A stretch of DNA of 64,000 nt from an uncultured Acidobacteriota bacterium. Lineage in GTDB: Bacteria; Acidobacteriota; Terriglobia; Acidiferrales; UBA7541. Made by a program: the position numbers and the translations under genes. Below the pieces are notes generated by a model. The model was not told the DNA's origin. It saw only the letters and a list, made by a program, of their open reading frames with translations, and did no database searches. Of this stretch, positions 1 to 64,000 are shown one piece after another. Each line of letters begins with the position of its first letter. Positions within the stretch are counted from its first letter, which is position 1. The stretch lies in contig CAWDRE010000001.1 of the NCBI GenBank assembly GCA_963804655.1, positions 311,747 to 375,746 of the forward strand, written 5' to 3'.

Positions 1-1335
1 GCCGCTTTGAGCTTGGCGCAGGCGGGCTTCGATTTGCGCTGCGGACTGACGCGGGCTGGCGATCGTGACCAGATGCGTCGCTAGCTGTTGATCGGGTGTG
101 GAACCCCCTCCGATCACTGAAAAGCCCGGAAGCACTTCGACGGTTACGCCAGGTTGCAATCTCGTGCGCAATTTTTCGCAGAAATTGTTGGCGCGCTTCC
201 CAATTTCTTCAGCCGAAAGACGAATCATGCGCAGCGCGGGAATTTCATCGAGCGCGCCACGCAGGTAGCTTTGCAGTGTGACTTCCAGCGCGGCGATGAT
301 CAGTTTATCCACGCGCAGCGCCCGGAACAGCGGATTTTGACGGATGCGATCCACGAATTCTTTCTTCCCTGCGATGATTCCCGCCTGAGGGCCGCCCAGT
401 AATTTATCTCCGCTGAAGCTCACGATGGAGGCGCCTGCTTCGCAACTCGCGCGGGCGACAGGTTCCGCGACGCCACTGGCTGCTAGATCAGCGATACAGC
501 CGGAGCCCAGATCTTCATAGACAGGGATGTGGCAGCGTTCGCCTAGTGCGACGAGCTCTGCGAGCGAGGGGCGTTCGGCGAATCCCGTGATGCGAAAATT
601 TGAGGGGTGCACGCGCAGGAGCAGGCGGGTGTGTTCCGTGATAGCGCGCTCGTAGTCGCGCAGGCGGGTACGATTGGTGGTCCCGACCTCGCGAAGGAGA
701 GCGCCACTTTCGGTCATTATGTCCGGGATGCGAAAGCCGTCGCCAATCTCAATCAGCTCGCCGCGAGAGACGACCACTTCGGCGTCTTTGGCGAGGGTGT
801 TCAGGACGAGGAAGACCGCAGCGGCGTTGTTGTTGACCACGATGGCGGCTTCGGCGCCGACAAGTTCCGCGAGCAGTCGCGCGGTGTGGACATCCCGCTT
901 GCCGCGTTCACCGCGCGCGACGTCGTACTCCAGATTCGAGTAGTGCGTCGCGGTTTCGGCGATTTGGGCTGCCGCAGCCGGCGCGAGCGGCGCGCGTCCG
1001 AGGTTTGTGTGCAGCACGACGCCCGTCGCGTTGATCACCCGGCGGAGCGAGGGCGCGAGAATTCGTTCGACCTCAGCGATAACGCGGGATTCCAGCTGCT
1101 CGAGTTCGAATGTTGGTGCGACCGGCTCGTTTGATTGCGTTGATTCGGTTTTCAGCTGGGCTCGCAGCTCGGCGAGAACCTCGCGGACGGCGCGCGTAAC
1201 AAGTTCACCGCCGGATTTCTGCGCCAATGCTCGCAGGCGGGGCTGCCCGAGCAGTTCGTCCACTGCCGGGATCGCGCGCAGACGCGAGCTTGCGTCTTTC
1301 TGCATCTTGGCTGCGGATTCCGGCGTCAGGTTCAT
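1..1335 (-). CDS. selA: L-seryl-tRNA(Sec) selenium transferase; C-terminal end runs off the window
   Basis: Absent from the ORF track because there is no stop in the window. Manual minus-strand translation from ATG (1335-1333) stays open to base 1 (445 codons): MNLTPESAAKMQKD...RVINATGVVLHTNLGRAPL...SNLEYDVARGERGKRD...VHPSNFRITGF...SFSGDKLLGGPQAGIIAG (PLP-lysine region typical of SelA). Confidence 0.85.
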   Translation of the reverse strand, partial: MNLTPESAAKMQKDASSRLRAIPAVDELLGQPRLRALAQKSGGELVTRAVREVLAELRAQLKTESTQSNEPVAPTFELEQLESRVIAEVERILAPSLRRVINATGVVLHTNLGRAPLAPAAAAQIAETATHYSNLEYDVARGERGKRDVHTARLLAELVGAEAAIVVNNNAAAVFLVLNTLAKDAEVVVSRGELIEIGDGFRIPDIMTESGALLREVGTTNRTRLRDYERAITEHTRLLLRVHPSNFRITGFAERPSLAELVALGERCHIPVYEDLGSGCIADLAASGVAEPVARASCEAGASIVSFSGDKLLGGPQAGIIAGKKEFVDRIRQNPLFRALRVDKLIIAALEVTLQSYLRGALDEIPALRMIRLSAEEIGKRANNFCEKLRTRLQPGVTVEVLPGFSVIGGGSTPDQQLATHLVTIASPRQSAAQIEARLRQAQSG

Positions 1336-1538
1336 CGCTAAGACATTTGAACACAATATGATACGAGCTGGCAATCGGTACCCAGCACCAGGGCGTTTCC
1401 CTTTGCGACAAAGACTCCGAGGGTCACATTGACGCGGGCGAAGCTGCATTCTACGCTGGACTTACAGTTTGGGACTGGCACTAGCAGGGTTGCGCGAGCT
1501 GGAGCATTTGCGGCGCAACATGCCGGCGGAACAAAATT

Positions 1539-2252
1539 ATGGCGACAATTGACGAAGAACTCGGGCAGATCGAGCGGGATATCCGCACGCTGAAGATTGA
1601 GTTTGAACAGTACTTCGGCGGTGGGCGCTCCCGGCCACCGACAGATACGCAGTGGCGGCTGGAGACGAACTTGAAGCGCTATGCGGACCGTTCCGGCGAT
1701 CTTTCCTCTGGCCAGCGATTTCGCTACAGCAACCTGGCGTCCACATATGCAAAGTATCAGGACATGTGGCGAAAGAAGTTGATACAGAAGGAAAGTGGAA
1801 CCACACAGCATCATTACGGCGCCGCTGCCAAAGCGATTCAAGCGGAGCGTTCGCGCAAAGTCGCCGTCGAACAGATGGAGACGCGCGCCGCTGAAACCGC
1901 GGCCGCGAATGGAGACAATGGAGATTCAGCGGTATCTGCCGCTGCCGCGGTTGCTCATGCCGCAGCGGAAGCCGCGGCGCGCGCGGCCGAGACGCGGCAC
2001 ACGGCGACCGATTTTGCGATGGCGTTTTCCGATCCGGAGAACGAGACCGAGAAGGTGGAGAAGCTGTATCAACGGCTGGTGGAAGCGCGCAGCGAGACCG
2101 GCGAAAAGGCCGGAGTGCCAAGCCTGAAGGATTTCGAACGGTTCGTGCGGCAAAAGACGAAAGACCTGAAGGACAAAGGCGGCCGCGAGATCGAGTACAC
2201 AGTAAGCATTGAAAACGGCCGCGTGAAGTTGAAGGCTCGCGTTTCCAACTGA
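1539..2252 (+). CDS. hypothetical protein, divergent from selA
   Basis: 237-aa ORF with protein-like composition. N-terminus IERDIRTLKIEFEQYFGG, Ala-rich middle, Lys-rich C-terminus FVRQKTKDLKDKGGREIEYTVSIENGRVKLKARV. I cannot name a family with confidence. Confidence 0.6.
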   Translation: MATIDEELGQIERDIRTLKIEFEQYFGGGRSRPPTDTQWRLETNLKRYADRSGDLSSGQRFRYSNLASTYAKYQDMWRKKLIQKESGTTQHHYGAAAKAIQAERSRKVAVEQMETRAAETAAANGDNGDSAVSAAAAVAHAAAEAAARAAETRHTATDFAMAFSDPENETEKVEKLYQRLVEARSETGEKAGVPSLKDFERFVRQKTKDLKDKGGREIEYTVSIENGRVKLKARVSN

Positions 2253-2253
2253 C

Positions 2254-2282
2254 GCCGCAAGACTGATCATTTCGCTTGCGGC
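2254..2282 (+). terminator. weak hairpin just after the stop at 2252
   Basis: GCCGCAAG (2254-2261) pairs with CTTGCGGC (2275-2282) over a 13-nt loop. No U-tract follows. Confidence 0.25.
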
Positions 2283-2404
2283 TGGCTCACTTCCCGAATT
2301 CCCCGAAACGTACAAAATCTGAATTGAACTTCCCCTCGTAGCAGCCTCTTTCGAAAATGTCCACGAGCGCATACACTAGCTTTCTTTGTTCTGATGGAGG
2401 ATTC

Positions 2405-4000
2405 ATGGCTGGAGAATGTGGCGTGGCGCGGGCGCTGGTCAGCGTGTATGACAAGACTGGGATAGTGAAGTTTGCTCGCGAGCTGGCAGCGCTGGGCGTG
2501 GAGATTATTTCGACGGGCGGGACGGCGAAACTGCTGCGCGAGGGTGGGCTAGCCGTGCGTGACGTTGCGGAATTGACAGGTTGGCCGGAGATGCTAGGTG
2601 GGCGAGTGAAGACGCTGCACCCGAAGGTTCACGGCGGAATATTATTTCAGCGCGCAAAAGAATCGGATCAAAAGCAAGTTGCCGAGCACGGCATCGTGCC
2701 GATTGATCTGGTGGTGGTGAATTTGTATCCATTCTCGGCGACCGCGGCGAAGCCCGGCGTGAGTGCTGAGGAATTGATCGAGAACATTGATATCGGCGGA
2801 CCGGCGATGGTCCGGTCGGCAGCGAAAAATTTCCAGAGTGTGGGGGTAGTAACGGATCCGGAGGATTATGCGGCGGTGGCCGGCGAATTGCGCGAGGGAG
2901 GCGAATTGAGCCTGACGACCCGGCTGAACCTCGCGCGCAAAGCCTATGCACGGACGGCCAGGTACGACGGCGAAATCGCGACAGAACTCGAGCGCCTGAA
3001 GGTAAACGACGAAGCACCCGGTGCCATATCCATCGGCGCGCTCGAAAAATTACCGCGGAGGATTCACATCGCGCTGGAGCGGCAGCAGCCCATGCGTTAT
3101 GGCGAGAATCCGCACCAGGCGGCAGCGCTGTATATTCCGGCAGGAACTCCGGCGGCCGGATTGGCCGGAGCGAAGCAACTGCAAGGCAAGGAGCTTTCAT
3201 ACAACAATCTGGTAGATCTGGATGCGGCGTGGGCGCTGGCTTCGGAATTTCACCGGCCCGGAGTAGCCATCATCAAACATAACAATCCCTGTGGCGCGGC
3301 CGAGCAGGAATCGCTGCGGGAGGCCTACGTAAAGGCGCTGGAATGCGACCCGGTGTCGGCTTTTGGATCGGTGCTGGCATTCAATCGCGCGCTGGACGCG
3401 GCGACGGCGGAAGAAGTGGTTAAACTTTTCGTCGAATGCGTGGTGGCGCCGGGGTACGAAGCGGCGGCACTGGAAAAGCTCGCGAGCAAGAAAAATTTGC
3501 GGCTACTGGAAATGCTGCGCGGTGAATCCGCGGAGGAGTTGGACTTGAAACGGATTTCGGGCGGGATGCTGGCGCAGGAGCCCGACCGCCACGAGTTGGC
3601 CGAGACGGATCTGAAGGTGGTGACCGATCGCACGCCCACAGCGGAGGAAAAGCGCGCGCTGCTTTTCGGCTGGAAAGTATGCAAGCACGTGAAATCGAAC
3701 GCGATCGTATTTGCGCGCGAGGGTCAGACGGTGGGAGTGGGCGCGGGCCAGATGAGCCGCGTGGATTCGGTAAAGATTGCGGTGATCAAAGCGGCGACGG
3801 CGGGACTTTCGCTCGAGGGCAGCGTGGTGGCATCCGATGCGTTCTTCCCTTTTCCGGATGGCGTCGAAGAGGCAGGGAAAGCGGGAGCTACCGCTGTGAT
3901 CCAACCGGGCGGCTCGGTCCGCGACGCGGACGTAATCGCGACCGCCAACAGGATGGGTATGGCTATGGTTTTTTCTGGCGTCCGCCATTTCCGGCACTAG
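2405..4000 (+). CDS. purH: bifunctional AICAR formyltransferase / IMP cyclohydrolase
   Basis: Motifs [38 protein letters not shown] and QPGGSVRD. The ORF opens at 2357, but ATG 2405 sits 5 nt after a GGAGGA Shine-Dalgarno. Confidence 0.95.
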
Positions 4001-4616
4001 ACGCGGGACCCGTGGAGGGCTGGCGGTGATAGGTGATTTCGATGACCTGTACATCGCCCGTCTGGGGAACCAGCTCCGAGCGCGAAGTGTAAGTGTCGGC
4101 GTCAATCCGCGTGAGAATCGCGCGTTTAGGCATCCCACTCACCGGGTTTTCAAAGGTGATTCTCTTTCCGTCCGTACTGGCGAGGTTCAGCACCGTCGCA
4201 TCCGATTTTTCCCACGGTACCAGCTCCGAAGTGAAATGGCGAAAGTAGAAATTGATTCCATCAGGCATTTGCACCATGGTGAACACTTCGATGACAAGCG
4301 GCTTATCGCCTTCGATGAGCCGGAACACTCCCAACATCAGCCCCGCTTTCGGCGCCATCCATACTTGCTCGGCAACGCGCGGCCCCCAATCACCGCGCCA
4401 CCGACCCTCCAGCCAGCCAAAGTCGGAGAGTTTGGCCGCAGCGGCCGATTGTGTAGATGGCAACGGGGCTGGTGAATCGGGAACAACCGCGGACGCACCA
4501 CCTGAGCGCGCAACTCCACCGGTCGGATGCTGCGCGGAGGCCGGCGCCAGTGGGAACAAGCTCAGCAGAATCGCAATGGCCAGGAAATTACGAAGGGCCA
4601 GTTGGAATCGAAACAT
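3963..4616 (-). CDS. secreted protein of unknown function
   Basis: Signal peptide [28 protein letters not shown] followed by a beta-rich body ([29 protein letters not shown]...). Its 3' end overlaps the purH 3' end convergently by 38 nt. Confidence 0.6.
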
Positions 4617-4831
4617 CTCGCGCTACCTCCCTAGGAGCGAATGGATGATCGCCGCGATATTTGGCCTGATTTTGCGCTGGTATCGAACATTTTCCCAAAA
4701 ACTCAAGCAGGGAGGTATCCCAGGGTGCGTTCCACGCGTCCAAGCTATAGTGCAATAACGACGGACTTAGTGCGGCTATTACTTTGACGCATTCACCGGG
4801 GTATACGATAATGGAATTTCGCAGTGGACGC

Positions 4832-7006
4832 ATGAAAACAATAATCTCTAGCACGCTTGGCGCAATCCTGGGGCTGTTCGCGGCCGCACCAGCCGCGTTG
4901 GCGCTAGGTGCTATTCCGGGAACGCCAGGGGCCTCGGGCCCTCAGACTGCGCAATCTGCCGCAAGTTCCCAATCAACCAAATCGAATCCGGCGGCTTCCG
5001 ACGCGACGCATGGCGACGTTTATTACTACTTCACGATGGGCCATGTGGATGAGATGCAATTCGAATTGACGGGCCAGCCGGACCTCGCGACACAATCCAT
5101 TGATTCCTATAAGAAAGCGCTGGAACTATCTCCGGGTTCGCCGGTGATCATGGAGCGGCTTGCGGAAATTTACGCCAAATCGCAGCACATTCGCGATGCT
5201 GTGGAGCAAGCCCAGGCTGCACTGAAGATCGATCCCGATAACGTGGATGCGCACCGGCTGCTGGCGCGGATTTACGTCCGCACGCTCGGGGATTTGAGCG
5301 CGGGCGACGTGCAGAAAGAAAACCTGGCCAAAGCGATCGAGCAATTTCAGGCAATTTTAAAGATCCAACCGGATGACGCCTATTCCGAGCTGTGGCTGGC
5401 GCGGCTGTATCGGTTTGAAAACCAGCACGGCGAAGCGGAAAAAGTGCTGCGCGACTTGCTCCAACGCGATCCCGGCAACGGGCCAGCCCTGGAACAACTG
5501 AGCCAACTGCTGATGGATGAGGGACGTTCGCAAGAGGCGGAGAAACTGCTGGCGGACGCCGCGAACGATTCCGCCTCGCCGGAAGTTTACGATCTATTGG
5601 GCGACGCGTATTCGCAATCCAAAGAGTACGCCAAGGCCGAAGAGGCCTATCGCAAGGCCGTCGAAGAAGATCCGGACGATCCCGGGCACTTGCACGGTTT
5701 GGCGCAAGCGTTGATGGCGCAGGACAAATACGCAGAGGCGCTGGAGGAATTCAAACGATTGGCCGAAGTGGAACCTGGCACCGCCGAGAATTACTTGCGG
5801 ATGGCACAGCTGTACCGCCGCTTGGGGAAATTCGATCAGGCGGAATCGAGTTTATTACGTGCAAAGCAGCTGGCTCCCGGCAGCCTGGAAGTCCTTTATA
5901 ACGAAGCGCTGCTATATGAGGATCAAGGCCGCTACGACGACGCCGTAAAGGTATTGAGCGACGCGATCGCCGGGATGAGGAGCCAATCGGCGAGCGGCTC
6001 GCGAAATCCCGAAGCGTCCGGGTCGGATAATTCCGCGAGCGCCGAGGCGAGTCCCAATGCGCTGGCTATTCTTTACGAGCAGCTCGGGCATGCGTACCGG
6101 GAACAGGAGAACTACACCGCTGCCATTCGTACCTACGAAGAAATGGCCAAGCTAGGTCCCGAGGCGCAAAAGCGCGCGGAAATGCTGCTGATTGATACTT
6201 ATCGCGAGAGCCGCGATCTGGACCGCGCAATCGCTGAAACGAAGAAGCAGCTCGACGCTTCTCCGAAGGATGCGAGTCTGACCGTGACGTTGGCAACGCT
6301 CTACGGCGAAAAATCGGATACTGACGCGGCGACGAAGCTGCTCGATGGCTTGCTGCGAGGGAATGATAGCGACCAGGAAATTTACTTGAATCTGGCGCAG
6401 GTACAGGAACGAGGCAAGAAGTACGCGGAGGCGGAGCAGTCCGCGCAAAAAGCCGAGCAAATGGCGCACGCCGATGACGACAAGGAAACAGCGTGGTTCT
6501 TGCTGGGCGCCATCTACGAGCGGCAGAAGAAATTCGATCAGGCAGAGCAGGAGTTCCGCAAAGTGCTGGATGTGAATCCGAATAACGCTTCGGTGCTGAA
6601 CTACTACGGCTACATGCTGGCGGATCGCGGCGTGCGATTGGACGAAGCGACTTCCATGATCCAGCGGGCGGTGACGCAGGAGCCCAGCAATGGAGCGTAT
6701 TTGGACAGCCTGGGTTGGGCGTATTACAAGCAGAACAAGCTGACGGAAGCCGAGGAGAGTTTGCGCAAAGCGGTGGAACGCCAGGGCCACGATCCCACGA
6801 TTCTGGGGCACCTCGGTGATGTGTATGCCAAGCTCGGGCAGCCGGAACGCGCCGCCTCTTATTGGGAGCGCGCGCTCGCGGAATGGCAGAAAGCGGCGCC
6901 GGCGGATTACGAGCCCGACAAGGTGAACGAGCTGGACGCGCAACTTAAGAATCTGAAACGGCGCACCGCGCAAAAAACCACGCCGGATTCGGCGAAACCG
7001 CAGTAA
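4832..7006 (+). CDS. secreted tetratricopeptide (TPR) repeat protein
   Basis: Signal-like MKTIISSTLGAILGLFAAAPAALA, then many 34-aa TPR-like units (e.g. AIEQFQAILKIQPDDAYSELWLARLY, AEQEFRKVLDVNPNNASVLNYYGYML). The ORF opens at 4784, so the start is uncertain (4784, 4811 or 4832). Confidence 0.85.
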   Translation: MKTIISSTLGAILGLFAAAPAALALGAIPGTPGASGPQTAQSAASSQSTKSNPAASDATHGDVYYYFTMGHVDEMQFELTGQPDLATQSIDSYKKALELSPGSPVIMERLAEIYAKSQHIRDAVEQAQAALKIDPDNVDAHRLLARIYVRTLGDLSAGDVQKENLAKAIEQFQAILKIQPDDAYSELWLARLYRFENQHGEAEKVLRDLLQRDPGNGPALEQLSQLLMDEGRSQEAEKLLADAANDSASPEVYDLLGDAYSQSKEYAKAEEAYRKAVEEDPDDPGHLHGLAQALMAQDKYAEALEEFKRLAEVEPGTAENYLRMAQLYRRLGKFDQAESSLLRAKQLAPGSLEVLYNEALLYEDQGRYDDAVKVLSDAIAGMRSQSASGSRNPEASGSDNSASAEASPNALAILYEQLGHAYREQENYTAAIRTYEEMAKLGPEAQKRAEMLLIDTYRESRDLDRAIAETKKQLDASPKDASLTVTLATLYGEKSDTDAATKLLDGLLRGNDSDQEIYLNLAQVQERGKKYAEAEQSAQKAEQMAHADDDKETAWFLLGAIYERQKKFDQAEQEFRKVLDVNPNNASVLNYYGYMLADRGVRLDEATSMIQRAVTQEPSNGAYLDSLGWAYYKQNKLTEAEESLRKAVERQGHDPTILGHLGDVYAKLGQPERAASYWERALAEWQKAAPADYEPDKVNELDAQLKNLKRRTAQKTTPDSAKPQ

Positions 7007-7016
7007 GCTCCCCCGC

Positions 7017-7925
7017 ATGACTCGCGCGACACCCCAGAAAAGATCGGTGCGCCTTCCCGCGTTCGCGAAAATAAATCTGTGCTTGCACGTGGTGGGGAAG
7101 CGTCCGGACGGTTACCACGAGCTGCGCACGATTTTTCAAGCTATTTCCCTGCGCGACACGTTAGAGCTGTCGCTCGCGCCCGAGCCTGGAATTTTTCTGG
7201 AAACCAATGTGCCGGAGTTGCCGAACGGGCCGGAGAATCTTGTCTATCGCGCGATTGAAGCAATCGGACGCGAGCTTGGTTTTCGCGGCGGAATTCGCGC
7301 GAAACTGGAAAAGAAGATCCCTGTGGCGCGCGGGTTAGGCGGCGGCTCGAGCGACGCCGCGGCAGCGTTGATCGGGATGTTGCGCCTGACGAAAAAAAAG
7401 CTGCCCCTGGAACGATTGCTGGAGATCGCAGCGGGATTGGGCGCGGATGTGCCGTTCTTTTTGTTTGGCGGACGCGCTTTGGCGGTGAGTCGCGGTGACG
7501 AGATCTACCCGCTGCCGAACGGGCCGAAGCGGACGATCCTGGTGGTATCGCCGCACGACGTGGGAGTGAGCACCAAGGAGGCCTATCAGTGGGTTTCCGA
7601 GGAATTGACAAAACGCGCGGAACCCCCTAAAATCTTGAGGTTCTGTGCTCTGTGCTGGAGCCGGCAGGGGGCGGGCATCTCGAACGATTTCGAGGCGCCG
7701 GTCTTCCGCCGTTATCCCCGCCTTGGAGAAATCCGGGAGGGATTGCTCAAGCGAGGAGCCGCAGATGCCGCGCTGGCGGGTAGCGGGTCGGCGGTGTTCG
7801 GAGTATTCCGAAACCCAGCGCAGGCGCGCCGAGCCGCTCGTGCGTTCCCGGAAGATTCGGTTTTCGTCGTTGAAACCCTATCCAGGGAAGACTATGGCCG
7901 TGCTTTGGGCTGGCGTGCGGAATAG
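7017..7925 (+). CDS. ispE: 4-diphosphocytidyl-2-C-methyl-D-erythritol kinase
   Basis: GHMP-kinase motifs: PAFAKINLCLHVVGKRPDGYHEL and IPVARGLGGGSSDAAAA. Confidence 0.9.
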   Translation: MTRATPQKRSVRLPAFAKINLCLHVVGKRPDGYHELRTIFQAISLRDTLELSLAPEPGIFLETNVPELPNGPENLVYRAIEAIGRELGFRGGIRAKLEKKIPVARGLGGGSSDAAAALIGMLRLTKKKLPLERLLEIAAGLGADVPFFLFGGRALAVSRGDEIYPLPNGPKRTILVVSPHDVGVSTKEAYQWVSEELTKRAEPPKILRFCALCWSRQGAGISNDFEAPVFRRYPRLGEIREGLLKRGAADAALAGSGSAVFGVFRNPAQARRAARAFPEDSVFVVETLSREDYGRALGWRAE

Positions 7926-7960
7926 CGCGCGCCGGAGCGTAGCCGGCTGAGGGGAAAGTT

Positions 7961-8905
7961 TTGGCCGACGACAAATTCAAGATTTTCTGCGGCACTGCGA
8001 ATCCCGCGCTGGCGAAAGCGATTTGCAAGTATGTGGGCGTGCCGCTGGGCCAAGCGGAGCACGGGCAGTTCAGCGACGGTGAGACGCGTTATCAGATTTT
8101 GGAGAATGTGCGCGGCGCGGACGTGTTCGTGGTGCAGCCGTGCTCGACGCCGGTAAATTTCAATCTGATGCAGCTGCTGCTGATGATTGATGCGTTCAAG
8201 CGGGCGTCAGCTTGGCGGATCACGGCGGTGGTGCCGTATTACCCGTACGCGAGGCAGGATCGCAAGGACCGGCCGCGGGTGGCGATTTCGGCGAAGCTGG
8301 TGGCGGATTTGCTGGAAACGGCGGGCGCGAGCCGAGTGCTGACACTGGACCTGCACGCGCCGCAGATTCAAGGATATTTCAATATCCCGGTGGACCACCT
8401 GTTCGCTTCTCCGGTGCTGGTGGAATATTTTCAGAAGATGAATCTGGGCCCGATTACGGTGGTTTCGCCGGACGCGGGCGGAGTGGAACGCGCGCGGTTT
8501 TTCGCGAAACGAATTGACGCGCCCCTGGCGATCGTGGATAAGCGCCGCATTGATGTGAACGTCAGTGAAGTGATGCACCTGATCGGCGACGTGGCGGGGC
8601 GCCCGGCGCTGGTGATTGACGACATCATTGATACCGCGGGAACGCTGGTAAAGACCGCGGAAGCGCTGACGAAGCACGGCGCGACCAGAGTTTTCGCGGC
8701 TTGCACGCATCCGGTTCTTTCGGGGCCGGCGGTGGAGCGGATCGCCAAGTCGAATATCGAGGCGGTGGTGGTGTCGGATTCGGTGCCGCTGACTGAAGCG
8801 GCGCAAAAGCTGGACAAGATCAAAGCGTTGAGCGTGGCGCCGCTGCTGGCGCGCGGGATTCAATCCATTCACGAAGAGACTTCAATCAGCGAGCTCTTTA
8901 TTTAG
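7961..8905 (+). CDS. prs: ribose-phosphate pyrophosphokinase
   Basis: Motifs VVPYYPYARQDRK, DLHAPQIQGYF and VIDDIIDTAGT. TTG start preceded by GAGGGGA. Confidence 0.95.
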   Translation: MADDKFKIFCGTANPALAKAICKYVGVPLGQAEHGQFSDGETRYQILENVRGADVFVVQPCSTPVNFNLMQLLLMIDAFKRASAWRITAVVPYYPYARQDRKDRPRVAISAKLVADLLETAGASRVLTLDLHAPQIQGYFNIPVDHLFASPVLVEYFQKMNLGPITVVSPDAGGVERARFFAKRIDAPLAIVDKRRIDVNVSEVMHLIGDVAGRPALVIDDIIDTAGTLVKTAEALTKHGATRVFAACTHPVLSGPAVERIAKSNIEAVVVSDSVPLTEAAQKLDKIKALSVAPLLARGIQSIHEETSISELFI

Positions 8906-8919
8906 CGGGAGAGGAATTC

Positions 8920-9636
8920 ATGGCGACATTCACAGTCGAAGGGAAGGTACGCGAGGGGCGCGGGAAGGGTCCTGCGCGGCGCACGCGTCTGACCGGGATG
9001 GTCCCGGCGATTCTGTACGGCGGGAAGAAAGATTCGATCTCGCTGGCGGTGAACGCCAAGCAAGTCGCGCGCATTCTTCGTTCGGAGACCGGCCATAACA
9101 CGATTTTCACGGTGCAAGTTGCCGAGGGCGACGCGGAAAAAGCGATGGTAAAGGATTGGCAGGTGGATCCGGTCAGCGGGAAGCTCCTACATGTGGATCT
9201 TTTCCGGATCGCGATGGACGTGCGCATGCGCGTCATGGTGCCGGTGCACACCTTCGGTGAGCCACAGGGCGTGAAGATGCAGGGCGGAGTTTTTGAGACG
9301 GTGACGCGTGAAGTGGAAATCGAGTGCTTGCCCGGCGACATTCCCGAGGAATTCAAAGTGGACGTCAGCGACATGCTGATCGGCAAGCAATTGCGCGCCG
9401 CAGATCTCCCGTTTGACCCCAAGAAGATCAAATTGCTGACTGACCCGACACGCGTGATCGCGCACGTGGTGGTGCTGAAGAAGGAAGAAGAACCGGTGGC
9501 GGATGCGGCGGTTACCGCGGAAGCGGCGCCAGCCGAGCCGGAAGTGATGAAGAAGGGCAAGAAGGAAGCGGAAGAGGGCGAGGGCGAAGCGGCAGAGGCT
9601 CCTGCGAAGGCGGAGAAGTCCGAGAAGAAGAAGTAG
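8920..9636 (+). CDS. rplY: 50S ribosomal protein L25 / general stress protein Ctc
   Basis: RLTGMVPAILYGG and a two-domain Ctc-type body, with a Lys/Glu/Ala-rich tail. Classical prs-ctc-pth synteny. Confidence 0.9.
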   Translation: MATFTVEGKVREGRGKGPARRTRLTGMVPAILYGGKKDSISLAVNAKQVARILRSETGHNTIFTVQVAEGDAEKAMVKDWQVDPVSGKLLHVDLFRIAMDVRMRVMVPVHTFGEPQGVKMQGGVFETVTREVEIECLPGDIPEEFKVDVSDMLIGKQLRAADLPFDPKKIKLLTDPTRVIAHVVVLKKEEEPVADAAVTAEAAPAEPEVMKKGKKEAEEGEGEAAEAPAKAEKSEKKK

Positions 9637-9698
9637 CGCTTCCAGCCGGCTGCTAGCGGAGCTTGCGATTCCGTCGCTGGCGGACTCTCAGGGTAAAC

Positions 9699-10286
9699 AT
9701 GAGACTCATTGTCGGCGTCGGAAACCCTGGCCCGGAATACGAGTTCACGCCGCACAATCTGGGGTTTCTGGCGGTGGATGCGGTGGCCGGACGCGCCGGG
9801 ATTCGCGTGACGCGGCCCGAAGCGAAGTCATACGTGGGACTGGGAACTTTGGCTGGTAGCGAAGTAGTGCTGGCCAAGCCGCAAACGATGATGAATCTGA
9901 GCGGCGCGGCGGTGCGGATGCTGCTCGAGCGGTATGAATGCAAAGCCGCCGAGATGATCGTGCTGAGTGACGAGGCCATGTTGCCGTGGGGCATGCTGCG
10001 GATTCGCGAACGAGGCAGCGCCGGCGGGCACAACGGCTTGAAGTCGGTGATCGCGTCTCTCGGGACGAATGAATTTATCCGCGTCCGGCTGGGAGTGAAG
10101 CCGGAATATCCGCTGGAGGACATGGCGGATTACGTTCTGGGAACGATGCGCAAGCCGGAGCGCGAGATTGCGGCGCAGATGGCCGCGGAAGCCGCCGAAG
10201 CGGTGGAATTGATCTTGAGCGAGGGCGTGGGCAAGGCGATGGCGCGGTTCAACCGGCGCGTGGAGACGGAAGAAGATCCGGAATAG
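9699..10286 (+). CDS. pth: peptidyl-tRNA hydrolase
   Basis: MRLIVGVGNPGPEYEFTPHNLGF, MNLSG and GGHNGLKS. The ORF opens at 9663, but ATG 9699 gives the canonical N-terminus. Confidence 0.93.
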   Translation: MRLIVGVGNPGPEYEFTPHNLGFLAVDAVAGRAGIRVTRPEAKSYVGLGTLAGSEVVLAKPQTMMNLSGAAVRMLLERYECKAAEMIVLSDEAMLPWGMLRIRERGSAGGHNGLKSVIASLGTNEFIRVRLGVKPEYPLEDMADYVLGTMRKPEREIAAQMAAEAAEAVELILSEGVGKAMARFNRRVETEEDPE

Positions 10287-10436
10287 CAGCTTCTTGCGAT
10301 AAGACTTAACACTGGGGACACAGAGGACGGCATCGAGTTCACGGTGAATCTCCTGCTGACTCCGCGGAGAGCAGGGTGCCGCAGAGACGGCGCAACCGAT
10401 ATTTCGCAGTAAGAGACGAAGAGGAATCGAGGACAT

Positions 10437-10871
10437 ATGGAAGAGCGTCAGTACGACCTGATTTTCATCTGCCGGCCGGATACGCCGGAAGCGGATATAG
10501 ACAAGCTGATCACGACGCTGGAGCACACGGCGGCGGAGAAGGGCGCGAAGATCGAGTCCGTGGCAAAGTGGGGCCGCAAGCGCATGGCGTATCGCGTGCA
10601 GAAATTGCGCGAGGGATTCTTCGTGTACATGGTGGTGAAGTCCACGCACGGCGAAGTGGTGAAAGAGCTGGAGCGCCGGCTGAAAGTGTCTGACCCGGTG
10701 ATCAAGTATCTGACCGTGCGCCTGGACGAAGAATTGAAGCGGCAGGAAAAATTGAAGAAGCACCGCGAACGGCGCGCCGCGCGGCGTCCGCGCAAGGCGG
10801 TTCCGGCAGCACCGGCGGCCCCAGTTGCGCCTATGGCGCCACCGAGCGAGCAGTCCGCACCCACGGCATAG
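10437..10871 (+). CDS. rpsF: 30S ribosomal protein S6
   Basis: YDLIFICRPD...WGRKRMAYRVQK, with an extended basic/Pro-Ala C-terminal tail. Confidence 0.93.
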   Translation: MEERQYDLIFICRPDTPEADIDKLITTLEHTAAEKGAKIESVAKWGRKRMAYRVQKLREGFFVYMVVKSTHGEVVKELERRLKVSDPVIKYLTVRLDEELKRQEKLKKHRERRAARRPRKAVPAAPAAPVAPMAPPSEQSAPTA

Positions 10872-11027
10872 TAGAGACATCGTCGTTAAGTTGTAGGGGA
10901 GCGGGTATTAGACCCACAACCAGGGCAGCTGACGACGGATTCGCAATCGAGAAGATAATTTGGCGGCAGACCGGGACATCAGCGCATTGCCCGGGGATTT
11001 CCAAGGGAATTTCGTCAGGAGAATCGA

Positions 11028-11384
11028 ATGGCAGAAGAAAACGCACCAATGCAGCAATCGCACGGGCCTTCCTCGGGAGGCATGCGATCGTCGGGACCGG
11101 GCGGACCAGGCGCCGGTGGAAGACCTGGTGGCGGACCGGGTGGCCCAGCCAAGCGCGGGAAGCGGAATTTTGTGCGCAAGAAGAAGGTTTGCCGGTTCTG
11201 CGTGGACAAAGCCGACTTCATTGACTACAAGAAGGCCGAAATTCTGGCGCCGTTCATCCAGGAGCGCGGAAAGATTCTTCCGCGGCGCATGACTGGAACG
11301 TGCGCGCGGCATCAGCGTTGGCTGACCGTCGCGATCAAGCGGGCGCAGAATATTGCGTTACTGCCGTTTGCAGCGGAGTTGTAG
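11028..11384 (+). CDS. rpsR: 30S ribosomal protein S18 with Gly/Pro-rich N-terminal extension
   Basis: Core [53 protein letters not shown], preceded by about 45 aa rich in G/P ([19 protein letters not shown]). Confidence 0.93.
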
Positions 11385-11415
11385 CGTCAACGCCTGAAAC
11401 GCATCTGAAATCGTA

Positions 11416-11436
11416 GGGCGGCTCTGAGAGCCGCCC
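11416..11436 (+). other. GC-rich hairpin in the rpsR-rplI spacer
   Basis: GGGCGGCTC-TGA-GAGCCGCCC, a 9-bp stem with a 3-nt loop and no U-tract. A second small hairpin, ACCCGG-GAAG-CCGGGT, follows. Confidence 0.35.
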
Positions 11437-11516
11437 CTACAAAAGTACCCGGGAAGCCGGGTCAACGAAGAAATTATCGGATTCGAATCGCTCGTAGAAA
11501 CTCGAGGGGCAGAATC

Positions 11517-11963
11517 ATGCAGATCATTTTGCAGGAAGACGTCGAAAAGCTGGGAACGCGCGGGCAACTGGTGGAAGTGGCTGAAGGTTATGCGCGCAAT
11601 TTTCTTCTGCCGCGCAAGCTGGGCCTGGAAGCTACGGCCGGCAACCTGAAGCGTCTGGAGAAGATGCGCGCCAACTTCGCGAAGAAGGAAGCAACCGAGA
11701 AGGAAGCCGCGCAAAAGCAGCGCGAACAGCTCGCGGCCGTTGCGCTGGAATTCACGCGGAAGGCTGGGGAGAACGACCAGCTTTTCGGCTCGGTCACCTC
11801 GGGTGACATTGCCGAAGCGCTGGCTGCCAAGGGATTTGAGATTGATAAGAAGCGAATCGTCCTTGCTGAACCGATCAAGGTCATGGGCGAGTACGAGGTC
11901 CCGGTGAAGTTGCACCGGGAAGTTACGGCGAACCTGAAGATTGCGGTGAAGAAAGAAGAGTAA
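11517..11963 (+). CDS. rplI: 50S ribosomal protein L9
   Basis: MQIILQEDVEKLGTRGQLVEVAEGYARNFLLP. Confidence 0.93.
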   Translation: MQIILQEDVEKLGTRGQLVEVAEGYARNFLLPRKLGLEATAGNLKRLEKMRANFAKKEATEKEAAQKQREQLAAVALEFTRKAGENDQLFGSVTSGDIAEALAAKGFEIDKKRIVLAEPIKVMGEYEVPVKLHREVTANLKIAVKKEE

Positions 11964-11986
11964 CGACATTTCTTATTGGGATTCCG

Positions 11987-12021
11987 AAGGCGTCCTGCAA
12001 TTTGGGGCGCCTTTTTCATTT
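11987..12021 (+). terminator. rho-independent terminator after rplI
   Basis: AAGGCGTCC (11987-11995) pairs with GGGCGCCTT (12005-12013), including one G-U pair, over a 9-nt loop. TTTCATTT follows. Confidence 0.5.
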
Positions 12022-12264
12022 GTGCAGTGCGCGGGCGGCCGATAGGAAGTTATCCACTTTTCCGAATTCATGCACAGGCGATAACGCCGGGGTGCGATTG
12101 ACGCGAGCGCGGAATTTGCGCACAATTCTTCCGCCTACGACGAAAGGAACCCACGTCGTCAGCGGGCACGGCTTGCGGCGCCCCAACGACGCTTCGGCGG
12201 CGTTGTCGTGAAGCGCCAGCAGTTGTAAGATTGGGTTGGCCACAGGAAAACACAAACGCAAACC

Positions 12265-13638
12265 ATGCCAGGCGACACAACTCTCGAACGCCCGCTACCG
12301 CACAATCTGGAAGCTGAGCGCAGCATTCTGGGCGCTATCCTGCTGGACAATCACTCGCTGAATGCCGCGATTGAGAAGGTGCGCTCGGACGATTTCTTTT
12401 TGCCGCAGCACCGCCAGATTTTTGAGCGCATGGTGCAACTGGGCGAGAAACAGCAGGCCATAGATATCGTCACGCTGATGGAAGATTTGTCGCGGCGCGG
12501 CGAATTGGAAGCAGCGGGCGGAATCGCTTACCTGTCGCAGTTGGCCGACGGCTTGCCGCGCATCACGAACGTGGAGCACTACGCGCGGATCGTCAAAGAA
12601 AAATCGGTTCTGCGCAACCTGATTTTTTCGGCATCCGCCATTCAAGAGCAGGCGCTCGCGGCGGGCGATGATGCCGACGTGATTCTGGATCGCGCTGAAT
12701 CGGTAATCTTCCAACTGGCGGAAGACCGCGTGAAGGCGGGGCTGATCGGCGTCAAGGAACTGGTTCGCGACAATTTCGAGCGGCTGGAAAAGATCTTCAG
12801 CGAGGGCCGGCGAATCACCGGGCTGGCGACGGGTTATGCCAACCTCGACAACGAAACCGCCGGGCTGCAGCCTTCCGAGCTGATCATTCTGGCAGCGCGG
12901 CCATCCATGGGAAAAACGGCGCTGGCGCTGAACATTGCGGAAAACGTGGCAGTGCGCCACCGCGAGCCGGTAGCGATCTTCAGCCTGGAAATGTCCAAAG
13001 AATCGCTGCTCTTGCGTTTGCTGGCCTCCGAGGCGCGCGTGGACGCGCACAAATTCCGCACCGGCCATATGAATCGCGACGATTGGAGCAGAGTGACCGG
13101 CGCGCTGACGAATCTGGCCGAGGCGCCGCTGTGGATTGACGATTCGGCTTCTTCGACCGTGATGGAGATGGGCGCGAAGGCCCGGCGGCTAAAGCGCGAC
13201 CGCGGGCTTTCGCTGATTATCGTCGATTATCTGCAACTCGTGGTGCCCACGAACATGGGGCGCCAGAGTAATCGTCAAGAAGAAGTCTCTGGGATGTCCC
13301 GTGCGCTGAAGGGGCTGGCCAAGGAATTGAAGGTGCCGATTGTGGTGCTGAGCCAGTTGACGCGCGCGCCGGAGCGCGAGGAGCGCAAGCCGCAGCTCGC
13401 GGACCTGCGCGAATCGGGCGCGATCGAGCAGGATGCGGACGTGGTGATGTTCATCAACCGGCCGAATTTCTACAAAACGGATTTGCCGGAGGAAGATCGC
13501 GCGAAGGCGGAACTGATCATTGCGAAACAGCGCAACGGTCCCACCGGGAATTTGAGTTTTGTTTTCCTCGCGCGCCACACACGATTTGAGGAAGCCGCGC
13601 CGGACGCCTGGAGCGCCGGCGGAGGGCCGGAGGAGTAA
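12265..13638 (+). CDS. dnaB: replicative DNA helicase
   Basis: PHNLEAERSILGAILLDN, Walker A ARPSMGKTALALN, IIVDYLQL and ESGAIEQDADVV. Confidence 0.95.
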   Translation: MPGDTTLERPLPHNLEAERSILGAILLDNHSLNAAIEKVRSDDFFLPQHRQIFERMVQLGEKQQAIDIVTLMEDLSRRGELEAAGGIAYLSQLADGLPRITNVEHYARIVKEKSVLRNLIFSASAIQEQALAAGDDADVILDRAESVIFQLAEDRVKAGLIGVKELVRDNFERLEKIFSEGRRITGLATGYANLDNETAGLQPSELIILAARPSMGKTALALNIAENVAVRHREPVAIFSLEMSKESLLLRLLASEARVDAHKFRTGHMNRDDWSRVTGALTNLAEAPLWIDDSASSTVMEMGAKARRLKRDRGLSLIIVDYLQLVVPTNMGRQSNRQEEVSGMSRALKGLAKELKVPIVVLSQLTRAPEREERKPQLADLRESGAIEQDADVVMFINRPNFYKTDLPEEDRAKAELIIAKQRNGPTGNLSFVFLARHTRFEEAAPDAWSAGGGPEE

Positions 13639-13924
13639 CATTCATCCGGCTTCGAGCGGCGTCCACTTCCTACCACATGCGTGTCGGAGGGGCCGCGATG
13701 GTTAAGCGCTCCTTCCGGAAATCCTCAAATTGACAACCGAAAAGACTGCTAAACCTCTTTTTAATCAGCTACTTATGAACACCCAAAGAAGGCTGGTCAT
13801 GCGCCAGGCTTGGCGAACGACTTGCAATGATTCCAAGTGGGTGTTTACCCAAACGGCGCGGAGCGAGTTGCAGACGGGAAATTCGTTCGCGCTCGCGCGC
13901 GGGAGTCTGGCATTCTAAAAGACG

Positions 13925-15085
13925 ATGTCAAAACCAATTCATTTTGAGGGACGCCCGGTGTGGGCGGAGATTTCGCTGGCAGCGATCCTGCACAACTTAC
14001 GGGTGATTCGCAAACACGTGGGAGCGCAACGCAAGATTCTTGCGGTAGTGAAATCGAACGCTTACGGCCTGGGCGCGGTGCCGATTTCGAAAGCGCTGCA
14101 GAAGGCCGGCACGGAGTGGTTCGGTGTGACCTGCGCGAACGAAGGCATCGAGCTGCGTGAAGCAGGCATTCGGAAACGCATATTGATTTTGACTGGTTTC
14201 TGGCCCGGCGAAGAAAAGCGTCTGATCAAGAACAACCTGACGCCCGCGGTTTTTCGCGTGGACGATCTTCGTCACCTGGAACGCAGCGCCAAGTCGGCCG
14301 GCGGCAAAGCTCGCGTGCCGTTTCATTTGAAGATCAATACCGGCATGAACCGGCTGGGAATTTCGCCCGATGAGATCGAAACCTTCGCGGGCGCTCTGGC
14401 TGATTGCAAATATATTCAGCTGGAAGGAACGTTCACGCATTTCGCTTCTGCGGAAGATTTCACCGCGCAGCAAACCGACGAGCAGGAGAAAACTTTCCTA
14501 TCCGCCCTAGCGCGGATGCGCGAGTTGGGTGTCTCGCCCGGAATCGTGCACATGGCCAACAGCGGCGCGATCTGCGCGCGGCCCAGCACGTGGGCGGACA
14601 TGGTGCGCCCGGGAGCGATTCTCTACGGTTATCACCAGTCGTTTGACCCGCCGCAAAAGAAACAGGAAATCGCGGGCCAGATCCCGCTGCGGCCGTGCCT
14701 GGCGCTGAAGGCCCGAATTATCTCGGTGCGAGACGTGCCCGAGGGCGAAGGCGTGGGGTACGGGGCGCGTTTTGTGACCAAACGGCCCGCGCGCATCGCC
14801 GTGATCAACGCTGGATACGCGGACGGAGTGGCTCGCGCCAGAACCAACCGTGGGTGCGCGCTCGTCCGCGGCCGGCGGGTTCCGCTGGTGGGCACGATTT
14901 CAATGGACTTGACTACGCTGGACGTGACCGACGTGCCGGAAGCCTCGCTGGGCGATGTGGTGACGATTTACGGCAAAGATGGAGATGCGGCGATCGAAGT
15001 CTCCGATGTTGCGCGCGAGATCGGCACCGTGACTTCAGACCTCTTATGTGCGCTGGGACGCCGCGTCCCGAGATTCTACCTATAG
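13925..15085 (+). CDS. alr: alanine racemase
   Basis: AVVKSNAYGLG (PLP lysine), HLKINTGMNRLG, HMANSG and GYGARF. Confidence 0.93.
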   Translation: MSKPIHFEGRPVWAEISLAAILHNLRVIRKHVGAQRKILAVVKSNAYGLGAVPISKALQKAGTEWFGVTCANEGIELREAGIRKRILILTGFWPGEEKRLIKNNLTPAVFRVDDLRHLERSAKSAGGKARVPFHLKINTGMNRLGISPDEIETFAGALADCKYIQLEGTFTHFASAEDFTAQQTDEQEKTFLSALARMRELGVSPGIVHMANSGAICARPSTWADMVRPGAILYGYHQSFDPPQKKQEIAGQIPLRPCLALKARIISVRDVPEGEGVGYGARFVTKRPARIAVINAGYADGVARARTNRGCALVRGRRVPLVGTISMDLTTLDVTDVPEASLGDVVTIYGKDGDAAIEVSDVAREIGTVTSDLLCALGRRVPRFYL

Positions 15086-15149
15086 CCCGCCGGGCTGGGC
15101 TTACCGGCAGTAGCAGGACTAGGTACGTTTACCATGTAAGCGCTCCTCG

Positions 15150-15180
15150 TTGACTCCCACTTCCCACGCGGTGCTATACT
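15150..15180 (+). promoter_or_regulatory. candidate sigma-70-type promoter for the PIN/TRAM-ispDF-rlmB unit
   Basis: TTGACT (15150-15155) and TATACT (15175-15180). The 19-nt spacer is longer than optimal. Confidence 0.25.
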
Positions 15181-15316
15181 GAGGACCTCATAAAGAATTC
15201 ATAAGGACCTCTGATCATCCCGGCCGGGCGCCCAAACTCATAAGCCGGAAAAAAGCAAGTCGAGACGAAATCATTGGACGCGGTTCGTCTGATACAGATT
15301 TTCATAAGGTGGGACC

Positions 15317-16543
15317 ATGCAAAGGACTCCTTCCGTTCCTCATAACCGGCCACCGGCCCTTCCAGCTGCGGAAGCTTCAACGATGAAGCCCGCCACGCCC
15401 TCACGTCCAGGTCTGGAACGTGTCGGGACTTTCTGGGACATGTTGGGAATTCGCATCGTATTCATGGCGGTATGCGTCGCGGCAGGATTTCACTTCCGGC
15501 CGTTTAGCGTCTCGCCGCTCTCTGGTGCTGCCGTTGGGTGTTTGTTCGGCCTGGCGGTCATACTGTTCGAGCTGCGCTTGCGGCACGCAAGCCTACGGCG
15601 ACTGATCGGCGCGGCGGTCGGCTCGATCCTGGGACTGCTCGGCGCTTATCTCACCTCGCTCATTCTGACGCACACCACGATGCCGGAAAGCACGCGGTCG
15701 TTCTTCAGCTTGGCGGCATTCCTGGTGATGGCCTATATCGGGCTGATCCTGGGCGCGAACAAGGGCGATATGCTCAATCTCCAGGCGCTCGGCGGATTGT
15801 TCGGCAGCGAGCGCAGCCTGAAGCATTCGTTCAAGGTGCTCGATACCAGCGTGATCATAGATGGCCGCGTGGCGGACATCGCCGAAGCGCAATTCCTGGA
15901 TGGAACGGTGATCATCCCGCAGTTCGTACTGCACGAATTGCAGTTGGTGGCCGATTCCGCCGATCCGCTGAAGCGGCAGCGTGGGCGACGCGGACTGGAA
16001 GTGCTGCAACGAATTCAGAAAATGGCGCATTTGGAAGTGCAGATCGCCGACGACGATTTCCTGCAAGTTCCGGAAGTGGACCTGAAGCTGATTGAATTGG
16101 CGAAGCGCTACGATGCGAAAATCGTGACCAACGATTTCAATTTGAATAAGGTGGCGACGCTGCAGGGCATCGAGATTCTGAACGTGAATCAACTGGCGAA
16201 TGCGCTGAAGCCGGTGGTGCTCCCCGGCGAGACGATGCGGGTGTTTATCCTCCGCGAAGGAAAAGAATACAACCAGGGCGTGGCGTATCTGGACGACGGC
16301 ACCATGGTGGTGGTGGATGGCGCGCGCAAGATGATAAACAAGACGATCGATATCACCGTGACTTCCGTGCATCAGACGACCGCCGGCAAAATGATTTTCG
16401 GGCGGTACGACGAGCGCGGCGAGCAACAGATACCGCGGGCGATCGCCGGTGGCTCACAACTCAGTGAAACTGCACCGCGCGCGACCGAGGGTGGCGGCGA
16501 ACGTCCCGCTCGGCCGCTTTATCCGGAATCCGGCAGGTCGTAG
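15317..16543 (+). CDS. membrane-anchored PIN domain / TRAM domain protein (YacL-like)
   Basis: Hydrophobic N-terminal helices, a PIN core (FKVLDTSVIIDGRVADI...KIVTNDFNLNKVA) and a TRAM-like C-terminus (GETMRVFILREGKEYNQGVAYLDDGTMVVV). It sits upstream of ispD-ispF, as yacL does in Bacillus. Confidence 0.85.
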   Translation: MQRTPSVPHNRPPALPAAEASTMKPATPSRPGLERVGTFWDMLGIRIVFMAVCVAAGFHFRPFSVSPLSGAAVGCLFGLAVILFELRLRHASLRRLIGAAVGSILGLLGAYLTSLILTHTTMPESTRSFFSLAAFLVMAYIGLILGANKGDMLNLQALGGLFGSERSLKHSFKVLDTSVIIDGRVADIAEAQFLDGTVIIPQFVLHELQLVADSADPLKRQRGRRGLEVLQRIQKMAHLEVQIADDDFLQVPEVDLKLIELAKRYDAKIVTNDFNLNKVATLQGIEILNVNQLANALKPVVLPGETMRVFILREGKEYNQGVAYLDDGTMVVVDGARKMINKTIDITVTSVHQTTAGKMIFGRYDERGEQQIPRAIAGGSQLSETAPRATEGGGERPARPLYPESGRS

Positions 16544-16640
16544 CGACGCACAGGCATACTTTTCTCTTTGACATCCGCAGAAGTGCTGCTCGTCTTCCCT
16601 TCCTCAACGTAGCAGGATTGCGATAGACTGTTGACCCTTC

Positions 16641-17357
16641 ATGGGCCGAATAGCCGCAATCATCCCTGCTGCTGGTCTGGGCACCCGCATGGGCGCCGAA
16701 ATGCCGAAGCAATTCCTCGAGTTGGATGGCATGCCGCTGGTGATTTTCACATTGCGGCGGCTGGCGGCTTGCTCCGCAATCACTGATTTTTTTCTTTCGA
16801 CGCGTGCGGACGATATCGTGCCGCTGCAAGATAGAGTGGCGAAGGCGGCGCTGGGACGTCCGGCGCGTGTGGTGCACGGCGGAGATACGCGGCAGCAATC
16901 CGTGGCGAACGCGTTGGCGCAAGTGGATCCCGCAACCGAAGTGGTGCTGGTGCACGACGCGGTCCGGCCGTTTGTTACTGCGGAACAAGTGGACCGCGTG
17001 ATTGCAGAGGCACGCAAGCGCGGTGCCGCGATTCTGGGAATCCCGGCGATTGACACGGTGAAAGAAGTGAAGCGCGCGAGCCTGCCGGAGGATGTGGCGC
17101 TGATTACTTCGACGATTCCCCGCGAGCGGGTGGTGCTGGCACAGACCCCGCAGGCGTTTTCCTATGCGCTCTTGCGCGACGCGTTTCGCAAGGCACAGAC
17201 GGACGGGATCGTGGCATCGGACGAATCAGCGCTGGTCGAACGATTTGGGCACGACGTGTTTGTGGTGCTGGGTTCGGAACGAAATTTGAAGATCACGCGG
17301 CCGGCGGACATGGACCTGGCACGATTTTATCTGGAGCAGGAGCGTCGCGCGAAATGA
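16641..17357 (+). CDS. ispD: 2-C-methyl-D-erythritol 4-phosphate cytidylyltransferase
   Basis: AAIIPAAGLGTRMGAEMPKQFL, VLVHDAVRPF and GIPAIDTVK. ATGA overlap with ispF. Confidence 0.93.
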   Translation: MGRIAAIIPAAGLGTRMGAEMPKQFLELDGMPLVIFTLRRLAACSAITDFFLSTRADDIVPLQDRVAKAALGRPARVVHGGDTRQQSVANALAQVDPATEVVLVHDAVRPFVTAEQVDRVIAEARKRGAAILGIPAIDTVKEVKRASLPEDVALITSTIPRERVVLAQTPQAFSYALLRDAFRKAQTDGIVASDESALVERFGHDVFVVLGSERNLKITRPADMDLARFYLEQERRAK

Positions 17358-17827
17358 CACGCTCGGGAATTGGATACGATTTGCACCGCCTGGCCGAAGG
17401 ACGCAAGTTGATGATCGGCGGAGTCGAGGTGCCGTTCGACAAGGGCTCGGTGGGACATTCGGATGGCGACGTGCTGGCGCACGCTTTGTGCGACGCACTG
17501 CTGGGCGCGGCGGGACTCGGCGATATTGGCACCCATTTTCCGGATACTGATCCCAAATGGAAGGGCGCGTCGAGCTTATTGTTTCTGGAGCACACGCGGA
17601 AATTGCTGGATGAGCGGAAACTTCGGATAAGTCATCTGGACGCCGTGGTGATCTGCGAGCGGCCGAAACTGGGGCCGCACTTCGCTGCCATGCGCGCGGC
17701 GCTGGCGAAATCGCTGGGTGTATCCACAGAGCAAATCAATCTGAAAGCCAAGACCAACGAGGGCACGGGCGAAATTGGGCGCGGCGAGGCGATTGCGGCG
17801 CATACGATTGCCACGCTGGAAGGATGA
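17354..17827 (+). CDS. ispF: 2-C-methyl-D-erythritol 2,4-cyclodiphosphate synthase
   Basis: GIGYDLHRL, GHSDGDVLAHALCDALLGAAGLGDIGTHFPDTDP. Confidence 0.95.
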   Translation: MTRSGIGYDLHRLAEGRKLMIGGVEVPFDKGSVGHSDGDVLAHALCDALLGAAGLGDIGTHFPDTDPKWKGASSLLFLEHTRKLLDERKLRISHLDAVVICERPKLGPHFAAMRAALAKSLGVSTEQINLKAKTNEGTGEIGRGEAIAAHTIATLEG

Positions 17828-17879
17828 ATTCGACGCACAGACGCAGAGGGCGCAGAAGAAAGCGCACAGACAGTTTAAG

Positions 17880-18641
17880 ATGGCAATGAATTGGCTTACC
17901 GGATTTCATGCCGTGGAAGAGGCGCTGGCTGCGGGACGGGCGCTGGATCGGATTGTGATTGCGCGCGGGCGGCACGGCGAGCGCGTGGAAGCCGTGGTGC
18001 AGCTGGCGAAGTCGAAGGGCGTGCCGGTACGCTTTGAAGACCGCCAGCAGATTGACCGCCTGGTGGGAATGCGCGAGCACCAGGGGGTGGCGGCGTTGGG
18101 AGCCGCGAAACCGGCGATGGAGCTGGAAGATTTGCTGGCGGCGCGAACTCCGCAGGGCTTGCTGGTTTTGCTCGACGGTATCGAGGATCCGCACAATCTG
18201 GGCGCGATCGTGCGGACGGCGCTGGCAGCCGGCGCCAATGGCGTGGTGATTCCGGAACGGCGGGCGGCGGGATTGAGCGATACCGTAGAACGCGCATCCG
18301 CCGGTGCTCTGGCACATTTGCCGATCGCGCGCGTAAAGAATCTGGTGCGCGCGATGGAAGAGATGAAAGAGGCGGGCTACTGGCTGGTGGGTCTCGATGA
18401 GCGCGCAGAAAAAAGTTACACGCAAGTGGATCTGAAGGGATCGGTAGGGATCGTGCTCGGCAGCGAAGGGGAAGGCTTACACGAACTGACGCGCAAACGA
18501 TGCGACTTTTTAGTTTCGCTGCCTACGGCGGGTCCGGTGCGATCACTTAATGTTTCTGTGGCGGCGGGGGTGATGCTGTTCGAGGTCGTGCGCCAGCGCA
18601 GGTCAACAGCAACACCGATGAACGCAGATAAACACAGATGA
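17880..18641 (+). CDS. rlmB: 23S rRNA 2'-O-ribose methyltransferase, SpoU/TrmH family
   Basis: LDGIEDPHNLGAIVRTA, IVLGSEGEGL and SLNVSVAAG. The ORF opens at 17775 inside ispF, but ATG 17880 gives the usual N-terminus. The last 8 codons lie in a 25-bp repeat element. Confidence 0.82.
   Translation: MAMNWLTGFHAVEEALAAGRALDRIVIARGRHGERVEAVVQLAKSKGVPVRFEDRQQIDRLVGMREHQGVAALGAAKPAMELEDLLAARTPQGLLVLLDGIEDPHNLGAIVRTALAAGANGVVIPERRAAGLSDTVERASAGALAHLPIARVKNLVRAMEEMKEAGYWLVGLDERAEKSYTQVDLKGSVGIVLGSEGEGLHELTRKRCDFLVSLPTAGPVRSLNVSVAAGVMLFEVVRQRRSTATPMNADKHR
18617..18641 (+). repeat. 25-bp direct repeat, copy 1 (GATGAACGCAGATAAACACAGATGA)
   Basis: 22/25 identical to 19352-19376 in the same orientation. 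The two copies bracket apt. Confidence 0.7.
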
Positions 18642-18763
18642 CACCGGATTGTGAAAGGCGGCTCTCGAGCTACAAGCTTCAGATGCCGCGTGACGGTGGC
18701 TCGAAGCTTCCTTCAGCCTCGTCTGTCCGACCTTCATTTTCGCTTTTCAATTTTCCGCCTTCC

Positions 18764-19285
18764 CTACTTGTCGTATTTAAGCAGCGAAAATACGTGGAGG
18801 CCGGGGAGTTTGGCGCGGCCGTTGAGGAACGTTAGCTCCACGGCGAAGGCTGCGCCGGCAACTTTACCGCCCAATTGCTCAATGAGTTTCACTGTGGCGG
18901 CCGCGGTGCCCCCGGTGGCGAGCAAGTCGTCGCAGATCAGCACGGTTTGGCCCGGCTTGATGGCGTCCTGGTGGATGTCGAGTTGGTCCGTGCCATATTC
19001 GAGCTGATACGTAATGGAAGCGGTCTTGCCCGGCAGCTTCTTGGGTTTGCGGACCGGTACGAAACCCGCACCGAGGCGGTAGGCGAGAGCGGGTGCAAAA
19101 ATAAAGCCGCGCGCTTCGATGCCGGCGACGATGTCCACCTTGGTTCCGTTGTATTGTTCGCAGAGTTGATCCACCAGCGAATGGAAACCCGCGGGATCTT
19201 TCAGCAGCGTGGTGAGGTCATAGAACAAAATTCCCGGCTTCGGGTAATCGGGAATTTCGCGGATCAGCGCTTTTAGGTCGTTCAT
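18764..19285 (-). CDS. apt: adenine phosphoribosyltransferase
   Basis: [17 protein letters not shown] and [14 protein letters not shown]. The ORF opens at 19360, but the [12 protein letters not shown] start at 19285 fits the family length. Confidence 0.93.
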
Positions 19286-19351
19286 CGTTCTCCTTGAGTT
19301 TGCTGGGTGCGCGTTGCTTGTCGCGAGCTGCAACAGACCAACATCACCACA

Positions 19352-19376
19352 GATGAACATAGATAAACACGGATGA
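19352..19376 (+). repeat. 25-bp direct repeat, copy 2 (GATGAACATAGATAAACACGGATGA)
   Basis: See copy 1. Lies in the acyP-apt spacer. Confidence 0.7.
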
Positions 19377-19421
19377 AAGCCAAACGATTTCGAAAATCAA
19401 TGCTGGCTCGATGCTTCGCGC

Positions 19422-19718
19422 TCAGCGCTCGATCGAGAATCGCTTCGAAAATTGCTCGAGCAGCGGCGCATCCTCTGCGGAGACGCTGGAGACGAGAGCG
19501 CCTTGCGGGCCCCGCTCGAGTTCCGGTCGCAATTCCGCCAGCTCGGGTTCGCCACCAATGGCATAAACTTCCACGCGGCCGTCGCGCAGATTCTTGGCAT
19601 AGCCGGCGACACCCAAGCGTTCTGCGACGCGCAATGCGAAATAACGGTAGCCAACTCCCTGGACCATGCCACTGATCAAATAGCGCCTGGATTGGCGGTG
19701 ATCGCGATTGTCCGTCAT
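19422..19718 (-). CDS. acyP: acylphosphatase
   Basis: ISGMVQGVGYRYF...GYAKNLRDGRVEVYA. Start taken at MTDNRDH (19718); the ORF opens at 19775. Confidence 0.88.
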   Translation of the reverse strand: MTDNRDHRQSRRYLISGMVQGVGYRYFALRVAERLGVAGYAKNLRDGRVEVYAIGGEPELAELRPELERGPQGALVSSVSAEDAPLLEQFSKRFSIER

Positions 19719-19888
19719 ACCCGTTACGGCCCCAAAGCAGCAAACGCGCGATTTTAGCAGAGCCTGGATGCGCATAACAGGGAGAGCGCGGGCTTTTTGC
19801 CATCACTGAGAAGAGTCCGCCGCCGGAAAATGAGTTAGAGTTGACCACGGAGGCGGTACTCAGCATCTAAGAACGAAGGATACCTGAA

Positions 19889-20776
19889 ATGCCAGGACGC
19901 ATTCGACTACTCGGCAGTTTCGCAACGGCGGCCTTCGCGCTGCTGGTGTTTTCGGCGATGCCTTTGCGCGCGCAGGATGCCGGCCCGCAGGCTCCGCCTC
20001 CCAAATTCGATGTGAAGCGAATTCCGGCCGAACCGCATCCCGGCCCTCCGCCCGTGCCGGAACAGGTCATCATTCAGAAATTTGTGGCGAATGAAGAGGT
20101 GATGAAGAAGGCTTTCGAAACCTACAATTTCACGCAATCCGTCCGTCTGGACGAACTGACCGACCCGGGCGGACAATTCAACGTGACGGGCGAAGTGTAC
20201 ACGCGGCCGGATGGCCAGCGATATCTGCGCGTCACGAAGCAGCCCGTTTCCACTTTAAAGCTGATGCATTTTTCGCTGGAGGACGTGCGGGTGATCTCCA
20301 GCATGCCGGAATTTCCTCTGACGCCCGACAAGATCGCCAACTACGATTTGAAATATGTGGGCCAGGAAAAACTGGACCAGCTGAACACCTATATTTTTCA
20401 GGTAAAACCGAAATTATTGAGCCGCAAGGAGCGGTATTTCCAGGGAGTGGTGTGGATTGACGACCAAGATTTCGCCATCGTCAAGAGCTATGGAAAATTC
20501 ATGAGTGAACTCGAAGGGAATGGCACGGAGTTGCCTTTCACGATGTTTGAGACTTACCGCGAGAATTTTCAGGGGAAATACTGGCTGCCGACGTACACGC
20601 GCTCGGACGATTATCTGAAGAGCGAGCAAAATGACGAACTGCCGCTCCGGCTGGTGATCCATTGCACGGATTTCAAATTGAACACTGACGCCAATGCCGG
20701 CGGACCGGAGGAAGGGCCCGCAACGCAGGGCTCGCAGGCTGTTGCGGCGGGCAAGACTTCTCCGTCGCCGCATTGA
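19889..20776 (+). CDS. secreted protein, outer-membrane lipoprotein-sorting (LolA-fold)-like
   Basis: Signal peptide MPGRIRLLGSFATAAFALLVFSAMPLRA and a beta-rich body (YIFQVKPK...YFQGVVWIDDQDFAIVKSYGKF...KYWLPTY). The family assignment is from memory of similar proteins. Confidence 0.6.
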   Translation: MPGRIRLLGSFATAAFALLVFSAMPLRAQDAGPQAPPPKFDVKRIPAEPHPGPPPVPEQVIIQKFVANEEVMKKAFETYNFTQSVRLDELTDPGGQFNVTGEVYTRPDGQRYLRVTKQPVSTLKLMHFSLEDVRVISSMPEFPLTPDKIANYDLKYVGQEKLDQLNTYIFQVKPKLLSRKERYFQGVVWIDDQDFAIVKSYGKFMSELEGNGTELPFTMFETYRENFQGKYWLPTYTRSDDYLKSEQNDELPLRLVIHCTDFKLNTDANAGGPEEGPATQGSQAVAAGKTSPSPH

Positions 20777-20778
20777 TA

Positions 20779-21428
20779 TCACTGCAAAATCTGGAGATGG
20801 CGCGGCAGCTCGCGGATGGAATCGAGCAGGATTTCCGGTTTGGCTGCGCGAATCCGCGCCGCCGTTGGAAATGGGCCAAGTACGCCGATGGCGCGCACAC
20901 CTGCACCGCGAGCCATTTCGATGTCCTCGGCCGTATCGCCAACGTACACAGAATCGCCCGGCGCTAGACGCAGGCGCTTGAGGGCCAGTTGCAAGGGCGC
21001 GGGATGCGGCTTCTTTTTTAGCGTGTCCTCGCTGCAGACGCACGCGGAGAAATAGTCGGCGAGCGAGAATTCGCGGAGTTGGCGGCGAACTCGCGCGCGA
21101 TTGCCGCTGGTTACGATACCTAGATCGAATTTCGGAGCGAGCAAACGCAGAATACGCCGGGCGCCGGCAACAGCGGCGGTTGTTCGAGTTTGTAGGCTCG
21201 CGCCCACAAGCGGTCCGCTTCCAGCCATTTTGAGCGCGGGAGCAGGGCCGCGCGATAAACGCGGTACCAGTTCGGGGAGTAATGCAGGGCGAGTTCGCGT
21301 TCGGTCCAGTTGATTTCCAGTGCGCGGAACATGGACAAGTAGGCTCGGGCGTCTGCGGCGTAGGAATTCAGCAGGGTGCCATCCCAGTCAAAGAGAACGG
21401 CCCTGGCAGCGAATCGGAGAGATTTCAC
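20779..21428 (-). pseudogene. HAD-superfamily phosphatase split by a 1-nt frame shift
   Basis: The N-terminal ORF (21120-21428) carries motif I, LFDWDGTLLNS. The C-terminal ORF (20779-21228) carries LGIVTSGNR, KKKPHP and VYVGDTAEDIEMARGAG. The frames join at ...LLPAPGV / (L)LRLLAPKFDLGIV, near 21148-21155. Confidence 0.7.
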
Positions 21429-21635
21429 AGCGAAGGAATCGTATCAGAAGGTGGCAATGCGGATAAACGGTTGGCGATTATCGAGTCTGACTGGTACTGC
21501 AGTTCGTGTACGACAAAAGATTTAACGCAGACAGCGCAGAGGAAGGCTTGCAGAATTCGCAGAGCGCACGTGGTCCTCTCCCGATCGTGCCTGCGAGAGT
21601 TTGGAAAGGGGCTTGGGTCTTATGCTACCACGGCA

Positions 21636-22133
21636 TTAATGACTACGGTATCGCAGCGGGACGATATCGTCGCGACGTAGCGCGAAGTCATCAAAGCTGG
21701 CGGCATAACCGCGCCAACCCGGCATTTCGACGTCCTCGGCGCGAACGATGTGCACGGCGGTACACATTTGCACGCTGCCCTGACCGAGGGGCCGCTCGAT
21801 GAGCGCAACTTCCAGCTCGATGGCGGTGCCCGGTTCGAAATTTCGCGGGGCAAGGAAATAGATGCCACTCGAGCTGATGTTGCGTGTGACCAGAGTGACT
21901 GGAATCGGCTCGGGCTGGTCGCCGACGCGAATCAGGCGCAGCGGCAGCGAAAGCGCGGCGCGCGGATTGCGGCGACGCTCTTGCGCGACTCCAATCGCAT
22001 GTGTGGGAACGCGAGCGAAACGACGTGGCCCCGGTTTCCCTGAGTGCGAGATGACGCTTACAGTGTGGCTATCGAATTCACGCAGCGGCGAAACGGCCGA
22101 CCGCTGCTCCTTCCAATCTGGAGCAGCCCCCAT
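21636..22133 (-). CDS. stand-alone PilZ domain protein
   Basis: ERRRNPRAALSLPLRL...TRNISSSGIYFLAP matches the RxxxR ... (D/N)xSxxG c-di-GMP-binding pattern. Confidence 0.7.
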   Translation of the reverse strand: MGAAPDWKEQRSAVSPLREFDSHTVSVISHSGKPGPRRFARVPTHAIGVAQERRRNPRAALSLPLRLIRVGDQPEPIPVTLVTRNISSSGIYFLAPRNFEPGTAIELEVALIERPLGQGSVQMCTAVHIVRAEDVEMPGWRGYAASFDDFALRRDDIVPLRYRSH

Positions 22134-22481
22134 GTACTGTCCCCCAAGAACAGCCTAAGACTCCCCCTGCTGGTGGACCGAATATGCGCGGAGTCTGGCT
22201 TGTCGTCAAGGGGGGTGACGCCATGGTGACGTAAGATGTAACACCCACCGGGGAGGCTAAGTACGTGCTTTCAAGGAGTTAGGGACGGCGCGACAGGTAC
22301 AGACCTAAAAGGTCAATATTTTTGTTGGGCTTCCAGTGTTCGTTTTGGTTTCGATCTGGAACTGGGGGCCCACAGCGCAAACTCATTCGCTTTTTTGACG
22401 GCGAAAGAGCATGTTTTTTTCCAGTCCACTTCGAGCGCAATAAACGGATAGCAGGTTCATCGAGGTTTCGCTATTTTAAGG

Positions 22482-23678
22482 ATGCCAGCGAGGCTCAACG
22501 AGATGATGCAGCTCATGGAACGAACTTCTAATTCGAAAATTACTATGAGGCCACAAGTACTCCCGCCAGAAGTCAGGTGGAAAGCGGTCCGCGAGCGCGA
22601 TCGCGGCGCGGACGGCAAATTTGTATACGCGGTGCGGTCCACCGGAATTTACTGCAGACCTTCCTGCCCTTCGCGGAAACCCCAGCGCGAACAGGTGGAG
22701 TTTTATTCTTTGCCTGAGGCGGCCGAGCAGAAAGGATTCCGGGCCTGCCGGCGATGTAAGCCGCGAACCGCGCGATTGCGCGATCCGCGCACAGCGGCGG
22801 TAGCGCGCGTTTGCCGCGCCATCGAGGAGCGAATTAGCGCAGATGGCGCAGGAACGGCGGACGCCAGTGACGACGAAGCGCGATTGACGCTGAGCGCGCT
22901 CAGCTCAACCGTGGGGCTGAGCGCTCATCAGCTGGAGCGCGCCTTTCGCAGCGTGATGGGAATTTCGCCGCGGCAGTATGCCGATGCACAACGGATGCGC
23001 CGCCTGAAATCGCAATTGAAAAAGGGGGACGATGTGACTACCGCACTCTATGACGCAGGATTCGGATCGAGCAGCCGGCTGTACGAACGCGCACCATCGC
23101 AACTGGGCATGACGCCGGCGACGTATCGCCGGGGCGGAGCGGGAATGCAAATCAACTATACGATTGTAAGTTCGCCTTTGGGCCGGTTGCTGGTAGGGGC
23201 CACGCAGCGCGGCATCAGCGCACTCTATTTGGGCGCCGAAGATGCGGCGCTGCAAGCGGCGCTACGAAAGGAATACCCGCGCGCGAAGATAGGCCGCGAT
23301 CGCAATGGCCTGGAGGCCTGGGTGGACCAAATACTGGAACATCTGCGCGGGCGCGAACCGAATCTCGATCTGCCGACCGACGTACAGGCCACTGCATTTC
23401 AACGCCGCGTGTGGGAAGAATTGCGCAAGATTCCGTACGGGACCACGCGAACCTACAGCCAGGTGGCGCGAGCGATCGGCAAGCCCAAAGCCATTCGAGC
23501 CGTGGCGCGCGCGTGCGCCACGAATCCTGTATCAGTTGTAGTTCCCTGCCACCGCGTGGTGCGTGAGGATGGAAACCTGGCCGGTTATCGCTGGGGACTC
23601 GAGCGGAAACTCGCGCTGCTGGAGCACGAGTCCGAACGCTTTGAGTCGGCTACGCCGGTTCCGACGAAGCGGAAGTAG
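22482..23678 (+). CDS. ada: bifunctional Ada: methylphosphotriester-DNA methyltransferase / AraC-type activator / O6-methylguanine-DNA methyltransferase
   Basis: N-terminal Zn-Cys4 region (YCRPSCPSR...FRACRRCKP), a central AraC HTH and a C-terminal MGMT active site VVVPCHRVV. Confidence 0.88.
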   Translation: MPARLNEMMQLMERTSNSKITMRPQVLPPEVRWKAVRERDRGADGKFVYAVRSTGIYCRPSCPSRKPQREQVEFYSLPEAAEQKGFRACRRCKPRTARLRDPRTAAVARVCRAIEERISADGAGTADASDDEARLTLSALSSTVGLSAHQLERAFRSVMGISPRQYADAQRMRRLKSQLKKGDDVTTALYDAGFGSSSRLYERAPSQLGMTPATYRRGGAGMQINYTIVSSPLGRLLVGATQRGISALYLGAEDAALQAALRKEYPRAKIGRDRNGLEAWVDQILEHLRGREPNLDLPTDVQATAFQRRVWEELRKIPYGTTRTYSQVARAIGKPKAIRAVARACATNPVSVVVPCHRVVREDGNLAGYRWGLERKLALLEHESERFESATPVPTKRK

Positions 23679-23715
23679 ATTTCGCGGCCTAGCTGGCCAT
23701 CGCTCGCGGCGGTCA

Positions 23716-24459
23716 TCAGCCCTGCGGTTTGACCTTCTCGGTGCCTTTGGGCCAATGGGGCTTGAAGTTCGCGTCGCCGAGGTCGGGATTGCGCACGACC
23801 TTGGAATAGCGAATGACGAAATAATCTCCTGAGCCGGTCTCGTTGAACTGCTGCTCGATCGGAAGCCACGTGGACTCGTCGAGCCAAATCTGGATTTTGG
23901 AAATCTGGTTACGGGCCTCCGGGGACTTAGGAGTCAATTCCAACTCCACGGTTTTCTTGTCGTCCAGCGTTGGTTCCGCAAGCACAGTCACGAGGTAGGC
24001 TTTCTCAAGATCTTTTCCCGAAGTGCCGAAGCCCAAGAGCAGATATTGGTCAACCAGCGAACGATGCTGCCCAAGATTGTATTCTTCCACGCGTTTCAGT
24101 CCCGGGGTGTAAACGTAAAGATTATCGCCGGTGCGCAAAATAGTGCGTGGATCGGGAGCTTTCATTTCCAGCAGCATCTTATCGCCGCGCACCTGGATGC
24201 TGCCGGTTTCGGTGGACTTGTCATTGACCACGACCGTAACCTTGGTGCGCTCGACATCCGCGGAAAGACTGCGGAAATTTTTGGCTTCGCGGTCAAGCTG
24301 GTGGAGAACGCCATCGAGCGTCAGCGAGCTATGACCCTGGCTGGCGGCGGACCAACCCGGAAGCCACAGGCCTAAAATCAGCGCGCAGACCGCACCTGCC
24401 GTTAGAAAATACTTTCTAATCAAGTCGTTGCCCCCATTGGACCGCTGCGTCCCATTCAT
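23716..24459 (-). CDS. LolA-like periplasmic lipoprotein-carrier family protein
   Basis: Signal/anchor LTAGAVCALILGLWLPGWSAA and an open beta-barrel-like body (FRSLSADVERTKVTVVVNDKSTETGSIQVRGDKMLLEM...NLYVYTPGLKRVEEY). Confidence 0.7.
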   Translation of the reverse strand: MNGTQRSNGGNDLIRKYFLTAGAVCALILGLWLPGWSAASQGHSSLTLDGVLHQLDREAKNFRSLSADVERTKVTVVVNDKSTETGSIQVRGDKMLLEMKAPDPRTILRTGDNLYVYTPGLKRVEEYNLGQHRSLVDQYLLLGFGTSGKDLEKAYLVTVLAEPTLDDKKTVELELTPKSPEARNQISKIQIWLDESTWLPIEQQFNETGSGDYFVIRYSKVVRNPDLGDANFKPHWPKGTEKVKPQG

Positions 24460-24552
24460 GCGCCGTTCATAATACTACAGTCTATTGGACGTGCTGGCGC
24501 GGGTGAGGGTTCCGGCCGCAACAAGGTCGGGGAGGAAATGTTACATAGCAGG

Positions 24553-24957
24553 TTACGGCTGAACGGTGACGTCGTAGGAGACGATGGAACCATCATCGCC
24601 ACGAACCGGCTCGATGCGGACGACCTGGAAAGACCGGTCCCGCAGGTCATCCACGGTGCGCGCGAGTATGTCGTGAGTTTCGCGCTCGAGTTCCGGACTG
24701 GCGCTGGAGGCGCGCTTTTCCGGAGGAAGCACCGCGGCGTCCAGCCGGTAGGTGCGCGTGTGACCGGCGAAATCCTGAGTGCGAAATTGCACTTGGGAGC
24801 TAGCGAAGGCGGAGACTTGCGGCTGATCGTGAAACCAGTGCGAGGGAGTGGCCAGGACGAACAGAACGATAACGATGACCATCACGTCGTACGGCCAACT
24901 GCCTCGTTCGTACGACCAAAAAACAATTCGGACGATGCCCTGCCATAAAGCGCGCAT
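24553..24957 (-). CDS. small single-pass membrane protein, unknown function
   Basis: Start at MRALWQGIVRIVFW (ATG 24957-24955), 1 nt after the ABC ATPase stop (24961-24959). One TM helix (YDVMVIVIVLFVLATP) plus a soluble domain of about 90 aa. Confidence 0.55.
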   Translation of the reverse strand: MRALWQGIVRIVFWSYERGSWPYDVMVIVIVLFVLATPSHWFHDQPQVSAFASSQVQFRTQDFAGHTRTYRLDAAVLPPEKRASSASPELERETHDILARTVDDLRDRSFQVVRIEPVRGDDGSIVSYDVTVQP

Positions 24958-24958
24958 A

Positions 24959-25705
24959 TCAGTGAACGGACGCGCCGTCCACGACCTCGCCGTCGCGCAT
25001 GTGCAGCACGCGATGTCCGTAGGCGGCGGCATCAGGGTTGTGAGTGATCATCACGATCGTCTGGCCCAGATCCCTGTTCAGGTCGCGGAGGAGGTTGAGG
25101 ACGGCCTCGGAGCTTTTGGTATCGAGATTGCCGGTGGGCTCGTCCGCCAGCACGATTTTGGGTTCGCTGACGATGGCGCGAGCCAGCGCAACGCGCTGCT
25201 GCTCTCCGCCCGAGAGTTCGGAAGGCTTATGCTTGAGCCGGCCGCTCAGACCCAGTAGATCAGCAACGACCTTGAAACGGTGAGGATCGAAGCCGTTACC
25301 GTGAATGTGCTGTGCGAGCGCGATGTTGTGGTAGGCGTCGAGTGTGGGCAGCAGATTGAATCTCTGAAAGACGAAGCCCACTTTGTGGCGGCGCAGCAGT
25401 GTGCGCGCCGCATCGCTCATGGTGGTGAGATCGTTTCCGTCGAGCAGCACGCGACCGCGCGTGGCCTGCGCGAGCCCCCCGATCACGTGCAGCATCGTGG
25501 ATTTGCCGCAGCCCGAAGGTCCCATAATGGATACAAACTCGCCCGCAAAAACTTCGATGCTGACGCCGCGCAGGGCCGGAACGTCCACTTTGCCCTGGCG
25601 ATATACCTTCCATAAATTTTCAGTCTTGAGTATGGGCTCCAACAGCCGCTCCCGTGCCAGCGTCAGCGATTCTGGGGACTGAATTATTCTAGTCGGGTTT
25701 AGCAT
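24959..25705 (-). CDS. ABC transporter ATP-binding protein (LolD/MacB type)
   Basis: Walker [10 protein letters not shown], signature [14 protein letters not shown] and Walker [13 protein letters not shown]. Confidence 0.92.
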
Positions 25706-25774
25706 TTCTGCCTAGCATGTTGCGCGGACGCAAATTCACGCGAAACCACACGTGATATTGGATTTGGCGGATAG

Positions 25775-26872
25775 TTACTCGTAGGCGAGCGCCTCGACGG
25801 GATCTTTGCGGCTGGCCATCCATGCGGGATAAGCGGCGCCCAGGATGCCGCCTACGATTGCAATCAGCCCTGCGCGCAGAATCCAATTGGCGGAAATCAG
25901 GATGGTGAGCGACGGAAAAATCTTGAGGAAAATAGAGCGCATGAGGAAGCTGAGCCCCACGCCGCCCACGACGCCCGCGAGGCAGAGCAGCACGGTCTCG
26001 CTAAGAACGATCTGCACGATGTAGCCCTTCGAGGCGCCCAGGGACTTAAGCACGCCGATCTCTCGGGTACGTTCGATGATAGTGGTGTACATCGAAAGAA
26101 AAATCACCAGAAAGCCGATGACCACCGCAATTCCGATCATGACGTTGATGAAGGCGCCCAGGCCCGGAAGATTTGAGGAAGTCATCAACGAAATGAAATC
26201 CTTGAGCGGACGAATTTCGTAGCGCGGAAGCAGTTGCTTGATTTCGTCCATGACGGCGGGAGTGTGATCCGTGCGATCGCACTTAATGAAAAAGACAGAA
26301 GCTTTATCGTGCGCGCCGGCCATCTCCTGCAAAGTAGAAAGGAACACAAATAATCGCGCGCCCTTGCCATGCTCGACGATGCCCACAACGTGAAAATCAT
26401 GGTCAAAAAGCCGCAGGGTCTGACCGAGCTTTACCTTTTTTGATTTGGCATAGACGTCGTCCACCAGAATGTCATTGGGGCCCTGGAGGTCATGTCCTTC
26501 GTGGAAAACGAAGCCGCCGGTAACGGCGCGGAAGCTTTCCAGGTCAATGCCATAAACAATTTCGAGGCCATTGGAATTGAATTGCAGCAGCACGGGGGCG
26601 ACGGCTTGCACGTAATCAAGCTGCGCGAGCTTATCTCCAATCGCGATGGGCATCGGCGCGCCGCTGAAGGCCATGAAGACCGAGGCTGATGGCGGTTGCA
26701 CCATGATGTCCGCGCCAACGCCTTCGATACGCTTGGCGGATTCCGAGAGAAGTCCGCTAGTGAGCCCGACGACGATGATTACCAGAGTCACCTCGACGGC
26801 GACGGCAATCACGGTGATCAGCGTGCGGAGCGGCCGGTGCAGCACGTTGTGTACGATCATGTAGCGAATCAT
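25775..26872 (-). CDS. ABC transporter permease, FtsX/MacB-periplasmic-domain family
   Basis: TM1, then a periplasmic domain of about 200 aa, then three C-terminal TM helices with the FtsX-type segment ERTREIGVLKSLGASKGYI. Confidence 0.9.
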   Translation of the reverse strand: MIRYMIVHNVLHRPLRTLITVIAVAVEVTLVIIVVGLTSGLLSESAKRIEGVGADIMVQPPSASVFMAFSGAPMPIAIGDKLAQLDYVQAVAPVLLQFNSNGLEIVYGIDLESFRAVTGGFVFHEGHDLQGPNDILVDDVYAKSKKVKLGQTLRLFDHDFHVVGIVEHGKGARLFVFLSTLQEMAGAHDKASVFFIKCDRTDHTPAVMDEIKQLLPRYEIRPLKDFISLMTSSNLPGLGAFINVMIGIAVVIGFLVIFLSMYTTIIERTREIGVLKSLGASKGYIVQIVLSETVLLCLAGVVGGVGLSFLMRSIFLKIFPSLTILISANWILRAGLIAIVGGILGAAYPAWMASRKDPVEALAYE

Positions 26873-26892
26873 ATTTTCAGCGCTTCAAGACG

Positions 26893-27852
26893 TCAGGGCT
26901 GCGGCTCCTTGGGAGTTTCGCCGGAATTATTCTCCGGTTCGTCGCCGACGCGCACCAACTCCGCACCGGGCGGTTGTTTCAACACGAATCCGTCAGAGGA
27001 AACCGGCTCATTCAGCGTCAATTTTTTGATGCCGATCTGCAATTGGTAGTCGTCGCCTGGACGGCTGACCGTAATTTGCCATGGATACGTCAGCGCGCCC
27101 GTCGCTTGCCAGTTTCCGTACGTAACGTCTGACGCGATGCTGCCGCCGGAACCGAAATTCTCGATTCGAGTGACGCGTAAGTCCGCGCGATCGAACCAGA
27201 TCCTTCGCGCAATCTCCCAATCGATCGAACCCGCATCCCCGCCGCCGCTCGCGGCCGCTCCACTCGGCATCGTGACGACCGTAAGCACGTAGTACCGAGC
27301 ATTCCCTTCGCTTTCCTCTTCCAGAAGGACTGGAGTGCGTTCCGGTATCGGCGGCCAGAAGAGCGCGTCAACCAGGTGTTGCGGCCTCAAATTCTCGATC
27401 GGTTTCACCGCGTGCCGCTCCAGGTTCGCCGGGCCGACGATAAATCTATTCTTCGACGGAATGTAAATGCTGAACGTCGCACCGTCGCTGACCATGTCGA
27501 AAATATTCTTGCCGATTACCGGGGCTTGGCCAATCACGCGAATGCTTGCCGGCCTTGCGGCCAGGATGAAGCCGTTCACTTCATGGTATTGCTCGATGAC
27601 GCCGGAATACGCGGAGCCGGCGGTCAGCTTCATGGTCACGCCCGCGTTCAACGACTGGATCGCGTGCGCCTCCCGATTGTACCTCTCGATAAGCTGCGCC
27701 TTGGTAGCCGTCTGGAGCGGCCCCGGAGTTTGCGACGGCTTAACCGCGCTCTTATGGCTGACGGCGCAGCCGCCAGCAAAAGACACCATGGTCGCGAGCG
27801 AAACCATCCAAGTGAGGCGCCAAACCGTGAGTTGAAGCCGCGTTATGAACAC
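26893..27852 (-). CDS. predicted lipoprotein (possibly LolB/LolA-fold-like)
   Basis: Signal peptide ending in the lipobox-like SFAGGC. Beta-rich body and a Pro/Glu-rich tail. The fold assignment is tentative. Confidence 0.6.
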   Translation of the reverse strand: MFITRLQLTVWRLTWMVSLATMVSFAGGCAVSHKSAVKPSQTPGPLQTATKAQLIERYNREAHAIQSLNAGVTMKLTAGSAYSGVIEQYHEVNGFILAARPASIRVIGQAPVIGKNIFDMVSDGATFSIYIPSKNRFIVGPANLERHAVKPIENLRPQHLVDALFWPPIPERTPVLLEEESEGNARYYVLTVVTMPSGAAASGGGDAGSIDWEIARRIWFDRADLRVTRIENFGSGGSIASDVTYGNWQATGALTYPWQITVSRPGDDYQLQIGIKKLTLNEPVSSDGFVLKQPPGAELVRVGDEPENNSGETPKEPQP

Positions 27853-27966
27853 AAAGTATGCAATCTAACAGCCGCTTTGAGGGGTGTCAACGAGCGACGG
27901 GCGATGGCGCAAACGCCGGCCTTCGTGGAATTCGGGTGAAAACTGGAGGGAACACGGAAGCGGAAG

Positions 27967-30786
27967 TTAGTCGTCGAGAAGGCTGCCGTTTGGAGGGCCC
28001 GCCTGACCGGCTGGCGCGTTGCCTCCGAGCGAGACGAGCAGGCGGCGAAGTTTGGCGCGATCTTCCAGGTTCATGCCGACCATTTCGAATCCCGCTTGAT
28101 GGGAGCGGACGAAACGCACGACTGCCTGCATGCTGATGGAGCGCAGGCCGGCAGGAATTTTCAGCGTCGCTTCGGTACCGACCGGGAGTTGCAGTTCACC
28201 GCTCAGAAGGCCGCCATCGAGACTCAGTACGCTGATGGCCGAGGAATATTTCCCCTTCGCGGAGGTAACCACGGCGGGCACATTGCGCGGCAATCGAATT
28301 CGGCGATAGCGCCGGTGACGCACGAAATCGCGCTCGGGTATGGGATCGAGTGGGGCCAACTGTAAAACGTTCATATCCAGGCCCGATTGCGGAAGAAAAT
28401 TCTGAATCCATTCAGGATCGAGTTTGACGAGCGCTTGCGCCGCAGCCATGCGAATTTCATCGGGATAGACCCAACCGAAAGTCTTGCGCGCTTCGACAAA
28501 CCTGCGCAAATGGCCCACAGCCGCCGGCGCGCGCATGCGGCCGAGCGCCTCGATAGCTTTCACGCGGAGGTATTCCGGGCCTTGCGGCAGTATTTCGCCT
28601 TCGGCCAGACGCAGCAGCTTCGGCGCGGTATCCGCATCGCCGCACATGCCGATCTCATCCAGGGCGAGCGGCAGAATCATGACGTCAAACATTTCAAGCG
28701 AATCGGCGAGGAGCTTGCCGCGCTCAGGAGCGCCGGCGGTAGCAAGCTGACGGACCACGGCGTCGTGAAAACCGCGGCCGCCGTCGCGCAGGCGCCGCGG
28801 CAACAGTTCATCCACAGCTGCCGGATCGAGACGGCTCAATAATCCAGCGACGGTAGCGGCTTTTGCCGGGACATCGCTCTTGAAAGTTTCCTTGAGGTGA
28901 CGCACACAGGGAGCGCCCACTGATTTTGCGAGATGGACGATGCTTTCGCGCTCCGTGCGCCGGCAGGAGCGCGCCAAGCGAATCGAAAGGTGTTCAGCTG
29001 CGCCCTGCGGTACGCGCATCAGCACACCCACCAAGCCATCAGGCATTGACTCGGCGACCAGCGCTTCTTCGATGAATTCCGGGATGCGATTGTCCACACC
29101 GATGCGTGGGCGCAGGCTTTGCACCCAGCTGGGACGCGATTCTTCCAGGTCCGCGAGCGAGTCCAGAGACTGCTGCACGGCGCGGTAATAGCGTCGCGCC
29201 GCGGATTCCTGGCTGAGGCGCACGAAGGCAGCGCTCAGGAGCGTCTGCAGCTCCGCGTCTTTTTCAGCAGCCATCGCCTGGCCAATTTTCACCAGCGCAT
29301 CTTGCAGGCGCTGGCTCGCGGCTTTGCTGTAGAGCTCGGCGAGTTGACCCAGTCCGATAGCGGCTTTTCTGCGCGCCTCGGCGTCCTTATTGCTCACGCA
29401 CGATGCGTATTGCAGCAGGATGTCGCCGGCCGCGTCCGATTCACCGCGGCCCATCAACTCTTCGACGTATTGCTGCACGTTGCGCGGAGGGATGCACCAC
29501 GCTTCCGCAGACATGAGTACGGATTTCTTGCCCGATTCCGGCACGGCGGCCCAGAACTGCCGATCGAGGATGTCGGCGTGCGATTCCACCGACATTCCAG
29601 CGCTGGCCAGTTTCTCTTCGCGCGATTTCAAGAGTTTGCGAAGCGTATCGAGCTCATGACCCATGCGGTCCAGCATCTGGCGGACAGCGTTGACCTTCAC
29701 TTCGCCGCGCTGGTAGCGATCTATGGCAAAGCGAATGGCGAGATCTTCGGCAAGATGCAGCAGCGTGCCCTCGTCCAGTTTGGCTGACGGCGATTGCGCG
29801 GCTACAGTGGCGAGGGCCTGCTGCAGAGTAATTTTGGCGTTCTGCGGCAACGCGGAAATTTTCTGTTGCCACGACGAAGGATCCAGCCGCGGATTCTTGG
29901 CAACCTGCGCTTCGCCGAACTGCGCCAATAGTTTCAGCAGGCTCTGCAACTCGGCTTCCTCAAGTTTGCCGATTCCGCCGGAAAGGCCTGATACGCCGCC
30001 GCCCAACGCAACTGTGACGCTTCCCGCAAGACCCGGAACGCCGACAGCCAATTCCCCTCCGCCTCCTGAACCTGTTCCGCTCCCGGCGATTCCGCCGCTC
30101 GCCGATACACCGCCAGTTCCCGCTGCGCCGCCAGTGGCGGCCGTCCCAGAGCCTCCGGAAGCGCCGGGTCCACCGCCATGCGCGCCTTCCGCGGCGGTGA
30201 TGAGCTGAATCATTTTCTCAGGGCTGCGGAACCACTCCTGGATCCGGTCGGCATCCGCGCCGAGCGTCTTGGCCGTCAGCGTCGCTGCGACGCGCGCTTC
30301 CGAAAAGCCCGCATCTTCCGCGACGAAGCGGATTTCATTCACGCGAATTCCGCAATTATTCCGGTTGCCAAAATACGCTTCCAGGCGTTCGGACAGCGTT
30401 CCGGCCTTGGGGCCCGTTTCCATGAAGCATTTCACGAGATTGGCGAATTCGGAGCGCTCCACCCGGGGCAGAAAACCGATGCTGGCGACACCGGCAGCAT
30501 TCAGAAGATCGGCAAAACTGCGTTCCGCGGGGCTCGATTCGAGCGGGACGCCGTCGAGCAGGAGCTGCGACCCAGAGGCACCGAGGAGGAGCCCTCCATG
30601 CCCTGCGGCCTCTACTGCTGCCTGTAATTCGGTCCACGCAGAATCGAGTTGGCCGGCCGAGCGAGTGTGCTCTAAACCATAGAGCCGAGCATACTTAAGC
30701 AGGACATTCAGGCTGCGCACGAAGGCCCGAGCGTTTGGGATGGTAGGCTGCGGATGCACCGTGGATTCGCGAGAGACAGGCAGCAT
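27967..30786 (-). CDS. 939-aa HEAT-repeat protein with Gly-rich linker and C-terminal PilZ domain
   Basis: C-terminus RHRRYRRIRLPRNVPAVV...SVLSLDGGLLSG (PilZ RxxxR ... DxSxxG). HEAT-like units (LRVKAIEALGRMRAPAAVGHLRRFVE). The Gly/Ser/Ala tract covers residues about 203-275 (about 29960-30180). Confidence 0.75.
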   Translation of the reverse strand: MLPVSRESTVHPQPTIPNARAFVRSLNVLLKYARLYGLEHTRSAGQLDSAWTELQAAVEAAGHGGLLLGASGSQLLLDGVPLESSPAERSFADLLNAAGVASIGFLPRVERSEFANLVKCFMETGPKAGTLSERLEAYFGNRNNCGIRVNEIRFVAEDAGFSEARVAATLTAKTLGADADRIQEWFRSPEKMIQLITAAEGAHGGGPGASGGSGTAATGGAAGTGGVSASGGIAGSGTGSGGGGELAVGVPGLAGSVTVALGGGVSGLSGGIGKLEEAELQSLLKLLAQFGEAQVAKNPRLDPSSWQQKISALPQNAKITLQQALATVAAQSPSAKLDEGTLLHLAEDLAIRFAIDRYQRGEVKVNAVRQMLDRMGHELDTLRKLLKSREEKLASAGMSVESHADILDRQFWAAVPESGKKSVLMSAEAWCIPPRNVQQYVEELMGRGESDAAGDILLQYASCVSNKDAEARRKAAIGLGQLAELYSKAASQRLQDALVKIGQAMAAEKDAELQTLLSAAFVRLSQESAARRYYRAVQQSLDSLADLEESRPSWVQSLRPRIGVDNRIPEFIEEALVAESMPDGLVGVLMRVPQGAAEHLSIRLARSCRRTERESIVHLAKSVGAPCVRHLKETFKSDVPAKAATVAGLLSRLDPAAVDELLPRRLRDGGRGFHDAVVRQLATAGAPERGKLLADSLEMFDVMILPLALDEIGMCGDADTAPKLLRLAEGEILPQGPEYLRVKAIEALGRMRAPAAVGHLRRFVEARKTFGWVYPDEIRMAAAQALVKLDPEWIQNFLPQSGLDMNVLQLAPLDPIPERDFVRHRRYRRIRLPRNVPAVVTSAKGKYSSAISVLSLDGGLLSGELQLPVGTEATLKIPAGLRSISMQAVVRFVRSHQAGFEMVGMNLEDRAKLRRLLVSLGGNAPAGQAGPPNGSLLDD

Positions 30787-30881
30787 GTTGATCCTGTGGT
30801 CGAATGTACTAGGACGAGTGTTTACGCGTAAATGGTACGAAAGGTCTAAGGTTTCAGACTAACAACCGGGGAGGAATAGGC

Positions 30882-31436
30882 TTAGGAGGCCAGGCGGACC
30901 TCTATGTCTTCGCCTTCGAGCGCGGGGCGGATGCGGCGGATGACCTCGCTGGCCCAAAGTTTTTCACTGAGGAGAACCAGGGACCCGTCTTCGAAATTGC
31001 AGATCGCGCAGAAGACATAATTGGAGAATGCGCTGTGATACGCGTCCACGCCACGCCGCGCCAGTTCGCCTTCGAGTTCCGGATCGCCGCCAGCGAGTTT
31101 CTCACCGGCGCGCGCGCCGAATGTTTCCGACTGAAATCGGGCGATCAGCGGTTCGAGCGTGGCAAGCTCGGGAGCGGGAATCACCAGGCAGCGAGAGCTC
31201 GCTTCGCGGAAGGCGATCTCGTGACGCTGGCAATAATCGCGCACGCGATCCAGGTGGCTGAAAAAATCGAGCGCCCAGGATTCGGCAGCGGCCGTCGCGC
31301 GAAGTACGCGGCTCCAGATTCGCGCTGCATCGTCACCGCGGATGGGCTCGCGGTTTTCATCGGCTTCGGTGAGTTCCAGTCCGATGGCGCGAACGTCAGG
31401 TCCCAAATCGAGAGGTTCGATTTCGAGGAGGATCAT
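30882..31436 (-). CDS. hypothetical protein
   Basis: The ORF opens at 31535, but ATG 31436 (MILLEIEPLDLG...) begins 4 nt after the upstream gene's stop at 31441. Acidic, soluble, no recognisable motifs. Confidence 0.5.
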   Translation of the reverse strand: MILLEIEPLDLGPDVRAIGLELTEADENREPIRGDDAARIWSRVLRATAAAESWALDFFSHLDRVRDYCQRHEIAFREASSRCLVIPAPELATLEPLIARFQSETFGARAGEKLAGGDPELEGELARRGVDAYHSAFSNYVFCAICNFEDGSLVLLSEKLWASEVIRRIRPALEGEDIEVRLAS

Positions 31437-31440
31437 GCGC

Positions 31441-32046
31441 CTATTCTTCGGTGCCGGGGATGTCCGCTTCGAGGCCAGATGACGGAAATCTGCTCGTAAA
31501 ATCCGGAGATTGCTTACGGACTTCCAGCCAATCAAAAAACGCGTCCGGCGTTTCCAGCCAAATGCCGAACCAGTGCGCGATCTCTTCTTTTTCGGCGCGC
31601 TTATTGGCGTCCACCTTGTGGTTGCGCGAAATCATTTCCGCGCGACGACGCCCGAGACGGGCAACTTCGCGGACGCGCTCGGCGGCCGCTTGTTCGTTTT
31701 CGAGCAGGAATTTTCTCAACAGTTCGTCGAGGCGCACCAGGCACATTTCGGCTTCTTCCAGCGTGGAAAAATGAAGAAGATCGGTAAATTCCTCTTCGTA
31801 GCGGCCCTCCGTATCGGAACGCGTGGACCACACGACCTTCATCCCCGCTTCTTCGAGAACGCTGACAATATAATCCGGCGCGGTCTTGCCGTGCGCGCCG
31901 AGCTGCGCGATGAGTTGGCGGCGAATTTGCTCGATTTCCGCGGGAGTATAGCGAGGCTTAGCCAGGGCGCGCGCCGCTTCCAGAATCAACGCCTTCTTGG
32001 TAGGCGATCCCCCTTCCTCCGGCGCACGTGAGTGGCCGGGACTCAC
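31441..32046 (-). CDS. hypothetical protein, translationally coupled to mltG
   Basis: The GTG start (32046-32044) overlaps the mltG TGA (32045-32043) as GTGA. Helical, charged sequence (EEAEMCLVRLDELLRKFLLENEQAAAERVREVARLGRRRAEM). Confidence 0.55.
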   Translation of the reverse strand: MSPGHSRAPEEGGSPTKKALILEAARALAKPRYTPAEIEQIRRQLIAQLGAHGKTAPDYIVSVLEEAGMKVVWSTRSDTEGRYEEEFTDLLHFSTLEEAEMCLVRLDELLRKFLLENEQAAAERVREVARLGRRRAEMISRNHKVDANKRAEKEEIAHWFGIWLETPDAFFDWLEVRKQSPDFTSRFPSSGLEADIPGTEE

Positions 32047-33113
32047 GACGGACCTCGATGGGGTGCCGGCGTTTTCTTCTGCGCCGACTCGGTGGGGTCG
32101 TCGCCGGAGAGCAGCTTGCGGTAACGCGCAACGTTGCGATTGTGCTCCGCCAGAGTCTTGCTGAAAAAGTGGCCGCCATTGTCGTTCGCGACGAAATACA
32201 GGTAATCCGTGACAGCCGGCGTCAGCGCGGCGCGTAGCGACGCTTCGCCGGGATTCGCGATGGGCCCCGGTGGCAGACCCGGATTTTTGTACGTGTTGTA
32301 AGGAGAATCAACTTGCAGATCCTTGGAATGGACGACCTTTACCGGGTGGCCCTCGAGTTCAAGCGCGTACGCAACGGTGGGATCACACTGCAGGGGCCCG
32401 CCGCGTTTCAGGCGATTGTAGAACACTCCCGCCACCAGCGGGCGCTCGTCCTTGCGAGGCGTCTCGCGTTCGACCAACGACGCGAGAGTCACCACTTGGT
32501 CGGGTCCCAGGCCGGCCGGAAGACTCTGCGGCCCGGAAGTATTCAGCGATTCCCAGACCGCGCGAAAGTTCTGAACCATGCGCTTGACGATTTGCGGGCA
32601 AGTGGTGTGGCGCGTAAATTCATAGGTCGAAGGAAATAGAAACCCTTCGAGATTTTGCGCGTTCGGCGCTAAATCAGAAATCAGGGAGGCATCTTTGGCA
32701 GCAGCCAGGAAATCTTCGCGATTGCAGATGCCCTGGCGATCAAGTTCGGCTGCGATATTGAACATGGTCCAGCCTTCCGGTATCGTCACGGTGTGGACAA
32801 AAATTCTTCCCTGCGCGATTTGCCAGAACACTTCGCGCGATGTGACCGGATGATCGAAATAGTATTCACCGGCCTGCATCGGTGCGCGGAGGTGCCAAAT
32901 GCTGAAGAGTTCGAATGCCAGGCGATTGCGGATGACGTCATTGTGCCGCAGGATTCCCGAAATGCCCCAGCGCGATGTGCCGTGGGGAATATCCACGAAA
33001 ACCTGTTCAGGGCGGTGACCGCGGTACGGCCGGCTGATTTGTGAATCCAGCCAGCCTGCTCCGGCGCCGATTGCCGCGATGACCAGAAGAGCCAGAAGGC
33101 CGAGCCGCCGCAT
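32043..33113 (-). CDS. mltG: endolytic murein transglycosylase (YceG family)
   Basis: N-terminal anchor LGLLALLVIAAIGAG and YceG motifs TIPEGW, LASLVERE, VFYNRL, LQCDPTV, SPYNTY and GLPPGPIANPG. Confidence 0.9.
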   Translation of the reverse strand: MRRLGLLALLVIAAIGAGAGWLDSQISRPYRGHRPEQVFVDIPHGTSRWGISGILRHNDVIRNRLAFELFSIWHLRAPMQAGEYYFDHPVTSREVFWQIAQGRIFVHTVTIPEGWTMFNIAAELDRQGICNREDFLAAAKDASLISDLAPNAQNLEGFLFPSTYEFTRHTTCPQIVKRMVQNFRAVWESLNTSGPQSLPAGLGPDQVVTLASLVERETPRKDERPLVAGVFYNRLKRGGPLQCDPTVAYALELEGHPVKVVHSKDLQVDSPYNTYKNPGLPPGPIANPGEASLRAALTPAVTDYLYFVANDNGGHFFSKTLAEHNRNVARYRKLLSGDDPTESAQKKTPAPHRGPS

Positions 33114-33119
33114 AGCCGG

Positions 33120-33629
33120 TTATTCCCTCTCGCCCGCAACCTGCTCCGAGTGAGCGCGGATGCGGTCGAGATACTCGCGAAGGAGAACGGCGGCGGCCAC
33201 ATCGTCAATTGACGACTTCTTGCGCCGGTGAGGAGAACTGGACTGAGCCACGATTTGTGCGGCCTCCCAGGTGGTTAGCCGTTCATCCGCAAGTTTCACT
33301 TCGATTCCCAGGTCCTTTCGCAATCGCGCGGCAAACTGTGCGGCTTCCTCCGCCATTTCGCCGGCTTCTCCCGTTATGTGCAACGGGTGGCCCACGAGGA
33401 TACGCGCGACACCATGGTTTCTGCAAATGTCTCGCAGGCGGTGGACGTCGTTGCGACGATTCGTGCGTACGAGGGTGCACAGCGGCTGCGCGGTGATTTG
33501 CAGCTCGTCGGATATTGCCAGGCCCATTCTCTTCCGGCCATAGTCAACCGCCAGAATTCGGCGCGGTTCGGAATTAGGAATTTCCGCGGGAGCACTCCGG
33601 GTACCAGAACGCGCAGTGGCTGATGTCAT
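33120..33629 (-). CDS. ruvX: Holliday-junction-resolvase-like putative pre-16S rRNA nuclease (YqgF)
   Basis: RILAVDYGRKRMGLAISD...ILVGHPLHITGEAGEMAEE...DERLTTWEA. Confidence 0.9.
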   Translation of the reverse strand: MTSATARSGTRSAPAEIPNSEPRRILAVDYGRKRMGLAISDELQITAQPLCTLVRTNRRNDVHRLRDICRNHGVARILVGHPLHITGEAGEMAEEAAQFAARLRKDLGIEVKLADERLTTWEAAQIVAQSSSPHRRKKSSIDDVAAAVLLREYLDRIRAHSEQVAGERE

Positions 33630-33804
33630 CTTCCTCTATTATACGCGAACGCAAGCCCCTGGCTGAATACCGGCGGATGCGACTAGCGCCAGCGGCTTGC
33701 GGAGGGGTTCTTGCCAGCAGATACGACGTCTGTGCGATGCGCTGAGGATGATTGACGCACTGGCAGCGGGGGGCCGAACCAAATGAGGAATTCCGCGCTT
33801 TCCA

Positions 33805-35364
33805 CTAAGGCTGGCGACCACGCTCGCTTGTTTCCCAGAGCGGCCAGAATCCGGCTTCTTTCATGCCTTCGCCAAGCCCGGTATCGCGCAACAACTGTTC
33901 GATTTCCGCGCGGGACTGGCGCGTTCCGACGCGTTGCTCGGCATCGGCGAGGGCGAAAACCGTGACGGCGGAGATTGCTACCTGTTGCTTAAGCTGGGCG
34001 ATGTCCACCTTATCAAAGGTGTCGGATGCAGCGTGGTAGTTGAGCATGTAGTTCGCAGGTTCTTGATTCGCAACGAGTGTGGGAACGCCTTCGATGAGGA
34101 AATCGAAATTGTCGGTGTCCATGCTGGCATCCAGCGTGAAATCCTTGACGCCAAGCGACGCGACCGGCTCGAGCGCTTTGCGGAGCGGCTCGACAATATC
34201 CTTGCGGCCGCCGACCGAGTATCCGGTAACCTTTCCGTCTCCCGAATCGAAAATCACCGCAGCGATCATGCGATCGAGCTCCCCGCGGTGGGAGTGCGCG
34301 TAAGCGGCTGAGCCCAGCAATCCCTGCTCTTCTCCGGTGAAGAGAACGAAACGAATCGAGCGGCGCGGGATGGTGCCCGATGCGTGTATCACGCGAGCGG
34401 CATCAATCACCATCGCCGAGTTGCAGCCGTTATCGAGCGCGCCAGTGCCCAAATCCCAAGAATCCAGATGCGCGCCGAGCAAGACAAACTCGTCGGGCAT
34501 TTCGCGACCGCGAATTTCCGCGACCACATTTTCGGAATCCATCGGACCGGTAATGTGATTGGGCATTTCCCAATGCACGCGAAGCATCTGTCCGGCGGCC
34601 AGAAAACGCGCCATGCGTTCGGCGTCCTCGCGCGCTACCACGGCTTGCGGTAATTTTTCCAGCTCTCCATTGACTGCCAGAGTATGGCGATAGAGCAAGA
34701 GGTTCGGCCGCGACGACATCCACAGAACGCCGACAGCGCCTGCCTTCATCGCGCGGGCGATAATAGCGGGGCCGATCGAGTATTCATTGGTCAGATCGTC
34801 CCAGGTCACTAGAAATTTCGAATGAATGAGTACGATCGCGCCGTCGGCCGTTGCGCCAGCCTTCTTGAAGCCGGCTTCGTCTCCCATGCCCGCATCCACG
34901 ACATCTGTCGTGATTCCCCCTTCAGCAATTGCGGGCGACCATCCGATGGAAACCAATCGCACGGGAAATGAAACTGGCGTTAGAACTTCCAGATGGGTGT
35001 GGCCCTCGGTCCATCCCACTGGAATCGTGAATTTCTCCGTATGCACTTCGTCAACGTCGGCATTGCGGAATGCTTGAACCGCCCAATCCGCGGCGCGGTC
35101 CGCTGCAGGAGTTCCGGTGACACGCCCGCCAATCGTGTCGGTGAGGTAGCGGAGATTCTCTTCCAGAGGCGAGGGCCCCAAAGCGGACCGGATCATCTGC
35201 GGTGCCAATTCCGCGCAGGACTTTTCCACAGAGCAAGCTCCAGAACCCTGAGGGACTTGATGGGCGAGCGGCGGAGGTCTTAATGGCGGAATCTGAGCTG
35301 AAACAGCGACAGCCGAGAGCAATACACAGGCAACGGTCACTGGAATGTGAAGGATTGCACGCAA
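33805..35364 (-). CDS. secreted M28-family aminopeptidase with PA domain
   Basis: Signal peptide MRAILHIPVTVACVLLSAVAVSA and metal-ligand regions LLGAHLDSWDLGTGALDNG, FTGEEQGLLGS and NYHAASDTFDK. Confidence 0.85.
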   Translation of the reverse strand: MRAILHIPVTVACVLLSAVAVSAQIPPLRPPPLAHQVPQGSGACSVEKSCAELAPQMIRSALGPSPLEENLRYLTDTIGGRVTGTPAADRAADWAVQAFRNADVDEVHTEKFTIPVGWTEGHTHLEVLTPVSFPVRLVSIGWSPAIAEGGITTDVVDAGMGDEAGFKKAGATADGAIVLIHSKFLVTWDDLTNEYSIGPAIIARAMKAGAVGVLWMSSRPNLLLYRHTLAVNGELEKLPQAVVAREDAERMARFLAAGQMLRVHWEMPNHITGPMDSENVVAEIRGREMPDEFVLLGAHLDSWDLGTGALDNGCNSAMVIDAARVIHASGTIPRRSIRFVLFTGEEQGLLGSAAYAHSHRGELDRMIAAVIFDSGDGKVTGYSVGGRKDIVEPLRKALEPVASLGVKDFTLDASMDTDNFDFLIEGVPTLVANQEPANYMLNYHAASDTFDKVDIAQLKQQVAISAVTVFALADAEQRVGTRQSRAEIEQLLRDTGLGEGMKEAGFWPLWETSERGRQP

Positions 35365-35642
35365 GTCTGCGATTTCCTCGCTAATAGATCGTAGAGACGA
35401 GAGAGGAGTTTAACCCAAAAGCGGAATCGGTGGAGGAGTTCGTAATCCAATCCGCGATTCGGCCGGCGAAGTTAACTTGCGGTGAAATTCCGGCGATTGT
35501 CTGGGAGAAAATTCGCTGCGCTTTCTCACAGGCGGAACATTTTGCAGGTGCCGAGAACTTTCTACCTACGCGGGAGAAGACAAACCCAACTTTCGCCGCG
35601 GTTATCCTATTCATTTGTAGACAATTAAAATAAATATGGGTT

Positions 35643-35657
35643 TGGCACGGTGTCTGC
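35643..35657 (+). promoter_or_regulatory. candidate sigma-54 (-24/-12) promoter
   Basis: TGGCACGgtgtCTGC against the consensus TGGCACG-N4-TTGC, with correct GG/GC spacing. An AT-rich tract lies immediately upstream. About 200 nt upstream of the LuxR-type gene. Confidence 0.35.
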
Positions 35658-35853
35658 GACGGGCCAATGCCCCGGCTAGGGTGAACGCTGTACGGTACTT
35701 ACGCAATTACACGGGCGGACGCGACCTGCAGCACAGACCCTTACCAGAGCTACGGTAGAGAAGAACGGCTCCATCGACAGCGCGATATCGAAACAAAAAA
35801 TCAAAAAAGCTTTGCCGCATGCAGTCCTGGGCTAAGCGGACGGGAAGGCTAAT

Positions 35854-36495
35854 TTGAGAAAAGTTCGCGTATTTCCAAAACTCGTAAAACAAGAAACCAA
35901 GCAAGAGGCGAGCGTCCCTGATCTGTTCCTGTTCTGCCAGGCAGCCACTGGAAACGCTCAGTTTCGCGCCACATCCGGCGCGGATTTGGAGTGCACGGTG
36001 GAGCGCATCGCCGGTTTACTGGCGATGCAGTGCCTGGTGCGAGGTCAAAATCCAACCGAATTCCAAGTGATGGTTCCTGCGGATGATTCGTTGGTGGGTC
36101 GCCTCGTCGCGCGAGCGGAAGAGCTGCTGCAGGAAGGGCGCTCCATCGCGTGTCCCACGTCGCTAAGCGCCCGCCAGCGTGAGGTCTTGGACGCGGTTTT
36201 GTGCAATCGCGCCAACAAGGAAATTGCAGCGAAATTGAATATAACCGTGCGCACCGTGAAGTTCCATATCTCTTCTCTTTTGAGCAAGTTCGGTGTGGAG
36301 ACGCGCGCAGAGTTAGCGCGCCGCGCGTCCGGATTCATGCGCCCAACTCTTGTCGAAAACGATGCCACGACAGCGGAGCCAGCGGATAGGACGCACGGTC
36401 CGCTAGGATCTGCACCGATCGCACAGAGAGTGCCGTTCCCGATCTCAAATAAGCCACGGAGCGTGCGGTTTCCGGGACGCATCCTAACTGCGTAG
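35854..36495 (+). CDS. LuxR/FixJ-family HTH transcriptional regulator with uncharacterised N-terminal domain
   Basis: C-terminal HTH LSARQREVLDAVLCNRANKEIAAKLNITVRTVKFHISSLLSKFG. No receiver-domain motifs in the N-terminal 120 aa or so. TTG start is uncertain. Confidence 0.72.
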   Translation: MRKVRVFPKLVKQETKQEASVPDLFLFCQAATGNAQFRATSGADLECTVERIAGLLAMQCLVRGQNPTEFQVMVPADDSLVGRLVARAEELLQEGRSIACPTSLSARQREVLDAVLCNRANKEIAAKLNITVRTVKFHISSLLSKFGVETRAELARRASGFMRPTLVENDATTAEPADRTHGPLGSAPIAQRVPFPISNKPRSVRFPGRILTA

Positions 36496-36504
36496 TTCGC
36501 GAGA

Positions 36505-36540
36505 CGAGCGGGTTCGGGACGAGCTCCCGGAACCCGCTCG
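36505..36540. terminator. strong GC hairpin between convergent LuxR-type gene and rfbD
   Basis: CGAGCGGGTTC (36505-36515) pairs perfectly with GAACCCGCTCG (36530-36540). No clear U-tract on either strand. Confidence 0.35.
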
Positions 36541-36757
36541 CGCGGCGCTCGGGTTCTTCCGACGTCGGCGTATCTTTATCACAAAATGAGCGACCGTCTG
36601 CTCTCGTTGCCAGCCCAATAGTAATTGGTTCGACGCTACACCGGTAGTATGTAGATTTGCGGCTATTTTGGCGCTGACGCGGGAAGGCGGGAGTAATGGA
36701 AGTCGTAGTACCGGCATACCCTAATTTGAAGTACAGGATCGCATCGCGTCCCGCTCG

Positions 36758-37687
36758 CTATTCGGCTACATACGCTCTGTGTAGTTGGGTGGGCCAGTCT
36801 GCCAGCTCGATGCCGAAGGTGCGTGCTAAACGCGAGTTGGACAGAACCGAATATGCGGGCCTGCGCGCAGGCGTGGGATATGCCGCAGTCGCGATGGGGA
36901 CGAGCACGCGAGCCATCAATGGCTGACCGCGAGTCGCTGCAGCAAACCACGGGAGCGGCGTCTGGATCTTCGCTTCATGCAAAATTCTTTTTGCAAATTC
37001 AAACCAGGTCGTTTGGCCTGCCGCAGTCATGTGAAACGTTCCGCCGAGCTTTGCCCACACGCCCGCATCTTCCTTCGCAGTAAGAATTTGCTCTAAGACT
37101 TGAGTAGTTGCGGACGCGATTTCGCGGCTCCACGTAGGCGCGCCGATTTGGTCATTTACGATGCGCAACTCTTCTCGTTCCGTTGCCAACCGTAAAATAG
37201 TCAATAGAAAATTCTTGCCGCGCGTCGAGTAAACCCACGCGGTGCGCAAGATCAGGTGATCTGCGCCTGACTCGCGGACGGCTTGCTCGCCCGCCAGTTT
37301 TGTCTTGCCATATACATTGAGCGGATGGGTGTGATCGGTTTCTTCATATGGGGCATTCTTGGCGCCATCGAAAACGTAGTCGGTGGAATAGTGGACGATA
37401 GCCGCGCCAATTCTTTTGGCCTCCTCGGCCATAATCGCTGGAGCCTCGGCGTTGATTGCCCGCGCCAGCGATTCGTCTTTTTCGGCCTGGTCCACAGCCG
37501 TGTACGCCGCGGCGTTGACAATCAGAGTCGGGCGAATCTCGCGAATCACGCGGCGAATCTCGTCCGGTCGCGAAAGATCCATTTGCTGGCGGTCCGGTGC
37601 TATGAGTTCTCCCATGCGAGGCAGGAAATCTTGCAGGTCGTGCCCTATTTGGCCGTGCTTCCCCGTTAGAAGAATTTTCGGCGTCAT
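36758..37687 (-). CDS. rfbD: dTDP-4-dehydrorhamnose reductase
   Basis: ILLTGKHGQIG, NAAAYTAVDQAE and STDYVFDG. ATGA overlap with rfbC. Confidence 0.92.
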   Translation of the reverse strand: MTPKILLTGKHGQIGHDLQDFLPRMGELIAPDRQQMDLSRPDEIRRVIREIRPTLIVNAAAYTAVDQAEKDESLARAINAEAPAIMAEEAKRIGAAIVHYSTDYVFDGAKNAPYEETDHTHPLNVYGKTKLAGEQAVRESGADHLILRTAWVYSTRGKNFLLTILRLATEREELRIVNDQIGAPTWSREIASATTQVLEQILTAKEDAGVWAKLGGTFHMTAAGQTTWFEFAKRILHEAKIQTPLPWFAAATRGQPLMARVLVPIATAAYPTPARRPAYSVLSNSRLARTFGIELADWPTQLHRAYVAE

Positions 37688-38253
37688 TGCAAGGAATAGC
37701 GGGGCAGGAATTCCCGTGGAACGTCGGCCAGCTTTGAGAATTTCGCGTCCTTATCCGAAACCAACGGATTTTCGATGCACCAAGCGATGTTCAAATCAGG
37801 ATCGCTCCACAACACGCCGTGCTCGCTGGCCGGATCATAGAAGTCGCTACACTTATACAGGAACTGAACCGAGTCGGTCAGGGCCACGAACCCGTGCGCA
37901 AAGCCTCCCGGAATGTAAATCTGGTTATTTTCTGCCGCGGAAAGGCGAACGCTCGTCCATTTGCCGAAGCTCGGAGAACCGAGGCGAATGTCCACTGCCA
38001 CATCGAGCGCTTCGCCTTCGACCACGCGGCAGAGCTTCGCTTGCGTATGCGGCCACTGATAGTGCAGTCCTCGGAGAGTGCTCTTTTTCGAGCAGGAATG
38101 ATTATCTTGAACGAAGGAATCAGTGATGCCGAGCGCGGCGAAGCGTTCGCGGTGATAGGTTTCCGCGAGGAAGCCGCGCGCATCGCGAAAGACTTGAGGG
38201 CGAAGTTCCAACACGCCGGGGAGGTTCGTCTCGATCTTTTCCAATGGAATCAC
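37684..38253 (-). CDS. rfbC: dTDP-4-dehydrorhamnose 3,5-epimerase
   Basis: DARGFLAETY, LRGLHYQ, KLCRVVEGEALDVAVDIR, GFAHGF and YDPASE. Confidence 0.95.
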   Translation of the reverse strand: MIPLEKIETNLPGVLELRPQVFRDARGFLAETYHRERFAALGITDSFVQDNHSCSKKSTLRGLHYQWPHTQAKLCRVVEGEALDVAVDIRLGSPSFGKWTSVRLSAAENNQIYIPGGFAHGFVALTDSVQFLYKCSDFYDPASEHGVLWSDPDLNIAWCIENPLVSDKDAKFSKLADVPREFLPRYSLQ

Positions 38254-38317
38254 GCGTTCATCAGAATCATCGCGACGACTTTAGCAGAAGTCATAAATGG
38301 GTTGTAGCAGCGCGAAA

Positions 38318-39370
38318 TCAATTACGAGACTTCCGGCCGGATTCGGCGATGGCGTGAAGAGAAGCATCGCGATTTTCGTAATACTTTTCATAATAAGAAC
38401 GGTAATCGCCACCGCGGACTCCCGCGAGCCATTCCGTATTTGTTTTGTACCACGCGATTGTCTGCCGCAGGCCATCTTCCAGTGAAATGGTTGGCTTCCA
38501 ACCGAGCTCTCGTTCCATTTTGTTGCAATTCAGGGCGTAGCGGCGATCATGACCGGGGCGATCCTTGACGTACGAAAGAAGCGATTCGGGTTTGCCAGTG
38601 GCCGAGAGCAAGCGACGCGCCATCGCGAGATTCTCCAGTACGTCAAGCCCGCCGATATTATAAACCTCGCCGATGCGGCCGCGTTCGAGAACCGCGACGA
38701 TTCCCTCGCAATGATCCTGCACATGCAGCCAATCGCGCTCCTGCTTGCCGTCGCCATAAATCGGAAGCGGCTTATCATCGAGCGCATTCGTGATCATCAG
38801 CGGCAAGAATTTCTCCGGAAATTGAAATGGGCCGTAATTATTTGAGGCGCGCGTAATCACCGCGGGAAAATTGAATGTGCGCACGAAGGACTTGACGATC
38901 AAGTCCGCGCTCGCCTTGGAAGCCGAATACGGACTGCTCGGCTGCAAGGGAGAAGCCTCGTCCGCAAATGCCCCCTCCGGTAAGTCACCGTAGACTTCGT
39001 CAGTAGAGACCTGGACAAATCGCTGAATTCCCAGCTTACGCGCGATTTGCAGAAGGACGAAGGTGCCGGTAACGTTCGTCTCGATCACCGGAGCAGGCTC
39101 ATAGATACTGCGATCCACGTGCGATTCGGCGGCGAAGTGCACGACCGTCTGGCATCCAGCCATGGCTGCTTCCACAGCAGCCGCATCGCAGATATCGCCT
39201 CTTACGAAGGAATAATTCGGATGGTTCGCAACCGCATTCAAATTCGCAAGGTTGCCGGCATAGGTCAGTTTGTCGAAATTGACCAGCGAATAGCCCGCAT
39301 TCAAGCCGAGCACGTGCTGGATAAAATTTGATCCGATGAAGCCCGCGCCACCGGTGACGAAAATTTTCAT
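38318..39370 (-). CDS. rfbB: dTDP-glucose 4,6-dehydratase
   Basis: MKIFVTGGAGFIGSNF, STDEVYGD and YSASKA. ATG 39370 overlaps the rfbA stop (ATGA). The ORF opens further upstream, at 39484. Confidence 0.95.
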   Translation of the reverse strand: MKIFVTGGAGFIGSNFIQHVLGLNAGYSLVNFDKLTYAGNLANLNAVANHPNYSFVRGDICDAAAVEAAMAGCQTVVHFAAESHVDRSIYEPAPVIETNVTGTFVLLQIARKLGIQRFVQVSTDEVYGDLPEGAFADEASPLQPSSPYSASKASADLIVKSFVRTFNFPAVITRASNNYGPFQFPEKFLPLMITNALDDKPLPIYGDGKQERDWLHVQDHCEGIVAVLERGRIGEVYNIGGLDVLENLAMARRLLSATGKPESLLSYVKDRPGHDRRYALNCNKMERELGWKPTISLEDGLRQTIAWYKTNTEWLAGVRGGDYRSYYEKYYENRDASLHAIAESGRKSRN

Positions 39371-40134
39371 CGAGCCGCTTCCTGACGGGCGGCGGCGGCC
39401 GGGAGGTTCATCTTGTTGGCTCCCGTTTCCGCCACCAGCGTGTTGGCGCGCAGCAGGGACTCGAATGTACCGGCGTCGGTCCACCAGCCTTCCAGGATTT
39501 CGTACGTCAGCTTGTCTTCCGCGATATAGAAGTTGTTGACATCAGTAATCTCGAGTTCGCCGCGGCCCGAGGGCTTCAGTCGCTTGATTTTTTCGAAGAC
39601 GGTCTTGTCATACAAATAAATTCCCACGACTGCATAATTGGACTTAGGCGCTTTAGGCTTCTCTTCGATGCCCACTACGCGATTGCCTTGAATTTCGGCC
39701 ACGCCGAATCGCGGAGCGTCATCCACTTCTTTCAGCAGGATTTTGGCTCCGCCTTTTTGTGATTTGAAATTCTGCACGGCGCGGCAAATATTGTTCTCAA
39801 TGATGTTGTCGCCTAGCACTACGCACACGGAATCTTCACCGGCGAAAAACTCCGCAAGGCCCAGCGCTTCGGCGATTCCACCTTCGCCTTCCTGGTAGGT
39901 GTAATTCAAATGCTTCAGGCCAAAGTCGCGCCCATTTCCGAGCAGGCGTAGGAAATCTCCGGCGTTTTTGCCGCCTGTGACCAGGAGAATTTCCTCGATC
40001 CCGGCGTTGACCAACGTCTGGATGGGATAATAGACCATCGGCTTGTCATAGATTGGAAGCAGGTGCTTGTTGGTCACCCGCGTGAGCGGGTTCAGTCTGC
40101 TGCCAGTTCCACCTGCGAGGACCACGCCCTTCAT
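39367..40134 (-). CDS. rfbA: glucose-1-phosphate thymidylyltransferase (short form)
   Basis: MKGVVLAGGTGSRLNPLTRVTNKHLLPIYDKPMVYYP and VLGDNI. 255 aa. Confidence 0.82.
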   Translation of the reverse strand: MKGVVLAGGTGSRLNPLTRVTNKHLLPIYDKPMVYYPIQTLVNAGIEEILLVTGGKNAGDFLRLLGNGRDFGLKHLNYTYQEGEGGIAEALGLAEFFAGEDSVCVVLGDNIIENNICRAVQNFKSQKGGAKILLKEVDDAPRFGVAEIQGNRVVGIEEKPKAPKSNYAVVGIYLYDKTVFEKIKRLKPSGRGELEITDVNNFYIAEDKLTYEILEGWWTDAGTFESLLRANTLVAETGANKMNLPAAAARQEAAR

Positions 40135-40375
40135 TTTCCCTCTTTCTGCCGAAGCCGAGAATTCAGGGTTGAATTTAGCTTATACCCAACCGTTTGCACC
40201 GCACAGTCCTGAATTATGGACACGCCGCATTTCAGCCCCTGTTCTGACGTGCGCTGAGTTGATTGTAACTTCGCTGTTCCTGGTGGGCTCAGCCGAAGCG
40301 AACCTGGAATCGCCGCAACCGGCGCAAGAGGCCGTTCAACACCTGCGCCGGCACGGTGCCGACGTGCACCTAGGT

Positions 40376-41317
40376 CTAGCGGTCGCTGAAGTTGGCCTTG
40401 TACCATTCCCAGGTGCGGCGCAGACCTTCTTCAAAATGAACGCGCGGCTCATAATCGAGCACTTTGCGGGCGCGAGAAATATCGGCTTGCGAATCGCGAA
40501 TGTCGCCGGCGCGCGGCGAATCGTATTTCGCCTGAATTTTCTTTCCAGTGACTTTTTCGAGCAGCTGCAAGACTTGATTGATCGTGATCCGCGCACCCGT
40601 TCCGCCGTTGAAGACCATTCCCGAAGCGCCGTCTTTTTCGCAAGCGCGCAGCGTTTCGTCCACCACATTTTCGATGTACGTGAAATCACGAGACTGTTCG
40701 CCGTCTCCGTATACCACTGGCGATTCACCCTGGATCACCGCGAGCATGAATCGCGACAATACGCCGGAATATTGCGACGTGGGATCCTGGCGCGGGCCAA
40801 AGACATTGAAGTAGCGGATGCAGGCGTTTTCCAAGCCATAGACGCGGCCAAAGACCTGCGCGTAAAGTTCCCCGACATATTTCGTGACGCCGTAAGGAGA
40901 GATCGGCTCGGCTGCCATACTTTCCACCTTGGGAAGGGTGGGTGTTTCGCCGTATGCCGCGGAGGACGCTGCATAAACCACTCGCCGCACTTTGGCGTCG
41001 CGCGCGGCCACCAGCACATTCAAAGTCCCATCAATGTTGACGTGGTTGGTTCCCAGCGGATCCTTTACTGACAGCGGGACGGACGTGCGAGCGGCAAGGT
41101 GAATCACGTAGTCCACGCCGTGGCACGCGGATTGAACCGAGGCCAGGTCCGTGATGCTGCCTATGCGAAGATCAATCTTGTCGCGCACGCCTGCGAGGTT
41201 TGCTTCTTTGCCCGTGGAAAGATCGTCCAGTACCACGACGCGACGACCGCGCCGAACGAGCTCATCCACCAGGTTCGAACCGATGAACCCGGCACCGCCC
41301 GTGACAAGGTAACGCAT
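40376..41317 (-). CDS. NAD-dependent nucleotide-sugar epimerase (UDP-GlcNAc/UDP-GlcA 4-epimerase-like, SDR family)
   Basis: MRYLVTGGAGFIGSNL, catalytic YGVTK and RYFNVFGPRQ. The ORF opens at 41458, but ATG 41317 gives the canonical Rossmann N-terminus. Confidence 0.85.
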   Translation of the reverse strand: MRYLVTGGAGFIGSNLVDELVRRGRRVVVLDDLSTGKEANLAGVRDKIDLRIGSITDLASVQSACHGVDYVIHLAARTSVPLSVKDPLGTNHVNIDGTLNVLVAARDAKVRRVVYAASSAAYGETPTLPKVESMAAEPISPYGVTKYVGELYAQVFGRVYGLENACIRYFNVFGPRQDPTSQYSGVLSRFMLAVIQGESPVVYGDGEQSRDFTYIENVVDETLRACEKDGASGMVFNGGTGARITINQVLQLLEKVTGKKIQAKYDSPRAGDIRDSQADISRARKVLDYEPRVHFEEGLRRTWEWYKANFSDR

Positions 41318-41925
41318 TCTGGAATTTCCCTCACTGGAAGCGCCGGACCGAATCGGCGACTTCTCACTTGTTTTCAACGCAGGCCGAACCAGCAACATCT
41401 TAGCAAGGCCGAACCCAAAGGGCTTGAATAACAACACGTTGAGAAAGGCGTCGCCCAAGCCGGAGTCTCACGCCTCGCTGAAAGCATGGATGGGTCGCTC
41501 CACTAGGGGTACCGAGCTCGAAGCGAAAACCGTAAATCGTAAGGAAGAGTGGCGCCAATCGCAAGGTTTAGAGTTCGATTCGAGCAAGCCGCATCGTCAA
41601 TTTCGAGGGTCGGGCTAAACCGTTGATTCTCCATCACTCTAATGTCTGGTGCCCGGTATTCCCTCGCAAAAGCTAGAACGCGGGAGGGCGTGGACTCAAA
41701 TTAGCGCCAATCGTTGGGCGTCTTCGCCTCCCGCATTTATTCGTACAGGTATTCCGGCGCGAAACAGCGCACTAAGTCGCACTCGCCAAAGAAGTAAGAC
41801 TACCTGTACACGCGCGACGGTCAGGTACGCGATAGGCCGCGTGAACAGGCGAAGAGACTTGAACCATCTCGGTTCCTCTGACCAGTAGTTGCGCCCCGCC
41901 TTCGCTCTCCATACTGCTCCGTGAC

Positions 41926-44900
41926 ATGAGAGCCCACGCCCGCAACTACGCAAGCCGCGTTCCAGACTCAAGATTACAGCCGGAAGTGACCCGGGCAGGG
42001 TCGCCAAAAAGTATTGTTCTTTTGACGACCCTGGCTATGGTCCTGGCGATTGTCGGGCTTTCCAGCTGCGCGGGCTACACCAGCGCGGCAAAGACCACGA
42101 CAGGAGACCCAGGGGCGGGCGTCCTCTCGGCCAGCGTCACCAGTTTGAGCTTCGGAAGCGTCGCGGTGGGAAACACGGCCACGCAAAGCGTGACGGTGAC
42201 GAACGCTGGTACTGCGACGGTGAATATTTCGCAGGCGACCATGACGGGCGCCGGATTCACCGTGATCGGGGGAAACCCTTCCGGCACGATTCCTGTGGGC
42301 CAGAGCAGCACGGTGCAAGTTCAGTTCGCGCCAACCACTGCCGGAGCGATAACCGGAAGCCTGACGGTGATTAGCGACGCATCTAATTCCCCGCTTACGG
42401 TTTCACTGAGCGGCACGGGAACACAGACAGGCCTGAGCATTTCTCCCTCGGCGGTAACTTTCGGAAATGTCGTTGTGGGGCAAAGCAGCACCCAGTCCAT
42501 TGAACTGACCAACACCGGAACCACCAATGTCGTCATCAATGTTGCTACAGTCACCGGAACTGGATTCGGCATCAGCGGGCTTTCCCTGCCGAAGACCTTG
42601 ACGGGCGGCCAATCGCTTTCTTTCAGTGTGCAGTTCGCGCCTACCACCGCAGGTGCCGCAACCGGAAGCATAGTATTCACGGACAACGCGCCGACGTCTC
42701 CGCAAACGGTCACTCTAGTAGGAAGTGGCGTTTCCACTAGCTCGACATTGACGGCATCGCCGGGCAGCGTGTCTTTCGGAAATGTTTCGGTGGGTGCCAA
42801 CGGTCAGCAGACCATTACTTTGACAAACAGCGGGAATACCAACGCGACGATTTCGGCAGTAAGCTCGAGCGGCAGCGGCTTTAGCGCGGTTGGGCTCTCG
42901 GCCCCGTTAACTCTCGCCGCCAGCCAGAGCACCAGTTTCATTGCACAGTTCGCTCCGACGACGGCAGGGGCCGCCACCGGCAGTATCACGATCACCAGCA
43001 ACGCGAATGATCCGACGATTACGATTCCACTTACCGGAACGGCGGTGCAAGGGGCTTTGACGGCGAACCCATCCAGCATCAATTTCGGTAGCTTGCTGGT
43101 TGGCGCGAGTGGGACTGTAAACGTCACCTTGACGAATCCGGGAACCGCAAGCATCACCCTTTCGCAAGGCAGCGCCTCCGGCACCGGATTCAGCATGACC
43201 GGTCTCTCTGTGCCGGCAACGCTCGGCGCAGGACAGAGCACAACCTTTAGTGTGAAATTCTCGCCGACAGCCGCAGGTGCGGTTACCGGTACCGTCTCGA
43301 TCTTCAGCAATGCGCCGGGTTCTCCGCTGGCTATTGCTTTGAGCGGATCGGGGACCGCGGGGCAGCCGACGCTGACGATAGCTCCTGCCAGTGTGACTTA
43401 TGGCAATGTCTCGGTCGGAAGCAGCGCGACTCAGACAGTCACTCTGACGAACAGCGGGAACGCGACTCTGACGGTCACGCAGGCATCCGCGTCCGGAACG
43501 GGTTTCAGCGTGGCCGGTGTCAGTCTGCCGATATCCGTCAATGCCGGCAGCAGTTCGTCATTTACAGCCGTCTTTGCTCCGACGACCGCGGGAGCCGCAA
43601 CCGGCAGCATCTCGATCGTCAGCAACGCACCGGGTTCGCCGGCTGCGATCGCTTTGTCGGGAACGGGCATCCAGGGGCAACTCGGCGCCACCCCTGCCAG
43701 CGTGAATTTCGGATCGGTGAATGTGGGCAGCAGCGGATCTCAGACAATCACGTTGAAGAACTCAGGGACTGCGAGTCTGACAATCTCACAAGCCACCGCC
43801 TCGGGTACCGGCTTCAGCGTAAGCGGAATCACCACGCCTTTGGCGCTCGCTGCCGGGCAAAGCACAACGTTCACAGCCAAATTCTCTCCCAGCTCCGCCG
43901 GCAGCGTCAGCGGCAATGTTGCTCTTGTGAATAACGGTCCTAATTCTCCGATCAACGTAGCTTTGAGCGGCTCGGGGACGGCCACCGCACCACAACTTAC
44001 AATCAGTCCTGCCAGCGTGACCTACGGAAACGTAGCAGTGGGCGGCAGCGCACCGCAGACGATCACGCTGACGAACCCCGGCAACGCGACTTTGACGGTG
44101 ACTCAAGCGACCGTCTCGGGTACGGGATTCAGCATGAGCGGCGCCACGATGCCGATGAACATCAACGCCGGAGGCAGCTCATCGTTTACTGCAACCTTCG
44201 CGCCCACGTCCGCGGGAGCTGCGACGGGCAGTATTTCTGTCGTTAGCAACGCGGCGGGTTCACCGGCGGCAATCGCCTTGTCGGGAACCGGCACGCAGGG
44301 GCAGCTCGGGGCGAGTCCGGCGAGCGTGAATTTTGGCTCGATTGCAGTAGGCAGCAACGGCTCGCAGACGATCACGTTGACGAACTCCGGAACCGCCAGC
44401 ATTACCATCTCGCAGGCGACAGCATCCGGAACCGGCTTCAGCATCAGCGGAATAACCACTCCGCAGACGCTTGGAGCGGGTCTCACCACCACACTTTCTG
44501 CCAAGTTTGCGCCGACATCCGCGGGTAGCGCGAGCGGCAGCGTCTCGATCGTCAGCAACGCGCCGGGCTCTCCGCTGACCATCGCTCTCAGCGGAACCGC
44601 GACTCAGCCGCAGCTCACAGCAACGCCCTCCAGCGCGGCCTTCGGCAGCGTCGTAACCGGCACCAGCAACTCGCAAACGATTAATTTAACCAACGGTGGC
44701 AGCGCCACAGTCACGATCTCGGCTGTGACGGTTGCCGGCACGGGCTTCAGCACGACCGGCATCACTGCTCCGCTGAACATTGGAGCGGGAGGTTCGGCAA
44801 CGTTTAATGCGGTGTTTGCTCCGACCACGGCGGGGGCAGTGACCGGTTCGGTGACCTTGACCAGTAACGCACCGAATTCGCCGCTCGCCATCGCGCTGAG

Positions 44901-45480
44901 CGGAACCGGCCTGGCCGCAACAAGGCTGTTGGGGCTCAGCACCTCGAGTCTCAGCTTCGGAAATGTGAATGTCGGCAGCAATAGCTCGCTGAGCGCAGTA
45001 TTGACGAACAACGGCAACGCCAACGTCACGATTTCCAGCGTGGGCGTCACTGGAGCAGGCTTCAGCGCGAGCGGCGTCACTGCCAGCGAAGTGCTAACGC
45101 CAAATCAATCCGTAACCGTGACGGTTACGTTCGCCCCGGGAACTGCCGGAGCGATAACGGGAAGCATCAGCATCGCCAGCAACGCCACGAATTCACCGGC
45201 AACAATCAACGTCTCCGGCACAGGCGTTGCAGCGACTCCGCACACAGTCGCGCTCGCGTGGACCGCCAGCACGTCCACGGTATCGGGCTATAACGTTTAC
45301 CGCGGCACCACGCCGAACGGGCCGTACCCGACTAAGTTGAACCCGTCGCTCGTCACGACCGAGCAATTCACGGATTCCAATGTCACTTCGGGTATCACGT
45401 ACTACTACGTAGTCACCGCGGTTGACTCGAGCAACGTGGAAAGCGTGGATTCGAACCAGGCCACGGCGGTCATTCCGTAG
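41926..45480 (+). CDS. giant surface lipoprotein: about 10 choice-of-anchor-D/ASH-like Ig-fold repeats plus a C-terminal fibronectin type III domain
   Basis: Lipobox LSSC. Units of about 100 aa follow the pattern L..sP.sv.FG.v.vG.s..qtvtLTN.G.a.ltis.a..sG.GFs..g...P..l.aGqs..f...FaPt.aGa.tGs..i.SNa..SP..i.LsGtG. The tail VALAWTASTSTVSGYNVYRG...YYYVVTAVD is FN3-like. Confidence 0.85.
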   Translation: MRAHARNYASRVPDSRLQPEVTRAGSPKSIVLLTTLAMVLAIVGLSSCAGYTSAAKTTTGDPGAGVLSASVTSLSFGSVAVGNTATQSVTVTNAGTATVNISQATMTGAGFTVIGGNPSGTIPVGQSSTVQVQFAPTTAGAITGSLTVISDASNSPLTVSLSGTGTQTGLSISPSAVTFGNVVVGQSSTQSIELTNTGTTNVVINVATVTGTGFGISGLSLPKTLTGGQSLSFSVQFAPTTAGAATGSIVFTDNAPTSPQTVTLVGSGVSTSSTLTASPGSVSFGNVSVGANGQQTITLTNSGNTNATISAVSSSGSGFSAVGLSAPLTLAASQSTSFIAQFAPTTAGAATGSITITSNANDPTITIPLTGTAVQGALTANPSSINFGSLLVGASGTVNVTLTNPGTASITLSQGSASGTGFSMTGLSVPATLGAGQSTTFSVKFSPTAAGAVTGTVSIFSNAPGSPLAIALSGSGTAGQPTLTIAPASVTYGNVSVGSSATQTVTLTNSGNATLTVTQASASGTGFSVAGVSLPISVNAGSSSSFTAVFAPTTAGAATGSISIVSNAPGSPAAIALSGTGIQGQLGATPASVNFGSVNVGSSGSQTITLKNSGTASLTISQATASGTGFSVSGITTPLALAAGQSTTFTAKFSPSSAGSVSGNVALVNNGPNSPINVALSGSGTATAPQLTISPASVTYGNVAVGGSAPQTITLTNPGNATLTVTQATVSGTGFSMSGATMPMNINAGGSSSFTATFAPTSAGAATGSISVVSNAAGSPAAIALSGTGTQGQLGASPASVNFGSIAVGSNGSQTITLTNSGTASITISQATASGTGFSISGITTPQTLGAGLTTTLSAKFAPTSAGSASGSVSIVSNAPGSPLTIALSGTATQPQLTATPSSAAFGSVVTGTSNSQTINLTNGGSATVTISAVTVAGTGFSTTGITAPLNIGAGGSATFNAVFAPTTAGAVTGSVTLTSNAPNSPLAIALSGTGLAATRLLGLSTSSLSFGNVNVGSNSSLSAVLTNNGNANVTISSVGVTGAGFSASGVTASEVLTPNQSVTVTVTFAPGTAGAITGSISIASNATNSPATINVSGTGVAATPHTVALAWTASTSTVSGYNVYRGTTPNGPYPTKLNPSLVTTEQFTDSNVTSGITYYYVVTAVDSSNVESVDSNQATAVIP
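43366..44607 (+). repeat. tandem duplication of a two-repeat block (624 nt + 618 nt) inside the giant lipoprotein gene
   Basis: Repeat units 5-6 (43366-43989) and 7-8 (43990-44607) are about 75-80 % identical at the protein level by eye. Other unit pairs are about 50 %. Confidence 0.7.
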
Positions 45481-45680
45481 TCTTGGCGCCAAGACAACAA
45501 GGATTTGGAAGCGAGCTAAGTACAGATTTTCAAGCAGTTTGAATGTGCGCGGAGCGGCCGGTTCGCCGCAAAATCCGCGAGCGCAACCGACGCCTGTCCG
45601 CGCGGACAGGGTTAACCCCCTGTCCCAAGTGTGTACCCCTGGCCAGTAGTTCCTGAAACCTACCCCGGCAGACAATCGCC

Positions 45681-47381
45681 GTGCTTATGACACGTGCCCC
45701 CATCCTGGAGGGAACGCGCGCGAATGCGCCGATTCTTTCACCGCGATTCTCTTTGAAATCAATCTTCCGCGGATTTTCCGTAACCTGCGCGCTGGCTGCG
45801 ATTCTGATTACGTCCGGCTGCGTCGGCGTTACTGGTAAAGGTGCCGGAAACGCAGGAAGCACTGCGATTACACTGGGGCTCTCGCCAAGTTCGATAAGCT
45901 TTGGAACTCTTACCGTCGGTCAAAGCAGCACGAAGACAGTCACTTTGACGAACACGGGCACCGGAATTCTGACGATCTCTGGAATTTCAGTCACAGGTCC
46001 TGGTTTCACAGCCTCCGGACCACACCTGCCGATCGCATTAAGCGCGGATCAGAACACAACTATTAGCGTTCTCTTTAAGCCAACTTCCAGCGCCGCAGAT
46101 ACGGGAACGATTACGATCACCAGCAACGCCTCGGAACCCAGCATGGCCGTTGCTCTAAGCGGGACCGGGACCGCGGCGGCGACATCCATTCTGAGCGTGT
46201 CCCCATCTTCGATTGCTTTCGGTAGCGTAGCGGTCGGCAGTGAAGTCACGAAAACGGTGCAGTTGGCGAGCACCGGTACTGGAAGCGTGACGATTTCTGG
46301 AATGACTTTCTCAGGTGCGGGCGTGAGTGTCACCGGCTTGGCGCTGCCTGCTACTTTGGCGGCCGGCAAAGACGCGAATCTCACGGTTATCTACAAGCCC
46401 ACTTCCGCGGGAACGCTGGCAGGTTCGGTTTCAATCGCAAGCAATGCTTCCGACCCTTCCGCGGCAGTCGGCCTAAGTGGAACAGCTACCACTTCACCTA
46501 CGTCCGCGCTGACGGCAACGCCCTCGTCCATTACGTTCGGTAATGTCGTGGTGGGGACAGAATCATCTCAGACGATTCGCTTGGCAAATTCAGGCACTGC
46601 GAGCGTAACTGTTTCCGGGCTTGCGCCTTCCGTTGCGACCGTGAGTGTTTCGGGGCTGACGATTCCAATGACGTTGGCTCCAGGAGCGAGCGCGAATTTC
46701 ACCGCGGCATTTAAGCCCACGGCCGCGAGCAGCGTTTCCGGCAAAATCACCGTAACCAGCAATGCATCGGACGCTTCGATGCCCATCAACTTAACGGGCA
46801 CCGGTCAAACCGCCGTGATACAGCTCACCGCCAGCCCGACGAGTGTGAGTTTTGGCAGCGCGACGACGGGATCGACAAATGCGAAACAAGTGACGGTCAC
46901 CAACACCGGCAACGAAAACGCGATCATTTCAAGCGTCACGGTCGCGGGGACCGGCTTTAGCCTCGGCAGCGCGGGAACCGGTGTAACTCTGAATCCAGGT
47001 CAATCGCAGACGTACACAATCGACTTCGATCCGAAGACTGCGGCCAGCGCGACGGGGACCTTGTCTATCGCGAGCAACGCGCCAAGCTCACCGATGAAGC
47101 TGGCCCTCGCTGGCACGGCGGTCGCGCCTTCCACCAGCCACAGCGTGGCTCTGAGCTGGGATCGCAGCACGTCAACAGTCCTGGGCTATTTCGTGTACCG
47201 CAGCTCGAAGCCCAGCGGCCCGTATGCAAAGATGAACTCTTCCGCTGACTCCAGCACGTCGTATTCAGACAGCACCGTGGCGAGCGGCCAAGTTTACTAC
47301 TACGTAGTCACTGCGGTGGATTCCACCAACATCGAAAGCTCTTACTCCAACCAAGTCTCCGTCACGATTCCCACGAATTAA
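45681..47381 (+). CDS. second surface lipoprotein: about 4 choice-of-anchor-D/ASH-like repeats plus a C-terminal FN3 domain
   Basis: Lipobox-like ITSGC, the same repeat pattern as the upstream gene, and the tail VALSWDRSTSTVLGYFVYRS...YYYVVTAVD. Confidence 0.85.
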   Translation: MLMTRAPILEGTRANAPILSPRFSLKSIFRGFSVTCALAAILITSGCVGVTGKGAGNAGSTAITLGLSPSSISFGTLTVGQSSTKTVTLTNTGTGILTISGISVTGPGFTASGPHLPIALSADQNTTISVLFKPTSSAADTGTITITSNASEPSMAVALSGTGTAAATSILSVSPSSIAFGSVAVGSEVTKTVQLASTGTGSVTISGMTFSGAGVSVTGLALPATLAAGKDANLTVIYKPTSAGTLAGSVSIASNASDPSAAVGLSGTATTSPTSALTATPSSITFGNVVVGTESSQTIRLANSGTASVTVSGLAPSVATVSVSGLTIPMTLAPGASANFTAAFKPTAASSVSGKITVTSNASDASMPINLTGTGQTAVIQLTASPTSVSFGSATTGSTNAKQVTVTNTGNENAIISSVTVAGTGFSLGSAGTGVTLNPGQSQTYTIDFDPKTAASATGTLSIASNAPSSPMKLALAGTAVAPSTSHSVALSWDRSTSTVLGYFVYRSSKPSGPYAKMNSSADSSTSYSDSTVASGQVYYYVVTAVDSTNIESSYSNQVSVTIPTN

Positions 47382-47696
47382 TCACTGTCTCGTTGCGCTC
47401 AAGGTTTTGGGCAGTCATGCGCCGAACCTGCAATTCGGTACGGTGCATCCGCAAGCCTCCTCAGGAAATCGTTTGAACCGGGATATTTTCGTCCGCTTAA
47501 ATCGGCGGCGAGCGGCGCCTCACCGGTCATTCACTCAGTCCTGGCTCCAGCGTTGTTTTTGCTCATGGTCATGTTAACGTGACGATAGACATAAGGAGAA
47601 TCCGGCCGCAGCCCTATGGCAATGTCCTGTTGAAGACAGCATTTTGGCGATGTTAGTAGGGATGTTCGACGGACGCGCTGCAAACCAACGAGAATA

Positions 47697-48803
47697 ATGT
47701 TTGGTGCGAGAATCCCGGGCTTAATTTGCGTGTTAGTGCTGTGCGGAATATTGGTGGCCGGTCTCACGCCATTCCGACGGCCTCTGAACGCCGTGACGTG
47801 GCTCGGCAACGAGGATGGTCTTCGTTTCGGCAGGTACGGAACAGTCTGGAGCTCCGGCCAATTTCACGCGGCAGGTGCGCCGAATGAAACTTCTTGCAGT
47901 CTCGAGATTTGGGCGCAACCTGCTTTCGCTAGCGCCTCGAGCACTATCCTCACTTTTTATGCGCCGGGGAATCCTATGCAACTCTCGGTGCACCAATATC
48001 ATTCGCTCGTCATATTGAAGCGCGAGAACCACGACGACTTGCGCCGTACCCAGATTATCGGCGTTGCGGACGTTTTCCACCCGGCAAAACCCGTGTTCCT
48101 AACCGTCACTGCGGGACCGCAGAAAACCTCCATCTATGTTGACGGAACTCTGGCGAGGTCGTTCCCTTTGTTTCGAATGGGCAACGATTGCGCAGGTCAA
48201 CTCTTAATCGGCACCTCGCCCATCACCGATGACAGTTGGCCGGGCGATTTACGAGGCCTCGCGATTTACGATCGCGACCTCACTGCCGAGGAAGCTCTGC
48301 GGCATTTTCAGACGTGGACGACTCAGGGACGGCCTGAAATTTCTGAAAACGTAAGCCCAGCGAGGGTATATCTCTTTGACGAGCGATCCGGAAACGTCGC
48401 CCATGATGCTGCGCGTAGTGGAATCGACCTGTACATTCCAAAGCGCTTTTCACTCTTGCATCAGAAATTTCTGGAGCCTTTCTGGCAGGAATTCAGGCCC
48501 AGACGCAGCTATTTTATGGACATCCTAGTGAATGTCGCGGGCTTCATTCCGCTCGGCTTCGTATTCTTCGCGTACTGGTCATCCGTGCGGCCGATCAAGC
48601 ATCCAGCAATAGCGACCGTCGCGCTGGGACTGGCTGTGAGCCTGACGATCGAGGTCCTCCAATCGTATCTTCCCACTCGTGATTCCGGCACCACAGATCT
48701 GATCACCAATACGTTTGGAACGTTCATTGGCGTGAGATTGTGGTCTCTCAAAATCTTCCGCGGCTCACTCGCAAAAATCGGCTCGGTCACAGCGCCTCGA
48801 TGA
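47697..48803 (+). CDS. membrane protein: N-terminal anchor, LamG/concanavalin-like domain, C-terminal VanZ-like domain
   Basis: The middle region has LamG-type hallmarks (SLEIWAQP...LTFY...HQYHSLVIL...IYVDGTL...WPGDLRGLAIYDRDLT). The C-terminus DILVNVAGFIPLGFVFF...SLTIEVLQSYLPTRDSGTTDLITNTFGTFIG is VanZ-like. Confidence 0.72.
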   Translation: MFGARIPGLICVLVLCGILVAGLTPFRRPLNAVTWLGNEDGLRFGRYGTVWSSGQFHAAGAPNETSCSLEIWAQPAFASASSTILTFYAPGNPMQLSVHQYHSLVILKRENHDDLRRTQIIGVADVFHPAKPVFLTVTAGPQKTSIYVDGTLARSFPLFRMGNDCAGQLLIGTSPITDDSWPGDLRGLAIYDRDLTAEEALRHFQTWTTQGRPEISENVSPARVYLFDERSGNVAHDAARSGIDLYIPKRFSLLHQKFLEPFWQEFRPRRSYFMDILVNVAGFIPLGFVFFAYWSSVRPIKHPAIATVALGLAVSLTIEVLQSYLPTRDSGTTDLITNTFGTFIGVRLWSLKIFRGSLAKIGSVTAPR

Positions 48804-48995
48804 AATCTTTCGACGATTCGTGGTCCTGCGATCGGCGTCAGCGCGCAATTTTGCGCTGGAAAAAGACATCGAAAGTGCTGGGGGCGGCGCGGTGATTTTG
48901 TGCTGGTAATATGTGTTGTGAGTACGACCCGTAACGACCTTTCAAACGTGCAGCGAGCCCGGCTTTCGACGCGTGTGACGGCTTCGCCAGGCCTA

Positions 48996-50438
48996 CTAAG
49001 CTAGCCTCGGTGTGTGAATTGCACCCGGAACTTCCTGCAAATTTGTCGCGCTCAGCAGGAGTTCCCGATGTATGGAGACGAGCGCCGCCTGCATGTCCTT
49101 CCGTGCAACCACAAAAGAGAAGCTGGATTGAGCGGATCCCGGGACGCTGGCCAGCACGTTCAGATTCTCGGCGTCCAAGGCGCTCAGCGCGTGTTCGATA
49201 AGTCCACGCAGTCCACGCGTACTCTCACCGACCACGGCGACGATTGCCACGGACGCATTGAGATCGATGCGTTCCACCTGCTTGTCCGCCAACTCCTGCG
49301 CGAACTCGCGCCGCAGCGCGTCAACTCCGGATTCGGCGACAGCGGATGAAACAATGATGCAGACGTCGTTTGGCGAATTAGCTGATTGCGGAACCAGCCG
49401 GACATCAATCTGTGCCGCCTCGGCGGCGGAGAGCGCGCGAGACAAGACGCTGTGCGAGACCATGTCGTCCCGACTGCGAAGGGTTATCAGCGCGACATCT
49501 CCGTTAGCAGCCAGTGCCTTTACTTCTAAGCCTCTGCACGGGCCAGCGGCTGTAATCTTGGTCCCCGGGCGATCGGGGGCAAACGTGTTGCGGATCGAAA
49601 GCGGGATATTGTGCTGGATTACCGGCCGCAAAGTTTTCGGATGCAGAACCTTGGCGCCCAATTCAGCAAGACCGGAGGCTTCGCTATACGACATCTCGAG
49701 TATGGATCTCGCACCCGGCACCAACCTTGGATCAGCTGTGAGGATGCCGTCCACGTCCGTCCATAGCGTGACTTCGTCCGCATTGATGGCCGCGCCTAGA
49801 ATCGTCCCGGAATAGTCCGAGCTGTTGCGGCCGAGAGTCGTGAGCGCCCCATCCACCGTGGCGCCGATGAATCCGGTTACGACGGCTACCGTGCCCTGAC
49901 GCAACAGGGGCCGCAAGCGCGCTTCGCAGCGTTCGCGTGTGAGGTCCATACGAGGCTCGGCGGATCCGTGGCAGGAATCGGTGACGACGAGCTCTGTGGC
50001 CTCGATTGCCTCGCTGGCCACTTCTCGCTCCGCCAGCGCCGCGGCAACCAGCGGCGCCGAAAGGCGCTCGCCCAAACCCACAATCGAATCGCGTGCGCGC
50101 AGCGTAAGTTGGCGTCTGAGAATAGCGTCCTGGCAGAGCGCGTTCGCCGCTTGAAGAAGTTCGTGCAGTTTGAGGCTGACGCTTTGCAGTCGCTCGGCGG
50201 AAGTGATCAGCGCATTTGCCGCAGATTCGTGCCGTGTGCGCAGTTCCTCGAAAATTTTGGCGACCATACCGCGATGGCCCAGCTCGGACTGGTTGGCAGC
50301 GTCAACTAGCTTGTTCGTCACGCCACTCATCGCGGATACCACCACCACCACGTCACTCTCGCTTGCAGCGGCGCGCACGATATCGGCGACTCTCTCGATG
50401 CAGGAAGCGTCCCCGACCGACGTTCCGCCAAATTTCAT
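48996..50438 (-). CDS. aspartate kinase with two C-terminal ACT domains
   Basis: MKFGGTSVGD, VVVVSAMSGVTN, TTLGRNSSDYSG and tandem ACT-like regions. The start is ambiguous. ATG 50438 gives the canonical N-terminus. In-frame ATG 50582 would overlap the upstream ATP-grasp stop as ATGA. The ORF opens at 50669. Confidence 0.85.
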   Translation of the reverse strand: MKFGGTSVGDASCIERVADIVRAAASESDVVVVVSAMSGVTNKLVDAANQSELGHRGMVAKIFEELRTRHESAANALITSAERLQSVSLKLHELLQAANALCQDAILRRQLTLRARDSIVGLGERLSAPLVAAALAEREVASEAIEATELVVTDSCHGSAEPRMDLTRERCEARLRPLLRQGTVAVVTGFIGATVDGALTTLGRNSSDYSGTILGAAINADEVTLWTDVDGILTADPRLVPGARSILEMSYSEASGLAELGAKVLHPKTLRPVIQHNIPLSIRNTFAPDRPGTKITAAGPCRGLEVKALAANGDVALITLRSRDDMVSHSVLSRALSAAEAAQIDVRLVPQSANSPNDVCIIVSSAVAESGVDALRREFAQELADKQVERIDLNASVAIVAVVGESTRGLRGLIEHALSALDAENLNVLASVPGSAQSSFSFVVARKDMQAALVSIHRELLLSATNLQEVPGAIHTPRLA

Positions 50439-50578
50439 GACGCGAAGCGGTTTCTTCGCGTTTCCGTGCGGCTGCGGATGGCTGGAGCGATGCTGGTGGA
50501 TCACGAGTGAACCAACGGCGCGCCTGGCTTGCGGATCACCGGAACCGAGCAACGAATCGCGATTTTTCAAGGGAGCGG

Positions 50579-51868
50579 TCATGAGCGAGAGGCTCGCGCC
50601 ATCGAGAACTCCTGCAGGCGACTTTGCTGAGAGTACCAAGCGTGTTGCTTCCGCCGGATGCGCACGCAAGCGCGGATCAAGTCGGGTTTATCCCACGGAA
50701 CATCGTGATAAGCGGATTGCAAGAACGCGCTGGTCGGATCCCTGAGCCACTCCTGTGGAAACAGCGCGATCGTGTCGTCGTTCGTGACTTTTGCGGCGGC
50801 GCGAACTGGCTCTCCGGATATCGCCGAATACAGCGCCGCGGGAATATCGCGCCCGAGTCCCAGCGTCAGGTGGCCCACTTGCGTCGCTCGTGGATTGATC
50901 TCAATCAGGTGGGCGTTGCCGGTGCGCTCTTCGAGCATAAAATCTAATCCATGCATTCCAGAAAGCTTGAGCCTGCGAACGATCTTCTCTGCGGCGCTGG
51001 ACATTTCTGAATTCTCAATCACGCGCAGGACAGTGGCATGCCCGGACGAGTCGACTTTATTGATGACTTCAAAATTAAGGCACGCCAGGACTTCGCCATT
51101 CCAGCAAGCGACAGCGCTGGTGGCTTCACGTCCCGAAATGAGCGACTGGGCGTTAACGATGGCGCGGCGGCGGCGAAGTGACGGCCAGACCAGAGTCGCG
51201 TCTCGATCAATTAGGGCGCGCTTGGCAGCCCGCGCAATCAGTGGAGGAGCTTGCAAAACTCTCAGCGCGCGCTCGGCTTCTTCCAAGCTACGAACGACTC
51301 TAACTCCGACGCCACCCGATGTTCCGTCTGCTTTCAAGACTGTCGGAAGTCCTGCGCGCGCGATCCACCTCTTCAGGTCGTCGCTGTCGCGGATTACTGC
51401 GGTCTTCGGGACTCGGATGCCTTCGCTCCCGGCAATCTCCATCAGTGTGGTTCGCGCCTTCACGACCGAGAAACTTTCGGGCGCTCCGAGGGAACGTTGG
51501 ATCAATTGGCAAACTGGCGCTCCAGCGACGCCCTTGCCGAGTTTTTGCCCGTAGAGAGTGTGCAGGTGCTGAGTTGCCAAGTCGTCACCCGGGACGATTA
51601 CGTCCGGCTTGGCGGCAGCGATCGCTTCGCTTAGCGAGTTCAACGGGGAGAGCCCCCGAAAAGGGTGCGTTGCGCGGACCACGCCGGTCTTGTCCAGAGG
51701 GTGATTCGACGGGCAGACCGCGTCCACCGTGAACCCCGCGTTCGCCAAAGCAACAACGAGCCGGGCGGTAGGGAACCAACGAGCAGTCGTAGCAATCAGA
51801 ACCGTTGGTTTCACGGCGCTGCGCACCTCCAGAGGACGTGTGGACTGCCAGCGATTTGACCGCAGCAC
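50579..51868 (-). CDS. ATP-grasp domain ligase, substrate unknown
   Basis: Pre-ATP-grasp N-terminus (KPTVLIATTARWF), LPTVLKADGTSGGVGVRVV and GMHGLDFMLEERTGNAHLIEINPR. GTG at 51814, preceded by GGAGG, is a likelier start than GTG 51868. Confidence 0.8.
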   Translation of the reverse strand: MLRSNRWQSTRPLEVRSAVKPTVLIATTARWFPTARLVVALANAGFTVDAVCPSNHPLDKTGVVRATHPFRGLSPLNSLSEAIAAAKPDVIVPGDDLATQHLHTLYGQKLGKGVAGAPVCQLIQRSLGAPESFSVVKARTTLMEIAGSEGIRVPKTAVIRDSDDLKRWIARAGLPTVLKADGTSGGVGVRVVRSLEEAERALRVLQAPPLIARAAKRALIDRDATLVWPSLRRRRAIVNAQSLISGREATSAVACWNGEVLACLNFEVINKVDSSGHATVLRVIENSEMSSAAEKIVRRLKLSGMHGLDFMLEERTGNAHLIEINPRATQVGHLTLGLGRDIPAALYSAISGEPVRAAAKVTNDDTIALFPQEWLRDPTSAFLQSAYHDVPWDKPDLIRACVRIRRKQHAWYSQQSRLQEFSMARASRS

Positions 51869-52501
51869 GAGGTAGCTGGTCAGACGCGACAGTGGTACGG
51901 TGGCTTGGATGGCAATCCGTGGGCCAAAGGAGGGCTAATTGAACGATCCGACCTCTCTTGTAACTAACACATAATAAGCCGCTTACCTTAAAGAAACCAC
52001 TTTTCTGCAGAGTGTCAGTGCCAGAAGCCAATGAAAAGACTTGCTCTAAGTGGCAAATCCATTCCCAGTGGGCCCGGAATTAGAGCACAGCATGCAAGCG
52101 GCGGTCGGCAATCGCCTTCACCGCCCGGTGGTTACATTCAGACTAGCAAGCGAACGGCATCACGCAGAGAATTGACCGCACGGGCGCCACGAATCGTCCG
52201 CCTAGGATCCGCTAGTAGGCCAGACCCTCCACCAAGGACGGAGCGCTTTGCCCATCGACGGCGGCGTGAGCTTGCCTCGCAAGAAACCTGCGATGAATGC
52301 TTCTCCGGATTGCGAGTTCGACCCGTGGTTTGTGACTCTCAATCGCAGGACGGATGCGCGATTCCTGAGATCGATAGGCCTAAAGTCGAAGCGATTTCGA
52401 TCTGAGCCATCCGCGAGGCGGCATCGGGCTGCCTAACTTTAGGTCGCCACGAAAAAATCCCTCTATCTCGTTCGTGAACTGCAGTCCTGGGGAAATCCTG
52501 C

Positions 52502-54038
52502 TTAGCGTTTCGCGGTTAAATTTCGGGAATTATGTTTATTGGAATCGACAGAATCGGGCGTCGCTTTCAATCGTCTCACCGTCCGCTTTGCCTGAGCCAG
52601 CATCGCTGGATGTTGTACGAGAAACTCATCGCGGAACTCGGAGAGAGCTCTCCGTACGAACACTTTTCCGCCATAAATGAATCCTGCCCGTCGCGATGTA
52701 GATAAGAGCGGCTTACGTCGGTGCAATTGAACACGAGCGGTCTGTGCCGGATGAAGAGTCATTTCAATCTCGATGCATTGGTCGCGGCGGCCGATCGGAA
52801 CGTTGCTCCCGTTGAGAACCAGGAAAGTGACAGAGTCCATGTCTGCTTCCTGCTTAAACAAGCGATACGAAAGCCGCAGCGGTGAGTTATTGGTGATACA
52901 GAATGTATCGGTAAAGAAGCGGACGTCCCAACATTCAGAAGATACGGCACGTTTCCAACAAGTTCGTTGCAGCGTTTCGGTCAGCGAACCCCAACGAAGA
53001 TCAGGCTCGCATTCATTCAACCGGTTTGCCAGCGCCTCCAGTGATGGAAAGCCCTTCTGAAAGAAGTCGTGGTGCTCCACGATGAATGCTGGCCTGCCTA
53101 AGAACAGATCAAGTAGAAATGGGAAAGAGGATTTCAAATAGTGCCTGAGAAACACTGGAAAGCCGCAAATCCTGTTGAAGGAAGGCAGAAGCAGCTCGCA
53201 TAGCGTGACCGGAGCCGCATCACGATCGAGAGGAAAACGCGATGAGTTGATGGCTGCGAGAAAACCGCTTGAGCTGAGCCCACGAAAACTCGCTGTCGAG
53301 AAACGCCCTTGTGGAAAGACCATGATCGGCTCAAAACCAAGTCCAGTTCGAATCTCTTGACGCTGCATTCGACGCATGGCGAGGATGGACTTCTGCTCCA
53401 AATAGTCTCCGTCGCGACTTCCGTATTCATTGTTCGTGTGGTCACAGCCATGAACGCAAACAGAAAACCTTCTCCCCCGCCTTGTTAAAGAAAGAGGCCG
53501 CGCCTCGGGAGGTACGTGCCTGGTTCCACGGAATAAAGGCCACGGTCGCGGAATATCGATGCTGCCTCATCGATTCGAACAGAGTGGTGAAATTAAGCAT
53601 GCCGTACTTGCGACGGAGCACAGGGTCATCAATAATCAAACGCGAGCCGTTGTAGCCACCCTGCCAACAAAAATCTCCACAAGCTGCGCGCACGAACATG
53701 AGCACCGGCAAAAGGGAATCGTAATGCTCTTCAATATCATCCTCGTGCATGACGCGCAGATCGGGGTTAGGAATGACCGCGATTGTCGAAACGAACAAAT
53801 TGCAAGTCTCAAGCCGCAAGGATAAGAACATAGGCTTGGCGGAAACTGTGATGACGGGTACGATGCTGTTCGTTCCAGGTAAGAAGACGTCGCACGTCGT
53901 CGCGCTTTTCGGTTGTGGATAGCTTGCCCCGGATAATTGCCGCGAGAAGCGCTTGCCAGCGACTGGAAGCTCGCGCTGGCCCGCTTCGGTCACGGTCTCC
54001 GTTGTGATCATTGAGTCGCCGCTCAGCCATCGCAGCAT
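52502..54038 (-). pseudogene. NodB/DUF2334-like putative polysaccharide deacetylase-fold protein, frame-shifted
   Basis: ORF 53442-54038 ends ...LIIDDPVLRRKYG...AFIPWNQ...FFNKAGEKVFCLRSWL*. Shifting one base gives FSVCVHGCDHTNNEYGSRDGDYLEQKSILAM..., which is the frame of ORF 52502-53401. The break is near 53464-53478. The DD and H-x3-H motifs fit NodB-type metal sites, which is inference. ORF 54023-54316 may be a further N-terminal piece. Confidence 0.55.
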
Positions 54039-54608
54039 TCATCATGTGTTCTTGCGGCGATTCCATAAAGGAAGATCGTTCGAAAACTGAGAAGTTTTTC
54101 CCGGACCGATTTGCGCGAATCCTCCTCGCGATGGAGAGCGGCGAGCGTGTCCGCAGACAAGGCGACGGCGGCAGGCGGGGCGGCGTTCTCGGGACATGCC
54201 AAGAACATCTCGACAGTAGGGGAATTCGAGAATCGAACGTTCGCGCCAAGAAAAGACGCAAAGGCGGCCAAGTTGGAGTCGCTGGATTTGCTTCGGTTAC
54301 TTGACAGGATGAGCAATGGTCATTCCTTTTCAGTCATTCACACCCAACGCCCCCGAGCGTACGTCGCGGCACGGGGATTCTAACAAGTTTGTGAGCGCAG
54401 GCCGCCTAGTTCCCTTAATACACTCCGCAAGTAGTTGTCACGTTATCGGACGCATTCACTTTTTCTCCGAATCATCGAGCTAAGAGGAAATCACGCCAGG
54501 ATTTCGTGGTGGCCCCAAGTTTACCTGAAGTGGACATCAACGAGGATCTGCAATTTGCGAATTGCCAAGGATGGCATTCCATCTTGCGTATCCGAAATCA
54601 GTAGCTCG

Positions 54609-55031
54609 TTACGCCCTCTCGAGGTACTCAATCAAAAGCCCTTCGTGCGTGAGAAACCACGAGATGCGGCGGCCGCCAAACGCCACCGCCGGTTGGGGTC
54701 GACGGATCATGATCAAACCCCGGGCAGAAGCACCCTGCAGCACGTCTCCTAGATTGCCAACCTCGTAGCACAAATGATGCAGCCCCCCACCGCGCGCCAG
54801 AAACTTTCCGACCGGGGAGTCGGGGCCTGCCGGTTCAACTAGTTCGACGCTCGGGTCTCCGGGATGGCTCGCATAGATGAACGCTACGCGCACATCTTGA
54901 AGCGGATCGTGCCAAATTTGTGACCAGTCCGTTCCACCCAGCGCTCGGCAGAACCCTTCCATCACAGCGGCAATGGAAGCCACGACGAATCCGGTGTGAT
55001 GCAGGCGTTCATCGGATTGACTAGAAGACAT
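54609..55031 (-). CDS. VOC-fold protein (glyoxalase / methylmalonyl-CoA epimerase-like)
   Basis: LHHTGFVVASI...VELVEPAGPDSPVGKFLARGGGLHHLCYEV. Start taken at MSSSQSDERLHH (55031); the ORF opens at 55184. Confidence 0.78.
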   Translation of the reverse strand: MSSSQSDERLHHTGFVVASIAAVMEGFCRALGGTDWSQIWHDPLQDVRVAFIYASHPGDPSVELVEPAGPDSPVGKFLARGGGLHHLCYEVGNLGDVLQGASARGLIMIRRPQPAVAFGGRRISWFLTHEGLLIEYLERA

Positions 55032-55293
55032 GGGCGTAAAGGATGGAGTTGAGGCATGGTTGTACGAACGTGCAAATGTTCCAGCTGGCAGCCAGAAACT
55101 GTTCTTTCCGCGGGATACTGAAAGGCGAAGACGACACCTTACTGTCTCCGCAGGCCAGGAGCCGGGTGCGCTCCGATAAGACAATGTCCGCGAAGATGAG
55201 AGTGCAAGCGCGCGGGACGGTCAGTTGCACCGACAAATTTACGTCAACTTTCAACAGACTTTCGACTCCCGTTACGGTTCATCGAGCATCGAT

Positions 55294-55776
55294 CTATCTG
55301 CGGGAAACTGGCTTCAACCGCCTGGAAAACTCCTTCAACGGAGTGTCTGGCCACAGCGGCAGGCCGCACTTGGCAATGGGGACTGCCGGGTTGCCCTGGA
55401 CTAACGTCATCGCCGGTACCGGGCTTGTTACCACACTCCCTGCGGTAACCACCGCGCCGTCACCAATCTCCACGTCCGGAAGAATGATCACGCCCGGGCC
55501 GATGAAGGCTTGTTTCCCAATCCGTACGCCGCGGCGCGATTCCTTAAAATGTGCAATGACGATGACCCCGATTCCGATAAAGGCGCTGTCATCTATGGTT
55601 ATCAGATGAGGGTAGCTGGTCTCGAGAACTACATTGTAGCTAATCCAGACATTCCTTCCGATGGTTACGCCGCGAGCACGATGCAACAAAACGCGCAGAC
55701 TCTGACCGCCCGGCAATATCATAGTGAACATCTGAAGGATTCTGTTCAGGAATCCCCGAAGTGGATTCTCCTTCAT
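55294..55776 (-). CDS. left-handed beta-helix (hexapeptide repeat) acyl/acetyltransferase
   Basis: Hexapeptide runs: IGRNVWISYNVVL, IDDSAFIGIGVIVI, IGKQAFIGPGVIILPDVEIGDGAVVTAGSVV. ATGA overlap with the upstream ACP gene (55773-55776). Confidence 0.85.
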   Translation of the reverse strand: MKENPLRGFLNRILQMFTMILPGGQSLRVLLHRARGVTIGRNVWISYNVVLETSYPHLITIDDSAFIGIGVIVIAHFKESRRGVRIGKQAFIGPGVIILPDVEIGDGAVVTAGSVVTSPVPAMTLVQGNPAVPIAKCGLPLWPDTPLKEFSRRLKPVSRR

Positions 55777-56027
55777 TCGTTTCCTTGTAATATCTTGCCA
55801 CGTTGCAACAGGTACCGCTTCACAGAATCAAAGGTTTCTAGTTCCAACAACTCTTGCAGGTCAATCTGTACACCGAATTCTTCGTCCAGAACGGCCAGAA
55901 GGGTAACTCCTCGAAGCGAATCCCACCCGGCCATGGATTCGAATTTGGCAGTCCTAATCTCATCACGAGTTGCACCAGGTAAGGCTGATGCAAAGCAGCG
56001 CATCAAGCGATTGTCATCATCATTCAC
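55773..56027 (-). CDS. acyl carrier protein
   Basis: 84 aa with the phosphopantetheine-attachment context MAGWDSLRGVTLLAVLDEEFGVQI (DSL motif). Confidence 0.8.
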   Translation of the reverse strand: MNDDDNRLMRCFASALPGATRDEIRTAKFESMAGWDSLRGVTLLAVLDEEFGVQIDLQELLELETFDSVKRYLLQRGKILQGNE

Positions 56028-56131
56028 TGGTGGATACCTCCTCTACATGGTGCGGCAGTTTCGGCGCTTTCCTTTGGAAGGAAGACCTGGATAGCCGTGG
56101 ATTTAGTTCGACAGGGCCGTCCAACAATTGC

Positions 56132-57764
56132 TCAATAAATTCCATCAAGCGGGCCATTGCGCCCTGTTGCTTGCAGCTCGAAGACAATTTCAGCGACTGC
56201 AAATTTGTCAAACAGGTACTGCAGGCAATGAAACTCAATCCGACGCGAAAAGGCGCGGCAACTCATAACCCAGGATTCTACGACAAACTGCTGCGCCGAC
56301 AACTTTCCAATCAAGACAGCAATTCTCCCCAGCTTGCCGAATTTATCCTGATAAGAAACTGTGACCAAGTACGTCCGGGAATCCTGGAGAAGTCTCGACC
56401 AAGCCGCTTCATTATACCGATTGCCATTCAAATTAAATTGGTTGGTCTTGTTTATCAATTCAAATGCACGCACGTCTTCGTCCCGCTTACCCAACTGGAA
56501 CGTCAAGCGCCCATTCGCATTTTGCAGGAAGTCGTCCAGCGCGTTATCCTCTGCTGCTGTGCCTTCCCGAAATACGCTGGAGTCACGGATGCTCTGCAGT
56601 CGAAGAGAGTCTTCTTCAGAAATAGAATTTTTCCCGAAACGATTTCGCAGGTGACCCAACAGCTCCCACAAAGCAGGATAGTCGTCCTTCGGAAATACTA
56701 GACATTCCATCTCCGGAAAAGCGCCCTGCACTTCAGCGACTTCCATCGGGCTGTCATCGACAAACACCACAGTATCTGGCATGACATTCCATTTCTTTAG
56801 GATATATTCGACCGATTCCGACTTCCGCCTCCAGTTGGCTTCGATCGGGAAAATGTTCGTCTTTCGAAATGAGCAGATCATCTCGTTCGAAAGCCTGATC
56901 AACGAGGGCAGCGTCATTCTTACTAGCAGCGGCAATCAGGATCCCAGCACTGGCAAGAGAGGCCAGGAACTGCTGGTAAATCCCATGAAGCTGAGCATGC
57001 TCCTCAAGGTGCCAATGGATCCCTTCCACTCCCACTTCACCCAGGATGCCTGCCCACAACGTATCATCCAAATCAGTAATCAGCCCTTTCATAGGTTGAT
57101 GCCGACATATTAGCTTTGCCAAAAGCTCTCCAATCACGGAGGCATGAAAAGTCTTGTAGGGAAAACCCTGCGTGATCTCGGTTCGGAGGTCGAACCTCTT
57201 GGATAGGGGCGACACTTCATCTAGACGCTGCCCACTCACTACCAACACCTGGTGGCCAATAGATATGGCCTCGGCAAAGGTGGCGAGATTCCTGCGGAGC
57301 TTCAACTCGAAAACGCTGCTTTGTTGTGTACTGGTATAGAAGAGGGGAGGCAGTGGCAATGTAGGTAGACAAATAGAGGTGGGAAGGGTCAGCGCGATTC
57401 TCTGCAACGCACGCCTTAGTCTTTCGAGACTGTGGTTCGCGGACTCCACAATATCCGGCAACTGCTCAACGTGCCAACCGCCCAAAGATCGCAGACCCAG
57501 CCGCGAATCGAAATCTGACCATTCGATCACCACCGCAAGTGCGTCGTGCTCTTCGGGCCGCAACCGCTCCAAGGTCCCGGCCAAGTCACCGAACAAGCCC
57601 GAACTTAACTCGACTCGACAAGTCGGACAAAGATTGCTCAGATGCGCGGCGAGAAAGGTTTCCAGATGAAGGGGAGTGAAACCACAAGCCAATAAGACTC
57701 TCAGCGGACGCGCGTTCTTGTCGATCGGTTGTTTAAGACGTTCAAGCGCGTCAACCAGATTCAT
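56132..57764 (-). pseudogene. FkbH-like HAD-IIIC phosphatase/acyl-ACP loading enzyme, interrupted by a 1-nt frame shift
   Basis: ORF 56754-57764 carries GLITDLDDTLWAGILGE and ILIAAASKND. ORF 56132-56935 carries FPIEANWRRKSESV, VVFVDDSPMEVAEV and ELINKTNQFNLNGNRY. The frames meet at CAT TTT CC[C] G ATC GAA (56843-56855). Confidence 0.8.
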
Positions 57765-58049
57765 GCGCGATCTACCGTCCCGGAGACGCTCGATAGAAGC
57801 GCCCTTCCATCACCGCAAGCGGCCAATTCTCCTCCGTGTACTTTTCGGCAGCTTCCCACATCACTCACGCAAACATTGCGGTTTCTAGTGCGTGACTCCT
57901 TCGAGGGCGCGTTCTACCGATTCCCATCGCTCAAGCAAAAATCGTTCAAACTATGCAATCGGCTCCCAAGCCAGCGATAAAATGCGATAGCGGTCGAAAC
58001 CCAATTAGCCGAATCACAAGGTAACACAATCAGCGAATCTATCGGACTT

Positions 58050-58679
58050 CTACAACGGGTAGCGGCCACGTGCCCAAATAATCGAGCGATTGACCATCGA
58101 GAGAGGGAAGATGGTCGGGCGCACAAAATCAACGAAGAGCACCACGCGATAGGCATCATTGTCGTTCCAGACTTCATGCTCGTTGCTATCGTCGAAAATC
58201 ATACTCTTACCTTCCTTCCAGGCGCGCACGTCATTTCCAACGCGAATTCTGCTGCTTCCTTCAGGCTCTGGAATCATAAGTCCAAGGTGATAGCGCAGCA
58301 CCCCTTTATATGGCCCTCGGTGCGGAGCTATATACTTTCGAGGTGCCAGAATCGAGAACATCCCGCTCTTCATTCCCGGGATACAATGCAAGAGCCGGTC
58401 CGTCTCCGGACATTTTGCGCAGTTCTCCTTGTTCTTGTTGCCGAACGTGTAGAACATGAATGTCTTCCATTGGTCACCTTGAGTTAGTGCTCTCTGCGCC
58501 TTCGAAATGTCCTGGAAATTCGGAATCTGTTCGCGATGCACCATCAGCGCGTCCAACTCCTTACGGATAGTCTTCCATTCCGCCTCAATGCTAGCCACCC
58601 AAGGAAACTCCTCGGTCTCGAAAAAAGTCTTGTCCCCATCACGGTAGAACAGAACTTTCTCTACAATCTCTCGAACCAT
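58050..58679 (-). CDS. aspartyl/asparaginyl beta-hydroxylase family (cupin, 2-oxoglutarate/Fe(II) type) protein
   Basis: FPWVASIEAEWKTIRKELD, IAPHRGPYKGVLRYHLGL, WKEGKSMIFDDSNEHEVWN and RVVLFVDF. Confidence 0.85.
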   Translation of the reverse strand: MVREIVEKVLFYRDGDKTFFETEEFPWVASIEAEWKTIRKELDALMVHREQIPNFQDISKAQRALTQGDQWKTFMFYTFGNKNKENCAKCPETDRLLHCIPGMKSGMFSILAPRKYIAPHRGPYKGVLRYHLGLMIPEPEGSSRIRVGNDVRAWKEGKSMIFDDSNEHEVWNDNDAYRVVLFVDFVRPTIFPLSMVNRSIIWARGRYPL

Positions 58680-59093
58680 GTTCCCTCCTTTCAGCGCTCG
58701 GCGACATATCCTGCACTCGTCCCCCGAAATGATTATCAGAACTGTGGTAGCTCCATTTTGCTAGAGCGAAATAGCCATCGATAGGCATTCGGGTGCACGA
58801 TGCACATCTCGGGGACGCCGCAAAGTGGCTATTCTAGACCGATTAACCCGTTTTTGTCTGCCACCGAGGCCGCAGCTCTCTAAAACGAATTATCAACGTG
58901 GCTCGCCGTTGGAATCGGTCATGCTGATCGTCGCACGAAAAGTAGGACACCCCCGTAGGCGCTGCTGCCATGAAGCCATCGGTGACCCGTATCTATTGAA
59001 TTCCGGCGAGAAATCATTTCAAGATTTGCTCCCAAACCAAGTCGCGGCATGACTTGCCCTGGATCGAAAGGATCAAGAACGCGGCGGAGGACC

Positions 59094-60227
59094 TCATTTT
59101 CCCGGGGCTACGAGCGCAGAATCGCCGGTGACGTTATCCAGACGAATTGGCTTCGATTCGAAAAATCTCTTCAAGTTCAGAAACGGCTTTTCCAACAGAT
59201 TCCAGGAGAGCGCGGCTAGCGCAAAACTTGCGACGAAAATAATTGGGAGCGGCAAGTAGGGATTCCGGTCCAGGTGAAGAGTTTGCACGATGCCGAAAGG
59301 AATTTTGTGCAACAAGTAGAGCCCGTAGCTGATGGTCCCGGTATAAATCAGGAATCGGTTGTTCATCACCGCTTGGAGCCATTTTCGTTTCGAAAACATC
59401 GAAACGTAGATGAATGAGGCCGAGGCTAACGCAGTGAAGGAAAAAACAATCCATCTGGCATGATGGGCTTCCATTCCAAATGCCAGCGCTGCCGCCGCCA
59501 CAAGCAATATCCAGGCCCGTTTTAAGAATTTCGCAGCAACAAAATTCTCGGCCCGGACGAGCAGCGCCAGCAATGCTCCCGCCATCAGGCCGTCCAAGCG
59601 ACAAAACACATTTGTATAAAGGTCTACCCGATGCAGCGCCAGGTAATAGCGCAGCGCCGGAGAAATACATATCTCAGCAATTGCGATTCGCCGCAGCTGC
59701 GTGCGGGAACAGAATCGCACCACCAGCGGCCAAACCGCATAAAACTGCTCCTCAATGGCGAGCGACCAGGTGACACCCAACGGCCCCGCCGCGTTCGTTG
59801 AAACCGGAAGCAGGAAATTCTGCAGGAATAAGGGAAACGCCCACCAGGGCGACGAGGTCCGCAGCACGTCTTGGTATTCCGATCGATTCAGAAACCGGAC
59901 AACAACGAACATGAAGAAAATCAGCGAATAATAGAGAGGCCATATTCTGAGGCAGCGCCGAACGTAGAAATTCTTGAAATACCCCCCCGATTGCTTCGTA
60001 TTCAGGAGAATTCCGGTGATCAGAAATCCGGAAAGCACAAAAAAAAGATCGACGCCCATCCAGCCATCAGCAAATATCCGATCCAAATGAAACACCGGAT
60101 ACTTCGGACTAATGTTATGGAACATTACGATTAGAATCGCCACGCCGCGAACAGCATCGAGTTGAGGGATTCTTCGCTGCAATCTTTCACCTGCGTGGAG
60201 CGGCATGGTGCAATCGCCGTCCGCCAA
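59094..60227 (-). CDS. membrane acyltransferase family 3 (OafA/WecH-like O-acyltransferase)
   Basis: IPQLDAVRGVAILIVMFHN, GWMGVDLFFVLSGFLIT, WSLAIEEQFY and about 10 predicted TM helices. Confidence 0.85.
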   Translation of the reverse strand: MADGDCTMPLHAGERLQRRIPQLDAVRGVAILIVMFHNISPKYPVFHLDRIFADGWMGVDLFFVLSGFLITGILLNTKQSGGYFKNFYVRRCLRIWPLYYSLIFFMFVVVRFLNRSEYQDVLRTSSPWWAFPLFLQNFLLPVSTNAAGPLGVTWSLAIEEQFYAVWPLVVRFCSRTQLRRIAIAEICISPALRYYLALHRVDLYTNVFCRLDGLMAGALLALLVRAENFVAAKFLKRAWILLVAAAALAFGMEAHHARWIVFSFTALASASFIYVSMFSKRKWLQAVMNNRFLIYTGTISYGLYLLHKIPFGIVQTLHLDRNPYLPLPIIFVASFALAALSWNLLEKPFLNLKRFFESKPIRLDNVTGDSALVAPGK

Positions 60228-60329
60228 CTCGGCGTGATCCCGGCCGGCCCGCCGGCAATATCAACGCGTGGATCCCGCGAAGCGCGAGTACGCGGGGAGT
60301 ATAGTCGAGCACTCGAATATTGCCAGCCG

Positions 60330-60908
60330 TCAATGTGAAATCGGATTGACTGTCAGCCAATGCAGCACCTGACTGGCACTCTCGTTCGGAGGAAAAACCG
60401 GGTAAAACACTTTCTCAATTTTTCTCTCTCGAACAAGCAGCGTCAATCGTTTGACGAGCCGCGTGCCATCTACCAGAAATGTCGGCAGGCGCAAGGCATC
60501 GCACAGTTTGAAATCGGCGTCGCTCAGGACCTCAAATGGCACGCGGAGCCGACTGGTCATTTCCCGCTGATACTCGTGGGTCTGTGTGCTGCAACCGAAG
60601 ATCTCGACGTTTAGCGCCAACAGTTGCGCGTGCAGATCTCGAAAACCGCATGTCTGTGGAGTGCATCCGCGCGCTCCCGGGATTAAGTCCCATCCGTCTG
60701 GCAGCGGTTTTCCGGGCACTCCGGTCATTGGATAGAAGTACAGCACGGTTCTGGGTGCGCGGAGCTTTGAAACGTCAACCATCCTGCCGACCGTAGACAC
60801 CAGGGCGATTGCCGGCATAGACAAGCCGCCAAGATGATCGGCGGCCCCGTCATCAAGCGGCCGAGGCAGATCTGCTGGCAGAGGAAAGTCAGTGGGATTT
60901 GCCATCAA
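60330..60908 (-). CDS. peroxiredoxin-like (AhpC/TSA/redoxin fold) protein
   Basis: VLYFYPMTGVPG...GCTPQTCGFRD...VEIFGCSTQ. Confidence 0.72.
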   Translation of the reverse strand: MMANPTDFPLPADLPRPLDDGAADHLGGLSMPAIALVSTVGRMVDVSKLRAPRTVLYFYPMTGVPGKPLPDGWDLIPGARGCTPQTCGFRDLHAQLLALNVEIFGCSTQTHEYQREMTSRLRVPFEVLSDADFKLCDALRLPTFLVDGTRLVKRLTLLVRERKIEKVFYPVFPPNESASQVLHWLTVNPISH

Positions 60909-61346
60909 GGCGATTATGGCACGCGTCTCGTTTTTACGGATCAGCGCGGTTTTTCCCCGGCGTCAGTACGCGCGGACCATCGTATCCTGAATAATTCGTG
61001 GGCCAACGCTTTTCCCCGCCTACGCCGAGCAAATACCCAGAGCAGACGAGATGCCGTGCGTGCCGCCGGAATCACAGGTGTTCGTGAGCAAACGGTTGGC
61101 CCAGACGGAAAAGAATTTCCCCCAAAGCGGTTTCCGAATCAGGTACATCGCTCAAAGTAAAGGGTTTACACCAACCGCGGTAGGCAATAAGATTGCATCT
61201 TAGTGGGTGGCAACGTTTGCTCTTCAAGGCGAGCAAGCCATTGAACGGCCGATTCGCCAAATCGCGCTCGCAAATGATTGATGCGATTGAGGGTTACGGA
61301 GCTTGCCGTGGCGGCTTAAGAAAACAGAGGAGGTCGTTCTCTCGAT

Positions 61347-62588
61347 ATGTTGGATACCGCGATAGTTGGCGCTGGACCCTACGGACTCTCGATGGCTGCG
61401 CATTTCCGCAGTCGCGGAATCTCATTCCGAATCTTTGGCCGGCCCATGGATAGCTGGCTGGCGCACATGCCGAAAGGCATGATGCTCAAATCGGACGGTT
61501 TCGCGTCGAACATCTATGACCCCGACAGCAAATTTACTTTGAAGCAATTCTGCGCGGAGCGCCGCATCGCTTACGCGGACATGGGGACCCCCGTTCAGCT
61601 CAAGACCTTTGGAGATTACGGATTGGCCTTCCGCGATCGCATGGTTCCGGAACTCGAAGACAAATTGGTGGTCGCTGCCGAACGTTTGGCGGACGGGTTT
61701 GCTTTGCGACTGGATGACGGAGAAGTGGTGAAAGCTCGCCGGGTCGTGCTAGCCGTCGGAATTACGCATTTTGAATACGTACCAGAAAATCTGGCGCAGC
61801 TCCCTGCGGAATTTCTATCGCACAGCTACCGGCATCACGATCTCGAAGGCTTTGCAGGCCGCAGTATCGTTGTGCTGGGCGCCGGTTCATCGGCCATTGA
61901 TATGGCTGGACTGCTTCAGGACGCTGGCGCTGATGTCCAACTGGTAGCGCGCGCTACGTCATTGAAATTTCACACGGCACCGGAGCCGGGTAAGCGGCGG
62001 TCGTGGTGGCAGCGCGTCCGGCATCCGGATTCCGGACTGGGGCCTGGCATGCGGTCGCGATTCTTTTCCGATGCGGCTTCCCTGTTTCATTATTTGCCTG
62101 AGAGTTTGCGCGTTGACCTCGTCCGCAAGACACTGGGTCCATCCGCCGGGTGGTTCATGAAGGATAAGGTGATGGGGCGCGTGCCTCTCGTGCTGGGCTA
62201 CACGGTGGAGAGCGCTGAGATTGCAAACGGCAAGGTTCGCCTTCACCTTCGCGGTATAGACGGTTCCGAGCGCCAAATCGTAACCGACCACATTATCGCG
62301 GCAACTGGCTACAAAGTTGACATCAACCGGTTAGCGTTTCTGAGCCCGGAGATTCGCGCAACGCTCAAAACCGTCAATCGGACGCCAGTGCTTTCGTCAA
62401 CCTTCGAATCATCCGTTCCGGGTCTGTATTTCGTGGGCATTGCGGCAGCCAATAGCTTCGGCCCGGTCATGCGTTTCGCTTTCGGAGCTGGTTTCGCAGC
62501 AAAGCGCGTGACGCAGGCCATGACGAGGTTACTCGCGCGCAGCCGGGCGTCTGTTCCGGCTTCCAGCGTCGCAACCATCACGGATTGA
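61347..62588 (+). CDS. FAD/NAD(P)-binding oxidoreductase (flavin monooxygenase-like)
   Basis: Two dinucleotide-binding motifs: DTAIVGAGPYGLS and IVVLGAGSSAID. GGAGG Shine-Dalgarno 13 nt upstream. Confidence 0.75.
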   Translation: MLDTAIVGAGPYGLSMAAHFRSRGISFRIFGRPMDSWLAHMPKGMMLKSDGFASNIYDPDSKFTLKQFCAERRIAYADMGTPVQLKTFGDYGLAFRDRMVPELEDKLVVAAERLADGFALRLDDGEVVKARRVVLAVGITHFEYVPENLAQLPAEFLSHSYRHHDLEGFAGRSIVVLGAGSSAIDMAGLLQDAGADVQLVARATSLKFHTAPEPGKRRSWWQRVRHPDSGLGPGMRSRFFSDAASLFHYLPESLRVDLVRKTLGPSAGWFMKDKVMGRVPLVLGYTVESAEIANGKVRLHLRGIDGSERQIVTDHIIAATGYKVDINRLAFLSPEIRATLKTVNRTPVLSSTFESSVPGLYFVGIAAANSFGPVMRFAFGAGFAAKRVTQAMTRLLARSRASVPASSVATITD

Positions 62589-62695
62589 GCGAAGCGTGAC
62601 GCTCCAATGCCGTTGCTTCCCGGGCTATCGTTCACCACAAGCAGTGAGTGAAAGACTTTTCAGTCCGTGTTTGTCACGCCGAGGCCATTGAAGGC

Positions 62696-63973
62696 ATGAA
62701 GCTAGAAACGATTGCGATTCACGCGGGCTACGATGGTGATCCCACGACGAAAGCCGTCGCCGTGCCGATCTATCAGACCATCGCGTTCGAATTCGACAAT
62801 GCTGCCCATGGAGCGGCCTTATTCAACCTGGAAGTCCAAGGCAACATTTACACCCGCATCGGAAATCCGACCAACACGGTGCTCGAAAAGCGGGTTGCCG
62901 CGCTGGAGGGCGGGGTCGAAGCCCTGAGTGTGAGCTCGGGGATGGCAGCGATCCACTATTCGCTCATCAATATCGCGGAGATGGGCCACAACATTGTTTC
63001 TCTTCCCCAGCTCTACGGCGCCACCTACACGCTGCTGGCACATATCTTGCCCAAGCAAGGAATTGCGGGACGATTCGCAGAGAGTGATCATCCTGACGCC
63101 GTCGAAAAATTGATAGACGAAAATACTCGTGCGGTCTTTTGCGAAAGCGTTGGCAATCCAGCCGGCAACGTCGCGGACATCGAGGGACTGGCGCGAGTGG
63201 CGCACAAGCACGGCGTCCCACTGATCGTGGACAACACGGTGGCGACGCCGATCTTGTTGAGGCCAATTGAGTATGGCGCCGACGTCGTGGTGCACTCCAT
63301 GACGAAATTCATGGGAGGCCATGGCACGACGCTTGGCGGAATGATCGTAGATAGCGGGAAGTTCCCCTGGCGCGATCATCCCGAGCGCTTCTACATGCTG
63401 AACAAACCTGAAATCGCATATCACGGGGTGGTTTACACAGAACACTACGGAGCAGCGGCGTACGTGGCGCGTTGCCGCACGGTTGCCCAGCGTAATACCG
63501 GTGCTACGCTCTCACCCTTCAATGGGTTTCTGTTGCTTCAGGGAATCGAGACCATGGCGCTGCGCGTGGAGCGTCATGTGGAGAACGCCCGCAAAGTAGC
63601 GGAGTTTCTCCACAGTCATCCCCGCGTGGCTTGGGTCAATTACGCCGGATTTCCAGATAGTCCGCTGTATCCGATGGCGCAAAGGTATCTCGGCTCGCAG
63701 CGCTGCTCGTTATTGACCTTTGGCGTCAAGGGCGGCTTCGAGCAGGGCGTGAAATGTTTTGACGCGCTGCGTTTGTTCAAGCGGATGGTCAATATGGGCG
63801 ACGCGAAATCGTTGTCCTGTCACCCCGCATCCACAACCCACCGTCAACTGACGCCGGAAGAACAACAGAAGGCGGGCGTGACGCCTGAAATGATTCGGCT
63901 GAGCGTGGGCATCGAACACATTGACGACATCATCGCCGACTTGGCCCAGGCGCTCGAGAAGGCCACGAACTGA
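62696..63973 (+). CDS. metY: O-acetylhomoserine aminocarboxypropyltransferase / sulfhydrylase
   Basis: MKLETIAIHAGYD, PIYQTIAF, YTRIGNPT and SMTKFMGGHGT (PLP lysine). The ORF opens at 62648. Confidence 0.92.
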   Translation: MKLETIAIHAGYDGDPTTKAVAVPIYQTIAFEFDNAAHGAALFNLEVQGNIYTRIGNPTNTVLEKRVAALEGGVEALSVSSGMAAIHYSLINIAEMGHNIVSLPQLYGATYTLLAHILPKQGIAGRFAESDHPDAVEKLIDENTRAVFCESVGNPAGNVADIEGLARVAHKHGVPLIVDNTVATPILLRPIEYGADVVVHSMTKFMGGHGTTLGGMIVDSGKFPWRDHPERFYMLNKPEIAYHGVVYTEHYGAAAYVARCRTVAQRNTGATLSPFNGFLLLQGIETMALRVERHVENARKVAEFLHSHPRVAWVNYAGFPDSPLYPMAQRYLGSQRCSLLTFGVKGGFEQGVKCFDALRLFKRMVNMGDAKSLSCHPASTTHRQLTPEEQQKAGVTPEMIRLSVGIEHIDDIIADLAQALEKATN

Positions 63974-64000
63974 TTTCACCGAGACCGTAGAGCTCATCGG

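Follow-up and report, generated by a model that had tools for sequence, protein, structure and literature searches.

A candidate FkbH-dependent cassette for editing the N-acyl group of a surface polysaccharide sugar in an uncultured Acidobacteriota bacterium

Within a 64,000-nt stretch of DNA from an uncultured soil Acidobacteriota bacterium (the window), five minus-strand genes between 52.5 and 57.8 kb form a functional unit. They encode an FkbH-type enzyme, a dedicated acyl carrier protein (ACP), a left-handed beta-helix (LbH) hexapeptide acyltransferase, a VOC-fold protein and a protein that we call X. On balance, we favor the view that FkbH-ACP-LbH-VOC-X acts in the cytoplasm to change the N-acyl group on an amino sugar for a surface polysaccharide, with the steps past FkbH putative. 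An earlier note on this DNA had grouped seven genes here. All seven do lie at the positions it gave and run in the same direction, on the minus strand, but its grouping did not survive, as a cupin and an acyltransferase-3 proved to be unrelated neighbors. X, the key partner by linkage, stood last in that gene list. The low-GC island that holds these genes is composite. Its genes have a G+C content of 0.524 compared to 0.587 ± 0.022 for the 35 other genes in the window (Mann-Whitney p = 5e-5), and a GC3 of 0.584 compared to 0.676 (p = 1e-4). The minimum among 2-kb windows is 0.504, against 0.588 ± 0.017 elsewhere, so the AT-richer island that the note had described is upheld by both sliding-window G+C and GC3. 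No tRNA, flanking repeat or mobility gene was found at the low-GC stretch.

Composition and linkage of the cassette

The FkbH-type enzyme (56020 to 57764, minus strand; about 580 aa when read through) comprises an N-terminal domain, a HAD-IIIC phosphatase domain and a C-terminal Cys domain. In the uncorrected window, its matches to TIGR01686 are split between profile positions 3-79 and 81-311, while after frameshift correction the protein reaches 212 bits (cut-off 146.65). The family assignment made in the earlier note is therefore sound, but not its single open reading frame, which is split at about 56861 and shortened at about 56148. Corrected FkbH keeps every residue shared by 95% or more of 71 homologues, and its retained motifs are DxD (231/233), K314, DD (336/337), NKTNQFN and S-C502-R. 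Intact copies of 543-580 aa occur in L085-L087. The true FkbH stop overlaps the start of the ACP gene (GTGAATGA). The ACP (55773 to 56027, minus strand; 84 aa) matches PP-binding at 7e-7 with the serine motif GWDSL, and between strains its pN is 0 with pS up to 0.12. Its stop overlaps the start of the LbH gene (55294 to 55776, minus strand; 160 aa; Hexapep 2e-12) as ATGA. Next on the same strand lies the methylmalonyl-CoA-epimerase-like VOC gene (54609 to 55031; Glyoxalase_4 2e-18), whose start is uncertain: relatives are 124-140 aa long, and the longest open reading frame in the window reaches 55184. The VOC protein scores 52 bits on TIGR03081, under the cut-off of 115, and its PDB sequence matches are glyoxalase I and methylmalonyl-CoA epimerases. 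These matches bear out what had been read from the letters, namely an 84-aa ACP, its ATGA coupling to a hexapeptide acyltransferase, and a VOC fold.

Protein X (52502 to 54316, minus strand; about 604 aa in a three-frame reading) begins with an N-terminal domain, which is followed by a CE4/NodB-like deacetylase barrel and, at the C terminus, a beta domain. Each of its 184 homologues is annotated as hypothetical, and the family counts 2,815 cluster representatives at 50% identity. Intact copies of 598-604 aa are present in L081, L085 and L086. X has no significant sequence match in Pfam, NCBIfam or PDB and no curated family model, and comparing its profile with those of Polysacc_deac_1-type proteins gave no significant match (E = 0.068). 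The deacetylase call therefore rests on predicted fold and motifs. A structure model (pLDDT 90.9) matched NDST1 (E = 1e-7 over 447 aligned columns), PelA, ArnD and CE4 enzymes in Foldseek, and the matches, at modest TM-scores of 0.25-0.38, take in chitin and peptidoglycan de-N-acetylases. Residues D224 D225, H283-x3-H287 and H409, which make up the CE4 metal and catalytic motifs, do not vary across 75 sequences. Together with gene linkage, fold and motifs suggest that X is a metal-dependent CE4/NDST-like de-N-acetylase. The earlier NodB-like call thus gains support from structure and motifs, but finds none in Pfam or NCBIfam (zero matches), nor does the gene exist as the single open reading frame that was described.

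Gene neighborhoods delimit the unit. Across 80 genome loci with FkbH, the ACP adjoins FkbH in 70, and the FkbH-ACP-LbH trio, whose conservation the earlier note had proposed to check, is kept in 18, among them 15 of the 17 closest FkbH relatives. The VOC gene is adjacent to FkbH in 17/80 loci. X occurs in 13/80, all of which also have LbH. Conversely, of 25 metagenome loci centred on X and with sequence on either side of it, 22 hold an LbH homologue, which directly adjoins X in 12. In other Acidobacteria, loci lacking FkbH place X and an LbH homologue (36-40% identity) next to an ACP-SDR-AMP-ligase-LuxE-LuxC module. X and LbH are thus the constant core, and the donor module is exchangeable between FkbH-ACP and ACP-SDR-AMP-ligase-LuxE-LuxC. 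Because LbH, VOC and X are spaced 260-310 nt apart, the cassette may not form a single operon.

The cupin, of the Asp/Asn beta-hydroxylase family (OlsC/LpxO-like; 58050 to 58679, minus strand; 209 aa; Asp_Arg_Hydrox 2e-53), reaches 229 bits on the OlsC model (cut-off 450) and 115 bits on LpxO (cut-off 500). It is highly conserved, with more than 2,000 proteins at 70-90% identity, and occurs in other contexts; homologues at 83-84% identity sit among unrelated genes. The OafA-like membrane acyltransferase-3 (AT3; 59094 to 60227, minus strand; Acyl_transf_3 2e-23) is found in only 8/80 FkbH loci. Neither gene differs between strains, nor do the flanks, while FkbH through X is polymorphic. The family calls of the earlier note hold for both, but not its placing of them in the same system: the cupin, found in 0/80 FkbH loci, is not a cassette member, and AT3 probably belongs outside it.

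Frameshifts and strain variation

Two frameshifting indels interrupt FkbH (insertion of one base at 56861 and of a T at 56148) and two interrupt X (loss of a C at 54037 and gain of a G at 53469), leaving X as three open reading frames; the earlier note had missed them. A decaying pseudogene remnant, with four real frameshifts perhaps selected by phage acting on a surface epitope, is an improbable explanation, although several observations would suit it. All four indels fall inside 4.9 kb, while roughly 10 kb of neighboring DNA, compared to five relatives, is free of them, and none lies in a long homopolymer. Phage selects loss-of-function frameshifts in the Vibrio cholerae O-antigen N-acyl gene wbeL (PMC3441752), and the fkbH-domain gene cj1302 is a pseudogene in one Campylobacter jejuni strain (PMC7099621). 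Real inactivation would also concentrate indels in the cassette and leave the flank free of them. However, pN/pS between strains is 0-0.23 for all five genes, with no sign of relaxation, and the private branch of the window carries 4 synonymous and 0 non-synonymous substitutions, yet 3 indels. At each indel site the window combines sequence from haplotypes A and B, and the L084 assembly errs in the other direction at the same AC/CA site. Sister assemblies are randomly broken in P450, HTS, CGS and FMO, as is typical of noisy long-read consensus. Two haplotypes of the cassette coexist under purifying selection, and because the indels sit at haplotype-switch points, the four frameshifts are most likely consensus errors of a strain-mixed assembly. 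We therefore propose that the cassette is functional in the organism.

Proposed mechanism and alternatives

Enzymes of the FkbH family dephosphorylate 1,3-bisphosphoglycerate on the HAD domain, hold the glyceryl group on a conserved cysteine and load it onto an ACP. By this precedent, FkbH would convert 1,3-bisphosphoglycerate to glyceryl-S-ACP on the dedicated ACP, and the VOC protein may act on this thioester to invert its C2. From fold, motifs and linkage, X would strip N-acetyl from a nucleotide- or undecaprenyl-linked sugar of the HexNAc type. LbH, translationally coupled to the ACP, could then move the glyceryl group to the amine so exposed, which would yield an N-glyceroyl sugar. Surroundings of the relatives include GT2, GT4, Wzy_C, O-antigen ligase, a MurJ-like flippase, deacetylases and DegT/GFO/LbH amino-sugar genes. 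Because FkbH-ACP(-LbH) is conserved in such polysaccharide clusters, the best reading is that a surface glycan is decorated with glyceryl in an ACP-dependent way; of the "glycan or lipid" target suggested previously, the glycan half is favored and the lipid half is without support. No glycosyltransferase, ketosynthase or NRPS was detected among the 42 larger open reading frames scanned in the window, as the earlier note had stated, and the lack of a glycosyltransferase near the cassette counts against N-acyl editing. The glycosyltransferases and export genes for the acceptor would lie elsewhere in this genome. A dTDP-rhamnose set (rmlABCD) lies 12 kb from the cassette, and sugar metabolism is therefore not absent from the window.

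The same carrier-protein chemistry could instead ester-link glyceryl to a sugar hydroxyl through LbH or a membrane AT3/MBOAT protein, with X an esterase or trimming enzyme rather than the maker of an acceptor amine. We consider such O-acylation unlikely. The best NCBIfam and PDB relatives of LbH do include O-acetyltransferases (WcaF, WbbJ, and maltose and galactoside acetyltransferases), although sequence similarity in these databases separates neither N- from O-acylation nor an ACP from a CoA donor. Furthermore, AT3, which recurs in some FkbH loci, is encoded 1.3 kb upstream here, FkbH is paired with an MBOAT protein at a Paludibaculum locus, and O-acetyl esterases exist among CE4 enzymes. 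Yet the tight X-LbH linkage better fits a pair that deacetylates and then reacylates, and the enzymes that X most resembles in fold are de-N-acetylases or deformylases (NDST1, PelA, ArnD, chitin deacetylases). Most loci lack AT3, which is not polymorphic together with the cassette. It is very improbable that glyceryl-ACP or a derivative feeds a lipid or small-molecule pathway, by way of the OlsC-like hydroxylase or a polyketide/tetronate synthase encoded elsewhere. All characterized FkbH enzymes serve polyketide, tetronate or NRPS pathways (PMC7489565), and the nearest curated model for the cupin is the ornithine-lipid hydroxylase OlsC. Against this, the window has no ketosynthase, FabH-like, FkbG/I/K-like or NRPS gene, and none was identified in gene clusters recurring in at least 4 of 80 related loci, of which ten scanned against Pfam were glycan genes. 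The cupin is also missing from the FkbH loci, and its OlsC and LpxO scores fall far under the cut-offs.

Relation to known systems

Like FkbH/OzmB systems that load glyceryl onto ACP for polyketide, tetronate and methoxymalonyl-ACP pathways, the cassette has an FkbH domain with the HAD DxD and conserved cysteine (PMC7489565), and a stand-alone dedicated ACP immediately downstream. Unlike them, it lacks a FabH-like, PKS or NRPS partner as well as FkbG/I/K genes for oxidation or methylation; the place of downstream consumer is taken by a small LbH acyltransferase and a CE4-like protein, in a polysaccharide-gene context. The closest precedent, in which a glyceroyl-type acyl group replaces a sugar N-acetyl, is the flagellin glycan of C. 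jejuni NCTC 11168, 5-N-(2,3-di-O-methylglyceroyl) pseudaminic acid, whose locus contains cj1302 and Cj1295 (PMC7099621, PMC3068675). The combination is thus not wholly unprecedented, although the earlier note recognized no described pathway. In the proposed scheme the acetyl group is removed and glyceroyl then added, a pathway that is genetic and hypothetical (PMC3068675, PMC7099621). By published descriptions, the proposed deacetylating protein Cj1295 is aminopeptidase-like, in contrast to the CE4-like X, and no X homologue is described.

In the NodB/NodA/NodF and LpxC/LpxD systems, an amino sugar is deacetylated and then N-acylated from acyl-ACP; NodB is a CE4 enzyme and LpxD an LbH enzyme. 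The cassette shares this logic, in which a deacetylase is paired with an ACP-dependent N-acyltransferase that draws on a dedicated or specific acyl-ACP, but its acyl group would be a C3 hydroxy-acid rather than the fatty acid of Nod factor and lipid A. X, at 600 aa and with three domains, has no detectable sequence similarity to NodB or LpxC, and the cassette LbH is minimal at 160 aa. Human NDST1, a heparan sulfate N-deacetylase/N-sulfotransferase, is the best structural match to X (10% sequence identity; TM-score 0.36-0.38), and both would exchange N-acetyl for another N-substituent. In NDST, however, the sulfotransferase is fused in one chain that acts on a polymer in the Golgi, whereas the second activity of the cassette is a separate acyltransferase. 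The wbeK-O genes of V. cholerae O1 encode an ACP, an AMP-ligase and LuxC/LuxE-like proteins, the same domain set as the donor module beside X and LbH in other Acidobacteria; such a module is absent from this window. No X-like deacetylase is known to take part in the N-acylation of V. cholerae O1 perosamine, whose amine is already free. That acylation, with tetronate, and the role of wbeL have been described (PMC3441752). Modules of the FkbH-ACP-LbH-VOC-X type are widespread yet uncharacterized.

Genes of the island and their composition

Between 52.5 and 60.2 kb, the minus-strand ORFs agree with the gene list of the earlier note, and profile searches assigned them to an acyltransferase-3 protein (AT3; Acyl_transf_3; 59094-60227), a cupin of the Asp/Asn beta-hydroxylase family (Asp_Arg_Hydrox, 181 bits; 58050-58679), an FkbH enzyme, an 84-aa PP-binding acyl carrier protein (ACP; 55773-56027; PF00550, 29.8 bits against a cut-off of 20.8) whose phosphopantetheine serine lies within a GWDSL motif, a 160-aa hexapeptide acyltransferase (LbH; 55294-55776; PF00132, 46.7 bits, cut-off 27) and a VOC-fold protein (VOC; 54609-55184; PF13669, 67 bits). 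The remaining gene, X (52502-54316), encodes a protein of about 604 aa and reads through only when three frames are joined. FkbH had been placed in the correct family, but not as a single ORF, its domain being divided between two overlapping ORFs (56754-57764 and 56132-56935; profile positions 3-79 and 81-311). Once corrected for frameshifts, the 580-aa FkbH reached 212.1 bits against TIGR01686 (cut-off 146.65) and 53.5 bits against the HAD-IIIC model TIGR01681 (cut-off 35.75); the uncorrected fragments scored 54 and 145 bits, both under the cut-off. The window protein keeps D231/D233, K314, D336/D337 and S501-C502-R503, residues that at least 95% of 71 homologues share, and work on OzmB reportedly places the glyceryl intermediate on the FkbH cysteine. 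Synthesis of glyceryl-S-ACP from 1,3-bisphosphoglycerate has precedent among FkbH-type enzymes (PMC7489565). At a repaired frameshift of FkbH, relatives read ...SKTNIFPIE.... The corrected FkbH ends in ...NGPLMEFIEQLL...EVSTSE, with a stop that overlaps the beginning of ACP (GTGAATGA), and the LbH start overlaps the ACP stop as ATGA, the latter as noted earlier, so that FkbH, ACP and LbH are all translationally coupled. LbH reached no NCBIfam equivalog (best 65 bits, cut-off 300), and VOC scored 52 bits against methylmalonyl-CoA epimerase TIGR03081, under the cut-off of 115, with epimerases and glyoxalases as its nearest annotated relatives.

A sliding-window check bore out the lower G+C content suspected from hand counts. 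Island genes averaged 0.524, against 0.587 ± 0.022 in 35 others (p = 5e-5), with GC3 at 0.584 compared to 0.676 elsewhere (p = 1e-4) and a minimum 2-kb window of 0.504, about five standard deviations under the rest. The contrast is modest yet real, with G+C down 6 points and GC3 down 9 (p about 1e-4). A mobile island was ruled out by the absence of a tRNA gene, any Rfam match, any mobility gene such as an integrase or transposase and flanking repeats, repeats occurring at chance level only. Counts from a promoter and terminator scan were not above those in shuffles.

In line with the earlier note, a scan of 42 window ORFs gave no glycosyltransferase, ketosynthase or NRPS, and housekeeping genes (purH, prs, dnaB, alr, ispD and others) make up the remainder of the window. 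Sugar-nucleotide genes are otherwise confined to a complete dTDP-rhamnose set (rmlD, rmlC, rmlB and rmlA) and a further NAD-dependent epimerase/dehydratase (36758-41458, minus strand), about 12 kb from the cassette formed by FkbH, ACP, LbH, VOC and X. Between the rml set and the island lie two giant DUF1573/ASH Ig-like repeat proteins (1184 and 566 aa) followed by a LamG-plus-VanZ protein (41926-48803, plus strand), and then an ATP-grasp enzyme and an amino-acid-kinase/ACT (aspartokinase-like) protein (48996-51868, minus strand), both identical across strains and overlapping by 4 nt in relatives' gene calls. In comparison contig L095, a similar Ig-repeat protein adjoins an exosortase (EpsH) gene. 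The ATP-grasp gene of that contig was considered as an orthologue of the window's, for an insertion-site argument, and dropped for want of a tblastn match. Some 630 nt between ATP-grasp and X (51869-52501), with a low G+C of about 0.53, hold no convincing gene, a gap kept in contigs L084-L087 of the same species. Elsewhere on the minus strand, a 939-aa protein combines HEAT repeats with a C-terminal PilZ (c-di-GMP-binding) domain (27967-30786), and two overlapping same-strand ORF pairs, mostly without a Pfam match (30882-32046, 217 and 201 aa; 18764-19866, 198 and 194 aa), could be further frameshifted genes or merely long alternative starts.

Haplotypes and frameshifts

Contigs from the same species place the broken reading frames in context. 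Over 11.8 kb, L081 (an NCBI MAG contig; Candidatus Acidiferrales, GCA_049284175.1) shares 99.3% identity with the window, and the only two alignment gaps are the X frameshifts. In the four long ENA contigs L084-L087 the island is complete, with gene order and location unchanged. L086 has all seven genes intact, with an FkbH of 580 aa and an X of 604 aa, as does L085 except for a 543-aa FkbH with the window's extra T near its end. Substitutions between strains occur only in 53.0-57.7 kb, from FkbH to X, and the flanks, including the cupin, AT3, ATP-grasp and aspartokinase-like genes, are essentially identical. There are at least two diverged haplotypes of FkbH to X in otherwise near-identical genomes, A (L084 and L085) and B (L086 and L087), separated by a pS of 0.05 in FkbH, up to 0.12 in ACP and up to 0.18 in X, compared to about 0 in the flanks. 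Across all five cassette genes pN/pS is 0-0.23, and therefore all five are under purifying selection.

Four indels disrupt the window copy: an extra base at 56861 and an extra T at 56148 in FkbH, the latter common to L085, and a missing C at 54037 and an extra G at 53469 in X. Very probably, these frameshifts are a consensus artefact of mixed haplotypes. At 56861, A reads TCGAAA-ACGAGC, B TCAAAG-ACGAAC and the window TCGAAAGACGAAC; at 54037, A reads GA-ACTG, B GA-CATG and the window GA--ATG, with the opposite error, GACACTG, in L084. The window's cassette sequence is a mosaic of A and B with only four private substitutions, and so may be partly a chimeric consensus, and building a consensus from mixed haplotypes explains why the errors cluster in the sole polymorphic segment. 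Other genes are broken in the L084-L087 assemblies too (P450, HTS, CGS, FMO and AT3), as in a noisy long-read consensus. Real inactivation of the cassette, with the frameshifts present in the genome itself, is unlikely, given that the indel sites read as a haplotype mosaic and that L084 errs oppositely at 54037; on the window's private branch, 3 private indels stand against 4 substitutions, all of them synonymous. Slipped-strand phase variation of the classic type is also unlikely, since a long homopolymer occurs at none of the four sites. The window copy is in all likelihood one ordinary member of the cassette family marred by assembly errors. More generally, polymorphic surface-glycan loci in strain-mixed long-read metagenome assemblies gather consensus frameshifts that mimic pseudogenes, and caution is needed in reading them.

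Protein X, LbH and exchangeable donor modules

The earlier note had called X NodB-like. A sequence match to CE4/NodB (PF01522) was not found: X had no match in Pfam or NCBIfam even at E = 1, no sequence relative in PDB by phmmer, and an hhalign score against Polysacc_deac_1-type proteins that was not significant (E = 0.068). The fold, on the other hand, was upheld by a structure model. An AlphaFold model from 75 sequences (mean pLDDT 90.9, pTM 0.91) matched human NDST1 N-deacetylase/N-sulfotransferase as the top Foldseek hit in PDB (E = 1e-7 over 447 aligned columns), followed by PelA, ArnD and more than 20 CE4 structures, many of them deacetylases acting on chitin, peptidoglycan or xylan. All these fold matches had a probability of 1.00 and E values from 1e-7 to 4e-3, with modest TM-scores. 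In the 75 sequences, IIDD (224-225), H283-GCD-H287 and H409 are invariant, and by inspection they fit the CE4 motifs for metal binding and catalysis (TFDD, HxxxH and LxH, with an Asp-His-His metal triad and catalytic Asp and His). As modeled, X is related to CE4 enzymes at fold and motif level only. Outside the predicted deacetylase barrel, residues ~546-560 (window ~52650-52700) form a C-terminal helix with a near-invariant R-R-x-L-S-E-F-R-D, at which a partner protein might dock. The family is large: 184 homologues were found in a 90%-clustered database, none functionally named (those with a name are "hypothetical protein"), and a profile search retrieved 2,815 cluster representatives at the 50% level, with E <= 1e-30 for 1,589.

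Searching species-representative genomes with the repaired FkbH gave 587 relatives, and the window's proteins were sought by tblastn around the best 80 loci. ACP adjoins FkbH in 70 of the 80; LbH is present in 18, among them 15 of the 17 closest FkbH relatives. VOC occurs in 17 of the 80 loci and X in 13, all 13 with LbH. The FkbH proteins nearest to that of the window are the ones linked to LbH (median identity 56%, compared to 45.5% for others). The cupin (0/80) and AT3 (8/80), which had been counted as part of the system, were rejected as members of it (AT3 as a probable non-member), on account of the lack of co-occurrence, their differing contexts and the absence of polymorphism shared with the cassette. 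The island is composite, a polymorphic FkbH-to-X cassette adjoining two independent low-G+C genes. The cupin is highly conserved, with more than 2,000 proteins at E <= 1e-20 and 67-90% identity among the best 120, and other Acidobacteriota have it in unrelated contexts. Its JGI name is "ornithine lipid ester-linked acyl 2-hydroxylase," and the closest curated models are OlsC and LpxO, both scoring under the cut-off (OlsC 229 bits, cut-off 450; LpxO 115 bits, cut-off 500).

Neighboring ORFs of the 80 loci were clustered and representatives scanned against Pfam. Recurring neighbors were GT4 and GT2 glycosyltransferases, an AMP-ligase with a second ACP, GNAT/FemAB and Polysacc_deac_1 proteins, and all ten scanned clusters from among those recurring in at least 4 loci were glycan genes. 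Neither the window nor the clusters recurring in at least 4 of the 80 loci yielded FkbK/FkbI dehydrogenases, an FkbG methyltransferase, a FabH-like tetronate synthase or a PKS. In the cultured acidobacterium Paludibaculum fermentans P105, plasmid pPfer1 encodes a full-length FkbH homologue (annotated "HAD-IIIC family phosphatase") among O-antigen-ligase family, GNAT, GT2, polysaccharide deacetylase, MBOAT, GT4 and further glycosyltransferase genes; a search for X in plasmids, pPfer1 included, gave no match. In many Planctomycetota and Bryobacteraceae loci, a MaoC-dehydratase/SDR fusion directly follows FkbH-ACP. It stands in place of LbH-X in about 15 loci, mostly of Planctomycetota (including L020, L021, L023, L028, L029, L038, L047 and L049-L051), and would be expected to convert glyceryl-ACP to a lactyl-type or other reduced C3 acyl-ACP.

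X is also found without FkbH. Homologues with 36-71% identity lie beside ACP-SDR-AMP-ligase-LuxE-LuxC in four loci (L082, L083, L090 and L092), and the unannotated gene of 148-174 aa adjoining X there is an LbH homologue (36-40% identity). Among 25 X-centered metagenome loci with at least 1.5 kb on each side, an LbH homologue was present in 22 (directly adjacent in 12), FkbH in 9 and an AMP-ligase in 6. The constant pair is X and LbH. In L092 (9001-16030), X and LbH with a LuxC-LuxE-AMP-SDR-ACP module occupy the same chromosomal neighborhood as window 52.5-64 kb, shared genes being FMO, CGS (a Cys-Met-PLP enzyme), HTS, an AMP-ligase and a TPP enzyme; in L071 (7846-15500), only FkbH-ACP lies there, between an ATP-grasp gene and FMO/CGS. 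Because these two loci hold different modules at the spot, it is a hotspot for such modules.

Putative N-acyl editing of glycans

We propose that X strips the N-acetyl group from an amino sugar and that LbH moves a glyceryl group from ACP onto the freed amine, while the epimerase-like VOC may invert C2. Plain glyceryl is the most likely acyl group, because the dehydrogenases and methyltransferase used in the methoxymalonyl route are absent. Inspection of the translations gave no evident signal peptide or membrane segment in the cassette proteins, and for this reason the reaction is probably cytoplasmic, on a nucleotide- or lipid-linked sugar. Deacetylation followed by acylation is also the logic of NodB/NodA/NodF and LpxC/LpxD.

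The earlier note had not recognized the gene combination as a described pathway. This needs qualifying, since the nearest precedent is the flagellin glycan of C. jejuni 11168, which carries 5-N-(2,3-di-O-methylglyceroyl) pseudaminic acid and whose locus has an fkbH-domain gene, cj1302 (PMC7099621). In the scheme put forward by Hitchen et al., Cj1295 takes off the 5-N-acetyl group, which glyceroyl then replaces (PMC3068675). The LuxCE-type donor module of other loci resembles the tetronate genes of V. cholerae O1 (PMC3441752). What is new is the X family, its pairing with a minimal LbH (22/25 X-centered loci) and the interchangeable donor modules. The FkbH literature searched covered polyketide, tetronate or NRPS pathways only, with nothing relevant on O-antigen or polysaccharide, and that on glyceroyl with ACP consisted of polyketide papers only.

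More tentatively, and with less than even confidence, we suggest that X and the mini-LbH form a general modular machine for editing the N-acyl groups of bacterial glycans, in which prokaryotes would follow the logic of NDST, with plug-in donors, module swapping and maintained haplotypes. If so, X would be an unrecognized family of deacetylases, with about 2,800 clusters (50% identity) and no Pfam model, and LbH would install whatever the plug-in carrier-protein module gives, be it the glyceryl group made by FkbH or another acid supplied by an AMP-ligase/SDR/LuxCE set. Entire modules would be exchanged at a chromosomal hotspot and divergent haplotypes maintained within one species. One deacetylase-acyltransferase core with varied donor modules could explain unusual N-acyl groups reported on bacterial sugars. 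The proposed role of X gives a large unannotated protein family a testable function, and glyceryl-ACP chemistry of the FkbH type, familiar from antibiotic assembly lines, would extend to the tailoring of glycans. Soil bacteria include few groups as abundant as Acidobacteriota, and their extracellular polysaccharides shape soil aggregation; to our knowledge, the chemistry of these polysaccharides is almost unknown. Our reading of X and LbH would be a first indication of the N-acyl chemistry of acidobacterial glycans, in which module swapping, if the editing machine is real, would drive surface-antigen diversity in soil Acidobacteriota.
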